A stretch of DNA of 64,000 nt from Azolla caroliniana (taxonomy: Eukaryota; Plantae; Polypodiophyta): contig JBHGNT010000011.1 of the NCBI GenBank assembly GCA_043228905.1, positions 16,740,001 through 16,804,000 of the forward strand, given 5' to 3'. A program made the position numbers and the translations under genes. The notes beneath the pieces are model-generated. The model was not told where the DNA came from. It searched no databases and saw only the letters and a program-made list of their open reading frames with translations. Positions 1-64,000 of the stretch are shown piece by piece (the stretch's first letter is position 1; each line of letters starts with the position of its first letter).

Positions 1-195
1 GCCATGTTGGCAGAAGGCAGTGATGACGACAGCAAGAATGAGGATAATGGAAATACGGAGAAAGAGATCGATGGTGAATGTGAGGATGGTAGAACTATAC
101 AGGAAGTTAATGAAGGTGAAAGTGAGGGTGATCAGATTGAAGAAGATAATAAAGGTGAGAATGATGACGGTGAGATTGAGAACAATGGTAGCAAA
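1..195 (+). pseudogene. Truncated inverted duplicate of the DEK gene last exon (acidic tail); continues off the left edge
   Basis: Aligns by eye to 14747-14532 (-) with about 14 substitutions and one in-frame 21-nt deletion (GGNDDGG). Homology stops abruptly after ...NNGSK at 195. Confidence 0.85.
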
Positions 196-234
196 TTCAG
201 CCTTAGATTTTGAAAAAGTGCAGTCCAAATTCGG

Positions 235-334
235 TACATTGTATCGAGTCGCACTCCAAACTCGATACAATGTATGGAGTTGGAGTCCCATCTCGATTCA
301 ATGTATCGAGTTGAGATTCCAACTCGATACATTG
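235..334. repeat. Two adjacent 15-bp inverted repeats (hairpins) built from a CTCGATAC(A/T) motif
   Basis: TACATTGTATCGAGT-10nt-ACTCGATACAATGTA (235-274) and CAATGTATCGAGTTG-6nt-CAACTCGATACATTG (299-334) are perfect reverse complements. Confidence 0.85.
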
Positions 335-734
335 TACTGCGGAAAGGGGTTTAGAAACACATTATCCGTACAATTTAGGGTTTAGGTTTACTTGGAGTCG
401 GTACTAGATGTCTTCTTGCTCGACATGTTGAGTTGTTGGTGGAGTAGGTGTGTGTCGGTGTCCTTTGTGCTCAATTGTCTGTGCTCTGGTGCTCTTGTGT
501 GCTCTCTGTTCGCCGTGTGCAAGTGAGTTAAAAAAGGAAGTGGTCCTATTTATAGGAGGAAAAGAGTAGGGTTAGTTAAACCTAACTATAGTTACGTTTC
601 TATTTTGATTTATTACTACTTAATAGATTAGTTTCGAATACATGTGCACTACTTTAAGTGCATGTACTTGTCTATACATAAAACCACTGACTTTTGTGCA
701 CATGGATTTAGTTGTGCATTTACCTACATTAAAT

Positions 735-3700
735 TATTGTTGAATAACAAACTCTTGTATACCTTTTTAGTTATTTTGATAGCATAGAATAAGCTTGAAA
801 AATGAGCGCATTCAGGAATATTGTATTAGTTTATAGAATATCGAGACCCTACAAAGTGGTAGATAGACTAATGTTGGGAAACAAGGTTCACAAAGTATGT
901 CACAAAGTCATGAGCTTTCTGTTGATGAGTACAATCCAAATGAGGAATCCACGAGTGTAAGGAATGTGTACCAAAGTTCGACACGTGTTTCAAGTGGTAG
1001 ACAGACTAATGTTGGGAAACAAGGTTCACAAAGTATGTCACTTAGTGATGCATTTACCTACATTTATGTGCACGTGGTGATAGCAAGTATTAAAGTACTT
1101 TTAATACTTGCATAATATTATATGCATATATGTACATGCATAAATAGTTTAAAGTACATGTATGGTTATAAATACTTATATATACATTAATGTTTAGAAA
1201 TATTTATTATCATACCTCTATTTAAATATTTTATACTTATTTTCACTTGTATTTAAATATTTAATACTTATTATTATTTTACTAAAGTACATTTATTAAG
1301 TTAAATATCAATTCATATATGAAAATAAATTTTCTATAGATATTATGAGTCATATATAGGTACTATGTAAGCTTAAAGATCTATGTTTATTGTTGAATAA
1401 CAAACTCTTGTATACCTTTTTACTTACTTTGATAGCATAGAATAAGCTTGAAAAATGAGCCCTAACTAACTGTTTTCTGTGGATAAATACCCATTGGTCA
1501 CAGGTTCTCTTTTCTCTATTGAGGAATATTGTATTAGTTTATCGAATATCGAGATTCTACAAAGTGGTAGACGGACTAATGTTGGGAAACAAGGTCCACA
1601 AAGTATGTCACAGAGTGATGAGTTCTCTGTTGATGAGTACGATCCAAATGAGGAATCAACGAGTGCAAGGAATATGTACCAAAGTTCGACAAGTGTTTCA
1701 AGTAGTAGACAGACTAATGTTGGGAAACAAGGTTCACAAAATATGTCACAAAGTCATGTGTTCTCTGTTGATGAGTACGATCCAAATGAGGAATCGACAA
1801 GTGCAAGGAATGTGTATCAAAGTTCGACAAGTGTTTCAAGTGGTAGACAGACTAATGTTGGGAAACGAGGTTCACAAAGTATGTCACTTAGTGATGCATT
1901 TACCTACATTCAATTATGTGCACCTATTTTTGTGAACTTTTTTATGTGCATGTGGTTTTTAGAATTGTGAATGTGCACTAATTTATGTGCACGTGGTGAT
2001 AGCAAGTATTAAAGTACTTTTAATACTTGCATATTATTATAGGCATATATGTACATGTATAAATAGTTTAAAGTACATGTATAGTTATTAATACTTATAT
2101 ATACATTAATGTTTTGAAGTATTTATTATCATACCTCTATTTAAATATTTTATACTTATTTTCACGTGTATTTAAATATTAAATATTAAATATTATTTTA
2201 CTAAAGTACATTTATTAAGTTAAATGTCAATTTATGTATGAATTTTTTTTTTCTATAGATATTATTATTCATATATAGGGACTATGTAAGCTTAAAGATC
2301 TATGTTTATTGTTGAATAACAAACTCTTGTATACCTTTTTAGTTATTTTGATAGCATAGAATAAGCTTGAGAAATGAGCCCTAACTCACCGTTTTCTGTG
2401 GATGAATACCCATTGTTCACAGGTTCTTTTTTCTCCATTGAGGAATATTGTATTAGTTTATCGAATATCGAGACTCTACAAAGTGGTAGACAGAATAATG
2501 TAGGGAAACAAGGTTCACAAAGTATGTCACAAAGTCATGAGTTCTCTGTTGATGAGTACGATCCAAATGAGGAATCTACGAGTGTAAGGAATGTGTACCA
2601 AAGTTCGACAAGTGTTTCAAGTTGTAGACAGACTAATGTTGGGAAACAAGGTTCACAAAGTATGTCACAAAGTCATGAGTTCTCTGTTGATGAGTACAAT
2701 CCAAATGTGGAATCGACGAGTGCAAGGAATGTGTATCAAAGTTCGACAAGTGTTTCAAGTGGTAGACAGACTAATGTTGGGAAACAAGGTTCACAAAGTA
2801 TGTCACTTAGTGATGCATATACCTACATTCAATTATTTGCATCTATTTTTGTGAACTTTTTTATGTGCACGTGGTTTTAAGAATTGTGAATGTGCACTAA
2901 TTTATGTACACATGGTTATAGCAAGTATTAAAGTACTTTTAATACTTGCATATTATTATATGCATATATGTACATGTATAAATAGTTTAAAGTACATGTA
3001 TAGTTATTAATACTTATATATACATTAATGTTTTGAATTATTTATTATCATACCTCTATTTAAATATTTTATACTTATTTTCAATTGTATTTAAATATTT
3101 AATATTTAATATTATTTACTAAAGTACATTTATTTAGTTAAATATCAATTTATCTATGAAAATAAATTTTCTGTATATATTATTATTCATATATAGGGAC
3201 TATGTAAGCTTAAAGATCTATGTTTATTGTTGAATAACAAACCCTTGTATTCCTTTTTAGTTATTTTGATAGCATAGAATAAGCTTGAAAAATGAGTCCT
3301 AACTCACCATTTTCTGTGGATGAATACCCATTGTTCACAGGTTCTCTTTTCTCCATTGAGGAATATTGTATTAGTTTATCGAATATTGAGACTCTACAAA
3401 GTGGTAGGCAGACTAATGTTGGGAAACAAGGTCCACAAAGTATGTCACAGAGTAATGCGTTCTCTGTTGATGAGTACGATCCAAATGAGGAATCGACGAG
3501 TGCAAGGAATGTGTACCAAAGTTCGACTAGTGTTATAGGATCCAAATGAGGAATCGACGAGTGCAAGGAATGTATACCAAAGTTCGACTAGTGTTATAGG
3601 GACTATGTAAGCTTAAAGATCTATGTTTATTGTTGAATAACAAACTCTTGTATACCTTTTTAGTTATTTTGATAGCATAGAATAAGCTTGAAAAATGAGT

Positions 3701-3877
3701 CCTAACTCACCGTTTTCTGTGGATGAATACCCATTGTTCACAGGTTCTTTTTTCTGCACTGATGAATATTGTATTAGTTTATCGAATATCGAGACTCTAC
3801 AAAGTGGTAGACAGAATAATGTAGGGAAACAAGGTTCACAAAGTATGTCACAAAGTCATGAGTTCTCTGTTGATGAG
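735..3877 (+). repeat. Nested tandem array: ~920-bp units (some truncated), each containing 1-3 copies of a 138-bp subunit and, in complete units, a very AT-rich spacer
   Basis: The anchor TATTGTTGAATAACAAAC recurs at about 735, 1388, 2308, 3225 and 3628. The 138-bp subunit shows as 46-aa repeats in ORFs 1479-1970 and 2374-2880. Confidence 0.9.
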
Positions 3878-4131
3878 AAATGCATTGATTGCTTGGTCAA
3901 CGAGCTGAACAGAACCTCCTTCCGAACTAGGCCTCGACAACGAAGAGAATGCCGCTAGAATTCGTGCATATCGATGTATGCTACGTAGACACTAAGTCAT
4001 ATGCCAATTCACAATATTTTGTGACCTTCATTGATGACTAGTCGGAACTTGTGGGCTTTCGTATTGAGGACCAAGGACCAGGTGCTATCGATCTTCAAGG
4101 AGTTCCAAGCGAGAGTCGAGAAGGAGATCGG
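3878..4131 (+). mobile_element. Ty1/Copia integrase fragment (degenerate)
   Basis: Translates across frameshifts as KCIDCL...PLEFVHIDVC...SQYFVTFIDD*..LWAFVLRTKDQVLSIFKEFQARVEKEIG, the Copia pre-integrase CxxC and rve core start. Confidence 0.85.
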
Positions 4132-4240
4132 TGTCGTGAAGGATTCCGGCCATAGGAAGAAACGGAGCCGGATGCGCGTGAACGTGTGTGCACTAATCCA
4201 TGAATAAAGCTGACAGTAGTGTTGCATCTACATGTTTCGT

Positions 4241-6520
4241 CTACTCAGCTAAATCTTGGCTTTGATCAAACTTTGGTACATTTTCGAGGTTGATAAGTTT
4301 CCCTCCGTTGTTTATAGGTTCCATCACTTCTTTGCAGGTCAGCTGAAACATCTCAATCTCATTGATATGCTTTGCCCTAACCTCTTGGTCTCGGTCGGGA
4401 CAATCCCATATACCTTGGATCCTTATCTTAATGAAATTGACTTGGGAGGGGTCCTTCTCCAATGCAACGGAACAATTTGAGAGTGCATGTAGTCGTCGTT
4501 CCTAAATAAACAATATGTAAAAGTTTTGAGAAAAGTTGATAACACTTATGAGAATACATGTTCCATAGAATAAGTTGAGCACCCAATCGTCAGGGTTGGA
4601 GAACAACTCAACCAATCGATTAATTAATCACTAGGGCTTTTGATACGAGTTTACTAGACACTTGATATAGTTTAATTAATCGCAATTTCTTTGTTATAGT
4701 TGACGACACTTTGCTCAATTCGCATGTGCCTGAGCCTTCTTTTTAGAAATAGCGTGGTAGTACCCCATGCATATATGCTCCACAACGTTGACCATTCAAT
4801 CGCTTGAGGTACGAGTTATGTTCGTTTTAACCCTATTTGTAATGGAGTTGAAACAAGTCAATATATATGTCGTAAGTACAATAGAAGCCATATAGTAAAT
4901 ATGTATCAACTCAAAGTTTATCAATGCATGTGTTCAATGCAGTAGTGACCGATAAAGCTTGACCCATACTATAAAATATTAAGATGCGCCATAATGGAAC
5001 CAAGGTTAGCTCTGCAAAGTCTTTTATCATCTTCTTTATTTGCGGATATTTGTATGGTACATCGTTGTATGTGGAGCCTTTTATTCGAAGTCCATATGGT
5101 ATATTCGCGATGAGTAATGTATAATGTCTCTAGGGTAATATGTCAATCATATTACTTGACATATTACCCACATCGCCATTATATACACTATAGTACAATT
5201 GTAAAAAAGGATCACTCTTTTGCAAAAAACTTTTCATAGTACCGGAGTGTTTAGGCACCTCCAGCTCCTTTCCTTTTGTCATTCGCTTTTCATATTTCGC
5301 TCATACCAAATGGATAAAGGCGCTTGGTATGCCGTCACTGTAGTCACCCATTTTCTTTGAGCGATGTGGTTTCTGCAATTATACGTATTGTAAGAAGCTA
5401 CCCATTATCCTAAAATCAATTAATATTCGTAAAACATACATACCCATTCTTTAAACACAATGAAGAATTCTTCAAGAGCCTTATATGGTGATGTTTTTGG
5501 GCACGATTGCTCTACTTCTTCCCACGTAGGCAGGGACAACTTTTTCATCATTAGCTCTTGTATTTTCATATAAACCTTATGGCTAAAAACAAAAGAAACT
5601 AAGGTTAGAATAAAGAGCAAATCAACAAAGCAATCCAATGAACAACAATCATCACATAGATTACTCACGTTTGAAACTTTGTCACCATTTCATCTAGGTT
5701 GAACTCCTTTACGACCACTCATGACAATATAGATATTAATAATATGTCATCCTTTATCACTTGCAATGATTGCGAAGGAAGCATCTTCATGTCCTTGGCT
5801 AATTTTTCAATCACTAAGTTGCTTTTCCGTGACTTAGACTTTATCTCCACTTGTGGGTCTAACTTAGCCTTCTTTGACCTTTGCCCCTTTATTTCTTTTA
5901 TCTCCACATACTAAAAATTCAATCTTGGAGGTCTCTCACGTCCCTTGTTCCGAAAGCAAGTTGAAACCAGGAGTCATACTTCCTCAAGCCTTTAGACTTT
6001 GTGCTTTCATCAACTACTATCCCCACTTCAAGCTGACATTGTCGTCACAATCCAAGATGCAACCTAGGACCAAAGTTTTGCAAGGCATCAAGGTACTCGT
6101 GATGAAAGAACCTAATGCGCACTATACATGACATCTTATGTCTATAACCATTATCGTTATTGTGGTCCTAAGCTAGCAACTTGGCTTCTTCATGTGTAAG
6201 GCCAACGTACACTTTACATTCTGCGTATTTGAAGAATGGGGTAAGAGGATACTCCTTGACAAGTTGACATTGTGCTTCGGCAAAGTGGGATCCTCCAATC
6301 ACGTAGTATGTGTAATCATCAGTCGAACTGTACTTGAAGTCAGTTACAGTTGGGCATTGATCTGGGTCTACCATTACTAAGAATGGTACTACAGTAGCAT
6401 GTGGATTTATCTTCATTTTGCTTTTCAAGTTTTGCACACTAAATGTGGCTTTCTTATCTCTAGAGCACGTCTTCTTGTTTCTAGATCAATTAGTGGCCTT
6501 TGAATAGAACAAATTGGTTA
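4241..6520 (-). pseudogene. Decayed intron-containing ParB/Srx-like + beta-class N6-adenine/N4-cytosine DNA methyltransferase fusion (~650 aa reconstructed)
   Basis: ParB-like YYVIGGSH (6308-6285). MTase motifs in beta order: VYNGDV...LLIANIPYG (NIPYG 5105-5091), (W)VKTN...EHICMGY, YQKP (4645-4634), LVELFSNPDDWVLNLFYGT-(G)TT (VLNLFYGT 4582-4559), VALEKDP..V.FIKIRI. GT-AG introns at 5668-5583, 5443-5373 and 4557-4502, plus a degraded one ending at 4833. Multiple stops and frameshifts. Confidence 0.8.
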
Positions 6521-6647
6521 AGTAGTGTTTTTTACACACATTTATATTAAAAATAATTGTGTGTTTTTACCAAAAAAAAGAGAAATCTAATTTAAAAATA
6601 AATAAACAAATAAAAAACATAAGAGTAATCCGAAATTTGGCGCATAT

Positions 6648-6695
6648 GTGTGTGTATACATACATACATGCATGCATGCATGCATGCATACATAC

Positions 6696-6730
<35 letters not shown>

Positions 6731-6920
6731 ATAGAGAGAGAATTAGAGCACTCATGATTGTTATTACAATAAAGAGGCTCGCATTCGTGTGGGGATGGAT
6801 GGATGGATGTATACATGCATGTATGCATTCATGTGGGGATCGATGGATGGATGCATGCATGGGTATGTATAGTTACCATTACCCATGGGTATATGGGCCA
6901 ATTTTCGCCTTAGAAGACGT

Positions 6921-6966
<46 letters not shown>
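6648..6966. repeat. Compound microsatellites (TACA/TGCA/TA/GGAT/CT)n
   Basis: Directly visible; these generate the spurious ORFs at 6559-7110. Confidence 0.95.
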
Positions 6967-6967
<1 letters not shown>

Positions 6968-6969
<2 letters not shown>

Positions 6970-8250
6970 CTCATTAGTGACGCCTTCCCTCATGTATGCA
7001 TCAGTGGTTTGGGCTCCAGGGCTACCATCTTTCATGTGGATGCAATTCGAGAGACCATTGGTGACGATGTTATCACATCTACTCTAAAGCAAATCAAAAG
7101 TACCACATGACATTATTAGAGTTGAGTTCACTTTACCCCTGATGTTAGTAGAAGCATTTTTGCAACTTGTAGTTTTTATTCATAGGATACATAGCCAACC
7201 ACAAGATAGGATATATCGTCATGCTTTTGAGGCATCTCGATTGCTCTATGAGTTCAGAGATACTAGCTCTTGGTATAGTATTGTGGTGAGTTGGCTTCTT
7301 GCAAACGGCCAAGACATTAATAACCTACCTCCCCTTAGGTACAACCATGAGATGGATAACACTTTAATATCTCATGAGGACCGTAATAAAGTAATACACC
7401 AAGAAATATGGCAAATTTACACTCGATATAAATGGATCAACTCACTAGAGTCACTCCCATCTAAAATGTTGTACTATAAGCCTGAACACTTCATGCACTT
7501 CTCTAAGTTAGGTTTTATTACACGACCAAAATATCTAGATACATTCTTACCAAATGCACTAAGGGTTGCCATTTGACAACTTACAATATCATCTCACCAA
7601 CTTGAGATTGAGAATGGTCGTACTAATGGAGATTAAGGAAAGGATATGTAGATGATGTCACGTGGAGATAGAGGATGAGTATCAATTTAAATGCAAGTGT
7701 TCAACTTAGGCCGAGATACGGGCAAAATACCAAGATATAGTCTGACCCTCTCCAAACTATTAGATACTCCGAATATAAATAAATTAGGTAGATACATCTT
7801 AGAGCTAAAACAAAATAGAGATAATAAGCTACAAAATGTTATTACAATAACCTTTCTAATATTCACCAACACATCATTAGTGAAAAATTGTAGGGACAAG
7901 GGGAGATGATGAATGTGGACACACGTGCACCACTCGGCCTCTCTCTTGCTGAAGTAGAAAACCAAAGAACAACCAAATGCCCTTGGATGCCAGGCTTCAA
8001 AGCAACTCGATGTGGTGTAGATGCAATTCAGAAGATAAGGGAACGTGAGTTACACCACCTAGAAGCGATGGTTGGGGTGCCTTTTACATTAAGACTACGC
8101 AACACACCTACGTTGAAACCCTTTGACTCTCGCTTCTTTTCAAGAGACTTGGATGCACCATAACACGTTTTGTACAATACTAGAACTTTTTTAAGTTCTA
8201 TTTTATTTTATTTTTGTTTTCGATGATTGGGTAAACTCTAGTTGTTGTTT
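6968..8250 (+). mobile_element. 5'-truncated non-LTR retrotransposon (LINE), ORF2 C-terminal part and 3' region (family A)
   Basis: LVTPSLMYASVVW-like start, LRVAI*QLTISSHQLEIENG...ICR*CH...EDEY zinc-finger region. Collinear with 47240-45670 (-). Confidence 0.8.
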
Positions 8251-8289
8251 TTGTTACGTAGTTATTTATCTTTATAGCATATTGCTATG

Positions 8290-9000
8290 ACGAGATGATG
8301 AGTGTTGATGGTGTGGGGGCTGAAGCAAATATATGAGGGGATGAGAAAACATTCTATACTCATTTTGGCATTATTTGTATAGGAACTTGGTGGTAATCGG
8401 CGAGATGGTTGATGTGGACTTAAGAAGCAAATTATTTTGGGGGATAAGCATGAATAAAGATGGTGTGGGGGTTGACACAGATTATCATGAGTAGGTGAGG
8501 AAACTGTTTACACTAAATTTTTGTTGTCTATATAGGATGTTGATGGCAAGCTGGTTGACGTGGGCTTAAGAAGCAAATTCTTTTGAGTGATAAGGATGAG
8601 CGAAGATGGTGTGGGGTTTGAAGTAGATTATCATGAGTAGGTAAGGAAACTGTTTACACTAAATGTTTATTGTCTATACAGGATGTTGATGGAAATTAGT
8701 GAGATGGCGAGCTCAAGCTATTGAATGAAGAAGATTTATGTTTATCATTAGGACGAGTGATATTGGTGTGGTGGTAGGGATTGAAACATATGAATAATGA
8801 ATATCGACATGACGAGAGGATGAGTGATGATGGTGTGGGGGCCGATGTTGATCATAAGGGAAACACTCTAGATTTATTTTGTTTGTTATTTGTACAGGAA
8901 AGTGGTGATAATCGGCGAGATGGTTGATGTAGACTTGATGAAGAAAAAAAATATTATGGGATAAGGATGAGTGAAGATGGTGTGGGGGTCGACGCATGTT
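8290..9000 (+). repeat. Degenerate direct repeats (~140-180 bp) containing GATGGTGTGGGGG
   Basis: The motif recurs at about 8307, 8459, 8605, 8828 and 8975 with shared flanks. Confidence 0.65.
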
Positions 9001-9641
9001 TTTTTTTGAGGTTATGATAAAGCGAAAATTGACATAGGTAATGTGAGAATATGAAAGTTGTGATGAACCGGACTATTGATGGATTATTCTCTTCTTGTGA
9101 TAAATCGGTTTGTTGAGGGGTTGTAGAGATGAAGTAATTCCAAGTGCATGCGTATCATGGTAAGTTTGTTGTCTACAAATGCAGCAATTGCAACAAGTGT
9201 TGAAGAACAACGATTTCCCAAGATCTTGTCATGCATTTCAATGAAAAATTGGTTTACAACCTACATATCTTTGAGGAGGAAGTAGATAGGGTAAAGCAAT
9301 TGATAATATCAAAGACCAATTGAGTGATTGTCGATGATCTACTGCGGAAGACCTCGAAGGAAGTATTGAAGACTATTCTTCATGTTTATTTGGCATGTAC
9401 ACAAAATAATAGTCATTATTTGGTTTATGTTTGTTTCGCATGTCAAAGACCGGTTTAGTGATCGTGGATAATTTATTGCGGAAGAGTTCGAAGGAAATAT
9501 TAAAGGTTATTCCTTATGTTTGTTTGAAGGAATTATCTTTACCTACAAACATTGGACTGTTGGACTATTTTGTATATTGCCTTTGGCCATTTTCATTTTA
9601 ATACCAACGGAGTATTTTTTTTCGAAAAAAAACTTAAATTT

Positions 9642-9720
<79 letters not shown>

Positions 9721-9727
9721 ATATATA

Positions 9728-10073
9728 GGAAAGCGCTATGTGCCCCCCCATTTTGGCTATCACCTCGTTCAACAACATGTCTCAACAAGCGTCTTCAGCT
9801 TCAATTATCGATAAAACCTTCACCGAGAGAGGGGCTCTAATCAGTTTTATCAAGGACCATTTCCATGCTCAGAATATCATCGTTGTATTGGATAAGCAAA
9901 GTACTCTACCGGTCCCAAATGTTCCAAATGTGGTCAAGCTAGTCACAATGCACACACTTGCGATATGCGAGAATCTGAGTTATGCTGAGTTTATTAATTA
10001 ATTAATAAACAATTTCATTTGGTTATATTAGGTTCTATAAATTTAGGGGGCGGGGGGGCAAATAGCGCTTTCC
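9728..10073 (+). mobile_element. Non-autonomous MULE-like TIR element (internal deletion derivative) inserted in a (TA)n tract
   Basis: 22-bp TIRs GGAAAGCGCTAT(G/T)TGCCCCCCC at both ends. The interior joins an N-terminal piece (MSQQASS...TFTERGALISFIKDH) to a C-terminal CCHC knuckle (KCSKCGQASHNAHTC). Confidence 0.75.
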
Positions 10074-10099
10074 TATATATATATTATATATATATACAC

Positions 10100-11620
10100 T
10101 AAACTTATTATTATGAAATAATGTCAACTAGTAAAACATTCTATTGTTGTTTTGTGGACTTCAAGTAAGCTTTTGATATTGTCTCAAGGAGTGAGTAAGC
10201 TTTTGCAAAAGAATGATTGAGATCGGAATGCAATTAGTTTATAGAAACGGTTGTCGCACGATTGTATGAGCAAGTTAGGTGGCAATTGGAAATGGATAAT
10301 GGTCTTCTCACAATATACTTTTTTCTTACATTGTACCATTGGAAATGGATTGGATGGTCAAAAACTCATACATGAGCTTATTTTTAAAGCCCTATATGTC
10401 AGTGATGTTGTTTTATTATCATATATTTTGGATGATATGCAACACTTACTTGATGTATTGGAGATATTCTCTCCAATCGGCGGTTTAACTACTAATGTGG
10501 ACAAAACAAAAATGATAGCAGTAAAGACAATACCCCATTTTTACATACAAGGTGAGAATAAATACAAGTGGTGCAAAGTTTTAAATATCTTCCTATTAAT
10601 GTCCCATCGACAAATAAGTGGAATGTATGTTATGAGTATAGAGTTCAAGCATGTTGGAATTGTTATTATATGTTTGAGATTCCATGCAACCAAAGTGATA
10701 CTCGAGATGGGAAGTGAAATCGATGCTATTCAAAATGCTATGGTGGTCCAAGTGTTGCTTTATAGAGTGGGGTGACATTATCTCTACTTAGTTCATGGAA
10801 TGAAATACAAAAAATCCAAATATTGTTCTTACATAGACATTGGGGGTAAAATCCTCAACATCCTATCTTGTAATGCTATTAGAAACAAGTGGTTGGCCTA
10901 TTCAGGTACTAGGAATGCAAAGAATATACAATTACATCATAAATTTCAAGAATATGCTTTACTATGGATTGCCAAAACAATCTTGCAATATATGATGCAA
11001 GGTAAAAAAAAACTAATAAGGACAAAATCCTCTTATTCCTGGGTTCTTGACATTATGAAATGGCTTAAGAGATGGGTAGTAAAAAGATCTATTGGAGCTC
11101 TCAAGTGATGTTATAAAGTACGTCATCATCGAGGATAATTAGATTATTGTAGCCTTTAAGGATGATGTGGTGAGATACTAAAATACCAGAATTGGAAATT
11201 TGGCCCCAATGTAAAATACCCCCATGAGCGATGGCTTTGAAAGAGCCTTAACACTTCTTCAAACTCCCTCACACAAATTAGGTGTTGAGATAGCGTCACC
11301 TAATATGAAAATATCCAAAGTACAATGAAAACCTAGAGGAGGATGAATTCACTTACTTATCGCATGCTTGCCGTATAAGGTAATTTGTGAGAAATATGAT
11401 GACTTATTAGATGGGCAAGATTATGTAAGTTTCGTACTCAAATGTCCACCAAGGATATATGTGTGCATTATTTTAGCATAGAGAGTTTTTATAACAAAGT
11501 ATTAACCCCCATTCTTAGGAAGGAGTCACATACAAGATGATATGTTGATTCAGGAGGTCAAATTTGGCCTCCTCATGCATGATAAAACCTATATCCTATT
11601 CTATTTTAGTCTAGTCTATT
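10100..11620 (+). mobile_element. Degenerate LINE, RT domain to 3' end
   Basis: YCCFVDFK*AFDIVSR and LYVSDVVLLS...GLTTNVDKTKMI RT motifs. Ends in an AGGAGGTCAAATTTGGCCTCCT stem-loop and a CTATT-like tail. Confidence 0.7.
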
Positions 11621-14426
11621 CCATGACTTATTGCCGCTTACGTCTTTGCATGCCCCAATTGTGATATCTTCCTAATGTGTTGGAGATCGCGAGGTGCATT
11701 ATGCAAATTGGCAGTTACGTTAAGATATCCCATAACATGCTCTCTCTTAACTAATCCACAATGCATTGGCTATGTCCCAAGTAGACAAACAAATATGAAC
11801 AAAGGAATATTTTATAAGAGAGTTTTGACAAGGTGGAGTGGTTTTACTCTACACCGAAGTATTTATTTAAGTCAACAATTAGAATTTAACATGGGGGTAA
11901 TTACCTGTATGTACATACTTGATGTACAATCTTGGGGCACTTCTTAATACTAATGTAATATCTTTCTTTGGAAAAAAATGATATGAAAGTGTTTGTGGAC
12001 CAATGGAGTATTCTACCAACTACCAAATGTTACATTACAAGACTCATGGAACAAATCAAGAGTTGAATGCTAATGCATGTATGTTGGAACTTTAAAAATA
12101 TGTATTTCTTAATTCATTTGAATATACGAGGACTTACTGAGATCAATCATAACAAGCTTTGGGTCAAGAGATCCATGGATATCACAAGAATGGTTTTAAG
12201 GTCATCAATTATTGTAAGGAAATTTGAAATGAAATCAGAACAAGGTTGTTGCCTTCCCTCGTAGTGCTTATTCTTCTTGACGAATATAAGGATGTCAACC
12301 ACACCACGTTTACATGCATAAGAATCAATACAAAGTGCAATCATTTTTTGTGTGTGAGTGTGTGAAAGGGAGAGGTACGCATGTACCATGATCAACACAT
12401 GAGAGGACAAAAGAGGCACTAGAGAATACCACGACTAGGTGTAAGGAGACTTTCTCAGGTAAGTGAACCCCCCCCCCCCCCCGGCTGAGAGTTTAATGAT
12501 GATCTGGTTTAATCCGATTTCTACGTTACGAGGAGAGTTTGAAAGCCTTCAAGGGCCCTCAGACGCAAGTGAAGAAGCTAGAACTCGATTCCTTCTAAAA
12601 TGGAGCGGCTCTTCGATGCTACAAATGGTGGATGGCAAAGTGAGGTGGAATTATCAACCACCATGGTAGTTGTTCGCTCCGAGTGTGTCTAACATATAGA
12701 TGGGTGCTACCATGAGAAGAGAGTGGAGGATGGCTATGTTAAATTTGGGTTTTATGAGGCTCACGTGGAGGGTATGTTGTCGAGCAATGCTATGCTCATC
12801 GAATAATGTGGTGTTTTGGAGTTTTATTGTTGTTTCCTTTACACATGTTGTTTTCTTTTCGACATGCAAGTTGGCCTGTAAGATATGAGTTGTATATTAT
12901 CCTATGTACATTGCCTTAACTAATGGAAGTAGTTTTTTTTTTTAATACCACGACTAGGACCTAAGAGTTACCAAGGCCTAGATATCCTTGTCAAGGCACA
13001 GGAAGACATAAGGTGTGCAAGAGATAACATACAAGAGAATATATAGGTACCAACGGAGGCACAAACTACGGTTAAGACACCTTCCTTTGTATCTAATGAT
13101 GAGCATAATCTAGCAAACCTTACTTATGAACACATGTGAAATGGAACAATCTTAATATGTAACTAAATGGAGGTGGTTACATTTGTATCTTGTTTGGAAT
13201 GAAATGATCAATTGGTCCATAAACCCTATGTTTTCATGGATAGCCCAATTGCCAATATGCGTAAAGCTTGTAACTATCTTTTCTCCTCCAAGTAATATTA
13301 TATCAATTTATAAACATTGTTGGAATGGAAACTGCATTATTTAAGTTTTAAACGGCAAAACTACTTTTTGTGCTTTCAAGTAAAGTTAGACCAACTGTTT
13401 CATGTGTTTTCCAATAGAATTATGAGCTTTTGTAGCCATTGAACATAGCCAACTTGGCAAATTCCACTTTTTTTATGCATAATGCCATTGTTTTGATTTC
13501 CCTCCAAAATTTTATATTCTTTTTTAGATAATATGGATTTGCTCACAACCCATGATCCACAAATTTTGTATGATAATCTTTACTTGCCAACAAAATCATA
13601 CCTCTTGAGATACATGTATCATGTGTGTACTTGCACTATTTTACTCAAGTTTTATGAGCACTCTATCAAGTTTATCTACATGAAATCTAGAGTTTCACAA
13701 GTAAACCTTGCAAATTAACATGCAGTCATTTGTGGATTAACTACAAGTCAATCTCTAACATGATTTATAAAGACAATAGTTACATGTCGAGCCTAATTGT
13801 GTACAAAAGTTGATGGGCCAAGATAGTTCAAATTAACACCAAAAGTTGCCAATTCCTTGTAAATCTACTGCAAACCTGTGAAGATATTTAAGATGGGACA
13901 TAAGTTCACACAGCAGCTCAAATAAACCCCGCAGTAAACACACAATGAATTGATCACATAAAATAGAACACTCGAACCATAAAAACAATGGATCAAAAGG
14001 ATTTCAAATGCATGCCATTGAGACGATAAACAACAATTGATGATGCAAATCATGCCATTGAGATAATAAGCAATGATTGATGATGCCAACATAAAAATCA
14101 TAATGTGATGAAATAGCTTTTAATTGGATCTCCCATTTTCTAACCAAGGATAATATCCATTTGTCCACTGATCAACAGTTGGGGGTGGGGATCTACCTAA
14201 CAACTAGAGAGGCTCTTTCCATGAAGTAAACTTGATCACTGCAGAATCTCGCTCTCTTTGCAATGCCATACAAAGTTTCAGGTTTATAAAGTGGGGAAGG
14301 AATGGGATCTTTCACTAATAAAATCATTGTACAACATTTGCTACAAATTTCATTGTTGCGGACCAGCCACCTTTAGTCTCTGTTTTGCTATCTACAAAAC
14401 CAGTACTACAGTCATTTTTCCATAGA

Positions 14427-17400
14427 TCAAGCTTCAGTGTCTGCATTCTCATTACATTCAATGTCATCCATAACACCATCACCACCACCATCATCATCAG
14501 TATCTTTCTCAGTTGAAACATGAGCATTGTCTTTGCCACCATTGTTCTCAATATCACTGCCATCATTCTCACCTTTATTACGTTCTTCAATTTGATCACC
14601 CTCACTTCCACCATCATCGTTGCCTCCTTCACCTTCACTAACTTCCTGTATAATTCTACCATCCTCACATTCACCATCGTTCTCTTTCTCCATATTTCCA
14701 TTATCCTCATTCTCGCTGTCTTCATCACTGCCTTCTGCCAACACGGCTATCTCAGCCTGTATTAGAGCTTTGACATGTGCCTTATTGCTGAAAACTTCAA
14801 GCCCAAATTTTTTACCTGCAAAGAGAATATTAGATTTTTTCCATGTTTAAGGTATGGTTTTTAACAGAGGATCAACTTATCAAGGTGGAATAACATACCA
14901 AGCTGCTTCAGAATGTCAGAAAATGTCACCTACAAGGCCATCAAAGCCTCCGTTAGGACATAAACAGCATTGAAAACATACAAAGCTCTAGAAAGACTGC
15001 TTATAATTCATACCTTAGTAAAGTCTGCATTCTTCAGAAGTTCCCGTATCACCACTTGCAATTCCTCATCACTGGGTTCAGCCTCCACATTTGGTACCTT
15101 ACCTGATGGAAGGAGATTATATCATCAATTAGATCATTACATTTTCAAACTATCAAATAGGGAAATATGGGAAATACCCCATTATTCACTATCTGCCAAG
15201 AAAAGGCTCATAAAGCTAAATAATAAACAACAGTTCGCCATGATTGGCTTTTGAAGTCGCATCCCTTTTTTTGGATGCAACTTTCATTGTACCTTCATCA
15301 TCATTTGGGTGCTTTAACTTCCTTGTAGAGCTCTTAGCAGAATTCCTTCTCTTTTTGGAACCTTTAGATTCAATATCATAATCATCATCCTCACTGTTAT
15401 CTTCAGACTCGACATCTGCTTCTATATTATCCTTGTTATCAGTACTACTATCAGCATCCACTTCTTCATCCGAACTATTATTATCACTTTCTGCTTTAGA
15501 GTCCTTCTTTTGTCTCTGTACACAATCATTTTTCCCACAACAATATGAATACATACTTTGATCAAAGTAAGTCCTCTTGGATAATGGGAAGATAAAGACG
15601 TACTTTTTGTGGAGTTTTTCGTGATGTTTTCTTCTTTTCTTTTGCAAGCTTTCTCTTAATCTTCTTCATCTTGGAGTCCTAAGAGATAAGCCAATTCAAT
15701 AAGTCAAAAACAGCTCCTTTATATCTTCAGACTGTTTCTTATTAGAAAAATATAGGTTAAGCAAACCTTGACTTTCTCTTCGATAAGCTTGTCAGTTGTC
15801 TGGTGAGGAGACTCTAAAAAATCTAGCAGTTTGACAACCGCATCCTCCTGAGAAATCAAACAACGGTGTCATAAACTGTTCATATGGAAAAGTGAAGACA
15901 ATTTACAAAGCACCTCACCTTCTTGCTTGACTTGGAAATATTCATATCTAAAAGTTCACTCATTTGTATAAGGTTTTCTTTCACACACTTCTCTAGCTTT
16001 TCCTTGACCTTCGCCTTCTCCTTTTCCTAAATAACATTATCAAAGGGGTGTATCTTCTGATTAGGAGAATAAACCCAAAGTTATATGATGGAATTTGCAA
16101 TACTAAACCCTCTACATACCTCATTTGCACACCACACATAGCCAGAAAATTGCAGAATGTTGCCTTTCGCAACATGAGACTGCAAAAAAAAGTGAGCTGT
16201 GACCACAGTGTAGACATATAAAAACTAAAATTCACAATGTACATGACTGAGAGATAAGCAATTGATCACATCATATAATGATAGCAGTTACAAAATCTAT
16301 GTTTATAATCACTTAATTTAAGAATGATATCCAGCTGCAGTATGCAATTTCCCTATATGAAAACACAACAGAAGCACATTGCACTATCATACCTTCAGAC
16401 ATCACACTATTATAAGATTTATAAGATCCCACTAACAAAATGTATGTTATGATTGATGAGCAAGTATATTAAGTGTGAATAACTACTACTTGTCACGCTA
16501 GAAAGTTGGTAAAAGCAATTGCATCTCCAACACAGAGATTTCAATGCTTTTGTAACAAAAATTCTAGATGTGAATAACTACTGCTTATCAGGCAATAAAG
16601 TTGATAAAACCAACTGCACCCCTAAAACAATGATTTTGATGTTTCTGTAACAAAAATTCCAACTATTACATGTCAGGCAAGAAAATTGGTAAAACCAATT
16701 GCATCCCTAATACAGAGATTCAATGCTTTTGTAACAAATATTCTAGCTCCTTTCACATCTCAGTTCAGAATCAATCAGTGAATCATGCGAAAAAAATAGT
16801 ATACCTTCGCGGGTTTTGCAAACAGAACCCTGTGAAGTAACTGCACGACTTCATCGCTTCCCTTCCGCTTCGAAAGTTTATACACCACTGCGAGATGGCA
16901 AGAAACTCTTGTAGTGTGCACAAGGATAGAAACTATACTTAAAAAGTAGAGAAGTAATGCCACAAATCTCATATATTAATAAAAAGATGGGCATTCTCAC
17001 AACAATTGAAGGGATTCATAGGTGTGTTCTTACAGCAATAACATCTTACCATTAGGGATATCCTTAAGGGGTGTACCAGAACCCTGCAGAAAACATGGGA
17101 AAATGTGGAATTTTAGCCGAAATAAAATGAATCCTACAGCTCTCCATCTTCTCTATATACCTCAAATTAATAGGAATACATTATGCATCGTGTAACTTTG
17201 ATGAAGTGACCTATATTACATACTGAAATGAAACCTACATATACCTTTGAGAGATAGAATACCATCACATAATTAGGATCCATGTCTTTAATAAATAACC
17301 TATTACATACTGAAGTGAAACCTACATATACCTTTGAGAGATAAATGTTCCGCGCATACCTTCTCTATCTTAAATTCTTTGACTTCCTTCTCTGCAGAAG

Positions 17401-17569
17401 CAACAAAACGGTCAACGGATCTGCGCTCTCTGGAAGGCCTGTCGAGTGTGGGGGTGGACGGCTCTTTCCGTTGCCGTTTCCTCCCGTTCCTAGAAGCCAT
17501 TTCGGTTGCCCCTTCATCGAGACCCATCTCCATCTCCATCGCCTGTATCACAACGCCGTTCTCTTCCAT
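14427..17569 (-). CDS. DEK: DEK domain-containing chromatin protein (11 coding exons)
   Basis: Exons 17569-17360, 17083-17050, 16887-16805, 16179-16120, 16026-15919, 15847-15767, 15678-15604, 15515-~15293 (or ~15239), 15102-15014, 14929-14899, 14815-14427. Motifs RPSRERRSVDRF, GSGTPLKDIPNV, NILQFSGYVW, and DEK_C (PSDEELQVVIRELLKNADFTKVTFSDILKQLGKKF). Confidence 0.92.
16470..16746. repeat. Three ~90-bp degenerate tandem repeats in DEK intron 3
   Basis: The GCTTTTGTAACAAAAATTCTAG-type motif recurs at about 16546, 16640 and 16725. Confidence 0.7.
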
Positions 17570-18071
17570 ATTTCCTCGCACCCCTACACGGAGCTCCTTC
17601 TTAAAGTAGCGCGCCGGCAATTGAACAGAAATTCGTAGCAGGAGGGAACAAAAAAAGAAAAAAGAAAAAAAAAGAGCGGGGGAGGTCAGGAGAGAGGAAG
17701 ATTTCTTTTCCTTTTTCTTTTTCTTCTGCGTTTTCTTTCTTCCGTCTGCGTAATCTCGTTCTTCTGTCGAAATTCTCTGCGTTATCTGCTTCTTCTTCTT
17801 CTTTGTATTCTTTCTGCTTTCTGCTGTCGGCGTTGCTCGCTCGCTCGCTCTGCCCTGTCTTCTTCTTCCTCTCTCTCTCTCTGTGTTTTCCCTCTCTTTT
17901 TGTTTCGCTCTCTCTGAAAACAAAAATGCTTCCTTCCCTCCGTATGTCTATCTACATATACGTACAATATATGTATACATATAATATACGTAGACGTACG
18001 AACGTACGTATTATGTATATGTATTCATATGCATACGTACAATAGGGTTAGGGTATGCATGTGTTTACATG

Positions 18072-19355
18072 TGTTGAGCTGACAACCTCGATTGGATCCG
18101 GATGAGCAAAATAAGCCAGAGCCGGATTGGTAACCGGAACGGAGAACCGGATAGGTATCAAGATCGGTACCCGGAACTAGAAGCCTGATCGGAGAGACAG
18201 ATCAGATTGTAACCAGTATACCCTAAGAGGCGTACAATGCGCCTAATACGAAGGCATATCCCTCGAAGTTAGTGTCATTCGCTCATATGAGCATTGAAGT
18301 ACTTGTCTATATTTCTGTCAGTCCTTTTATGGACTTGTATAAAAAGTGTTTTGTAGGACATTTGTATTTAAAGAGTGTAACTATTTTGAATAGAGTTTAT
18401 GTTATTATGCTCTTTCTGTCTCTCCCGTGTACTCTGTATTCTTAAGCTCCCATTAAACCTTCATTCTTGTTTTACTGTTGTTATCTGGTTGAGCCAGTTT
18501 ATCTTAGCTTCCGCATATTAACTTTTACATGGTATCAGAGCGCGAGGGTTGAGAATCCTCTATTGCCAATGAGTGACACTCACAAACAAACCCTAAAACC
18601 CAATAAAGAACAAGAAGGAAGATATGGAGAGAAGCACGACGAGCTCGCTTCCAACAAAAAAGCTCGATCGGAGCAACTATGCGTCTTGGTCGTATAAAAT
18701 GTACCAGTACTTGTTGGGGCATGGATACTAGAGCTACGTGGAAGGAGCAAATGAAGGAGCGCCGGATTCAACACACAAGGACTTCCCGGCATGGGAGCAA
18801 GGAGTGAGCAAAGTGTTGTATTGTCTCACGTGTTGTGTGCATGACCAGATGCTTGGCTACATTAGGGATGCAAAAACGTCAAAAGAGGCCTGGGAAAATC
18901 TCTAGAATAATTTCGTCACAAGTACCATAGCTCAAAAGTTATAGCTCCGACAAGAGTTGAATAGTATATGGCAACAGGACATGTCGGTCACTTACTACAC
19001 CAACATGATAGGGAGATCTGCAACGCACTCAGTTCCATCAATGTGACAGTGGACGAAGGCGAGATGGTCCATATTTGCCTTGGTGGTCTAGCACAACGGT
19101 ACGAACCAATCCGAACGGCAATTTGCACCTGGGAGAAACCATTGTCCTTCTTTGACCTACAATCTAAGAAAACCACGTGAGTGGGTCGAGGACCACTCAA
19201 TCAAACAACTAAATGTTGTAGACCAATCAAACAACTAAATGTTGTAGACGGAGGTGGATCAGCCCCATGGGCGTGGAGGACGAGGTGGGTCAGCACGCAA
19301 TAGTGGCGATCGGTAGGAGCAAAACCGAAGACACGAAGATAGTGCCAACAACAAT
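18072..19355 (+). mobile_element. Truncated Ty1/Copia LTR retrotransposon: 5' LTR, PBS and decayed gag
   Basis: TG...CA LTR at about 18072-18529, tRNA-iMet PBS TGGTATCAGAGC at 18530-18541, gag KLDRSNYASWSYKM...DAKTSKEAWENL...LRQELN. Confidence 0.85.
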
Positions 19356-19359
19356 TCCT

Positions 19360-19600
19360 GTCATGATGACACTAACATACAATTTGGGTTTACAAGGAAT
19401 CGAACCCACAACCTTGTTATATTTGTGTCGAGTTCTTAACCATTGTAATGATATATTTATATGTAAAGAATTTATAAACTATATAGAATATCATAAAGTA
19501 TTCTAGAGTACTCTATGTTCTAGAATGTTCAAGAATATTCGAGAGTGCTCTATTATCTAGAACATTCTAGAATATTCTAGCATAATCTTTATTCTAAGAT
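19360..19600. mobile_element. Probable LTR fragment with TTCTAGAA-type repeats
   Basis: Clustered TTCTAGA/GAATATTC palindromic repeats, between the Copia gag break and the LINE 3' break. Confidence 0.4.
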
Positions 19601-19603
19601 TTT

Positions 19604-22600
19604 CTATGCTTCTTGCCATGATATAACCAAGTGTTGAACACATGTAGAGCACGAAATCCTAAGTGAAATACATCCATTCAGTAATTGCCACCATGAAGCC
19701 TTAATCGTTGTCCTCCCATGTGTTAAACCCTTGTTCTCTACGAAATATTGAACAATAGATATCCATGGTTGTGAGTTTGAACACATGTCTTGTAATAATG
19801 AAAATCTACGAGCCATCATATGCTTGGATAAGTTCAATATTCCAGTTCCCCCAAGCGCTTAAGGGTTGCCAGATGATTCCACACAACCCAAGTGCTTCCC
19901 ATCTTATCCCTCTTCTTCCACAACAAATATCGAAGAGGTTGCAAAATAGAATGCAAAGCCTTCTTTGTCCATGGCAACAATGGCAAGTAATATAATATCA
20001 TGGGTTCCATAATACATTGCACAACCTTTAAGCGTACATGAAATGGCCAAGATTGTGACTTCCAATACATGAACTTATCCCTCAACTTATTAGACATCCA
20101 TTCAATCAATTGACCATTTGTAACATTCGTTCCTAATGGATAACCCAAGTGTCGAAAAATAGAGCCTTTCTTCACCACGGATCCTTGCCATCCTAAACAT
20201 TCCAAATCCCTTTTAGTACATGATATGAGACTAGACTTCCTCCAATTAATATGTAATCCGGAAGCCAATGCAAATTGGTTCCATACAATTATTGATGAGT
20301 GTTTCGAGCATAAGCCATGGTCATTTGCACATTCAACACATTATGCAATATATTCCTATTTGCAATAAAACCATATTGGGCGGGATGTATCAACTTTGGC
20401 AAATACTTTTGTAATCTATTTGCCAAGACCTTTGTAAATATCTTATACAACCCCCCCATCAAAGAAATAGGTCTCCATTGATGAAATGACTCAGGAGATG
20501 CCATCTTTGGAACTAATTTAATTAGACCAACCTTCCAAGCTTGAGGCATACGACTAGAATCCCAAGAATGTTGAAACATCAAAGTTAAGGGCCCCTTTAA
20601 AATGTTCGAATACCGCTTAAAAACTTCATTTGTGAAGTCATCCCAACCAGGGCTCTTACCACTAGGACGATGCATTAAAACTTTGTCCACCTCATCCTCA
20701 GTGAAATCCGAATCCAATTCATGACTAATGAGGTCATGCACAATACATCCAACCACATCATAAAACTCATGACGTGCTCTACTCACCTCATTTGTCATTA
20801 ACAATTGTGGGCTAGCAATCAACTCCTTAAAGAAATGAACACATATGTCAATTATTGTAGTAGGATCCTCTATCCATTAATCCCCTTTATTCACATGTAC
20901 CACATTAAATCGAGCATAAGTAGGATGTAACGCTTGGAAAAACAAATGAGATTGACATTGATTATCTATGAGCCCATCCCTCAGTTGTCGCATCTTCACA
21001 TAACGATAACTTTGGCATTGCAACTGAGAAATAATAACATGCAATTGACTTTGGATATCCAAAAGCTCCTCATCTAATGGTGCATGTATCAATAATGCAT
21101 TACACCTGGAGAGAACTTGTGAGAATTTTCGAAGAAGACCTCTTATTCGTTGAGCATTAGTTACTCCATACATACGATGAATGATCTTAATGTTTCGTAA
21201 CGTGATATCCCATGCTTTAACTCCTTTAAGATTCACTTTTTGTGAAAAATTTACCAAAATTTGCTCCATGAGAGAATCAAAGTGAGGTTGAAGCAAAAGA
21301 GAAGAGTTAAAGTGTAATGGAGGCTTTCCAAGTAAGGATTTATACATGTCAATTGCATGATTACAAATCTCCAAACAAATAGGAAAGTGATATGAAGTTC
21401 CTACATCTTGTAGAACTTTCATACAAAGTGATGTTGTTAAAAAAGAATCATTGTGCATCACATGCATTCTATCTAACCGACTCCATGTTTGTCTATGTTG
21501 AGCGGATTGGAAAGTAAAACTTGGATCATTCCCATGCAACCATGTCCAAACATCCAACTTCAAAACCTCCATAGCCAATGAATCCCAAGCAAGTTGCTCA
21601 GGATCATCCATGATTAAATGTTCAGACGTAGATTGAGATGCATCAACACACATGTTAAAATCACCCATAAGTAATCCTGGACGACCCACACATAGGGTGT
21701 GAAGGAGTGAGCCCCATAATGCAATATGTTGAGTGGCTTGGTTAGGAGCATAAATCCTAACCACCCACACAACCTCGCCAAAAAAGTGATTTCTAGAACC
21801 AAAGCCGACCATATGGAACATTATGCACCACTTGAGGATAATATTTATCCCGCATGATTAATACCACACATAAATAATGATTATTAATATGTCCTGGATA
21901 GAATGATGAATATCCACGTAAATGAATTGTGGATCCTGCTAACTAATGACACTTATGCTCAACTGCATATAATACATCCCATTCTTTACTTAACAAAGTT
22001 TCCCATAATATATACTTCTTATGAGGAGAACATGTCCCTCTCACATTCCATGTTACCACTTTCATTCAATCAACAATGTTATGGGTGCACTTGCTCCTTT
22101 AGAGCAACCGATGTCATGAAACTAGTCAAAGCATGCTCCAAAGCTGCATATGGATTTTCATGCACTACATCCTTAGGGTTGTCTATCAAAATCTTTTGTT
22201 TAGGTTCTCTCATTTGATGAAAACCTCGAGAATTCGATGAATTTACAACCCGTCCCAATGAATCAAATTGAAGATGAAGGGGCCATCCCTTATCCCTAAA
22301 TTGTCTTTGCCAAGGAACTTTTCGAGGAGCCTCCCTAGTTCCTGAATTTCCTTTCCAAGTAGTATCACGAGTAGTGGGCCAATTATTACGTTTCATATTC
22401 ATTGATTTCCCCTTTGACTTGCCCTTAACCTGATGCCAATCCTTTTCAACAACAACATCACTACTAGTTCTATCCAACGGTTTTTCCCCCTTATCTATAA
22501 CCACCAAACTTTGTTTTTCCATATCCATAGATTGAGTTCCCTTATTCTTAGGGTCCAAACCTTGAACTGAACCCTCTTTATAACCTGCTCTAGATGATGT

Positions 22601-23800
22601 TCCTTTATTCATAACAACCACAGTATCTGACCCACCAACATCTCTCCCAACTCCTTCCTTACCATTCCCTTCATTAGGAACCTCTATAGTTGAAGGACAA
22701 CTATGATGGCATTCTACCATAAAGTGACCCCATTCACCACATCCAAAACAAAGACCTGCAAATGTCTCCCACTTCAATTTTAAACAAAGTCTTTTCATAC
22801 CAAGTGTGTTCATACGCACCCATCTTGGCCTCTTACGACTTGTATCCCATAACACACAAAATTTGCACTTATTTGTAGCATTTGCATGTGGAGATACCAA
22901 CACTTTACCCATTTGACTCATCAACTTTGGTAAAAGTGGCCATAAAAAAGCATGCTTACAATGGCATTCTTGTTTTAACAAAGCATGATAGTCCACAGTG
23001 GGGGATCACTGCATTACATGCACCAACCGTTTATCAAAAAACGTAGGAACTTTAGCCAACAATGCACTTCGATGTTCCGGTGAACGAAAGACTACATCAT
23101 AAAATCCTCGTGGTCTTGCATATATATTTTGAACACAATTTGGTGACACAATTGTGTTCAACCATTGTTTAATCCAATTAATGTATGGGAGTTTCTCGGT
23201 AAAAACTAATATAACCGCACGATCATAGAATACATCAAAAGATTGCAACACTGCCTTAGCATCAACTTCTACATCATGCACATCTTCATCAATGCATTCT
23301 TTTGCTTCATTTTCATTTTCTTCCACAATATCAGACAACAAGGTATTAGCAATTCCCCATAATTTATCCCAATTACAATGATCCTTGTCAACCTCATCTA
23401 CATGTATTACTTTCGCATATGTCAATTTTTTCTCATTAATTTCTTCAATACGCTTAAACCTCTTAGAGCTTCCAATGTCTTCCCTTTCACAATTACATTC
23501 AATCATCACATTACTCTTTTTTGGATCAATTGTTTCCATATCGATGTCCCCCACAATTTGTGAGGAATTCATGTTTATATCTATTATTCTTGAGGTGATA
23601 TCGATCCGAGATAAAAACAATTTTCCATGAACAAGAGATACAACCAGAACTCACTCGATTGAAGAGGTCGAAGATGATGAAGGCAATAGAAGATCTGCAA
23701 TGTGTGTTAAGTATGTGGATGCCGAAACCACAAGATTCCTTATTTCTATCGTTGTTTCTTGTACAGACCACCAAATTTAACTTGCTATACCTCGTTACGA
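19604..23800 (-). mobile_element. L1-clade LINE: ORF1 (CCHC knuckle), APE endonuclease and partial RT; decayed, 3'-truncated
   Basis: ORF1 23620-22079 with CFGCGEWGHFMVEC; endonuclease IYAPN, MGDFN, WSRLDR; RT GKSPGWDDFT, WRPISL, QYGFI, then GLHINWRKS and FRHLGYPLG. Confidence 0.92.
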
Positions 23801-24205
23801 AGCTCTAATCGAGGGCTTTCTAACGCTGCCGATAGAGAGCGTAGCAACAAAAACAAATTCGGTTCTTCTTCTTCCCCTCTCCACTCTTGCTTTCTCTCTC
23901 TCTCTCTCTCTCTCACTCTCTCTCACACACACACTCACTCACTCACTCACTCACTCACTCACTGCAGTCCACTGAGTGAAATGTGAAAGAAAGCTAGGGT
24001 TTCTCTGTTCTGCTGCCTAGGGTTTGGCAAGGTAAGTCTCTTCTGTCTCTGTAACCTCTCCTCTTTTCCTGTCTATCCCTTTCCTTTTTTTTAGGGTTTG
24101 TATCTACACGCAGGTTGTTCTTTTGAGCTGTCTTATTCTCGGAACATAGAAGAAGAAGAAGGATTTCTTCTGCTCTGTTCTGTCCTCCGTGCAAATAATA
24201 AAGAT

Positions 24206-27200
24206 ATGAGTTCATATGGTGGGGGTCAGACTCAGTTTAGGTATACTCAGACACCATCAAAGGTGTTGCATCTTCGTAATTTGCCATGGGAATGCAGTGA
24301 AGAAGAACTCATCGAGCTTTGCAAGCCTTTTGGTCGAATCATCAACACTAAATGCTGCGTGGGAACCAATCGCAATCAAGCCTTTGTGGAATTCGTATGT
24401 ACATATCAGTATTTGTTTGTGTGTATTCATTATTGACTTCCTCTTGGGTTATTTCATGTTTAGTCATCAAGCCTTTTGGAGTTCAATTCTATATTTGTAC
24501 CACTTGTATATATATATATATATATGTTGAATTGTGGAATTAAATGTGTACATCCTCATGTATATGTAAATATAGGCACACACACACACCCAGTGTTTTT
24601 GCAATGCAACTTGTTTACAATGTGTAAATGTAGATACATACACACACCCAGTGTTTTTGCAATTAATCTTGTTACAACCTGAATTGTGTAATAAGTGTGT
24701 GCATCCTCGTGTATATGTTTAAATATAGATACATACACACACCAATGTAAATTGGCAATGCAACTTGTTTACAATGTATTGTTAATTGATGCTTGCATAT
24801 AACCTCAAAATTGGACCTTTTTGTCCACTCTTTTCTTCTGGTTTCAAGCAATTGATTCGTTTGGAGTTCTTCTTAATATGAATGATTGCTTCGTTTTGTT
24901 GTCACATGCATTTGCTTTGATTATGCCAATGGCTTCTAAGCATCAATTGGTTCTAGTCATGTTGCTGCAGAGAAGCTTAAGGTTTTAAAGTGTTTCACGC
25001 ATAGATTGGTTTTATATTATATTTTTGGATTATTTAAGGTTGAATGGCATATCGTTTTCTTTATGATTTATGTATTTCTGCCAAATAATGTGTTGTATTT
25101 CTGTGTCCAGTGTGATCAAAATCAAGCCATAGCGATGGTTTCTTATTATGCATCATCATCGGAGCCAGCCCAGGTACGAGGAAAGACTGTCTATATTCAG
25201 TACTCGAACAGGCAAGAAATTGTGAACAATAAGAGCATGGGGGACATTGCGAGTAATGTTCTTTTGGTCACTATTGAGGGTGTAGAGGCTGGTGATGTCA
25301 GCATTGATGTCTTGCACTTGGTGAGTTTCAGATTTTATAACTTTTTGTCCTGGTCTTATCCATCAATCTATTAATCAAATCAAAACAGGGCAATTTGAGC
25401 CCAGAAGACCAACAATGCAGATTTGTTTAGAGCTGTGTAATATATGATCGCCTGGAAGTGGTAAATTGTTTGCAAGCCCACCCATCCTCATCCATGGCAT
25501 ATATATTAAAAATGAGAAGGCTTGGAATTTTTTTTTGATCTGGATTGTGTTGTGAATTTCAGCTTTATGCACAAAAATGATGTTATACTTGAGAATATGG
25601 ATCAACAGATTCATTCTAAAGGCGAGATTGGCAGACTACTACTATGTGGGAGAAAGCGCACATGTGTTTGTTTCATCCCCCCTTTCTTAACCATACTCTT
25701 CCATTGATAAGCTTGAGGGCTGAGATTGTTGTTTATTAATGTCAATATTCACTACACTTAAATATAAGACTATAGATTATCTAGCTAAGTGTGTTTCTTT
25801 TTTAGTTTTGGCTGGTTTTAACCCCTTTCGTTCATGTCCACATTTTGTGTCACATGCGTATACTCCATGCATGTTTATTTAAACCTAACCTTTTTTAGTA
25901 AAACCAAGTTTCCAAACCCTCAGTTTTTCTTCTTCAGGTCTTTTCAGCATTTGGCTTCGTACACAAAATCGCAACTTTTGAGAAGACTGCAGGATTTCAG
26001 GTGGCATTTTCTTCATGCATTTGGTGTGTTATGGTGCCAGTCTATGTAAAGTAATCAGGTTAAATATTCTTCATTAACAAGTAGAGAGATTAGAGACCAA
26101 CACTCAACCCCAACAAGAAAACCATAAGATGAAGTAAAAGTAATCATAATACTCCACACGTAGACCTATTGAACATAGATGCATCTTTTTCTGCACCTAG
26201 GAGTGTCTTGCACTGTGCTTTTGGTTGGTTAAGGATGTGCACATATGTATCTCAAGTAAATGTTAATATTAGAATGGATATGACGGTTTGATTTCTGATA
26301 TTAATGTATTGTGCAGGCGCTTGTTCAATTTTCTGATGCAGATACAGCTTCAGGGGCAAGGTCAGCGTTGGATGGCAGAAGTATACCGAGGTAACTACAA
26401 TCCGATGCTTATTATGTTAACTAGCTATATTTGAATGGGCAATTAAGTAAATATTGTGTATCTGGTTTCAGGTATTTATTACCAGATCATGTTGGGTCTT
26501 GCAGCCTTCGAATTTCGTTCTCTGCACATACTGATCTAAATGTAAAATTCCAAAGCCACAGAAGCAGGTATGGGATTGCAATGCTATAGTATTATGTGTA
26601 TCCCAATGCTCAATTTACCTTCATGTTATAATTATTGAAATTTAATCTATGCAGAGATTACACAAATCCCCTTTTACCCTTGACACCTTCAGCTATAGAT
26701 GGAAGCCAGGTAGTGATTGAGAAGTTAGTTTGCTATTGGTTGTAATTACAATAATTATCATTCATTTATATTTCCATTTCAGAGTCATACTGATTGTAGG
26801 TATGAATATTTTGGGTAGCCCATATGATGGCATTTGTGGCATTACAATGAATGCAATAGATGTGCATAGTACATTGTAATATATTGAGTGGCTCATATTA
26901 TGGCATGCATAGCATTAGTAAGTAATGCAATATATTATGCATAAATAGATCTGAAATCATGATGATGATTTTCTACTTAAATCTGAAGCATGCAAATTTC
27001 CTGATGAATTGATATCATGTTTTCTTCTTCCTTCTATTGAATGTTATGTTATTGTTTGGCTTCTGTAGTTTGTTGTAGGGCCAGATGGAAAGAAGAAAGA
27101 GGCAGAAAGTAATGTGCTTCTTGCATCTATAGAGAACATGCAATATGATGTGACAATCGAAGTATTGCAAACGGTTGGTTGAGAGATATGGTTTGGTTTC

Positions 27201-27895
27201 CTTTTTATCATGCACTCAACTTGGTACATTTTTTTTTCTAACAACTGTGGTAGCAGATTTTCGCTGCATTTGGAACTGTGCAGAAAATTGCAATGTTCGA
27301 GAAGAATGCTGGGCTGCAAGCTTTGGTTCAATATGATGGTAGGTTTCAGACCCTGTGTTTCTTGTTGGTTATGAAGCTTTTGATGTATTTTGACATAGCA
27401 TAATGTATTCTGTGGTGCCCTGGAAAGATATTGCGACTGCAGTTGCAGCAAAAGAAGCATTAGAAGGCCATTGCATATATGAAGGTGGCTACTGCAAGCT
27501 CCATATATCATACTCACGCCATACAGATCTAAATGTGAAGGTGACTGTTTTTTTTTCATTTCTGATACTTTCACCACGATGGTCATAAATATTTTAACAC
27601 CTTATCTAGCTCTGAATAGAATAGGTGTTAAAATAGGCAAAATATAAATTTGAAGCAGGCACAGTAGTTTTGTCCATTTTAGCACTTAGTTATTGCGTTT
27701 CAGGTTTTGTTGAAATCCTCTTTAATTCGTGGGCTTTTTTTTATTCTCCAGGGAAATACCGACAGGAGTAGAGATTACACACTACCAAGTGTACCATCTC
27801 TCCTTGGGCAGCAACCATATACAAGCACTGGTGTCAATCAATCCTATGAGAATGTTCCTCTGTATGAACCACCTGAAAGATTATCAGGTCATTAG
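24206..27895 (+). CDS. PTB: Polypyrimidine tract-binding protein, plant PTB1/PTB2 type (3 RRMs)
   Basis: Exons 24206-24394, 25111-25320, 25938-26000, 26317-26390, 26472-26567, 26655-26709, 27069-27173, 27257-27338, 27428-27540, 27752-27895. Motifs QFRYTQTPSKVLHLRNLPWEC, DLNVKFQSHRSRDYTNP, ALEGHCIYEGGYCKL. 5' UTR intron donor at about 24032. Confidence 0.95.
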
Positions 27896-28689
27896 AGAGC
27901 TAAAAAGGGTATACTCGCCTCAGCCTCAAGCAATACCTTGCCTTGCCAATATTTTTGTGGGTCGGAATCATAATTTTTTAGTCTAGAGAATGAATATGTG
28001 TGTTTTTTACGAAGAGGCAAGCGTTAGCTTTGTATCTATCCATCTGCAAACAGACTGGAGAAATTCCAAGTGTTCTATGAAAATAAGGAAAATTATATCT
28101 TAAGAGTTTCATTCAAATGCAGTGGATGTGTATCTCTATGATTTTTAGTGTTTTTCACAGATGTCTGAATAATGTCGGCTTGTTGCAATGGGTGATAAAA
28201 AAAGGTGTTACAGGAGAGATTCGTCTCTGCCCGTGGCAGAGGGTGTAGATACCTATGACTCGGTATATTTTGTGAAGGCGACAAACACCTATGCTCAAGT
28301 AAATAGAATGCATGTGTCCCTAAGACAGATAGTGGTTTAACTAAACAATGTTGGAGTTAATTATGGTTGAATCATGAAGTCACTGGTTTTATACATGGAT
28401 GTGAGTGCATTATGTAAAAGAAATTGAATAATTGAATGAACTTTTTCACATCCCATGCTGTATAGCCCTCAACTGTGGGCATGAATATATGTAGGTGTAC
28501 ACTTGGGATACAAATTGAAGATAGAAATGAACAATTCAAATTACTCTGAAATATGTAGGTTCTTGATACAAGCATGGCATGAAATACAAGGTGCAAACTC
28601 TTAATGAAATTTGGTTCCTTTGGCCTGTTTCCAATATGAAATTGTCTACTAGATTCCTTATTCTAGAATGTGTGTTAGATCATGAGAGA

Positions 28690-29620
28690 GAGAGAGAGAG
28701 AGAAGAAAGAAGAAATATATATTAACGTCTTTTAAGAGGCCAAAATGGCCTATAAGACCAAACAAGAGATTACATCTTAAGTGTTGTCTTGTCTTTGAGA
28801 ACAACAAATCAAATTAAAATAAGTATTACTCTGGAAATATAAGAGTATATAAGATAAACAATAAATAGACAAGGGAATTTGGTTTTTTGCACATGTGAGA
28901 TTTTTAAGTTAGATATATTGCAATTTTTGCCTTCGAAAGATCTCTAGCATAGGTCGATCCAAAATGGAGAGGTCTTTGAAGCGAGAGAAGCACTTGCGAT
29001 GGTGGGAGATAATGGCCTTTATCTTTCGATGACAAGGGTGTTGAGGAGGCCGTCCATGGGGTTGGGGCCTACTTGCATGACAAATTGCTATTGCCCGATC
29101 AATTGTAATCCCTTTGTTATGTTCTGGTTGGGAGCCCATTCGTGTATCCCTTGATTGACTTGTAGCATTAGCAGGAGTAATGGGGCTAAAGAAAGTTGTG
29201 ATTGTTCTTTGTGGATGAGCTTGTGTGGCTGTATTCTTCAACAACTTTTCCTGATGTCTCTTTCAGCTCTAGCAAGAAAAGTCCTAGGCACCGTTGGTCC
29301 TCATATATCCATTACCTTACGTAGCGGGCCAAAGCCTTGTTTAAAGAGGCAATGGTATCTGCCTCCAATTTCATAAAAGACACTACAGTGACAAACATAG
29401 TAGTTCTTCGGATTCCACTCCTTGATGACACAATTGGCAGATTCTTTCGTCTAGAGGTATTCGTGTGTATAGATATTTGCCCGACTCAATCTATAACTGA
29501 TGTGACGAAGTTCGCAACTGCCCTATCACACACACGGCGCAACGCATAGGATAGATGGTATGTCCATATAGAAGGTGGCTTGATGATGAATCCATCCTCC
29601 AATGTGTGTAGAAGTGGTCT
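28690..29620 (-). mobile_element. LINE 3' fragment (subfamily B) ending in a GA/CT microsatellite
   Basis: GQLRTSSHQL...ERICQLCHQGVES zinc finger; terminal motif shared with 47245-47670 and family A. Confidence 0.75.
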
Positions 29621-30186
29621 TATAGCGGGCCATCTTCGTAGCAAGCGATATTATTGGGGCTGATCCATGTTATATATTGTTTCCCAAAATATGAAACATG
29701 GCAAAAGGGCAGTTTGTTGGTATTGTAATGTATTGTATTATTGTTATGAGGAAAGAAAGAGAATGGGTATGGATGTATGCATTCGCGAATGTTTTCAATC
29801 ATTCTCGTAAGAAAAGCACCCTCGAAGAATGATAAATACCATACTTTTGGATTAACTATTTATTATGTGGTAAATAAGCCTAAAAATGGAGAAAAAAAAA
29901 CAAGAAAAAACATTTAAAAAATGGGAAAAAAAAACACAAGAATGTTTCTAACGTATGAAAACGAATGTTATGCTAGACGAACACGAATTTTAGAGAGAGA
30001 GAGAGAGACCATTGGAGCTTTTTATATGACCACCCCTACCTCTGTGTAATTTAAAAAAGAGAGAGAGAGACAGAGCAGCAGCACCATAGCCGATCTGGCT
30101 CTCAGCCCCTGCTTCGCAAACCTTATTGCGACCTGCACTCAAAGTATAAGTAGACGAAGGAGAAAAAGAACACAAGCCTGCTACTG

Positions 30187-32319
30187 ATGGACAGCCGGGC
30201 AATCAATGTAACTCGGATACTGACGGGAGAGAGAACCATGCTTAACACAGGGGCCTCCATTCCATTGCTAGGTATGGGAACAAGCAAAAGAAGCTCTGAT
30301 TCTTCTGCAACTTACCAAGACAAGAAAGAAGCCATCCTCACAGCCATCAAGGCGAGTCATTTCATTCACTCGCTCATTCTCTTTCTTCATCATCATCTCA
30401 CTCCATCACCCGCCATCACCATGACAGCATGACCATCATCATCATCATTGCTCACCATCACCATCACCAGAACTATCCATGTGAACGCTTGGGTTTTCAT
30501 TCATTTATTTATTTTGTTTGTTAATTTTGTAAAAACAGGTTGGTTACAGACACTTTGATTGTGCCCCAGTTTATGAGAGCGAGGAGTTTGTTGGGGCAGC
30601 TGTGCAGGAGGCAATCTGTTCAGGACTAGTGGAGAGAGAGGAGCTGTTTATCACCACTAAGCTTCACTTCACCGACTCATGGCCTGAGGGAGTCCTTCCA
30701 GCCATCCACACATCCCTAAGGTATATATATATATATATATATAGATATGAAGTTTAGTTCATTCGCAGAAAGTTCTAGAGCTGATGTCAAGGAATGCATA
30801 TATAAGTATATAATTCAGTGGGTGTTTCTTGCAAGTATGTATATATGTATATTTGTATATGTACACATTTTTAATGGAAATCCTCTGCCAGATTTCTCGC
30901 GATTCTTAATGCCAAGAATTCTTGTCCGAACAGAAATTGGATTCGATTCCTCATCAATCAAAAGAAATTGATTGAGTAGATATATTAAATCATTCCTCAT
31001 TTGTGAGTAAATTTGTAGGATGTGGAACTTGCTTCATTGTGTATTTATATATAGGTATGAATTTACGTAAGCTTGGTTTTGCTTGGTTTTGTTGACCATG
31101 ACTTTAGCACATTCACGTTGATTGGTCATATTTTTGCAGGAAGTTGAAATTAGATTATGTAGACCTTTACCTGATCCATTTTCCAGCTAGACTGAAGAAA
31201 GGAGACGCTCGCCTTCTAACGGCTGAGGAAGTATTACCTCTTGATCTCCAGGGAACGTGGACAGCCCTGGAAGGCTGTGTGGAGCAAGGCCTTACCAAGG
31301 CCATCGGTGTCTGCAACTTCTCATCGAAGAAGATTGCAGATTTGCTCACCATTGCTAAGATACCACCAGCTGTAAACCAGGTAAACCAAGCACGATGAAA
31401 TAATTTTTTTAATTCATCTTTAGTTTTCTATGTTTGTATTACGGGAAGAAACTCTGAAAATACCCTGATTTATCTGGTCCTTACTAATGGAGAGCACTTA
31501 GGAGTTTGCGAAACTCTCCACAACACCTCTATGTAGTAGTAAAGTTTGTATTACAGAGGGTATTCTGGTAAACAGTGGAAATTTTATGAGTATTCTAGTA
31601 AATTCCCAGAGAGTTCATTCTATTTTGGTACTTTCTCCTTCTCCTAGTTCTGTTAGAGAACCACCATTTTGAGCATTATACCAGTTTTTCATTTTTGTAT
31701 AGCATCTTATCACCAGTCACCGTTATTTCTCCTTTGGTCTCATTGTTTCTGAGTAATTGAAAACGGTATTCAGATCATTTGAAGAAATCCCATTGATTTG
31801 GGGAATGGACTGATGCCCTTTTTAACAGATCCCGTCTATAAATTCATGGAAATGGGTCTGCGAGGACATATTTTAGGTGTGCTATGCAATAATGTGATAG
31901 TTCCTAAACAAAATTTGGTGCATTTTTACATGTATTCATTTCTCAAATTGTGGTGTTATTGTGTTAAAATCAGGTGGAAATGCATACAAAATGGCAACAA
32001 AAAAGATTGAGGGAGGTCTGCAAAAAAGCTAATGTTCAGATTACTGCATTTTCTCCATTAGGGTCCCCTCTGAGGCGCAATGGCTCTATTTTGGTATTGG
32101 AAGATCCAATCATCACAGACATAGCAACCAAATATGGCAAGACTACAGCTCAGGTACCCATGATTCTCTGTAATTTTTCAATGGCGCGAAATGTACCTCT
32201 TTTCCTGGTATTCATTTTGTGTGTTCAACTGACCCTGCCTGCTGGCCTTGTTTGTTAGAAAGGGAAATCTGGAGTTAAATCCGGAGATGAACTTAATTAG
32301 GGGTGAGGGGAAACTATGA

Positions 32320-32358
<39 letters not shown>

Positions 32359-33806
32359 GATGCAGCATTTATAACATATATACACACACGGTGGATCAGA
32401 GTGACAGTGGATTAAATAGAGATAATCTAGACCTTATCATCTCAGTGCAATTCGTGAAAGCTATGATGATATAGTAAGAGGGGGTGACGACTTGAGTATC
32501 ATACTAAAGATAACACTTAGAAGGTTGAGCTCATATGTGTATGCCTTATTCGCACACCGAGACTTGGTGCTTCAAAGTATGAATATCCCTTCTTAGGAAG
32601 GAGGCAGGGTCCTAGCTCTCTCTATTGACAAATAGATAGTTTGGCACCTCTTCTATGAGGTTTTCTATCTTAATCCTCCCTACGTGGGCCCACATTTCTG
32701 TGGTCACATACAAATCTTCTATCTTGATCCAAATATAAGACAAAGAAAAACATAGTATTCAAAAGGGAAATCAACTGCAAGTTACAAATCTTCTATGTAC
32801 TGAGAAGCCATTGTGGAAATCAACTGCAAGTTGTGATGGTTGTGATTGGGTTTCCAATGAGGGTTGGAAACATGGTTGTAACAAACAAAAACATAGTTCT
32901 ATTAATTCATTAGAGGCACATTAGCTGATTAATCGATTCAATAGTGATACATCTCTTCGATTAATTGATGCATTAATGGATATTGTGCTATTAGTCGTTC
33001 CATTAAGGTCACATTACATAATTGATCAATGCCTATTTCATAGTTACCATCCAAATGCTGATATTTACTTACAGAGAAGACTTCTTAAATTGACTCTTGA
33101 CATTAATCAAGAAAAAAGTGTGGCATTTTGGCCCATACAACAATAAACAGTTAGTAGTATATTGGCTAATGCATAAAACAGTCAGTGGCATTTCTGGCAA
33201 AGCAGCGAAAAGACTGGCATTTTGAACAATTTTCTTTAAATATACAAATAAAATACACATGTGCACACTCCACAACTTTATATTGCAAGTGTTCCATGTT
33301 CTATTTCTTACATTAAGAGCACTGCCAATATAAAGTTGCATAAAGTGTATGTGTGTATATATATTACATACATTCACTCTCTGTCTCTGTCTCTCACTGC
33401 CTGTCTGTCTGTCTGTCTCTTCATGGGCCAATTTTGGTCTTAGAAAACATTAATCTCTCTCTCTCTTTCTCCCTCTCTCTCTGCAACTTTATATTGCAAG
33501 TGCTCCATATTATATTTGTTCCATTAACTTTGAAAAGTTGCATGAAATTAGGTATTTTAATAATTCATTTATGTTTCTCAGATTGTGTTAAGATGGGCGT
33601 TAGATAAAGGAGTGTGTGTCATCCCGAAGAGTTACAATGAAGAAAGGATGATCGAGAACATGCAAGTGTTTGGTTGGAGCCTTACCAAGAAAGATCATGA
33701 GAGGATTGAACAAATTGAGCAAAAGAAGAACATGAGTGCTAGTTTCTTTTGCACTACAAATGGCCCATTCAAGACGGTTGAAGAGTTTTGGGATGGAGAG
33801 ATCTAG
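30187..33806 (+). CDS. Aldo-keto reductase, AKR4-like
   Basis: Exons 30187-30351, 30539-30720, 31140-31380, 31974-32153, 33582-33806. Catalytic tetrad present (GYRHFDCAPVY, FITTKL, DLYLIHFP); also AIGVCNF, PAVNQVE, VIPKS. Intron 1 is GC-AG. Confidence 0.95.
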
Positions 33807-34975
33807 ACAGAGGCCTCAAACTCACTGATGTAATGAGGATTTTGTCTTTGAGTCATGATAAACGCTTGCAAATTCTTGGTCTCAAACAGCACAATAATTT
33901 GAGACATTCATATTTCACATTTTCGGTGTGACCTTTGATTGAGAAAATTGTCAAATTTGCAAGTAAGAGACCTTTGTGTTTCCTTCTAAATGTAAATAAG
34001 AGACATTTGTCAAAGAAAGTAACCTTCTGGACAAACAGATCCAAGAAAGGAATTCTTTGTTGATCTGAAGGCCATTCCTAGCATATAAAAGGAATTTGGA
34101 ACTTGTCCAAAGGGTTTAGTTGCCCTTATAATGATGCATGACAACATAATTGGGTTGCATCATACTTAATTATTTTGAAGGAACCTTTCTGTAATTATCA
34201 ATAATATAAAATATACCAAAGGCACAATGAAAATGTTCCTGATCTTTTTTTATCAGAATATGGTACTTCTTTCTGGTTATATCTAAAGAGCACAAAAAGA
34301 GATACAACGTATATTAAGAGACGTTGTTATATCTACTATCTAACAAATTAGAATAGCACTTATTTTTCCAATATATTAGGTGTCCATGTCAAGATATTCT
34401 TGAGGAATGGAAGAACGCACTCTATAGAATTTGTAGGAATCTTTTGATTTAAATGTATAGCAACTCCTAATTGCTTACTCTTCCATTTACATAACAATTT
34501 TCTTATAGCATAATTACTACACAAAACTCAGTCCATTTTTATTGGTTTGCATATATTAATAACCATTCTCAAAATTGCCTGACTTTCGAGTTTCTCCAAC
34601 AAAAACATAATAGCAAAGTACAGTTTGTTGGGATCGAACAAGAACAATGCTCAACACGAGTATGAAGTCTTGTTAATCAAGTTACCGTAACATGGTTCTT
34701 GTTTGATAGACATTTATTTGTCAATTTACTGTAGTATATAGAGAAGATAATACGATTATGTTGTAAATTCATCAAATAGCTTGGTTTATGTACAAATTTA
34801 ACATATAAAGAGAATTAAATTTACGTCTTGCCATAATGAGATGCGTGGGATAGATGCACTAATATTTACAGCTAGAAAAAAGAAATAACTTGAATATCAG
34901 GATGAGATGAATTGCATATGATTTACCACGTTTTTTTTCTGACATGGTAACATGCAAAATGTTCGCAAGGGTAAG

Positions 34976-37779
34976 TTAGTCGAAATCTTCAATCAATTGG
35001 TTTTTTATCTGTTGTGAGTGATGGTGGAAACGAACGACGAGACAACTGATGTTATCAGCACTTCCCCTATTGAATGCCGTCTCTGTCAAGCTCTTGGCTG
35101 CATCCATGGCATCTGAAATAGATTCTACTATTGACACAGCATCCTGAATCACATACATTAATATATATATACACGTCATATAAATAACAAACAGATAAAT
35201 AATAATAATATATGCATACAAAATATAAATACAAATATGAACAGAAATAGAAATTATTACATAAAAGAACACATCTTTAGCCGATTAGGCTGGATAGTTT
35301 ATCTAAGGGTTTATTGATATATAACAGGTTTAATCAATCCTACTTGCATTTTCCTTTCATATTTTTAGTCTTCCTACACTCTCTAACATATGCATTTCCC
35401 CTTTCTTGGGAAGAAAACAAGTTTTTTTCTACATGCGCAAATGAATGAAATACTAACCTCATTTGTAACAACATCCCAAACACCATCACTAGCAATGACC
35501 AGAAATTCAACCTGCTCGGTTATTTGTCGTTCCTGGCAACACACAATGGAAACTCTAAAAATCCACACGTGCAGAATTACTGCCTCTTTACGTCACTTAA
35601 ATTTTCATAACATTCCCAAGAGCTACTGAATGATGCTACTTAACTTCAGCATATCAAAAGCCTAAATACTACTAGAATATAAGTTTGGGCCAAGATTCTA
35701 ACTCAGATTGTCATAATAGGTTTACCAAATATTTTTAAACAGGATGAGAGACATGTTTATAATGGCTAATTATTAACTTTATATTCTTTGAGGTGAATGA
35801 TATCACAATGAGCAAGCTAGATTGAAAAGTGATAGATCACCTGAATCTCAGGGTCAGCTACAACAAACTGCTTTAATAATCTATCACCAAAGGCTCTTGA
35901 CAATGCAAGTACGCCACCCACTCGCCAAGTACCTAGAGTAAGATATAAGACATCAACCTGCACGTAAAATCATATTGTAGAAATGAAACTGCAGAAGGTC
36001 CATACGCTAACCTCCCCATAATATTATGCCTCCAGCATCTTCAATACGCTTGCGCTCATCTCGCCTGTCTGGCTTGTGGTCATTTGACAGAGGGACCGCT
36101 GCAACAGTAGTGCAGGATGTTGTAGTATACTTAAATTGCTTCTGATAGTTATATATGATAACAAAACAGATGAAATACCAACCAAATTTAAATAATGATC
36201 GTTTCAGCTACTTCAATATTCAAGATCCACATATACACACACAAATGCTAGAGACATCAATTAACAATACTACTTTTCTTTCAAGACGATCACAATATAA
36301 ACAGGTTTTAACACGATAATGTCAAACTTAGGAATCTCACTGATAAGCTGGTTGAGGAATGGAAACATGACAAACACAATGAGAGGGAAGCTGACAGGGG
36401 AAATGAGGGAGGAGAGCAGAGCATGTCGTGACAGGAGCTAAGCCACCAATCCATGGGCGTACTTTTGACTGTGTCTCTAAAATACAGTTCAATGTAGATA
36501 CTGAACATGAGGAAGAAATTATGGAAATTATGGAAAAGAAAAAGATTAATATTTCTTGTTAAATTCAGGTTGGAATATGTTCCACTGCTTGTGCAGGCCC
36601 CTGTCAATTCCCTTGAGTTTCGGACTTGCTACTGTACTCTCCAGGCGGACTCTTTAACGCTCTTATGGATTGAGTTCAATTCTTCACATATGTTCTACTT
36701 ATTTATTGAAGATTTAGTATCAGGCTCTTCCATTGAGATTTCCATGCCATTCCATGCATACATGGGCAAAAGTTCCTAAATGTGTAGTTTCACATGTACA
36801 TCCTACCCCTATACCTCAAAATACAGGCACTTGTATCCCCATCCTGCAAACCAAATACAGGAAAACCAATGATGTGTCACAAACTTCCAAACACTAGACA
36901 TTGAGCAGAGGTTTATCCTCTGGTACAATCAACATGTATCTGTATATGTACATACATATACATGAGTTGTGCAAATGTATCTATGCCCACCTGCTCCACC
37001 CAGTGATATTACAGCTCTAGAGTCTCCAACATTAGCTACAAGTAGACGATCTCCTACAATGATTGCTGTTGAAGCAGTTGAACCAGCATCATGACTCTGA
37101 GTTGTAGAGGCTTGCAAATACTCCAAGTCTGTCTTCTTAAAAGTCTCCTCTGTCAATACAAAGTTTAACATCAATAATTACATAAAAATGCAAATTTAAC
37201 AATGTCAAGACAAAAATGAATAAAAGATGATCAAACCTATTGCAATGTGGGTGTCAGTAACAAACTTGGGATGCTTGATTAAGTTTTCAAAGAGTTTATG
37301 CTTCACATATTTTGCTGCATCTGCTCCAGCATGACCTGGTTACCAAAATAGAATTCTTTGCCACATCCTTAATTAAGACAGGTAAAAACACATGCATATG
37401 AATAGTTATTTACCATCAAACACACCAAACAATCCAATCACTTGGCCATCAACTTCCGAAATCTTGGCATAGACGAAATCCTCCATTGAATTTCTTAAGC
37501 CTTTCAGACTGGAGTATCCAAAGCTAACTTTCCCGTCATTACTAGAGCACACAAACCCCACAAACAGAGATACATGAGTAGGAGAAATATAGCCACTAGT
37601 GACCTGGTATTCCAGATATTATACATGATTTTTGTAGTTCCTAAACAAGATGAAAAAATTTACCTTTGTACTGCAGAAAGCTATATAGAAGGATAAAAGA
37701 GGATATTACTGGTAATGAGACGGTACCTAAAACCACCACCATGACTGTCAAATGTTTCTTGCATGATCCTTTTATGCAT
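34976..37779 (-). CDS. PP2C: Protein phosphatase 2C (clade F-like); N-terminus uncertain
   Basis: Exons 37779-37727, 37541-37414, 37335-37237, 37149-36991, 36098-36012, 35932-35841, 35532-35458, 35143-34976. Motifs [46 protein letters not shown]. Confidence 0.93.
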
Positions 37780-40700
37780 TTCTTCTGTAATATTCCAGTT
37801 TATTATGTTAAGTACAATTTCAGTGAATTGAATCTCTCCCTTACATTCATCATGTCAATAAAAAATATCTGACAGCTTGCTCTGACAATATGATTTGGAT
37901 AACTAAAACTGGACTACCTATGCATTTTCATTATTCCTAAACCTGAAACTCATAATGCCCACATTCTCTATATACATGGTTCGAGAAATACTTTATATTT
38001 TGCACACAGAACAGCAGGTGAGCTTATGTTAGGAATGCATCTGCATGACTCCAATAATTTACAGGGATGGGGAAATAAATTATTAGGTTGCAACAGGACA
38101 ATGGATATCAACCAGGAAAGTGGATGATTTGCTATGGATGATAGTTTTATAAAAAAATTATTATATGATATTGGGATAAATATATATTATGCCTTTCTAT
38201 GTACAAGAAAATTATGGTTTCATAATCATTTACAAGGAAAAAAAATAATGATATCATTTACCTCAGAAGCATGGACATGCATCTTTGAGAGTTGTACACC
38301 TTCTAAGATGTTGTTTGTTAACAGCAAGACAATGAACCATACAAATATATGCTTACAGCATACAAAACTAAAGATTTTAAATATATTAACCTTCATGTAC
38401 GTGTGTATAATGTTTTAGATATCTAAGAAGCTCTAATATCATAAGACAGATTGTAGTAAATGCAAAGAAGAAAAAACATAGAGTGAACCTCAACTATAGT
38501 CTAGGGGTCAAACATATGTAAAAGAACAAGATATAAGCTTGTGTGGAGGCTGACAAGTATCTCCACTAGGTATTATGGCAGTAATAAAATTTGGTTTACC
38601 TTCATTATCATTACAGAAATAACTATTAAATTAATTTACAAAAACTCTGAAATATACAACAACTTGTTCATATGTTTGCTTCCATTAAGTCAACGAAGAT
38701 GTGGCAGATACAATAGGGCATTATCAAGATAATTGTGCATCCTTCCATGGTTTTATATACCAACTACAATCCGTTGAAATATTTTGTTTTCTAATCATGG
38801 TCCTCCCATATTTTGACATTTCATGTCCATTTGATTCTTACCAAGATTCAAGAGAAAATACATTTTGGGATAGGATTTCATGTTGTGTGCAAAAGCTTTG
38901 TGGCCAGGCCGCTGACCATATAGGGCATGTGGTAAACAGAAATTGCCTACCATAGGTTTCTAAATAATCCCAACAATAATTAAATAATTAGCTATAAATA
39001 TAAAGTGTTGTTTTCACCTTAGGCAAGTAAACCTGTTCAAGACATCTACCAAAATACCAATGTCATAGTAATCACATGTCTATTCTGTTACTCTCTACAT
39101 CATAATTCAAATAGCCAGATGGTGGGATATCTTGATTGATTTCTTGAATATTAGGTTATGATCTAGGCTCATAGGGCATGGGCATTGGGATTTTTTTTTT
39201 CAACAATCTTGAGCTTTAGAAAATTCTCCATTGTCTTTAAGCAATGTGCCACAATATGGACTTCGAAGAACTGATGTTAGAAAAAATGGCGAACTCAAAG
39301 ATTTGTTTTCAAAATGCTGCAAACGAAAAGCCCTTCACAAAGATATTTATAAATATTATGGATATTTTTGAGAATCAGAAAAAAAACAATTCAGGGTCCT
39401 TCTCCAAATGTGAAACTTCATAATGAATTGCAAAGCTTCATGAGGGACACTACCTTGGTGGATTCAAAGTCTAAGAAGTCCATATATGTACACACAATAC
39501 ACATACATATATCAACACACAAACACACACATATATACATGCATACACATACATCTACACATATAAATACATGAATACGCATGCATCCATACAGGCATAA
39601 ATACATGCATACACATTTTTGCATATAAATATCCAATATGCATAAGGAGATAGCAAAGTACAGATCTTATATGAAAAGAAAAGGAAATCTTTATTGAGAG
39701 ACAGAAAGACAGACAGAGTTCAGTGAGTAACCCGGAGAGAACCTGAGAAGATTAAGGCCGCCCTCTCTTCCTGAATCTACCAAACCACAAAATCTCTTTC
39801 CTTCAAGGAGGTCGTTGAAAGACAAGCTCCCTCTCTCTCTCTCTCTTTCTCTCTATCTCTCTCTCTCTCTCTCCCTCTCTCAAAAGAGCTTCATAAAATG
39901 GGTCGTCGTAACTTTGATTTCAATCTTTTTTTCTGAGTGTTTGTTTGGTTGCTGAAAGGATGATGATTGACTCCCATTTCACCCATCACCATCACCATCA
40001 CCATCACCATCATGACCCCCAACTCCATTCCAATCCCTAGCTATGGCTATGGTAGGGTAGGATTGGGGGCACAGGTTCGATTCACACTCACCGCATCACA
40101 ATACAAATGCTCGCCTACACCATTTACCGACTCGACAATGGACGACAGACATACCCATTCTATATCGTGGGGGACACACCACTTGCCTCATGCCCTCCTT
40201 CCTACCTACCTCTCCAGCCGATACGGGCATCCTCAGAGGGGGTCATTTATGTACTTGACCGCCACCCCTGCCACGTACCACGCGAAGAAACGCTCGTGAG
40301 AGCCTCGAGGGGGGGACCCCGGATCTCTACTCGAATGTCACGGAATGCACGGGGACTCGTAAATTAGGTAATATTGTATGTACGCCACGAATATTGATTG
40401 AGTTATACTAAATCTGGCATCGATGGGCCAATAGCTTAACGTTTGTCTCATGTTATGCATAGTCGATAACGCATAATAAGAACATGCCTTTGGTGCTTGT
40501 TGTTGGTTGTTGGACACTTGACTTGTGATTACGGCCGACAAGGCTAATTTTGTAAATAAACTATAAAGAGTGCATCAATACTTACATCACTTATGGTAGT
40601 ATATCAATACACTTACATTAGAAAGGGAACAACAATGACTAAGAAGTGAATGTATGTGCTAGCGCGCGCAAACACACTTGACTATACTTCAAATTATATT

Positions 40701-41539
40701 TTTACAAACCATATTAAAAAACCTCTTAAAGGGAAGAGAGAAACATAAGTAAGATAACAAGTTGATACCATTAAAAATTGTTGCATTCTTTATCCTACCT
40801 ATAAGTGACCTCGTCTTGCAATGCGTGACTAGTCAGATGGTTTCAGCTTGATGGGAGTGTCTCACTCGGATTCGTAGACAATGTCATTTCTATCTCCACT
40901 GTTTGTTCCTACTATGAATGTATATACATACCTTCATATTTCATTGTTATTCAAGAGTCATTAATGCATTAAGTGTGGTGCCCTAGAGCATCCATTAATA
41001 TGTTAATGTTGGCATTATAGTGTTGTTTTCTCGAGTAAGTAAGAGTCTTGAGTTAATCGCCTGTGATAGACAATAACAATAGGAATTAGAAAATATAATA
41101 CCAACATATGATGTTAAATATAATATGTAAAATATGATAGTTCACAATTGGGAGGAAGTAACATATGTGTGAATTTTTTTGTAGAGGTATTACAATTACT
41201 ATGAGATATCCCTTTAATTCTTGGTGACTATGTAACTTTATGGCATCAACCTTAATGGTGACTTTATAATATATATTATGGTGATACAAATGTGACATGC
41301 CATGACTGAATGCCTTACATGAATTGTGGCAGATGTCATGATGGTAACATGATGGCAATCAACTTGATTACCATGAAAATGGTGGGTCTGGTGTTTCACA
41401 AATTAATGAAAAAAATACAGAGATACAAAATGAAAGAGAGAAAGATGAACAAATATATCGGTGACCAACAATTTATTGTGAATGATTATGGAAAATTCGA
41501 GGAATGCACATACAGTTACTTTGACTAGAGCAGAGCATG

Positions 41540-42760
41540 AATCAAGGTGATTGAAACAAGGATTAGGTAGAGGCCTCTGTTGCAACTCATGTGCTCCTTA
41601 TAGAGTGAGGTCTAACCCTAGAATATATCCTAAGGTTGCTTTATATCATAGGTTGTTTGTTCCAATGTCTAATCCATCTACCATATGCAATGCACCTCCC
41701 TTTCCATTGCCCACATATGTGAGGGTTGTTGGTGCTTGTTCCCAACCCCAGATTGTCCCTCCCATGCATTTTATTCACATCAATTGCAACATCCATCTCC
41801 GTCTTTGGTATAAAGAACTTTCCTCTTTCATCTTTGCGTGAACACATCGTGGAGCCTTTAGTCTTCCCATGGGTGATGTTTATTCTCGAGGATTCAATTG
41901 CAATTGCTTAATATGCAATTCTTTTTAGGGATAAAATCTCATTACACGTTTTATATTTTCGTGTAAGAACTATCGTATTTGTTAATGCTTGATTTTGTCC
42001 CACACCACTTGGCTAGCTAATAGTGTCTAGGAATCTCTCATTAATCTTTCCACATTTATATTGTTTCGTTTAAATCAAAATTACCTTAATATTGTTGTCC
42101 ATGTTTATATTCTCCTTCAACAACTAATGCACTAGGGTGACAATGCCCTTCCAAAGTTTAGAGACAAGGTAAGGTCCATATATTGTTGGGCATTGGTGGA
42201 TAGAAAGACCTTTGTGCGTCTCAAATGTCCTAAAGCCTCTAAGATTCAATATGATCCATATGGAAAGGCACCAAAATGGAAATGAAAATCGACAATTTGT
42301 GTGTGATCCGTGCACCTCACGTAAGAAACCTCTATATATCGATGAAGTTATTCCTTCCCTTGATGTTGTTTGCAGAATCTGAACAGACGTATTCCCTCTT
42401 GGTGGAGAACCGCGCTAGGGTAGTTGTCAAATACCCTCGAGCCTCACACTCGCTTAACGATTACATGTGATTAATGCTTATGTCTCTCTCACACTCACTC
42501 TCTTAGACAAGTAAAAATCAAGAATATTTTATTAAACCCTTTTCCTAAGAGGTCTAGCATCAACAAGGAAGAGAGATTAGTGTTGATCTACTTAACACTA
42601 TCAGTAATCTCTCTTAAGCTTATGATTACAAGAAAGAAGAAAGGAAGCTTCGAGCTCTAATCACTTAAGAGAACTTACAAAATGAGGAACCCTTACAAAG
42701 ACATCCTTGTGTGGTTTATGTAGGTTTTACATAGTGGGTGTGACCATTTCACACTTGGCT
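41540..42760 (-). mobile_element. Highly degenerate LTR-retrotransposon-like remnant
   Basis: Broken ORF remnants and LTR-like composition. No clean motif was confirmed. Confidence 0.3.
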
Positions 42761-45053
42761 GCCCATTGGCTTATCTTTCCTTTGTTGGTTCTTACTACAT
42801 CCCCTTCATGTGTTCATTTAGTTGCTCGGTAACCTTGTTGATGCGCTATTCTTCATGACCAAGACTTGATGCCTTCCAATTGCTTAACAAACAACTCAAA
42901 CAAGGTATCCTCTCTCCACACACTATAACATAAGTTAACAGAATGGACTCCCTCATCAACACAAACAACATGTGAAGCAACTTCCATATTATCACAAAAG
43001 AACCCCCCAAATTCTTCTAAGTTGAGTTTTGATTTTTTGCTTCTTTTTGTACACCTATTTGTGAGCATTTGCATTGTCACACCAAGGAAGTGTAAATGCA
43101 ACAAAAAAACACAATTGATGAGACCCTACATACATTTTGAGATTGAGCACATGGCAAATGTATATCGATCCATATGAATGCCGATAGCAATCGTTGCAAG
43201 ATTCATCATCACCATTAAGTGTTGCCGTCTATCTTGTGGGCATTGTCTTTTAAAGGAAAACCCTATTATTTTCACTCTTTATATATCACGAAAACATGAC
43301 AATGTCAATGTCGCAAAAGTTTATTTCTTATAGACATCCAATTGCATACCATCAAAACGTTTTTTTTATTACTCTAATGATCACAACATCGAGCCCCCCA
43401 TTGTTTGAGACTGGGGCCCATAACCTTAAGGGCAAAAGCACAAGCTTTACATCTACACAAAGCTTTACATCAGCTCTCGTTCTCTCGTGTACCCGAAAAG
43501 GCTGGACAAAGAGGCGTTCTAAAGGGCATCCTCCCTGTCCGTCTTGCTCTCCGTCTCTTCCTCTCGCTCTCATGCATTCCATGATCATCTTTGCTCAATT
43601 TTCTTCTTACATTCTTATAATGTCGCCAATGATGAAAACTCCCTATACACATGCGGTCCTTCTATTATGTTTATGTTATGGCCGCTCTCTCAGCGCTCGG
43701 GTCAGGGCTTTTTGTCCGGCCGCCGGGTGCATGCAGACCAAACATTATGTCTGTCCGTACACGCAGATATGGCCAAGTGGATCCTACAATTTCTTCCTCT
43801 TCCTCTTCTTGCTTGGTATTGCTTATGACTGTAGTATGTACAAATATGAATGGACTGAGATCTAGAAATTGATCCAATCGAGATACTACCCCCCCTTCCA
43901 TCCCTCCCCACCAACATCACTCACTCTTCTGGTAAACAAAAGGTAAGCCACCGCCAAACCCTGAACCAGATTGGAATCCTATTTAATGCTTCTCTGCCAG
44001 TTCATCATTGCTCTGCTTTGATTTGAGTTTTCTAGGGCCAAGAAATGTATGTTAATTCTTTACACATGCAAATAATATGTATTTTGCAATTACTTCATAT
44101 CATTGCATGTCTATAACAACATTATGTCAGCATTCACTGTAGACTTGCCGAAAGATACTAAATGTTTCTTTGGGCAGCTTAGTCATATTTTCCGTAATCT
44201 GTAATTGGATCACATGGATTCAATACTGGGTTGAAAATGCTGAATAAAATACGTTCACACAGAAAAAAAAATGGAGATCCTTTGGCAATTTTGTGTTTCT
44301 TATTTCTTGAACTATTTTAAGGTCCAAAGTTTTGAAATGCTCTTTGGTATCAGGTCCCACAAATCCAGTTTAGCAAGAAAATGTGATTGCTTTGAATGAA
44401 ATCTATTCACACTGAATAAATTTTAGTTTTTTCTCATGGATTTGTTAGGCCCACCCTGGAGTGGGTTTGTTTTCTTTCAACGAACATTTTGACTATCTTT
44501 GAATGATCATCAAAGGTTGTTTAGAAGTTCTTTTAGTTTATTTAATTGAATGAAATTTTGGGGATTGTGGACTATCTGGATAGCATGATTTAGTTTTATT
44601 CCTCTAGCTACTTTTTAATAAAAATTTCTCAGATGGGTGACATTTTGGGCATTGTGGCCTTTATCTTGATATCTCAAATCAGTCCCATATAAATAAAATT
44701 TGAATTGAATTCATGTTCTTCAAATGATTAATGAATGGATTTGTAAGGCTTGTTAGGAAAAAAAAATCTGACTTTTTGGCTTTTGCGGTATAAATAATAT
44801 CTCTCAAAGGCCATGTGATCAAGATGTTTTCAACCAATCATGTCTGAATGAGTTCATGTTTTTTAGACAATCTCATACACTCTGAATGATCTCTTTTATG
44901 ATTTTCTACAGTTATATGACCTTACAGTAGACAATCTTCAAATTACCTTTGACAGCTTTTTGAGCACCATATTGTTCACCAGGTACTGTGTAGAGTAATA
45001 ATCTGTGTGGATTTTCGCACCATATTGAGGTTTCCCACCATGCCAAACTGTGA

Positions 45054-45270
45054 AGAAGAAACAAAACCCATCTGGAATGTACAATCCACATATGATTTAG
45101 TGCTTTAAACAGATTTTACTGGTGACAAAGAAGAAACAAAACTCAGCTGTAATGTACAGTCCACTTATGAATTAGTGCTTCAAACAGATTTTAATGGTGA
45201 AAAGAAGAAACGAAACCCTTCTGTTATGTACAATCTGCATATAATTAGTGCTTCAAACAGATTTTAGTGT
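45054..45270 (+). repeat. Three ~70-bp tandem repeats in the probable 5' UTR intron of the oxidoreductase gene
   Basis: AAGAAGAAAC...GTACA...TAGTGCTT(T/C)AAACAGATTTTA occurs three times. Confidence 0.8.
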
Positions 45271-45669
45271 TTTCATGTTTACACAAACAGTTGTGAATAT
45301 TGGAAGATTTTGCATGACATGAAAATTATATGCAAATTCAACTCTAGTTTCAAGACCTATCATATTCATATGATTTTGAAGGTGCTATTTAAAGATCTGA
45401 TCAGATGTAATACACGTGTTAGTTACCATGTTTATCTTCAATGTTTTTTTAATCAAATATGATGGAACATTTGTCCAAGATATCTTCATTGACTTGAACA
45501 AATATTCATGATTAGGGCTAATTAATTTGATGAAGAAAACTGGTTCATAATTACATGCACAATATTATTTTTAACGATCATTTGATCAAGGAACTGAGAA
45601 AGGGTGACATTAGAGTACATGACATTAGATGTAGGAGAATTGACAAAAGTAAATGCTTGGTTGTGGGCG

Positions 45670-47240
45670 GAGAGAGAGGAGAAAGAAAGATATATTAACG
45701 GCCAAAATTGGCCCATGAGACAATTGGTGTACAACAAAATGGGGTATTTATCCAATCATCAAAACTAAAAAAATAAAATAAAAATAGAACTTAAGCTAAA
45801 AGAGTTCTAGTATTGTACAAAACATGGTATGGTGTAACACATTCGATAAAGGAAATGACTTTGCACTAATCCTAATTTCATTTCCACCCAAGCCTCTCGA
45901 AAAGAAGTGGGAGGTCAAAAGGGTTTCGGTGTGGGTGTGACTCGTGGTGTTGGTGTAGAGAGTGCCCCAGCCATGGCTTCTAGGTGGAATAGCTCACGTT
46001 CCCTTATTTTCTTAATTGCTTCTACACCACGTCAAGTTGCTTTGAAACCCGACATCCGAGGGCGTTTGGTTCTTCTTTGGTTTTTTGCTTCATCAAGGAA
46101 GAGGCCAAGTGGTGCAGGTGTTTCGACATTCGTTGTCTCCCCCTGTCCTTGAAAAACTTCATTTGTTACATGTTGGTGAATATTAGAAACATTATTGTCA
46201 ACATTTTGTAGTTTATTCTCTTTGTGTTGTTTTAGCTCTAGGATATATCTGCCTAATTTCTTTATATCTAGAGTATCTAATAGTTTGGGGAGGGTGGGAG
46301 AGGAACCGAGTATGTCTTAGTATTTTGCCCTTATCTTGGCGTAAGTTGGACACTTGCATGTAAAGTGGTACTCATCCTCTATCTCTATGTGCATAGTCTA
46401 CATATCCTTTCCTCCCTAGGGACTCCATTAGTACGATCATTGTCAATCTCAAGTTGGTGAGATGATATTCTAAGTTGTCCAATGGCAACCCTTAGTGCAT
46501 TTGGTAAGAATGCATCTAGATATTTTTGCCGTGTAATAAAACGTAACTTAGAGAAGTGCATGAAGTGTTCCTTATAGTACAACATTTTAGATGGGAGTGG
46601 CTCTAGTGGGGTGATCCATTTATACCGAGTGTAAATTTGCCATATTTCTTGGCGTATTACTTTATTACTTTATTATCAATCACGTGGTTGTACCTAAGGG
46701 GAGGTAGGTTATTAATGTCTAGACCGTTCGCAAGAAGCCAACTCACCATCATGCCATACTATGAGCTAGTATAGCCGGACTCATACAGTGATCGAGAGGC
46801 CTCAAAGGCTTGATGAGATATCCTATCATGTGGTTGGCTATGTATCCCATGAATAAAGACTACAAGTTGAAAAAGTACCTCTACTAACATCAGGGGTAAA
46901 GTGAACCCCGCTCTAATAATGTCATGTGGTATTGTCGATTTGCTTCGGAGTTGGCGTGATAACATCATCACCAATGGTCTATCTAATTGCGTCCACATGA
47001 AAGATGGTAGCCCTGGAGCCCAAACTACTGATGCATACATGAGGGAGGGGGTCACTAATAAGTCAAAGAGCCACCCCTTAGTCTGTGGCTCTTGAAAGTA
47101 TGCTTGGTGGCATTGTCTCTCTAGGAGTTAGAGGGATGCATGTCCTCTCGTAAGTCTATCCTTCGTTGCTTGTGTCATCGAAAATTTACCTGAGCGGGCA
47201 CTGAAAGTGACTCCGAGATAGACATATGATCCAACTACCT
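45670..47240 (-). mobile_element. 5'-truncated LINE (family A)
   Basis: TPSLMYASVVWAPG..., ALRVAIGQLRISSHQLEID...ERICRLC; collinear with 6968-8250. Confidence 0.85.
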
Positions 47241-47244
47241 ACAT

Positions 47245-47670
47245 AGAGAGAGATTAACATCTTTTAGGAGGCCAAAATGGGCTATAAGTCCAAACATGCG
47301 GTCACATCTTAAGTGTTGTCTCGTCTTTGAGAACAACAAGTTAAAATAAAATAAATATTACCAAGTAAATATAAAAGTAAATAAGATAAAAAGAGACTAA
47401 AGAATCCGGCTTTTAGCTCAAGTTAGATATATTATAGCTCTTGTCTTTGAATGATCTCTAGCATATTTCAATCCAGAATGGAGAGGTCTCTGAAGCGAAG
47501 GAAGCACTTGCATTGGCGGGAGATAATGACCTTTATCTGTCGATGACAAGGGTGGTGAGGTCATGGTCTGTGGAGCTGGGGCCTACGTGCACAACAATTG
47601 CTATTGCCCTATCTATTGTAACCCCTTCGTTTTGTCCTGGTCAGGAGCCCATTTGTGTAGCCCTAGATTG
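47245..47670 (-). mobile_element. LINE 3' fragment (subfamily B), head-to-tail with the family A copy
   Basis: Collinear with about 28725-29160; ends in the same terminal motif plus a (CT)n tail. Confidence 0.8.
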
Positions 47671-48381
47671 ATTTGTATAAATAGATAGATTTTATTATTG
47701 TCTTCGGAGATCGACTATGATCTATGAGACCAAAAAGATTACATTTCACATAATACATGTGAAAGTGAGTAATGACTCTCGATTTTCAAGAACTTTACCA
47801 ATGAATGTTGCAATTGAGAGTCACATTGTAAATAAATTTGTGCAAGGATTGGTCTTGGTTGAAGATGTGTGGAAAGCATGGTCGAATATGATCAAAGGTA
47901 GATCATTGTATCAAAGTGTGATACTTAGATTCTTGAACTTTTTTAGGGCAAAGTATGCATATTTGACCACTTTCATCACTTGTGCCCCAACGCCCTGTCT
48001 CACATTGCAATGCATGTGAGCTAAGTCACATGGAAGCAATGGTTTGAATGCCTGACAACGAGATGGGCTCTAACATGTATTGATGTGTACGGTTTCCTTG
48101 TTCGGTGAAGAATATGGTTTTGTAGTTAGGTGCAACATGTGTAGTATAATGTGTGAAGCGTAAAATACGTTAATTTTATTTATGGCAATGCAAGAAGAAT
48201 GTATGATAGTTCAAAGATCTGCATGGTTCAAAATGTTTTTGTGCTGTCCCGTTTTCTCAAATTCTAAATGTTTTGTTCTTATTTAAGAGCATCACAGAAA
48301 TATAAGTAGCTAATATTTATGATTGCAGGGATCTTCTGTATTTTCTGAAACTTACATTGTTTTCAGATAGACCACGGCACG

Positions 48382-51300
48382 ATGCCAGGGGAGATGGGAG
48401 AGTTGCCCAACTTGGCTCTGATTGGAGCTGGCTTATTTGTTCGGGGTCAGTATATTCCAAGGCTGCGTCAGGCTGTACACTTACTAACCTTAAAGATCAT
48501 TTGGAGCCGAACTGAGGTTATCATATAAAAAGTTCATATCATTGTTTTATTATTAATTTTTATTGTCTTGAACTTTAGACTTACAATTTGACGTAAAGAT
48601 TGATTATGTGATTGGTATCAATGCCTAATTGACTGTTCCAATTACCAAATGAGCTGTAGACATGTCCAGTTTCCATTGCTGAACAACAATTTAATGTTTG
48701 GCAACCACACAATAGAAAAATTTTGCCATTTTACAGGGAAGACAGTCTAAAACAATGTATAAGTTGAAGATATTTAATTCAATATATCGATTCACTTATC
48801 CAGAGGGGTGAATATGCAGTATTGAAAAGAGAAAATGCATTGTATGTTTTTTGAATCCAATGAGTCATTTTGCCTACTATGGACATTAACACTTCATTAA
48901 GATTCTTACATTATATTTTTATTTACCTATTTATCCATTTATGTATTGTGTGTATGCATGTTCTGTGTTCTCTTTGTTGAATCTAACTCAATATATCACA
49001 AAAAATATGTAATTCAAGGTGTTTTTGCAGTTCAGTCTGCCATCAGAATATGTGATTCTGATGAACTCTTTACATACGATTAATATAAATCTGCCTTTTT
49101 GTGAAAAAAGAACAACTGTGATGTACAATACATACATGAATATTCATGTTCTCTGCAAACACTTATTAAAAATTCAAAACATTTAATATATCTCGAGTCT
49201 TATATGGAGGAGCAACAACATGTTCCTTCTGAAATTGATTTGCTTTTACTCAAAGGAGAATTGTTTTGAAAGGTAATCTTAGAACTGCCACACATGTGGA
49301 TGTAAATATCTGCATAATTTCCATGTGAAGTCTATGAAGGAATTTGAATGGAATTATTTAGTGGCAATGGTCAGTTTTCTCTTTTGTCTTTGCTCAACTG
49401 GATGTGTTTGTATGAACTTTCTATCACATGAACAATTTGCAAGAATCAGGAACCTTTGAAAAATTTACAAAGAAAAGATGATAAGATATGGTAGACATGA
49501 CCTTTCATTTAAGTATTATCTTTTCATTCTCCTATGTCAAGTGTGAGTTATCTTATATTGATGTAGCAAGCTGCAAAATCAGCTGTAGAGCTTGTGAAGG
49601 ACTTCGCACCAAGTGCCGAAGCCAAGTGGGGTGTTGATGGTTTGAATGATATCTTTGAGGATAAGTCAATACATGGTGTTGCTGTAGTGGTTGCTGCACA
49701 AGCACAGGTTATTTTCTATGTAACTGCTGGTCAATGTCTTTTACCATATTCTTCCGCTTCCAATAGTTGCTGATAAGATTATGTATTTAACCTATTCAAC
49801 AATGGTTCATATATTTGTATATACATACTCATTTCCATGATCCTTGTAGCTTTATTAAAGATCATGCTTTGTCCCTAGGTTGAAATCACACTACAGGCGT
49901 TGAGATCAGGAAAACATGTTTTACAAGGTAAAGTTTCTGAAATCCATTACATACTTCCCTAAAGGTATTTAAGATTTGCTTTTCATTGTGAATCACTAAA
50001 CAATGATGTACTTTACTTGGCACATGTGTGTTCATGTTCATGCTTTTGCACCTGAAGAAAAGCCAGCAAGTTCAAGTAAGTCATTTCCATTTCAGTGAGG
50101 TTTTTTTCATACAATGTAATTGTTATCGTGCTTTGATTATCACACAAACAGAAAGCATGTATGTTATTCTCAAAAATAACACAATGCTAATACATTGGTA
50201 TCCCATAGGATGGAAAATCTTCAAAATACCCCAAACAGGTGCTAGTATATATGGATACTAGCACAATGTAATTGTCATCATGCTTTAATTATCATACAAA
50301 CAGAAAGCATTTATGTTATTCTCAAAAATAATACAATGCTAATACATTGGTATCCTGTAGGATGGAAAATCTTCAAAATGCCCCAAACAAGTGTTAATGG
50401 CAACATTGTAAAACCCATACTGTGTCCAAGGGAGTGCGAGACAATGTCCATAGGAAAACAGATTGATAACACTAAAAACAAATACTGTGTCCAAGGGAAA
50501 ATCATTATATTGATAATAGATCTACCAAGCAGATCACAGGGATAGCCTAGGGAAATCACAAAATAGGCCTACCAACATAACACAAAACCAAGGGTAGATG
50601 CATGTATACTATGAGCACAGGAAATGTACAACTTTGTTTGCTTGACATACCATTTGCTTATTTCGCCATAAGAACCATCTGTATCTATTTCACATGATAT
50701 TCATGCTACGTGTATATATTTGTTATCTGGCAATTGGGTGGCCTATGTATGACACAACTTATCTTTTTCATAGTTACATATTATTGAGTTGCTATTGCTA
50801 GAAAAAGATTGATGAAACCATGTACATGGTGTTTGCAATGCATCTTGTCAACAGGTCAAGTAAAATCTTAGTGATGGTAGTGATAGTTTGATTAGGAGCC
50901 ATTCCCATTCTTTCTCATGCCACAATAATTATTGTGCAACTGCAAGGGAAGATGGATGTTTTCAGAAATGGGTTTGAAGTTTCTCAAAATTGAGTAATTT
51001 TAGTACACAAACACAAAGGATTCCAATATTACAATCACTAGTGTTTTCTATACATCTTTTTAATGCATGAGTAATACAGTCAGAACTGGTAAAGGGTTTT
51101 GGATGAAATTGAGATGTGAATGAAAGAGTCATAAAACCATTAACAGTTTTTATTTTTATCTTCATTCACACCCCTTTTTTCTGCAAAATCCAGGTGTTTC
51201 AGAAGCATTGGAAGCTCTATCACTGTACAACGCTCTTCATTCCACCAATGTATCTGCTCCCATATGGGCCGTTGCTGAGAATTATCGATTTGAACCTGGG

Positions 51301-53268
51301 CTCACTGAGGTTATAGAGTTCTCAATGTATCAGATTCAATACATGAAGGAGGTTTCATTATGAATGTTATGTTCGCAGGCAGCTAGGTTTGTAAAAGAAG
51401 AGATTGGAAAGATGGTGATGGTTGAGATGATTGCTGAAGCACCCATGAATAGTGCAAATCCCTACTTTTCCACTGCATGGAGACAATCCTTCTCCGTATG
51501 TATAATCAAATCCATTATTTACTTATTTGCGCCAGTCTAAAATTATAACATAAGCATACAAACACCAATTAAACAAGCACAATGTTATGCGTCAATGATC
51601 TAGAAGGGTTAATTATGGAACTGAAGCAAAACCCAATTTTCCTTCAGCAATTATTTTGATACTGATTCACATGGATGTTAGTGATCTCAAGATGTTCCCA
51701 GTTAGCAAGACTAAGGGCTTTTATCACATCATTTTAATCCATAGGTATGAAGACAGTGGTGAAGATGCCCATCACCGCTGGCCAAAATTTTTATCATGAA
51801 ATCCTCATCATAAAGAAGTTTGAAAACATCAGTTTTTAATGGAAATTCTAAATCCTAGAACTTACATGACAATTCAGGGGGGTTTTACATTGGATATGGG
51901 GGTTCATTTTGTTGCAGCATTACGAATGGTATGCTATCCTCAACCCCTTGTTTTCTAAAGTGATTACAAGTTAATCATCAATTTTTATTCAACATACTTT
52001 GTTTGAATGGATTAAAACAAAAATAAAAAGTACGTCTGTATCTAACAGGTGACAGGAACTGAAGTCAGTTCAGTTTCAGCATTAGCACGGCATGCTGATA
52101 CATCATTGCCACCACCCGATAACATCTCGGCTTTATTGTAATAACTTGAGCAAAAAAAATGAATTTTTCATTTTAATTTCGTTTCTGTCTAGTAGGAAAA
52201 CAATATTATTAAGTTTATGAGATATGAACTGTATAGGAAATTTGCCAACAATTGTATCGGAGTTTTTGTCATATCTGTGTCAGCAACCTCTAGAAAGGTA
52301 AAGTATCATGAACACTCATTGTTGTCAGGTATTTGATTCTATGTGAAGGAAAGAATAAACTTTTTTCCTTAATTTTGCATAAAACATGTGGTAGATGACG
52401 TGGCGAGTAGTAGGATCAAAAGGAACGGTAGAAGCTGAACGTAGTAGTCAAGGGGGTCAACATGGATATTTGGTAAAAATGTAATTTAATCATTAGAGAA
52501 GGATTGTAATGTATAATCCATGCTATATATAAAATTGCCTGTGTTTATTTTGTTTGTTGAATTATTTATTACAGGTAACATTCTATCCATCAGGTGGGAA
52601 TTCCTGTTCGTCTTTTTATGCTTTTTCGGGTTTTCAAGAAGACTTGGAAAGCTTCGCTAAAGACATGTCAACATCAATATCTAAGGTGACAAGAAATCCT
52701 TGCAAAAAAGGAAGCATCTGCTAATATTTCAGTATGAATGTTTTGAAGTAATTATGGTAGAGAAAATGACAAAAAATTAATTATGAGGAAACTTTTTAGG
52801 CCCCATATTAGGTAAAGAAAGGGATACTCTAATTTTGAGTTTCTTACTTTCATACTGTTGATTGATTTGTTTTCTTGACTCCCATATATGACTTCCATTG
52901 AATTTGTCATTCGTTATCTCCTTATTTTACATGTAAAGCACGTCTCACTCACCGTGTTATATAAAATCAATTCTAGTCTTATCACATGTATAGAAAATTG
53001 TGTCTCTTTGTTATATATGGAATCAATTCAAGTCTATCATATGTCCAGGGATTGTTTACCTTAGTATATACATAATGGATTGAAGATCATGTCACATTGT
53101 TATTCAAGTAACCAATGAATTCTTATTATGTAGGGACTGGACGCAAATAAGGCAGATGTACGAAGTTCTCCGGTTGAGGGAGCTCGTGATGTTGCTGTGA
53201 TTGAAGCTATATTAAAATCAAGCTCCAAGGATGGAGAGTGGATGACCGTGGACCCCATCCTTTTATAG
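48382..53268 (+). CDS. Gfo/Idh/MocA-family NAD(P)-dependent oxidoreductase (12 coding exons)
   Basis: Exons 48382-48516, 49567-49707, 49879-49927, 50058-50075, 51194-51309, 51379-51495, 51878-51928, then ~52049-52137, ~52236-52297, ~52395-52472, ~52575-52685, 53134-53268. Motifs LALIGAG, GKHVLQEKP, AVAENYRFEP, GGFTLDMGVH. Probable 5' UTR donor at about 43943. Confidence 0.92.
50111..50395 (+). repeat. ~150-bp direct duplication in an oxidoreductase intron
   Basis: ACAATGTAATTGT...CCCCAAACA occurs at about 50111 and 50262. Confidence 0.85.
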
Positions 53269-55253
53269 TATTCTCTAATTCTTCTAGGATAACCATGCCA
53301 TTGATATAAGGTTGTGAACACTTTTTGGAATTTATCCATTGGTTATTTTACATAACTTTGTTGAAATTGATTCTCTTTGTATTTTGTGCTTTGGATAAGT
53401 CTTATTATCAATCCATTGTGTACTTCAATGTTGACAATTTCAGATCACAGTGATTACTGGGAGAAGAGGTGTTCATCTGGATTAATGGATCAAAGTATTA
53501 AAATACAATGTTTCAATTGTCATGATCTTATAGACATGAATATATGTCATTTGGGATACATAGTATAAGTATTAAAGTATAATGTTTCAATTCTCATCAT
53601 TTTATAGACATGAACATGTCATTTGGGAGACATTGAACATTATAGGCCTAATTATAATTTTCATAAGGTTGGTCCTTGTGTTTCTTCTCCTTGGCCCTTG
53701 GTTTCCTTTATGTTTGTTTTCCTGTTTTCCAGGCGAAGTCTAGTCTGATCTTATGACTTTCTAGGCATTGCATTAGATTTTACTAGCCTATGTTGGGTCT
53801 ATCTTTTGCATTTAGAATGGGTATATACTACTTTGCTGATTATTTTTTGATGTATTTGAGATCTCCTCTAGAAGCAAGCCTGTTATATAAAAAAACATTG
53901 GATTTGCAATAAATGTGATTCTATACATTGAATGTTCCATGTGTCTAAAATTTCTACATGCAAAACATGATCCAACAAAATTTCCCTACATTGAACTTAA
54001 ATGGATGTTTTAGAACATTTGGATACTATGCACACTCTTGAAGGGTTGGAATTTATGTGTGGCATGATATGCATGAACAAGTTATTACCATAGCAAAGTT
54101 TGATACTTCTGAAAAATGTCATAAATGTTGATTGCATTATAATGAAGATTTCAAGAGTTGAACATAAATTTGATGTTAGAATAATTGTGGAGTATTTTCT
54201 TTTTAAGACAGTTTTAAATAATTTGGAGTGCCTTAGCAGTATATGTTCAATCATGACTTTATTTCATGACAAACAATGTCTAATGTTCACAACTATACTT
54301 TCATTATTCATATTCTATAATTGACAGGGGGAGACAATGGCCTATGATAGCCAATGACTAATTTGGCAGCTCAAAATAGAAAGATGGTGTTGGTTCATGG
54401 GATACTAATCTTCCTTGTAATTTCAAGAATGTGCAAATTCTTTGTGGCTCTTCTTGAAATCACAAAGCAAATGGTATTCCTATTGAGATGCTTGTTATGT
54501 GTGCTACACATGGAGTTGAATCTTCAGAAGAGAGAGCTAGCTTCACACATTGTGCATAATGTGGTAGCAACTCACTCTTCAGAGCATCTAAAAAAAGTAT
54601 CCTGTATAAATTTCCAAACACTCTACTTCAATCTTTGAAGTTCTCACACTAGGTTTCCCACAAGTGGAAAAAACAGATGCTGAATTTTACAAAGTAGGAT
54701 TTATGCAATGTACCTATTCTGATTTAATCAAAACTTCCATGCTCCTAATCTATCTCTAATCCCACATTCTAGTACCTTAAGCATAAATATCCACTAAAAA
54801 GGGTTATAAGATTTTAGTTTTGGCATTTCCATAATTTTCATTTCAACTATACATTAATTTCGTCAGCCCTGCATTTCTGTAGCTTCATCAAATCTTTTTT
54901 GTGTTTTTGTTCCAGTGATACAATGAAATAACCCATATTATCAACAATCATTCGTAAACATTTGTGAAAAATCTCTTTACCTTTTCAGATTGGCCCAATG
55001 CCCATCAAGAAAGCAGGCATGCAAGCAAATCATAGAATGTACATTCACAAAAGATTTGATCCATGAAGTTATGACCATACACAAGAATGGCTTCATATAG
55101 CCACATATACAATCACTACTCCATTCATATACCAAGTGGCAGAAACAAAATGAATAAACAGTGAAACAACGGGCTTCTAGAAAGATCCACTACTAACTCA
55201 AAAACTGTTTTCTCATTGATGTCAATTTGGTAGACAAGCTTTTCCTCTTTTCC

Positions 55254-58200
55254 TCAGACGATAGAAGGCTCGACTGCCATTGGCTTCTCCATCAAGCTAA
55301 CAGTTGTTGCAAGACCTGGTTTTGAGTCTACAATATGTGATGATGATAGATCACTCAATGGCTTTCCACTAAGCCGATATTCTGTTTCTGGTCTTCTACA
55401 AACTTTCCTTAAAGGAACTATTTCCTGGTCACACAACCAAAAACAATTAGAATCATTTTGTAGAAATCTTGAGACACAGAAGCATTTGTGAAAATCCAAT
55501 ATTTGTCAATAAGACTCAAATGTGAGTATAAGTATCAAATAATAACTTCATAGGAGCAGACGGATATATGTTCTCATATAGTCAGCACTATGCATCTTCA
55601 AACTTTAATTTGTGCATCTTGGTCTTCTATATTGCAAATATAGCATGAACAAAACAGAAATAGTGCACATAATTTGAAAACCCGAAACAAAAATAGAATA
55701 AGCTGTTGTGTAGCACATAGTCTCACCACAAACCAAAATTAATTCTGACAAATTTTCTGCAAATTTCACTTAAGGTGAAACTAGTGGCTACCTCTACTCC
55801 ATCATGGTCATATTGGACTAGAAACCGACATCGGCATCCTCTAGCATCATGCCTTCGTCTCTCAACCTCCTTGATGCGAGCATCATAATAGAGAGCTTGT
55901 TCAGAACCTTCCTAAATTTTGACAAAAAAAACTAGTTTATATACATGAATTGATTCAGAAGTAAGACACCATAATTATCAAAAACACATCAACAGTACCT
56001 GGAAACAAAGAATAAGGTCACCAGGAATCACAGCTACACATTCTGTTGCTTCACATGGCAATGACCGCAGCCGAACACCAGTCCTCACATTGACCCATTC
56101 ATCCTCCTCTTCCCCAAATCCAGCAAAACGCACTCTTACTTCCTGCAACTACAAGCTCATCACACTTCAACTATACACACACACATAATCAGTGTAACTG
56201 CTGTATCAAGAGCACAGAACTGTTGCCTATAACTTTGTTAATGAGAACTTTGTATCCCTGACATTAACCAAACTGACAAAAAATTTAACTGCAAAATCTA
56301 CATTAGGACCAAGTGTATTCTGAGATGAACATAAAATTCAACGATGGTTGGACCAAACCATGTGTTCTCAAATGACATAAATGAAAAGATAATACTTAAG
56401 GGACTTTACTATCACAGACCGGATCACCAGTATCGAGTTTTCTGTGGCCTGAAAAAGAATCAACATCATACCTGCAAAGGAAAAAAAGAAGCGTATGGCG
56501 AGCTTGATATTCATTTTATTATGATCAGATGAATTTGAAACTCTTCATTTCATGCAGCCACAGGAGCAGAGGTAATGAACATGAATGTGACAAGAGGGAT
56601 CTGTTTCCTAAAGAGTCCAGGGATCTTGTGGATGGTATTTCCCACACAAATACCAACAAACAAATATCACACACTTTGCAGTCAAATACACCAGCAAAGC
56701 TCTATTAAACTGACATGGTTAACACCACCTTGTTGCTTCAGTAAATAACCATGCGGCAAATAATCAACTTTCCTTTTCTCACAAAAATGAACTTATTGTA
56801 ACTGTAAATTTAAGTCCAACAGAAAATTGAGATAATCAGTGTCATAGGAAACTGTTATTGCAGACAATTTTTGAAGTACTAGTAATACTATATTGGACAT
56901 GTCTAGACTCATAGCCTATAGGAACTGCTCTTGGAGACAGAATTAGTTTTGTAGTATTGTCCTAAAATATGGAATTAAGACAATGATACAAAAGACGAGG
57001 CAATTTGTATAAGAACTTTTTAAATGTTAGAGAATTCATAGGCAATTGAAGGACCCATCAATGTTCTATTTGTAGGACACATAAATGTTCTTTTGTATCA
57101 ATTTTCCATAAGTAGAATGGAAATAGTAAACAAGTTAGCACATTACTACTTAGAACATGCAGTTAGCTTTAGACATTCTTCATTTGAGATCTTACAATTA
57201 AATGAACTACACATAGGAACTACATCAATATTACCATGCAGCATCTCGAGCTGATTTTGCTTCAAATTCCATTTTCTGCTGCTCGGTACCCTTCCCAATA
57301 GGACCTAGGATATAAATAAAACTCTGCTCAAGTAAAAAGTAGGAATGCTATAATCACACCATCAAACGCTATAATCACACCATCAAATGCAAACTCACCT
57401 GAAGGCACTGCTGCTGAAGTGGCCGCAGTCCGCTTTGCAGCACCAGACATATCAAGCGGTGTTGGTTGTGCAGTTGTCACTGGTCTCTCTGAATGTTTCA
57501 CACCTTTCTTCACAGCATGTCGCCGATTTTGAAACCAATTCCATACCTGCCAAACAAGAAGAAATTCCTATTTCTGTATCTTTATAGACATATATACATG
57601 TGGAGATGAAAATATAAAAACTCCTTTTCTGTCATCCCTCATTTATGCCACCTCTTCATTGAACCCAAGCAAAGATTCAGTAATCCATGTCTCTTCCTTA
57701 AGTAACGTCTATATCTCCTTCACTTTTGCCTGTTTCACATTCTAGAGGCCTTTCTCACTTTCGTTTCCCTTTGCGAGATGTTAGACAACTGTCTTGAATA
57801 GTTACCTTCTTTAATGTTTAGAGTTTTGGTTCACATTCATCCATCAAGTGGCAAGCCCGTGTTAAATGTCTATGGTGTATATCAGAATAAAATGAAATAG
57901 GTGATAATTTCAATCTCTTTATCCAGATTCCCTAATATGACAGCAAAATCATGAAACGGAATACAACACATGGTTGATTTATCATTCCATCAAGTATAAC
58001 ATTGTTACATATAAAATCAATGTCGCTATGTTGCAAGTTTGCCACTGTCAAGGTTTCATTTCGATAAATATATACAAAATGGGTTCCAGGTTCACAAAAT
58101 ATAAATATCTTTTGCTTTTCCAAATTTCAACTTTTCAATAAAAACTGCACAGTAAAAAGGGGAGATCTACATGAACATCCATCACACAGACTTAAGATAC

Positions 58201-59786
58201 CTGCTTATATTGAACAGTGCTCTTCCCTGCTCGATCAGCACTAGCACTGTAAACAAGAATCACACAAAACAAAGTAAACTTCAACTCAGTTCAGAAGACA
58301 AAAAAGTTTCTTGAAACAAGGTAAAAAACATACCTAAACGTATCAGCAAGCGCTATCATAGATTCACGGGAGGGTGCAGCACCCTTAGCATCCTCAAGTG
58401 CTTTCTCCATGATGGCCACCTACATGGAGCATCTCTCTCTCCCTCCCTCTCTCTCTCTCCCTTTCTCTCTCGCCCTCTCTCTCTCACGCCACAAGACAGC
58501 ACATCGTGACAAAGTAAATCAAGACAAAGTACATCGTGAGGATCAGGAGAGATCGGAGTAATCTTCCGACAAGATATCCATGAGTACGAGTAGCTGAACA
58601 GAATACAGATGAGGATCCAATATAAGGCTCCTGTAGACATGAATCTTATTAAGATATCCCTTGTCAGATATCAAGATATGCTGATGCGAACGACAAGTGG
58701 CAGAGAAACTGCATCATCCTACAACCTCCAATCTGACGTATTCCATGTGACTATAGTCTAGTTGAGCATTTACCACAGGAGATTTCAATTCCAAGTTCCA
58801 AAATAGATAAAGTGATACCTATTACTCAGGAGACCCAGAGATGATGCACTTGATATGTTTAGTGAGCTGTGGAATTAGCAAGCTCAAACAAAGCCAGACC
58901 AAGCAACGCGCTTAGAACATCTTGTAGAACTAGCTGTAGGAAGTGGCATGATAGGAGGATCATGGTAATTGTAGGTGACAAGTGGTTAAACAATAATGGC
59001 CTCAACATCCAAACCATATCGCCCTAGCAATACCCTAAATTTCTTCAAGATTATGAAAGCAAAAAAATACCAAGGCAAGATCTCTGGCAAACTCTATTAT
59101 TAAAAGACTTTGATCGCAACAAAAGGGTTTCTCCCCACAAAGATGACCTACTACAAGCATCAAATAGTGAGCTTCTCAAAGGAAGCTCAAAGGATGGATT
59201 CATACATAGACCATGGCACATGGATGTGCACATGCCCAATAGTGCCCTACATGAGTATTTGATCTACATGACTTCAATGTATTAGAAACAGATACGTGTG
59301 TCACTTTCAAAGGCCTCACGCACCAGGACACCATAAATGAATTTCAGGAACTCCTACAGGATTGTACTAGCTTTGCAGACTTCAAATGAAGACAGAACCA
59401 TTCCTGTAAACAGTAACCATGCTAGTTGGTTGTCTACTCAAACGCATAAACCAACCTAATTGACGGTAAAAAAAAGGATTTTGGCATCTTGCTTTTACAA
59501 TTTTAGTTAAATAATTGAGAAATCCCCCACCTAAATGGTCCGATCATATCCTTTTAAGTGACTGTTCCATCAATTCTCTCTCTCCCTCCCTCCCCTCCCA
59601 TATAGCCACTCTTTATGACCCCCCCTCCCCCATCAACGGCATTGACGCACCACCATTATCAACGACGACTGTCTCTCTGTCTCTCACATACATCTAGCAA
59701 GGAACACTAGAAAATGAAATTGTCAGCAGTACCTCAGGTCCAAGAAAACGGAAAACAGGGCCGCCATTTGCAGGAGGTCGTCCCAT
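55254..59786 (-). CDS. SHH2: SAWADEE HOMEODOMAIN HOMOLOG (SHH2-like) chromatin reader
   Basis: Exons 59786-59733, 58419-58334, 58246-58201, 57546-57399, 57304-57235, 56471-56420, 56142-55999, 55912-55792, 55424-55254. Motifs [58 protein letters not shown]. Confidence 0.95.
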
Positions 59787-60639
59787 CTTCTGTAGCAGAA
59801 GAAGAAGAAGCAAAGACAGAGCGCGAACGAACGAAAGAAGCAAAGACAGGAAGAAGAATACGAAAACGAAAGGAATTTATAGATTGATAGATAAATTAGG
59901 GCTATTTATATAAATAGCCCTTTCTCTTCTCCATATTACAAAAACAGAACTCATGCAATTTTTATGATCTCCATTTCACCGAAGAAGAATTTGTTCGGCC
60001 TTCTTACATACTAACCAAATTATGACTGATTCAGTCACATACATCTCTTTAACCCCGTCTGAATAAACCTTTTCCCTTGAAGTTGATTAACAAAAACCAT
60101 ATTTTAATTTCGTGAAGTTAATCGTGTTAACTTCATGAATGCGCGACTAAGAGCATCAACAACTACGTCCATTGACGCTTTCCAGATAACCAACGGACAA
60201 ATCGAACTCGTAACCCTATATGACCAACATGATCATGTTGATCGCAAGAATGGTTAAAATGCTCGTGGTTTGTTGTGACAAACAAAAAGATTTCTATAAT
60301 AATAACATCTCCAAGTTTTGAGTGCATGAAACATTCCAAGATTTCTATAATAATAAGTAGATTGAATAAGAATTGGTCAGCTTTTTTTATAAAAGAAATT
60401 TTGATGCTTTAAGGGGTGGAGGTGGAGTCATTAGGCTCACGACCTCGGAATTTGATATCAACCAAAAACAATGGAAAGGCTTCCAACGCAACAAAGTGAG
60501 TTATGGATGTGAATGTGGATTACAATGATAAACAAACTATTGATTCGATGTATTATTGAAAATTTTGTTAGTAGTTTTTACAATAAATCGTTCATAGCTT
60601 ATTGATAAAAACTACAACTATAGTTGTTAAGTCTTGGGT

Positions 60640-61330
60640 TCAAGCAATGTTCGGTGGTACCAATATGATACGACTAAACCCCATTCATTAACATCTCTCT
60701 CTAAACATGTAAACATTTGGAGTTGAACTAGATGGACAAACATTGAGATTCATTATCACATTTGAGATGCAATAAACTTGTTGCCAATGTCATTATGTAT
60801 TTGAATAGCATGCATTCTTAGACCTCATTAGTCTCAACTAAGATGAATATCTCTAATCAAGGGTCTTCACTTTCCAACAATTTGGGAATTAGTTCAAGTT
60901 GACATTGATAGCCTCAACACCCTACATTCGTCAAATACATTTAAAGCAAGGGAAGGTGTAATTCTATTAAAAAGATATCGAAAGGTTAAGTACCTTGCAT
61001 ATGATATTATGAAACACCCTTAAAGAGCCTAGCTACATAGGGTCCTTGCCATTGCCAAGGGATTTATCAAACACTAGTATAGCATCCTCACAACCTAGTT
61101 CAACATACAAAGAACATATCACTATAGTCACTAAATGTTATTGTAGTAACCTTGAAAAAGCCTTAAAGAGTGGTAACGGATGCATACTAGGCCACAAGAC
61201 ATTTCATGCCAACCCAACATAACATTGCATCAACGATGTCGTTCAGAATAATCACCCTCTCAATGAAGTGAAGAGTGAAACTACAACATCTTTGAGCTTC
61301 TCAATACCTTGAATTGATATTCTGAAACTG
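60640..61330 (-). mobile_element. Very degenerate LINE-like remnant
   Basis: Weak LGNGKDP-like RT-proximal remnant only. Confidence 0.3.
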
Positions 61331-61509
61331 GATTGAAGAAAAAATACAAATAATAGAAACTAATACTTCTTTAGTTTGACAAAATAGACAAACAGCCCAA
61401 TAAACCTGTCAAACTAGAACGCCAATAACTAAGAAAACAGATCAGATGAACATACATGAACAAGTGAGACAGCACCCACAACCCTCTGGTGACACAACAC
61501 GATCCCCAC

Positions 61510-61830
61510 ACAACTGAAAAACAAATCAAATTCTGAAACAGTTGCTATTCAACACTAACCAGACTCAGAATGAGTCATTCAGCACAAAAATTTGAAAAAC
61601 AAATCAAATTTCTGAAAATGTTTATCATTCAACACTAGCAAGACAGAATGACAGTTATTCACGCACGAAAAGAAAACTGAAAAACATATCAAATTTCTGA
61701 AAATGTTTATCATTCAACACTAACAAGACAGAATGACAGTTATTCACCTCAAAAATGAAAATGAAGAACATATCAAATATCAGAAAAAGTTTACCATTCG
61801 ACACTAACAAGAACAGCATGACAGTCAGTC
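61510..61830 (+). repeat. Four ~75-80-bp tandem repeats
   Basis: AAAAACAAATCAAAT(T)TCTGAAA...ATTCAACACTA..AAGACAGAATGACAGT recurs four times. Confidence 0.85.
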
Positions 61831-62681
61831 AGCTGAATAAAATATGCGACTTCCAATTTAAACAATCAAAAGAATATGCAGAAGCTGCAGAAGACTTTAG
61901 GAGAGTAAGATCATCAGAGCCAATTTAAAATTCTGGAGCAGAGGAAAATAACAGATTTTGTTGGTATGCGTTCGCACAATACTAGATTAACGCAAAACAT
62001 TAAACAATAATTAGAACGCAAATGAACAGGTTTTCAGCCAGAAGAGTAAACATATTGATCTAAACATAGAGAAGGCATGTGGAACCTACTAGAAACCAAA
62101 CCCTAGGACAGGGATAATATATTTAATTCAACAGTGAATAAAACTACGCAACCAAATTGAACAAACTACTCACAATAACATCTTATTAAGTGAAACAAAC
62201 ACATTGAACTGTTAAGGAGAGCAGGATTAGTAAAAACACTCTTCAATAAACTTTGGTGGATGTGTTTAATTTTCATGTCAATAAATTGCAGGTTCCATGC
62301 AATTCCTGTTTATTCTCTTACACAATTTGTAGCTTCAACTCTTCTACATATATCAAATAAGTCATCATGGTACCACCAGAAAACAGTTGAAGCAACCTGG
62401 ATAAACAAGGCCGCACAAAGAGCTTTGTTCATTGATACAGGCAGATTAACCGACGCTTGAATGTTTTAAACAGAGATCCTAACACCTGCACAATTTACCA
62501 TATTACGCCAACACTGGCATTCTCCCCCAATGCCATAACATTTACTATGTTCCAAATGATCCCCCTGTTGCCTCCAAACCACCAAAAGGATACGGTGTTT
62601 CTTCCAAAACAAAGCATGACATTATACCTATCGATATTCCAGTACCACCATCTGGCATATCCAATTGGAATATTAACTTTC

Positions 62682-64000
62682 TCAGAAAGCATTTGCCCGT
62701 CTATATCCACCTTGCGTATAGACATCTCTAGGAACAGGTGTGAGAGACTCAGTCAGACGAGAAAAAGGCACATCTCTAGGAGACGACTTGTATTTTCCAG
62801 GTGACTCTAACCCAAGGCTAGGTCCAGGAGGCCGTGGCATCGGTGACCTCTGAATGGGGCGTCCTGATGATGAGGTATTAATAGTACTGGTTGTAGTGCT
62901 GGTACCAGAAAATGATGCTGACCGAGAGAATACTTGTGCAAGCTCTGCAGCAGACGGTATTCCAACACGTACAGACCCTCCTCCGTCTACTCCAATTAGG
63001 CTACTTTGAGGCCCAATTTGTGGGCTAGAGATATCACTGGATCTCCTCCAGCTCTCTTGCTTATTTATATCTGCCCTTTCAGGCTCCCTTTTCTCTTGAG
63101 AATAACGAGAATCAGATCCTCTCCTGTCATCCCTTCTATCCACATCTATACGATCTTTCCTACCACGGTTCTCATTGCGTTCCAAGCGGCCACTATCATT
63201 TCTGCCCAATTGCTTCACATTCCCAAGCTCAGTTTGTTCTGATCGAATTCCTTCATACTTCTCCTCAAATTTATCTTGTTTTTCGCCATTATATTCAGTT
63301 CCACCACTTCGATTCTGTTCTGTGCGAGGTCCACTGCTGACAATGATAATTTAGGCACATCTTCCATAACTAACTGATAGCTTTTCTTAATAATTTAAAT
63401 CATTTCTTACCTCATTGATAATACTGGACTGAGAATAGGATCCACACCCACAATCACAGACTCATCAACACCTCGCTCCTTCAAAACCTGCAAGAAACAT
63501 AGCATATCATATATACAAAGAGCAAAGTTTACTGTAGCAGGCTGTAAAACTAAAACACATAAGAGAGAATTTGTACCAGCTCTCTAGGTCGAGCACCCCC
63601 AAAAACAGACATCCTATTTAGAAACAAACATACATACTTTAGATAGTGTCTCAAATCAAAACATAAGAATGTTTGTTAGTGTCATAAAGCTACAGATACC
63701 AAGCTCTGAATCATCACGTCTCAATACAGGCCCACATATTAGTTAAAGGTTATACTACTGGCAAACAGTTTTAAGAAATGTGCAAGCAAACAAAAATGAT
63801 ACAACTAAAATGAAATTCTTGCACTTAACATACCTTTCCTTCACAGAGCCACTAGCTGGCATAACATAGACAGGCTGGGAACGAGGTTTCAAGCTAAGTT
63901 TTGGTCTCTGAACACCTACAGCGGGTTGATCAGATTTTGCGCCTCCACCCTCAGGTAAAGCAGTAGTTGAAGACATGCTTGGAGGTGATATTCCAAAAGA
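62682..64000 (-). CDS. 3' part of a plant eIF4B-like protein; gene continues off the right edge
   Basis: Exons >64000-63834, 63613-63577, 63487-63411, 63336-62682 splice in frame. Motifs RPKLSLKPRS and VFGGARPRELVLKERG match plant eIF4B-type repeats. Confidence 0.75.

Follow-up and report, generated by a model that had tools for sequence, protein, structure and literature searches.

Which gene, and whose, lies hidden on the minus strand of one 64,000-nucleotide stretch of the Azolla caroliniana genome (hereafter the window, meaning the whole stretch analyzed)? An earlier note, made from the letters alone, had read there a ParB/Srx-like domain fused to a beta-class amino-methyltransferase—the enzyme class that writes N6-methyladenine (6mA) or N4-methylcytosine (4mC)—and had raised the possibility of an uncharacterised epigenetic system, with the gene probably carried as mobile-element cargo. 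Is this gene real and intact, what do its relatives encode, and does it belong to the host or to a transposon?

A decayed gene copy in the window

The gene is real, and it is dead: positions 6517–4241 (minus strand) hold a decayed, 5′-truncated, intron-bearing copy of a ParB–methyltransferase gene. Every minus-strand motif quoted in the earlier note was located, in the order given, from 6299 to 4241: IGGSH (6299–6285; GGxH in the family, placed by motif alignment and sequence reading), NIPY (5105–5094), VKTN (4831–4820), YQKP (4645–4634), NLFYGT (4576–4559), VALEKDP (4468–4448) and the terminal TAG (4243–4241). Five exon remnants are separated by three clean GT-AG introns and by a fourth whose acceptor lies at 4833 and whose donor, at about 4910, is unclear. 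The reading is interrupted by at least nine internal stops (nine were checked codon by codon), and the frame switches near 6440 and near 5905 (both in the large-exon remnant), within 4832–4558 and near 4470. Where a relative can be aligned to the stops, it has Arg at four and Trp at one, a pattern that would fit deamination of methylated cytosines. The nearest relative, P0177 (a 500-residue open frame from a cluster of 40 members), begins to match at its residue 216, which corresponds to window 6517, and by this alignment at least 215 codons are absent from the front of the gene. What survives comes to ~650–660 codons. The ~650-aa product proposed earlier therefore holds as the length of a remnant and not as that of a complete product, since P0177 carries 215 extra residues in front.

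Read along the minus strand, the large-exon remnant (5669–6517), with the ParB/Srx-like domain and a helical region, aligns by tblastn to P0177 residues 216–499 in three frames at 67–78% identity (78% over window 6437–5868) and is broken by stops at 6170, 6047, 5921 and 5721; its counterpart in the structural model of the homologue P0049 has a ParB/Srx fold. An 86-nt intron read from the sequence (GTGAGT...TTTTAG, 5583–5668) follows, and it is at this first intron of the window gene that P0177 and four other open frames of 497–500 aa stop (frames of this length occur in 5 of the 15 members listed for the P0177 cluster). Beyond it lie a short linker exon (HKVYMKIQELMM...FKEW, 5444–5582; 38% to residues 405–451 of the Adiantum protein P0105), a 71-nt intron likewise read from the sequence (GTATGT...TTGCAG, 5373–5443), and an exon (4910–5372, 3′ boundary uncertain) where the methyltransferase domain begins and which includes motif IV, NIPY; this exon matches P0007 at 66% and contains stops at 5303 and 5132. 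The next exon (4558–4832), with stops at 4798, 4633 and 4630 and a frame switch in its middle, carries VKTN, YQKP and NLFYGT, the remnant of the SAM-binding motif I. A 56-nt GT...AG intron (4502–4557), read from the flanking sequence, falls within motif I; if this clean intron is spliced, the motif I G codon reads T-GA across the junction, i.e., as a further stop. The last exon (4241–4501) completes motif I and, with one frameshift on the way, runs through VALEKDP and the tail to the TAG; it is 36% identical to residues 514–630 of the Ginkgo protein P0008.

The motifs themselves have also drifted, as the window has N in place of the family D in motif IV, and NLFYGT against the family's D-x-F-S-G-S-G-T in motif I. 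A Pfam scan of the window pieces, with X at stops, gave a PF01555 match in the VKTN–motif I exon (E 2.9e-4, 21.3 bits, below the cut-off of 26.7) and a weak DUF6551 match, and PF02195 was absent from that scan; a homologue search from the decayed C-terminal piece returned no matches.

Homologues, motifs and predicted folds

A chance read-through was rejected on the number of relatives. P0005, a one-frame X-read-through of window 6485–4917, matched 259 proteins at E ≤ 1e-3 (104 at E ≤ 1e-10) when used as a phmmer query against 1.84 billion representative proteins, and tblastn matches of 155 proteins to the window were confined to 4253–6517. The two domains are fused in single chains of Chara braunii, Riccia sorocarpa, Adiantum nelumboides and Ginkgo biloba, just as the reconstructed gene had been read; P0008, P0011, P0016, P0046, P0047, P0049 and P0171, among others, are such fusions. 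The clubmoss Diphasiastrum complanatum has the methyltransferase part only, inside a chimeric gene model, and outside plants the amoeba Clastostelium recurvatum has a full-length expressed transcript (P0148) with a degenerate motif IV, DTPT. The organism was looked up for 30 homologues (drawn from 150 listed phmmer matches and later finds), so this host range is a minimum; there were no flowering plants among the named homologues of these 30. A quick tree of 30 rows, 10 of them under half filled, is unrooted and names no donor; in it the window copy is sister to P0177 on a seven-fold longer branch (0.27 vs 0.038), and one genus holds several divergent clades. At least 11 different gene models of the family, many of them incomplete, come from Chara.

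For structure we relied on an AlphaFold2 model of the complete-looking homologue P0049 (mean pLDDT 69), compared with 48,161 chains. Residues 525–766 matched CcrM (Z 22.9, rmsd 3.0, 217 aligned) and the beta-class enzymes M.BceJIV (Z 22.0), M.MboII (21.0), M.PvuII (19.2) and N4CMT (19.2–19.6); unpermuted methyltransferases stayed under Z 6. Motif IV precedes motif I both in the window (NIPY at 5105 before NLFYGT at 4576, minus strand) and in P0049 (561–567 before 724). The C-terminal domain of the family is thus predicted to adopt a permuted beta-class amino-methyltransferase fold, the class to which the gene had first been assigned. Of the two Pfam profiles that the earlier note had proposed as a check, PF01555 scored above its cut-off in homologues (7 of 26 above 26.7, e.g., P0008 with 65.7 bits and P0049 with 39.9; 3 of 4 family members in another Pfam scan) but not in the window pieces, and PF02195 found no match.

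The N-terminal region is predicted, from the same model, to have a ParB/Srx fold, in agreement with the ParB/Srx-like N-terminus read in the window. Residues 98–234 matched PadC (Z 9.7, rmsd 2.7, 95 aligned), KorB (8.4), SerK (8.3), sulfiredoxin (7.8) and pNOB8 ParB (7.7), moderate values that were taken from the whole P0049 model and not from the domain folded alone. Altogether eight ParB/Srx matches occupied ranks 21–28 (Z 9.7–6.5, residues 85–275), with unrelated rows at Z 5.7 or less. At the level of sequence, Pfam, NCBIfam and PDB searches of the family found no match to PF02195, TIGR00180 or PDB chains, and a profile of the ParB region found no match among PDB chains.

Motif conservation was counted in 190 proteins, which contributed 210 domain rows, with motif IV covered in 55 rows and GGxH in 101; many of these rows are fragments, perhaps from few hosts, so the counts are not independent. 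The GGxH His is kept in 97 of 101 rows and is followed by S in 67, T in 8, G in 6 and L in 6, with R in the amoeba row P0148. ParB CTPases of the Spo0J type carry the Arg of a GxxR motif, whereas the plant family mostly has Ser after GGxH (67/101). Motif IV begins with D in 47 of 55 rows, N in 5 and S in none, which favours the suggestion that NIPY in the window was once DIPY. Its second position is I (32), F (14) or A (6), otherwise L, T or V, and never P; P occupies the third position in 50 rows, and the fourth is Y in 42, C in 8 and H in 4. The motif I G is kept in 15 of 17 rows and YQKP in 16 of 19. The DPPY-type 6mA writers CcrM and M.RsrI differ from the plant family in their second-position P (0/55 in the family), and this lack, together with Cys for Tyr in 8 of 55 rows, suggests that catalysis is perhaps altered or lost.

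Which base would an intact enzyme modify? Beta-class domains have evolved 6mA and 4mC specificities repeatedly, and Ser marks most 4mC enzymes, according to the accessible text of PMC8885841. Asp and not Ser at motif IV leans towards 6mA for the plant family, and the top two structural matches of the P0049 methyltransferase region are 6mA enzymes, although Z scores fail to separate the two groups (N4CMT 19.2–19.6 and PvuII 19.2 vs CcrM 22.9). Membership in the SPPY 4mC group of MpDN4MT1 and N4CMT was rejected, as S is found in none of the 55 motif IV rows; the likeness to these Marchantia and rotifer enzymes, which read (T)SPPY and to which the earlier note had pointed, is weak.

Copy number and the likely vehicle

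The window gene belongs to a many-copy repeat family and is not a host gene. Ten public runs contain part of the stretch (no RNA run was listed among the holders, which has no bearing on expression), and in the four examined for contigs over window 3400–7400 we found 2385–4170 contigs per run, totals that include flanking repeats and whose summed depth does not equal copy number. Most were <95% alike, the gene was covered throughout, and a shared difference at 6148 inside it recurred in 27–41 contigs per run. A single-copy host gene was accordingly rejected on the thousands of diverged contigs over the gene region in four runs.

One related locus (L001), obtained from a metagenome scan covering 1/64 parts, preserves the gene start that the window copy has lost. 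It has a TATA box at 568, a short first exon (MNKGKKPT) with its ATG at 693, and codons for P0177 residues 1–46 at 1210–1347, followed by unrelated DNA. The opposite strand carries an ORF (422 to 3, where the contig ends) that is 49–54% identical to P0193–P0195, of which the full-length P0194 and P0195 carry DUF7869 (E 1e-51), so that at this locus (1/1) the ParB–methyltransferase gene and a DUF7869 transposase-like gene are arranged head-to-head. P0194 offers candidate acidic residues in IIDGMDQ (364), QLDN (445) and GHTHDHID (482), and a DDD transposase is a feature of Sola DNA transposons (PMC10741241). We infer that the DUF7869 gene encodes a Sola-type transposase; the transposase model has a pLDDT of only 28.8, and a PDB sequence search with the transposase-like protein found no match. 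P0194 also has an extra C-terminal domain at residues 745–850 (FWIAKIL...VVHWY), possibly of a chromatin-reader fold, for which Pfam gave no match.

Host contigs joining L001 375 to 735 across the promoter were found, one each in two of the four runs, at 80% likeness; repeats can produce such joints, and we take them as a hint only. The linkage of gene and transposase comes from this one locus and the two contig joints. L001 is mostly <80% alike to host contigs, and its palindrome block (873–960) is the deepest-covered part. Neither the window nor L001 displayed a whole element, terminal repeats or a target-site duplication, and 18 X-read frames over window 1–4202 and 6501–14702 gave no transposon domain in Pfam, with 2 stray matches. 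Taken together, the window gene is likely to have served a Sola-like cut-and-paste transposon as an accessory gene. The many copies and the DUF7869 neighbour in L001 support the idea of mobile-element cargo, and the evidence points to an accessory gene of a selfish element where the earlier note had considered an epigenetic system of the host lineage.

Palindromes and surroundings of the gene

L001 contains two exact 17-bp palindromes, TCGATGCA(G/C)TGCATCGA, at 877 and 929 (0 of 200 shuffles gave two), which lie in the leading intron region of its ParB–methyltransferase gene. The window has four candidate binding sites of this kind (TCGATRCANTGYATCGA, 1–3 mismatches) within 231–340, at 231, 262, 293 and 324, and these are all of the matches in 64 kb (chance mean 0.79; four anywhere in 1 of 100 shuffles). 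The palindrome arms contain CG, and the spacings—31 nt in the window and 52 nt in L001—are near three and five helical turns. The likely origin of the window palindromes is a further copy of some related element. Facing them on the minus strand (400–554) are a TATA box (554) and, at 426, a short Lys-rich start, MSSKKTS, laid out as at the 5′ end of the L001 gene; from this layout 400–554 may be the 5′ end of a ParB–methyltransferase gene, and blastn of L001 found no match to it. On the plus strand, 809–3880 consists of tandem copies of the 5′ part of a DUF7869 transposase-like gene, in which MSPNSPFSVDEY...FSIEEY recurs with a period of ~919 nt; an N-terminus profile from five transposases scored 26.4, 24.7, 24.1 and 15.9 bits there (at most 9.9 in 20 shuffles). 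Window 231–3880 looks like a scrambled copy of the L001-type junction of gene and transposase; it and the 6517–4241 gene may have arrived together or in separate insertions.

Several further features surround these pieces. A fragment at 3870–4200 (plus strand), bordered by the transposase-like repeats on one side and by the gene's 3′ end on the other, resembles a copia integrase start by eye, without Pfam support, and is deeply covered in host runs. A very high-copy repeat, probably a LINE-like remnant (6983–7700, plus strand; related ORF at 46759–47127), lies next to a (CT)n run and to the point where the gene is broken off at its 5′ side. Tandem 146-nt units carrying splice-like signals follow at 8279–9000 (plus strand), and at 9718–10083 lies a small element whose 32-nt ends are inverted copies of each other (97% complementary) and which has TA repeats on its flanks. 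Abutting the palindrome array, 1–195 is an inverted duplicate (90–94% alike) of an acidic exon that a neighbouring gene has at 14532–14747, and may be a piece of host sequence that came to lie beside the element by capture or copying. That neighbour (14324–17947, minus strand) is a host gene which we take to resemble a DEK-domain chromatin protein, although the exons scanned gave no DEK match in Pfam. Farther along are a nearly complete LINE (19834–23650, minus strand; reverse transcriptase PF00078, E 2.3e-8) and exons at 24940–25374 (plus strand) that presumably resemble a polypyrimidine-tract-binding protein, for which Pfam gave no support.

Comparison with known systems

The plant family extends to streptophytes a kind of algal ParB–methyltransferase cargo that is known but predicted only. 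The closest design is Sola1-1_Ec32, a 21.5-kb element of the brown alga Ectocarpus, in which a 1104-aa gene with ParB-like and N4C/N6A methyltransferase domains lies on the strand opposite the transposase, as in L001; in the accessible text its authors propose, by prediction only, self-binding and self-modification, cite similar green and red algal proteins, and name the moss element Sola1-1_PPa as the best match of the transposase (PMC12477816). With that design already described, the earlier claim of an uncharacterised kind is unsupported. The resemblance is one of described design, and there are differences: the supplement terms the Ectocarpus gene Ectocarpus-specific, whereas the plant family is found in streptophytes, and the accessible account mentions no palindrome array, whereas L001 has palindromes (PMC12477816). 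In the red alga Bostrychia, the transposon cargo genes PAG2 and PAG3 likewise supply a PF01555 methylase and a ParB-like domain, and tandem arrays of inverted repeats next to the ParB gene PAG3 have been proposed as its sites; there, however, the two domains sit in separate genes of an EnSpm/Plavaka element, ParB being joined to a 2OG oxygenase and the methylase to a SET domain (accessible part of 10.1101/2025.02.11.637652).

Relatives of prokaryotic type, which the earlier note had expected, are found among phages. The named Atlas clusters nearest to the Chara homologue are phage ParB_N + N6_N4_Mtase fusions (scores 0.87–0.88, at the level of a lead), and phage tblastn matches covered the methyltransferase part only, at 23–29% identity; the four that were opened are stand-alone genes, two of them beside terminase genes. 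Phage fusions and ParB–terminase loci have both domains in the same order as plants (PMC4738411, accessible text), but the phage fusions are about 400–480 aa, whereas the plant proteins are 700–860 aa, contain a long helical insert and come from genes with introns. A second chlorophyte-type Dam family with a ParB-type HTH is of the group-2 M.EcoKI/M.TaqI-like type, whereas the plant model matches permuted M.MboII-like enzymes, and the accessible text of that survey lists no land-plant clade of the ParB–methyltransferase kind (PMC4738411). Nor did we find a land-plant report of such transposon cargo in the open literature; subscription papers and Repbase reports may hold one.

Two other eukaryotic systems share part of the design. 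MpDN4MT1 (Marchantia) and N4CMT (bdelloid rotifers) are also bacterial-type beta-class amino-methyltransferases in eukaryotes but, unlike the plant family, they are host genes and shown 4mC writers, and the accessible accounts mention no ParB domain. To our knowledge, the VANC protein is unrelated to the ParB–methyltransferase. In the VANDAL/VANC system of eudicots an accessory protein binds its own element and alters its methylation, with loss of 5mC shown experimentally, whereas for the plant family amino-methylation is predicted (accessible part of 10.1101/2025.02.11.637652).

A self-targeting cargo model and its alternatives

We propose that an intact ParB–methyltransferase cargo protein binds the palindromes of its own element and writes a mark, likely 6mA, on its own DNA, a reading to which we give slightly better than even chances. 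The shared promoter would drive both this protein and the transposase; the ParB and helical region would dock on the palindromes inside the element; the methyltransferase domain, if active, would convert adenines near them to N6-methyladenine; and the mark may hold the shared promoter in an open state or set the timing of transposition in the face of host 5mC silencing. The broader proposal, that from charophytes to gymnosperms one transposon family kept an active phage-type ParB–methyltransferase writing 6mA at its own helically phased palindromes, is more tentative, and we would sooner expect it to fail than to hold.

Might the cargo bind without methylating? A pseudo-enzyme could bind or flip bases and so shield the element or recruit host factors. 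The non-canonical D-x-P-Y, the DFPC or DxPH form in 12 of 55 rows, the DTPT of the amoeba copy P0148, and the statement in the accessible text of PMC4738411 that methyltransferase domains borne by DIRS1 are likely inactive all speak for it. Against these, Asp, Pro, Tyr, YQKP (16/19) and motif I are conserved from Chara to Ginkgo, and a phage match annotated as a DNA methyltransferase (L005; by annotation only) also reads DLPY, and we consider a pure binder unlikely. It is distinctly unlikely, in our estimate, that the cargo gene targets its own element with N4-methylcytosine. Fold matches to N4CMT and M.PvuII come close to that with CcrM, the palindrome arms offer CG, and both specificities arose repeatedly in this domain (PMC8885841, accessible text), but the Ser typical of most 4mC enzymes occurs in 0 of 55 rows and the best two structural matches are 6mA enzymes.

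The remaining alternatives concern the vehicle and the owner rather than the chemistry. The gene may travel with a different transposon superfamily, with a Helitron or with an endogenous virus, or may switch vehicles, the DUF7869 neighbour in L001 being incidental; that neighbour was seen at one locus only, and red-algal accessory genes move among Plavaka, Mutator, Zisupton and Fanzor elements (10.1101/2025.02.11.637652, accessible part). The head-to-head layout is nevertheless hinted at in host contigs and at window 231–3880, the opposite-strand arrangement agrees with Sola1-1_Ec32, and two scans of viral contigs—a weak test—found no relative, which makes a different vehicle quite improbable. 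Very improbable is a domesticated host methyltransferase like Marchantia DN4MT1 whose dead duplicates were scattered by chance: spliceosomal introns, a TATA promoter and the spread across streptophytes would suit a host gene, but very many diverged copies, at least 11 Chara gene models (many incomplete), several divergent clades in one genus and a transposase-like neighbour do not.

The window copy is a fossil, and its value is only as a pointer to its family. That family offers material on which self-targeting cargo can be tested, namely the complete-looking proteins P0049 and P0171, a 17-bp candidate palindrome and many copies for long-read methylation. If the proposal is true, a plant transposon would address an epigenetic mark to itself, and localised 6mA in the large genomes of ferns, liverworts and gymnosperms would have a defined enzymatic source. 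If active, the enzyme would write a mark other than 5mC from within land-plant transposons; it would also amount to a methylation module that targets itself and looks programmable.
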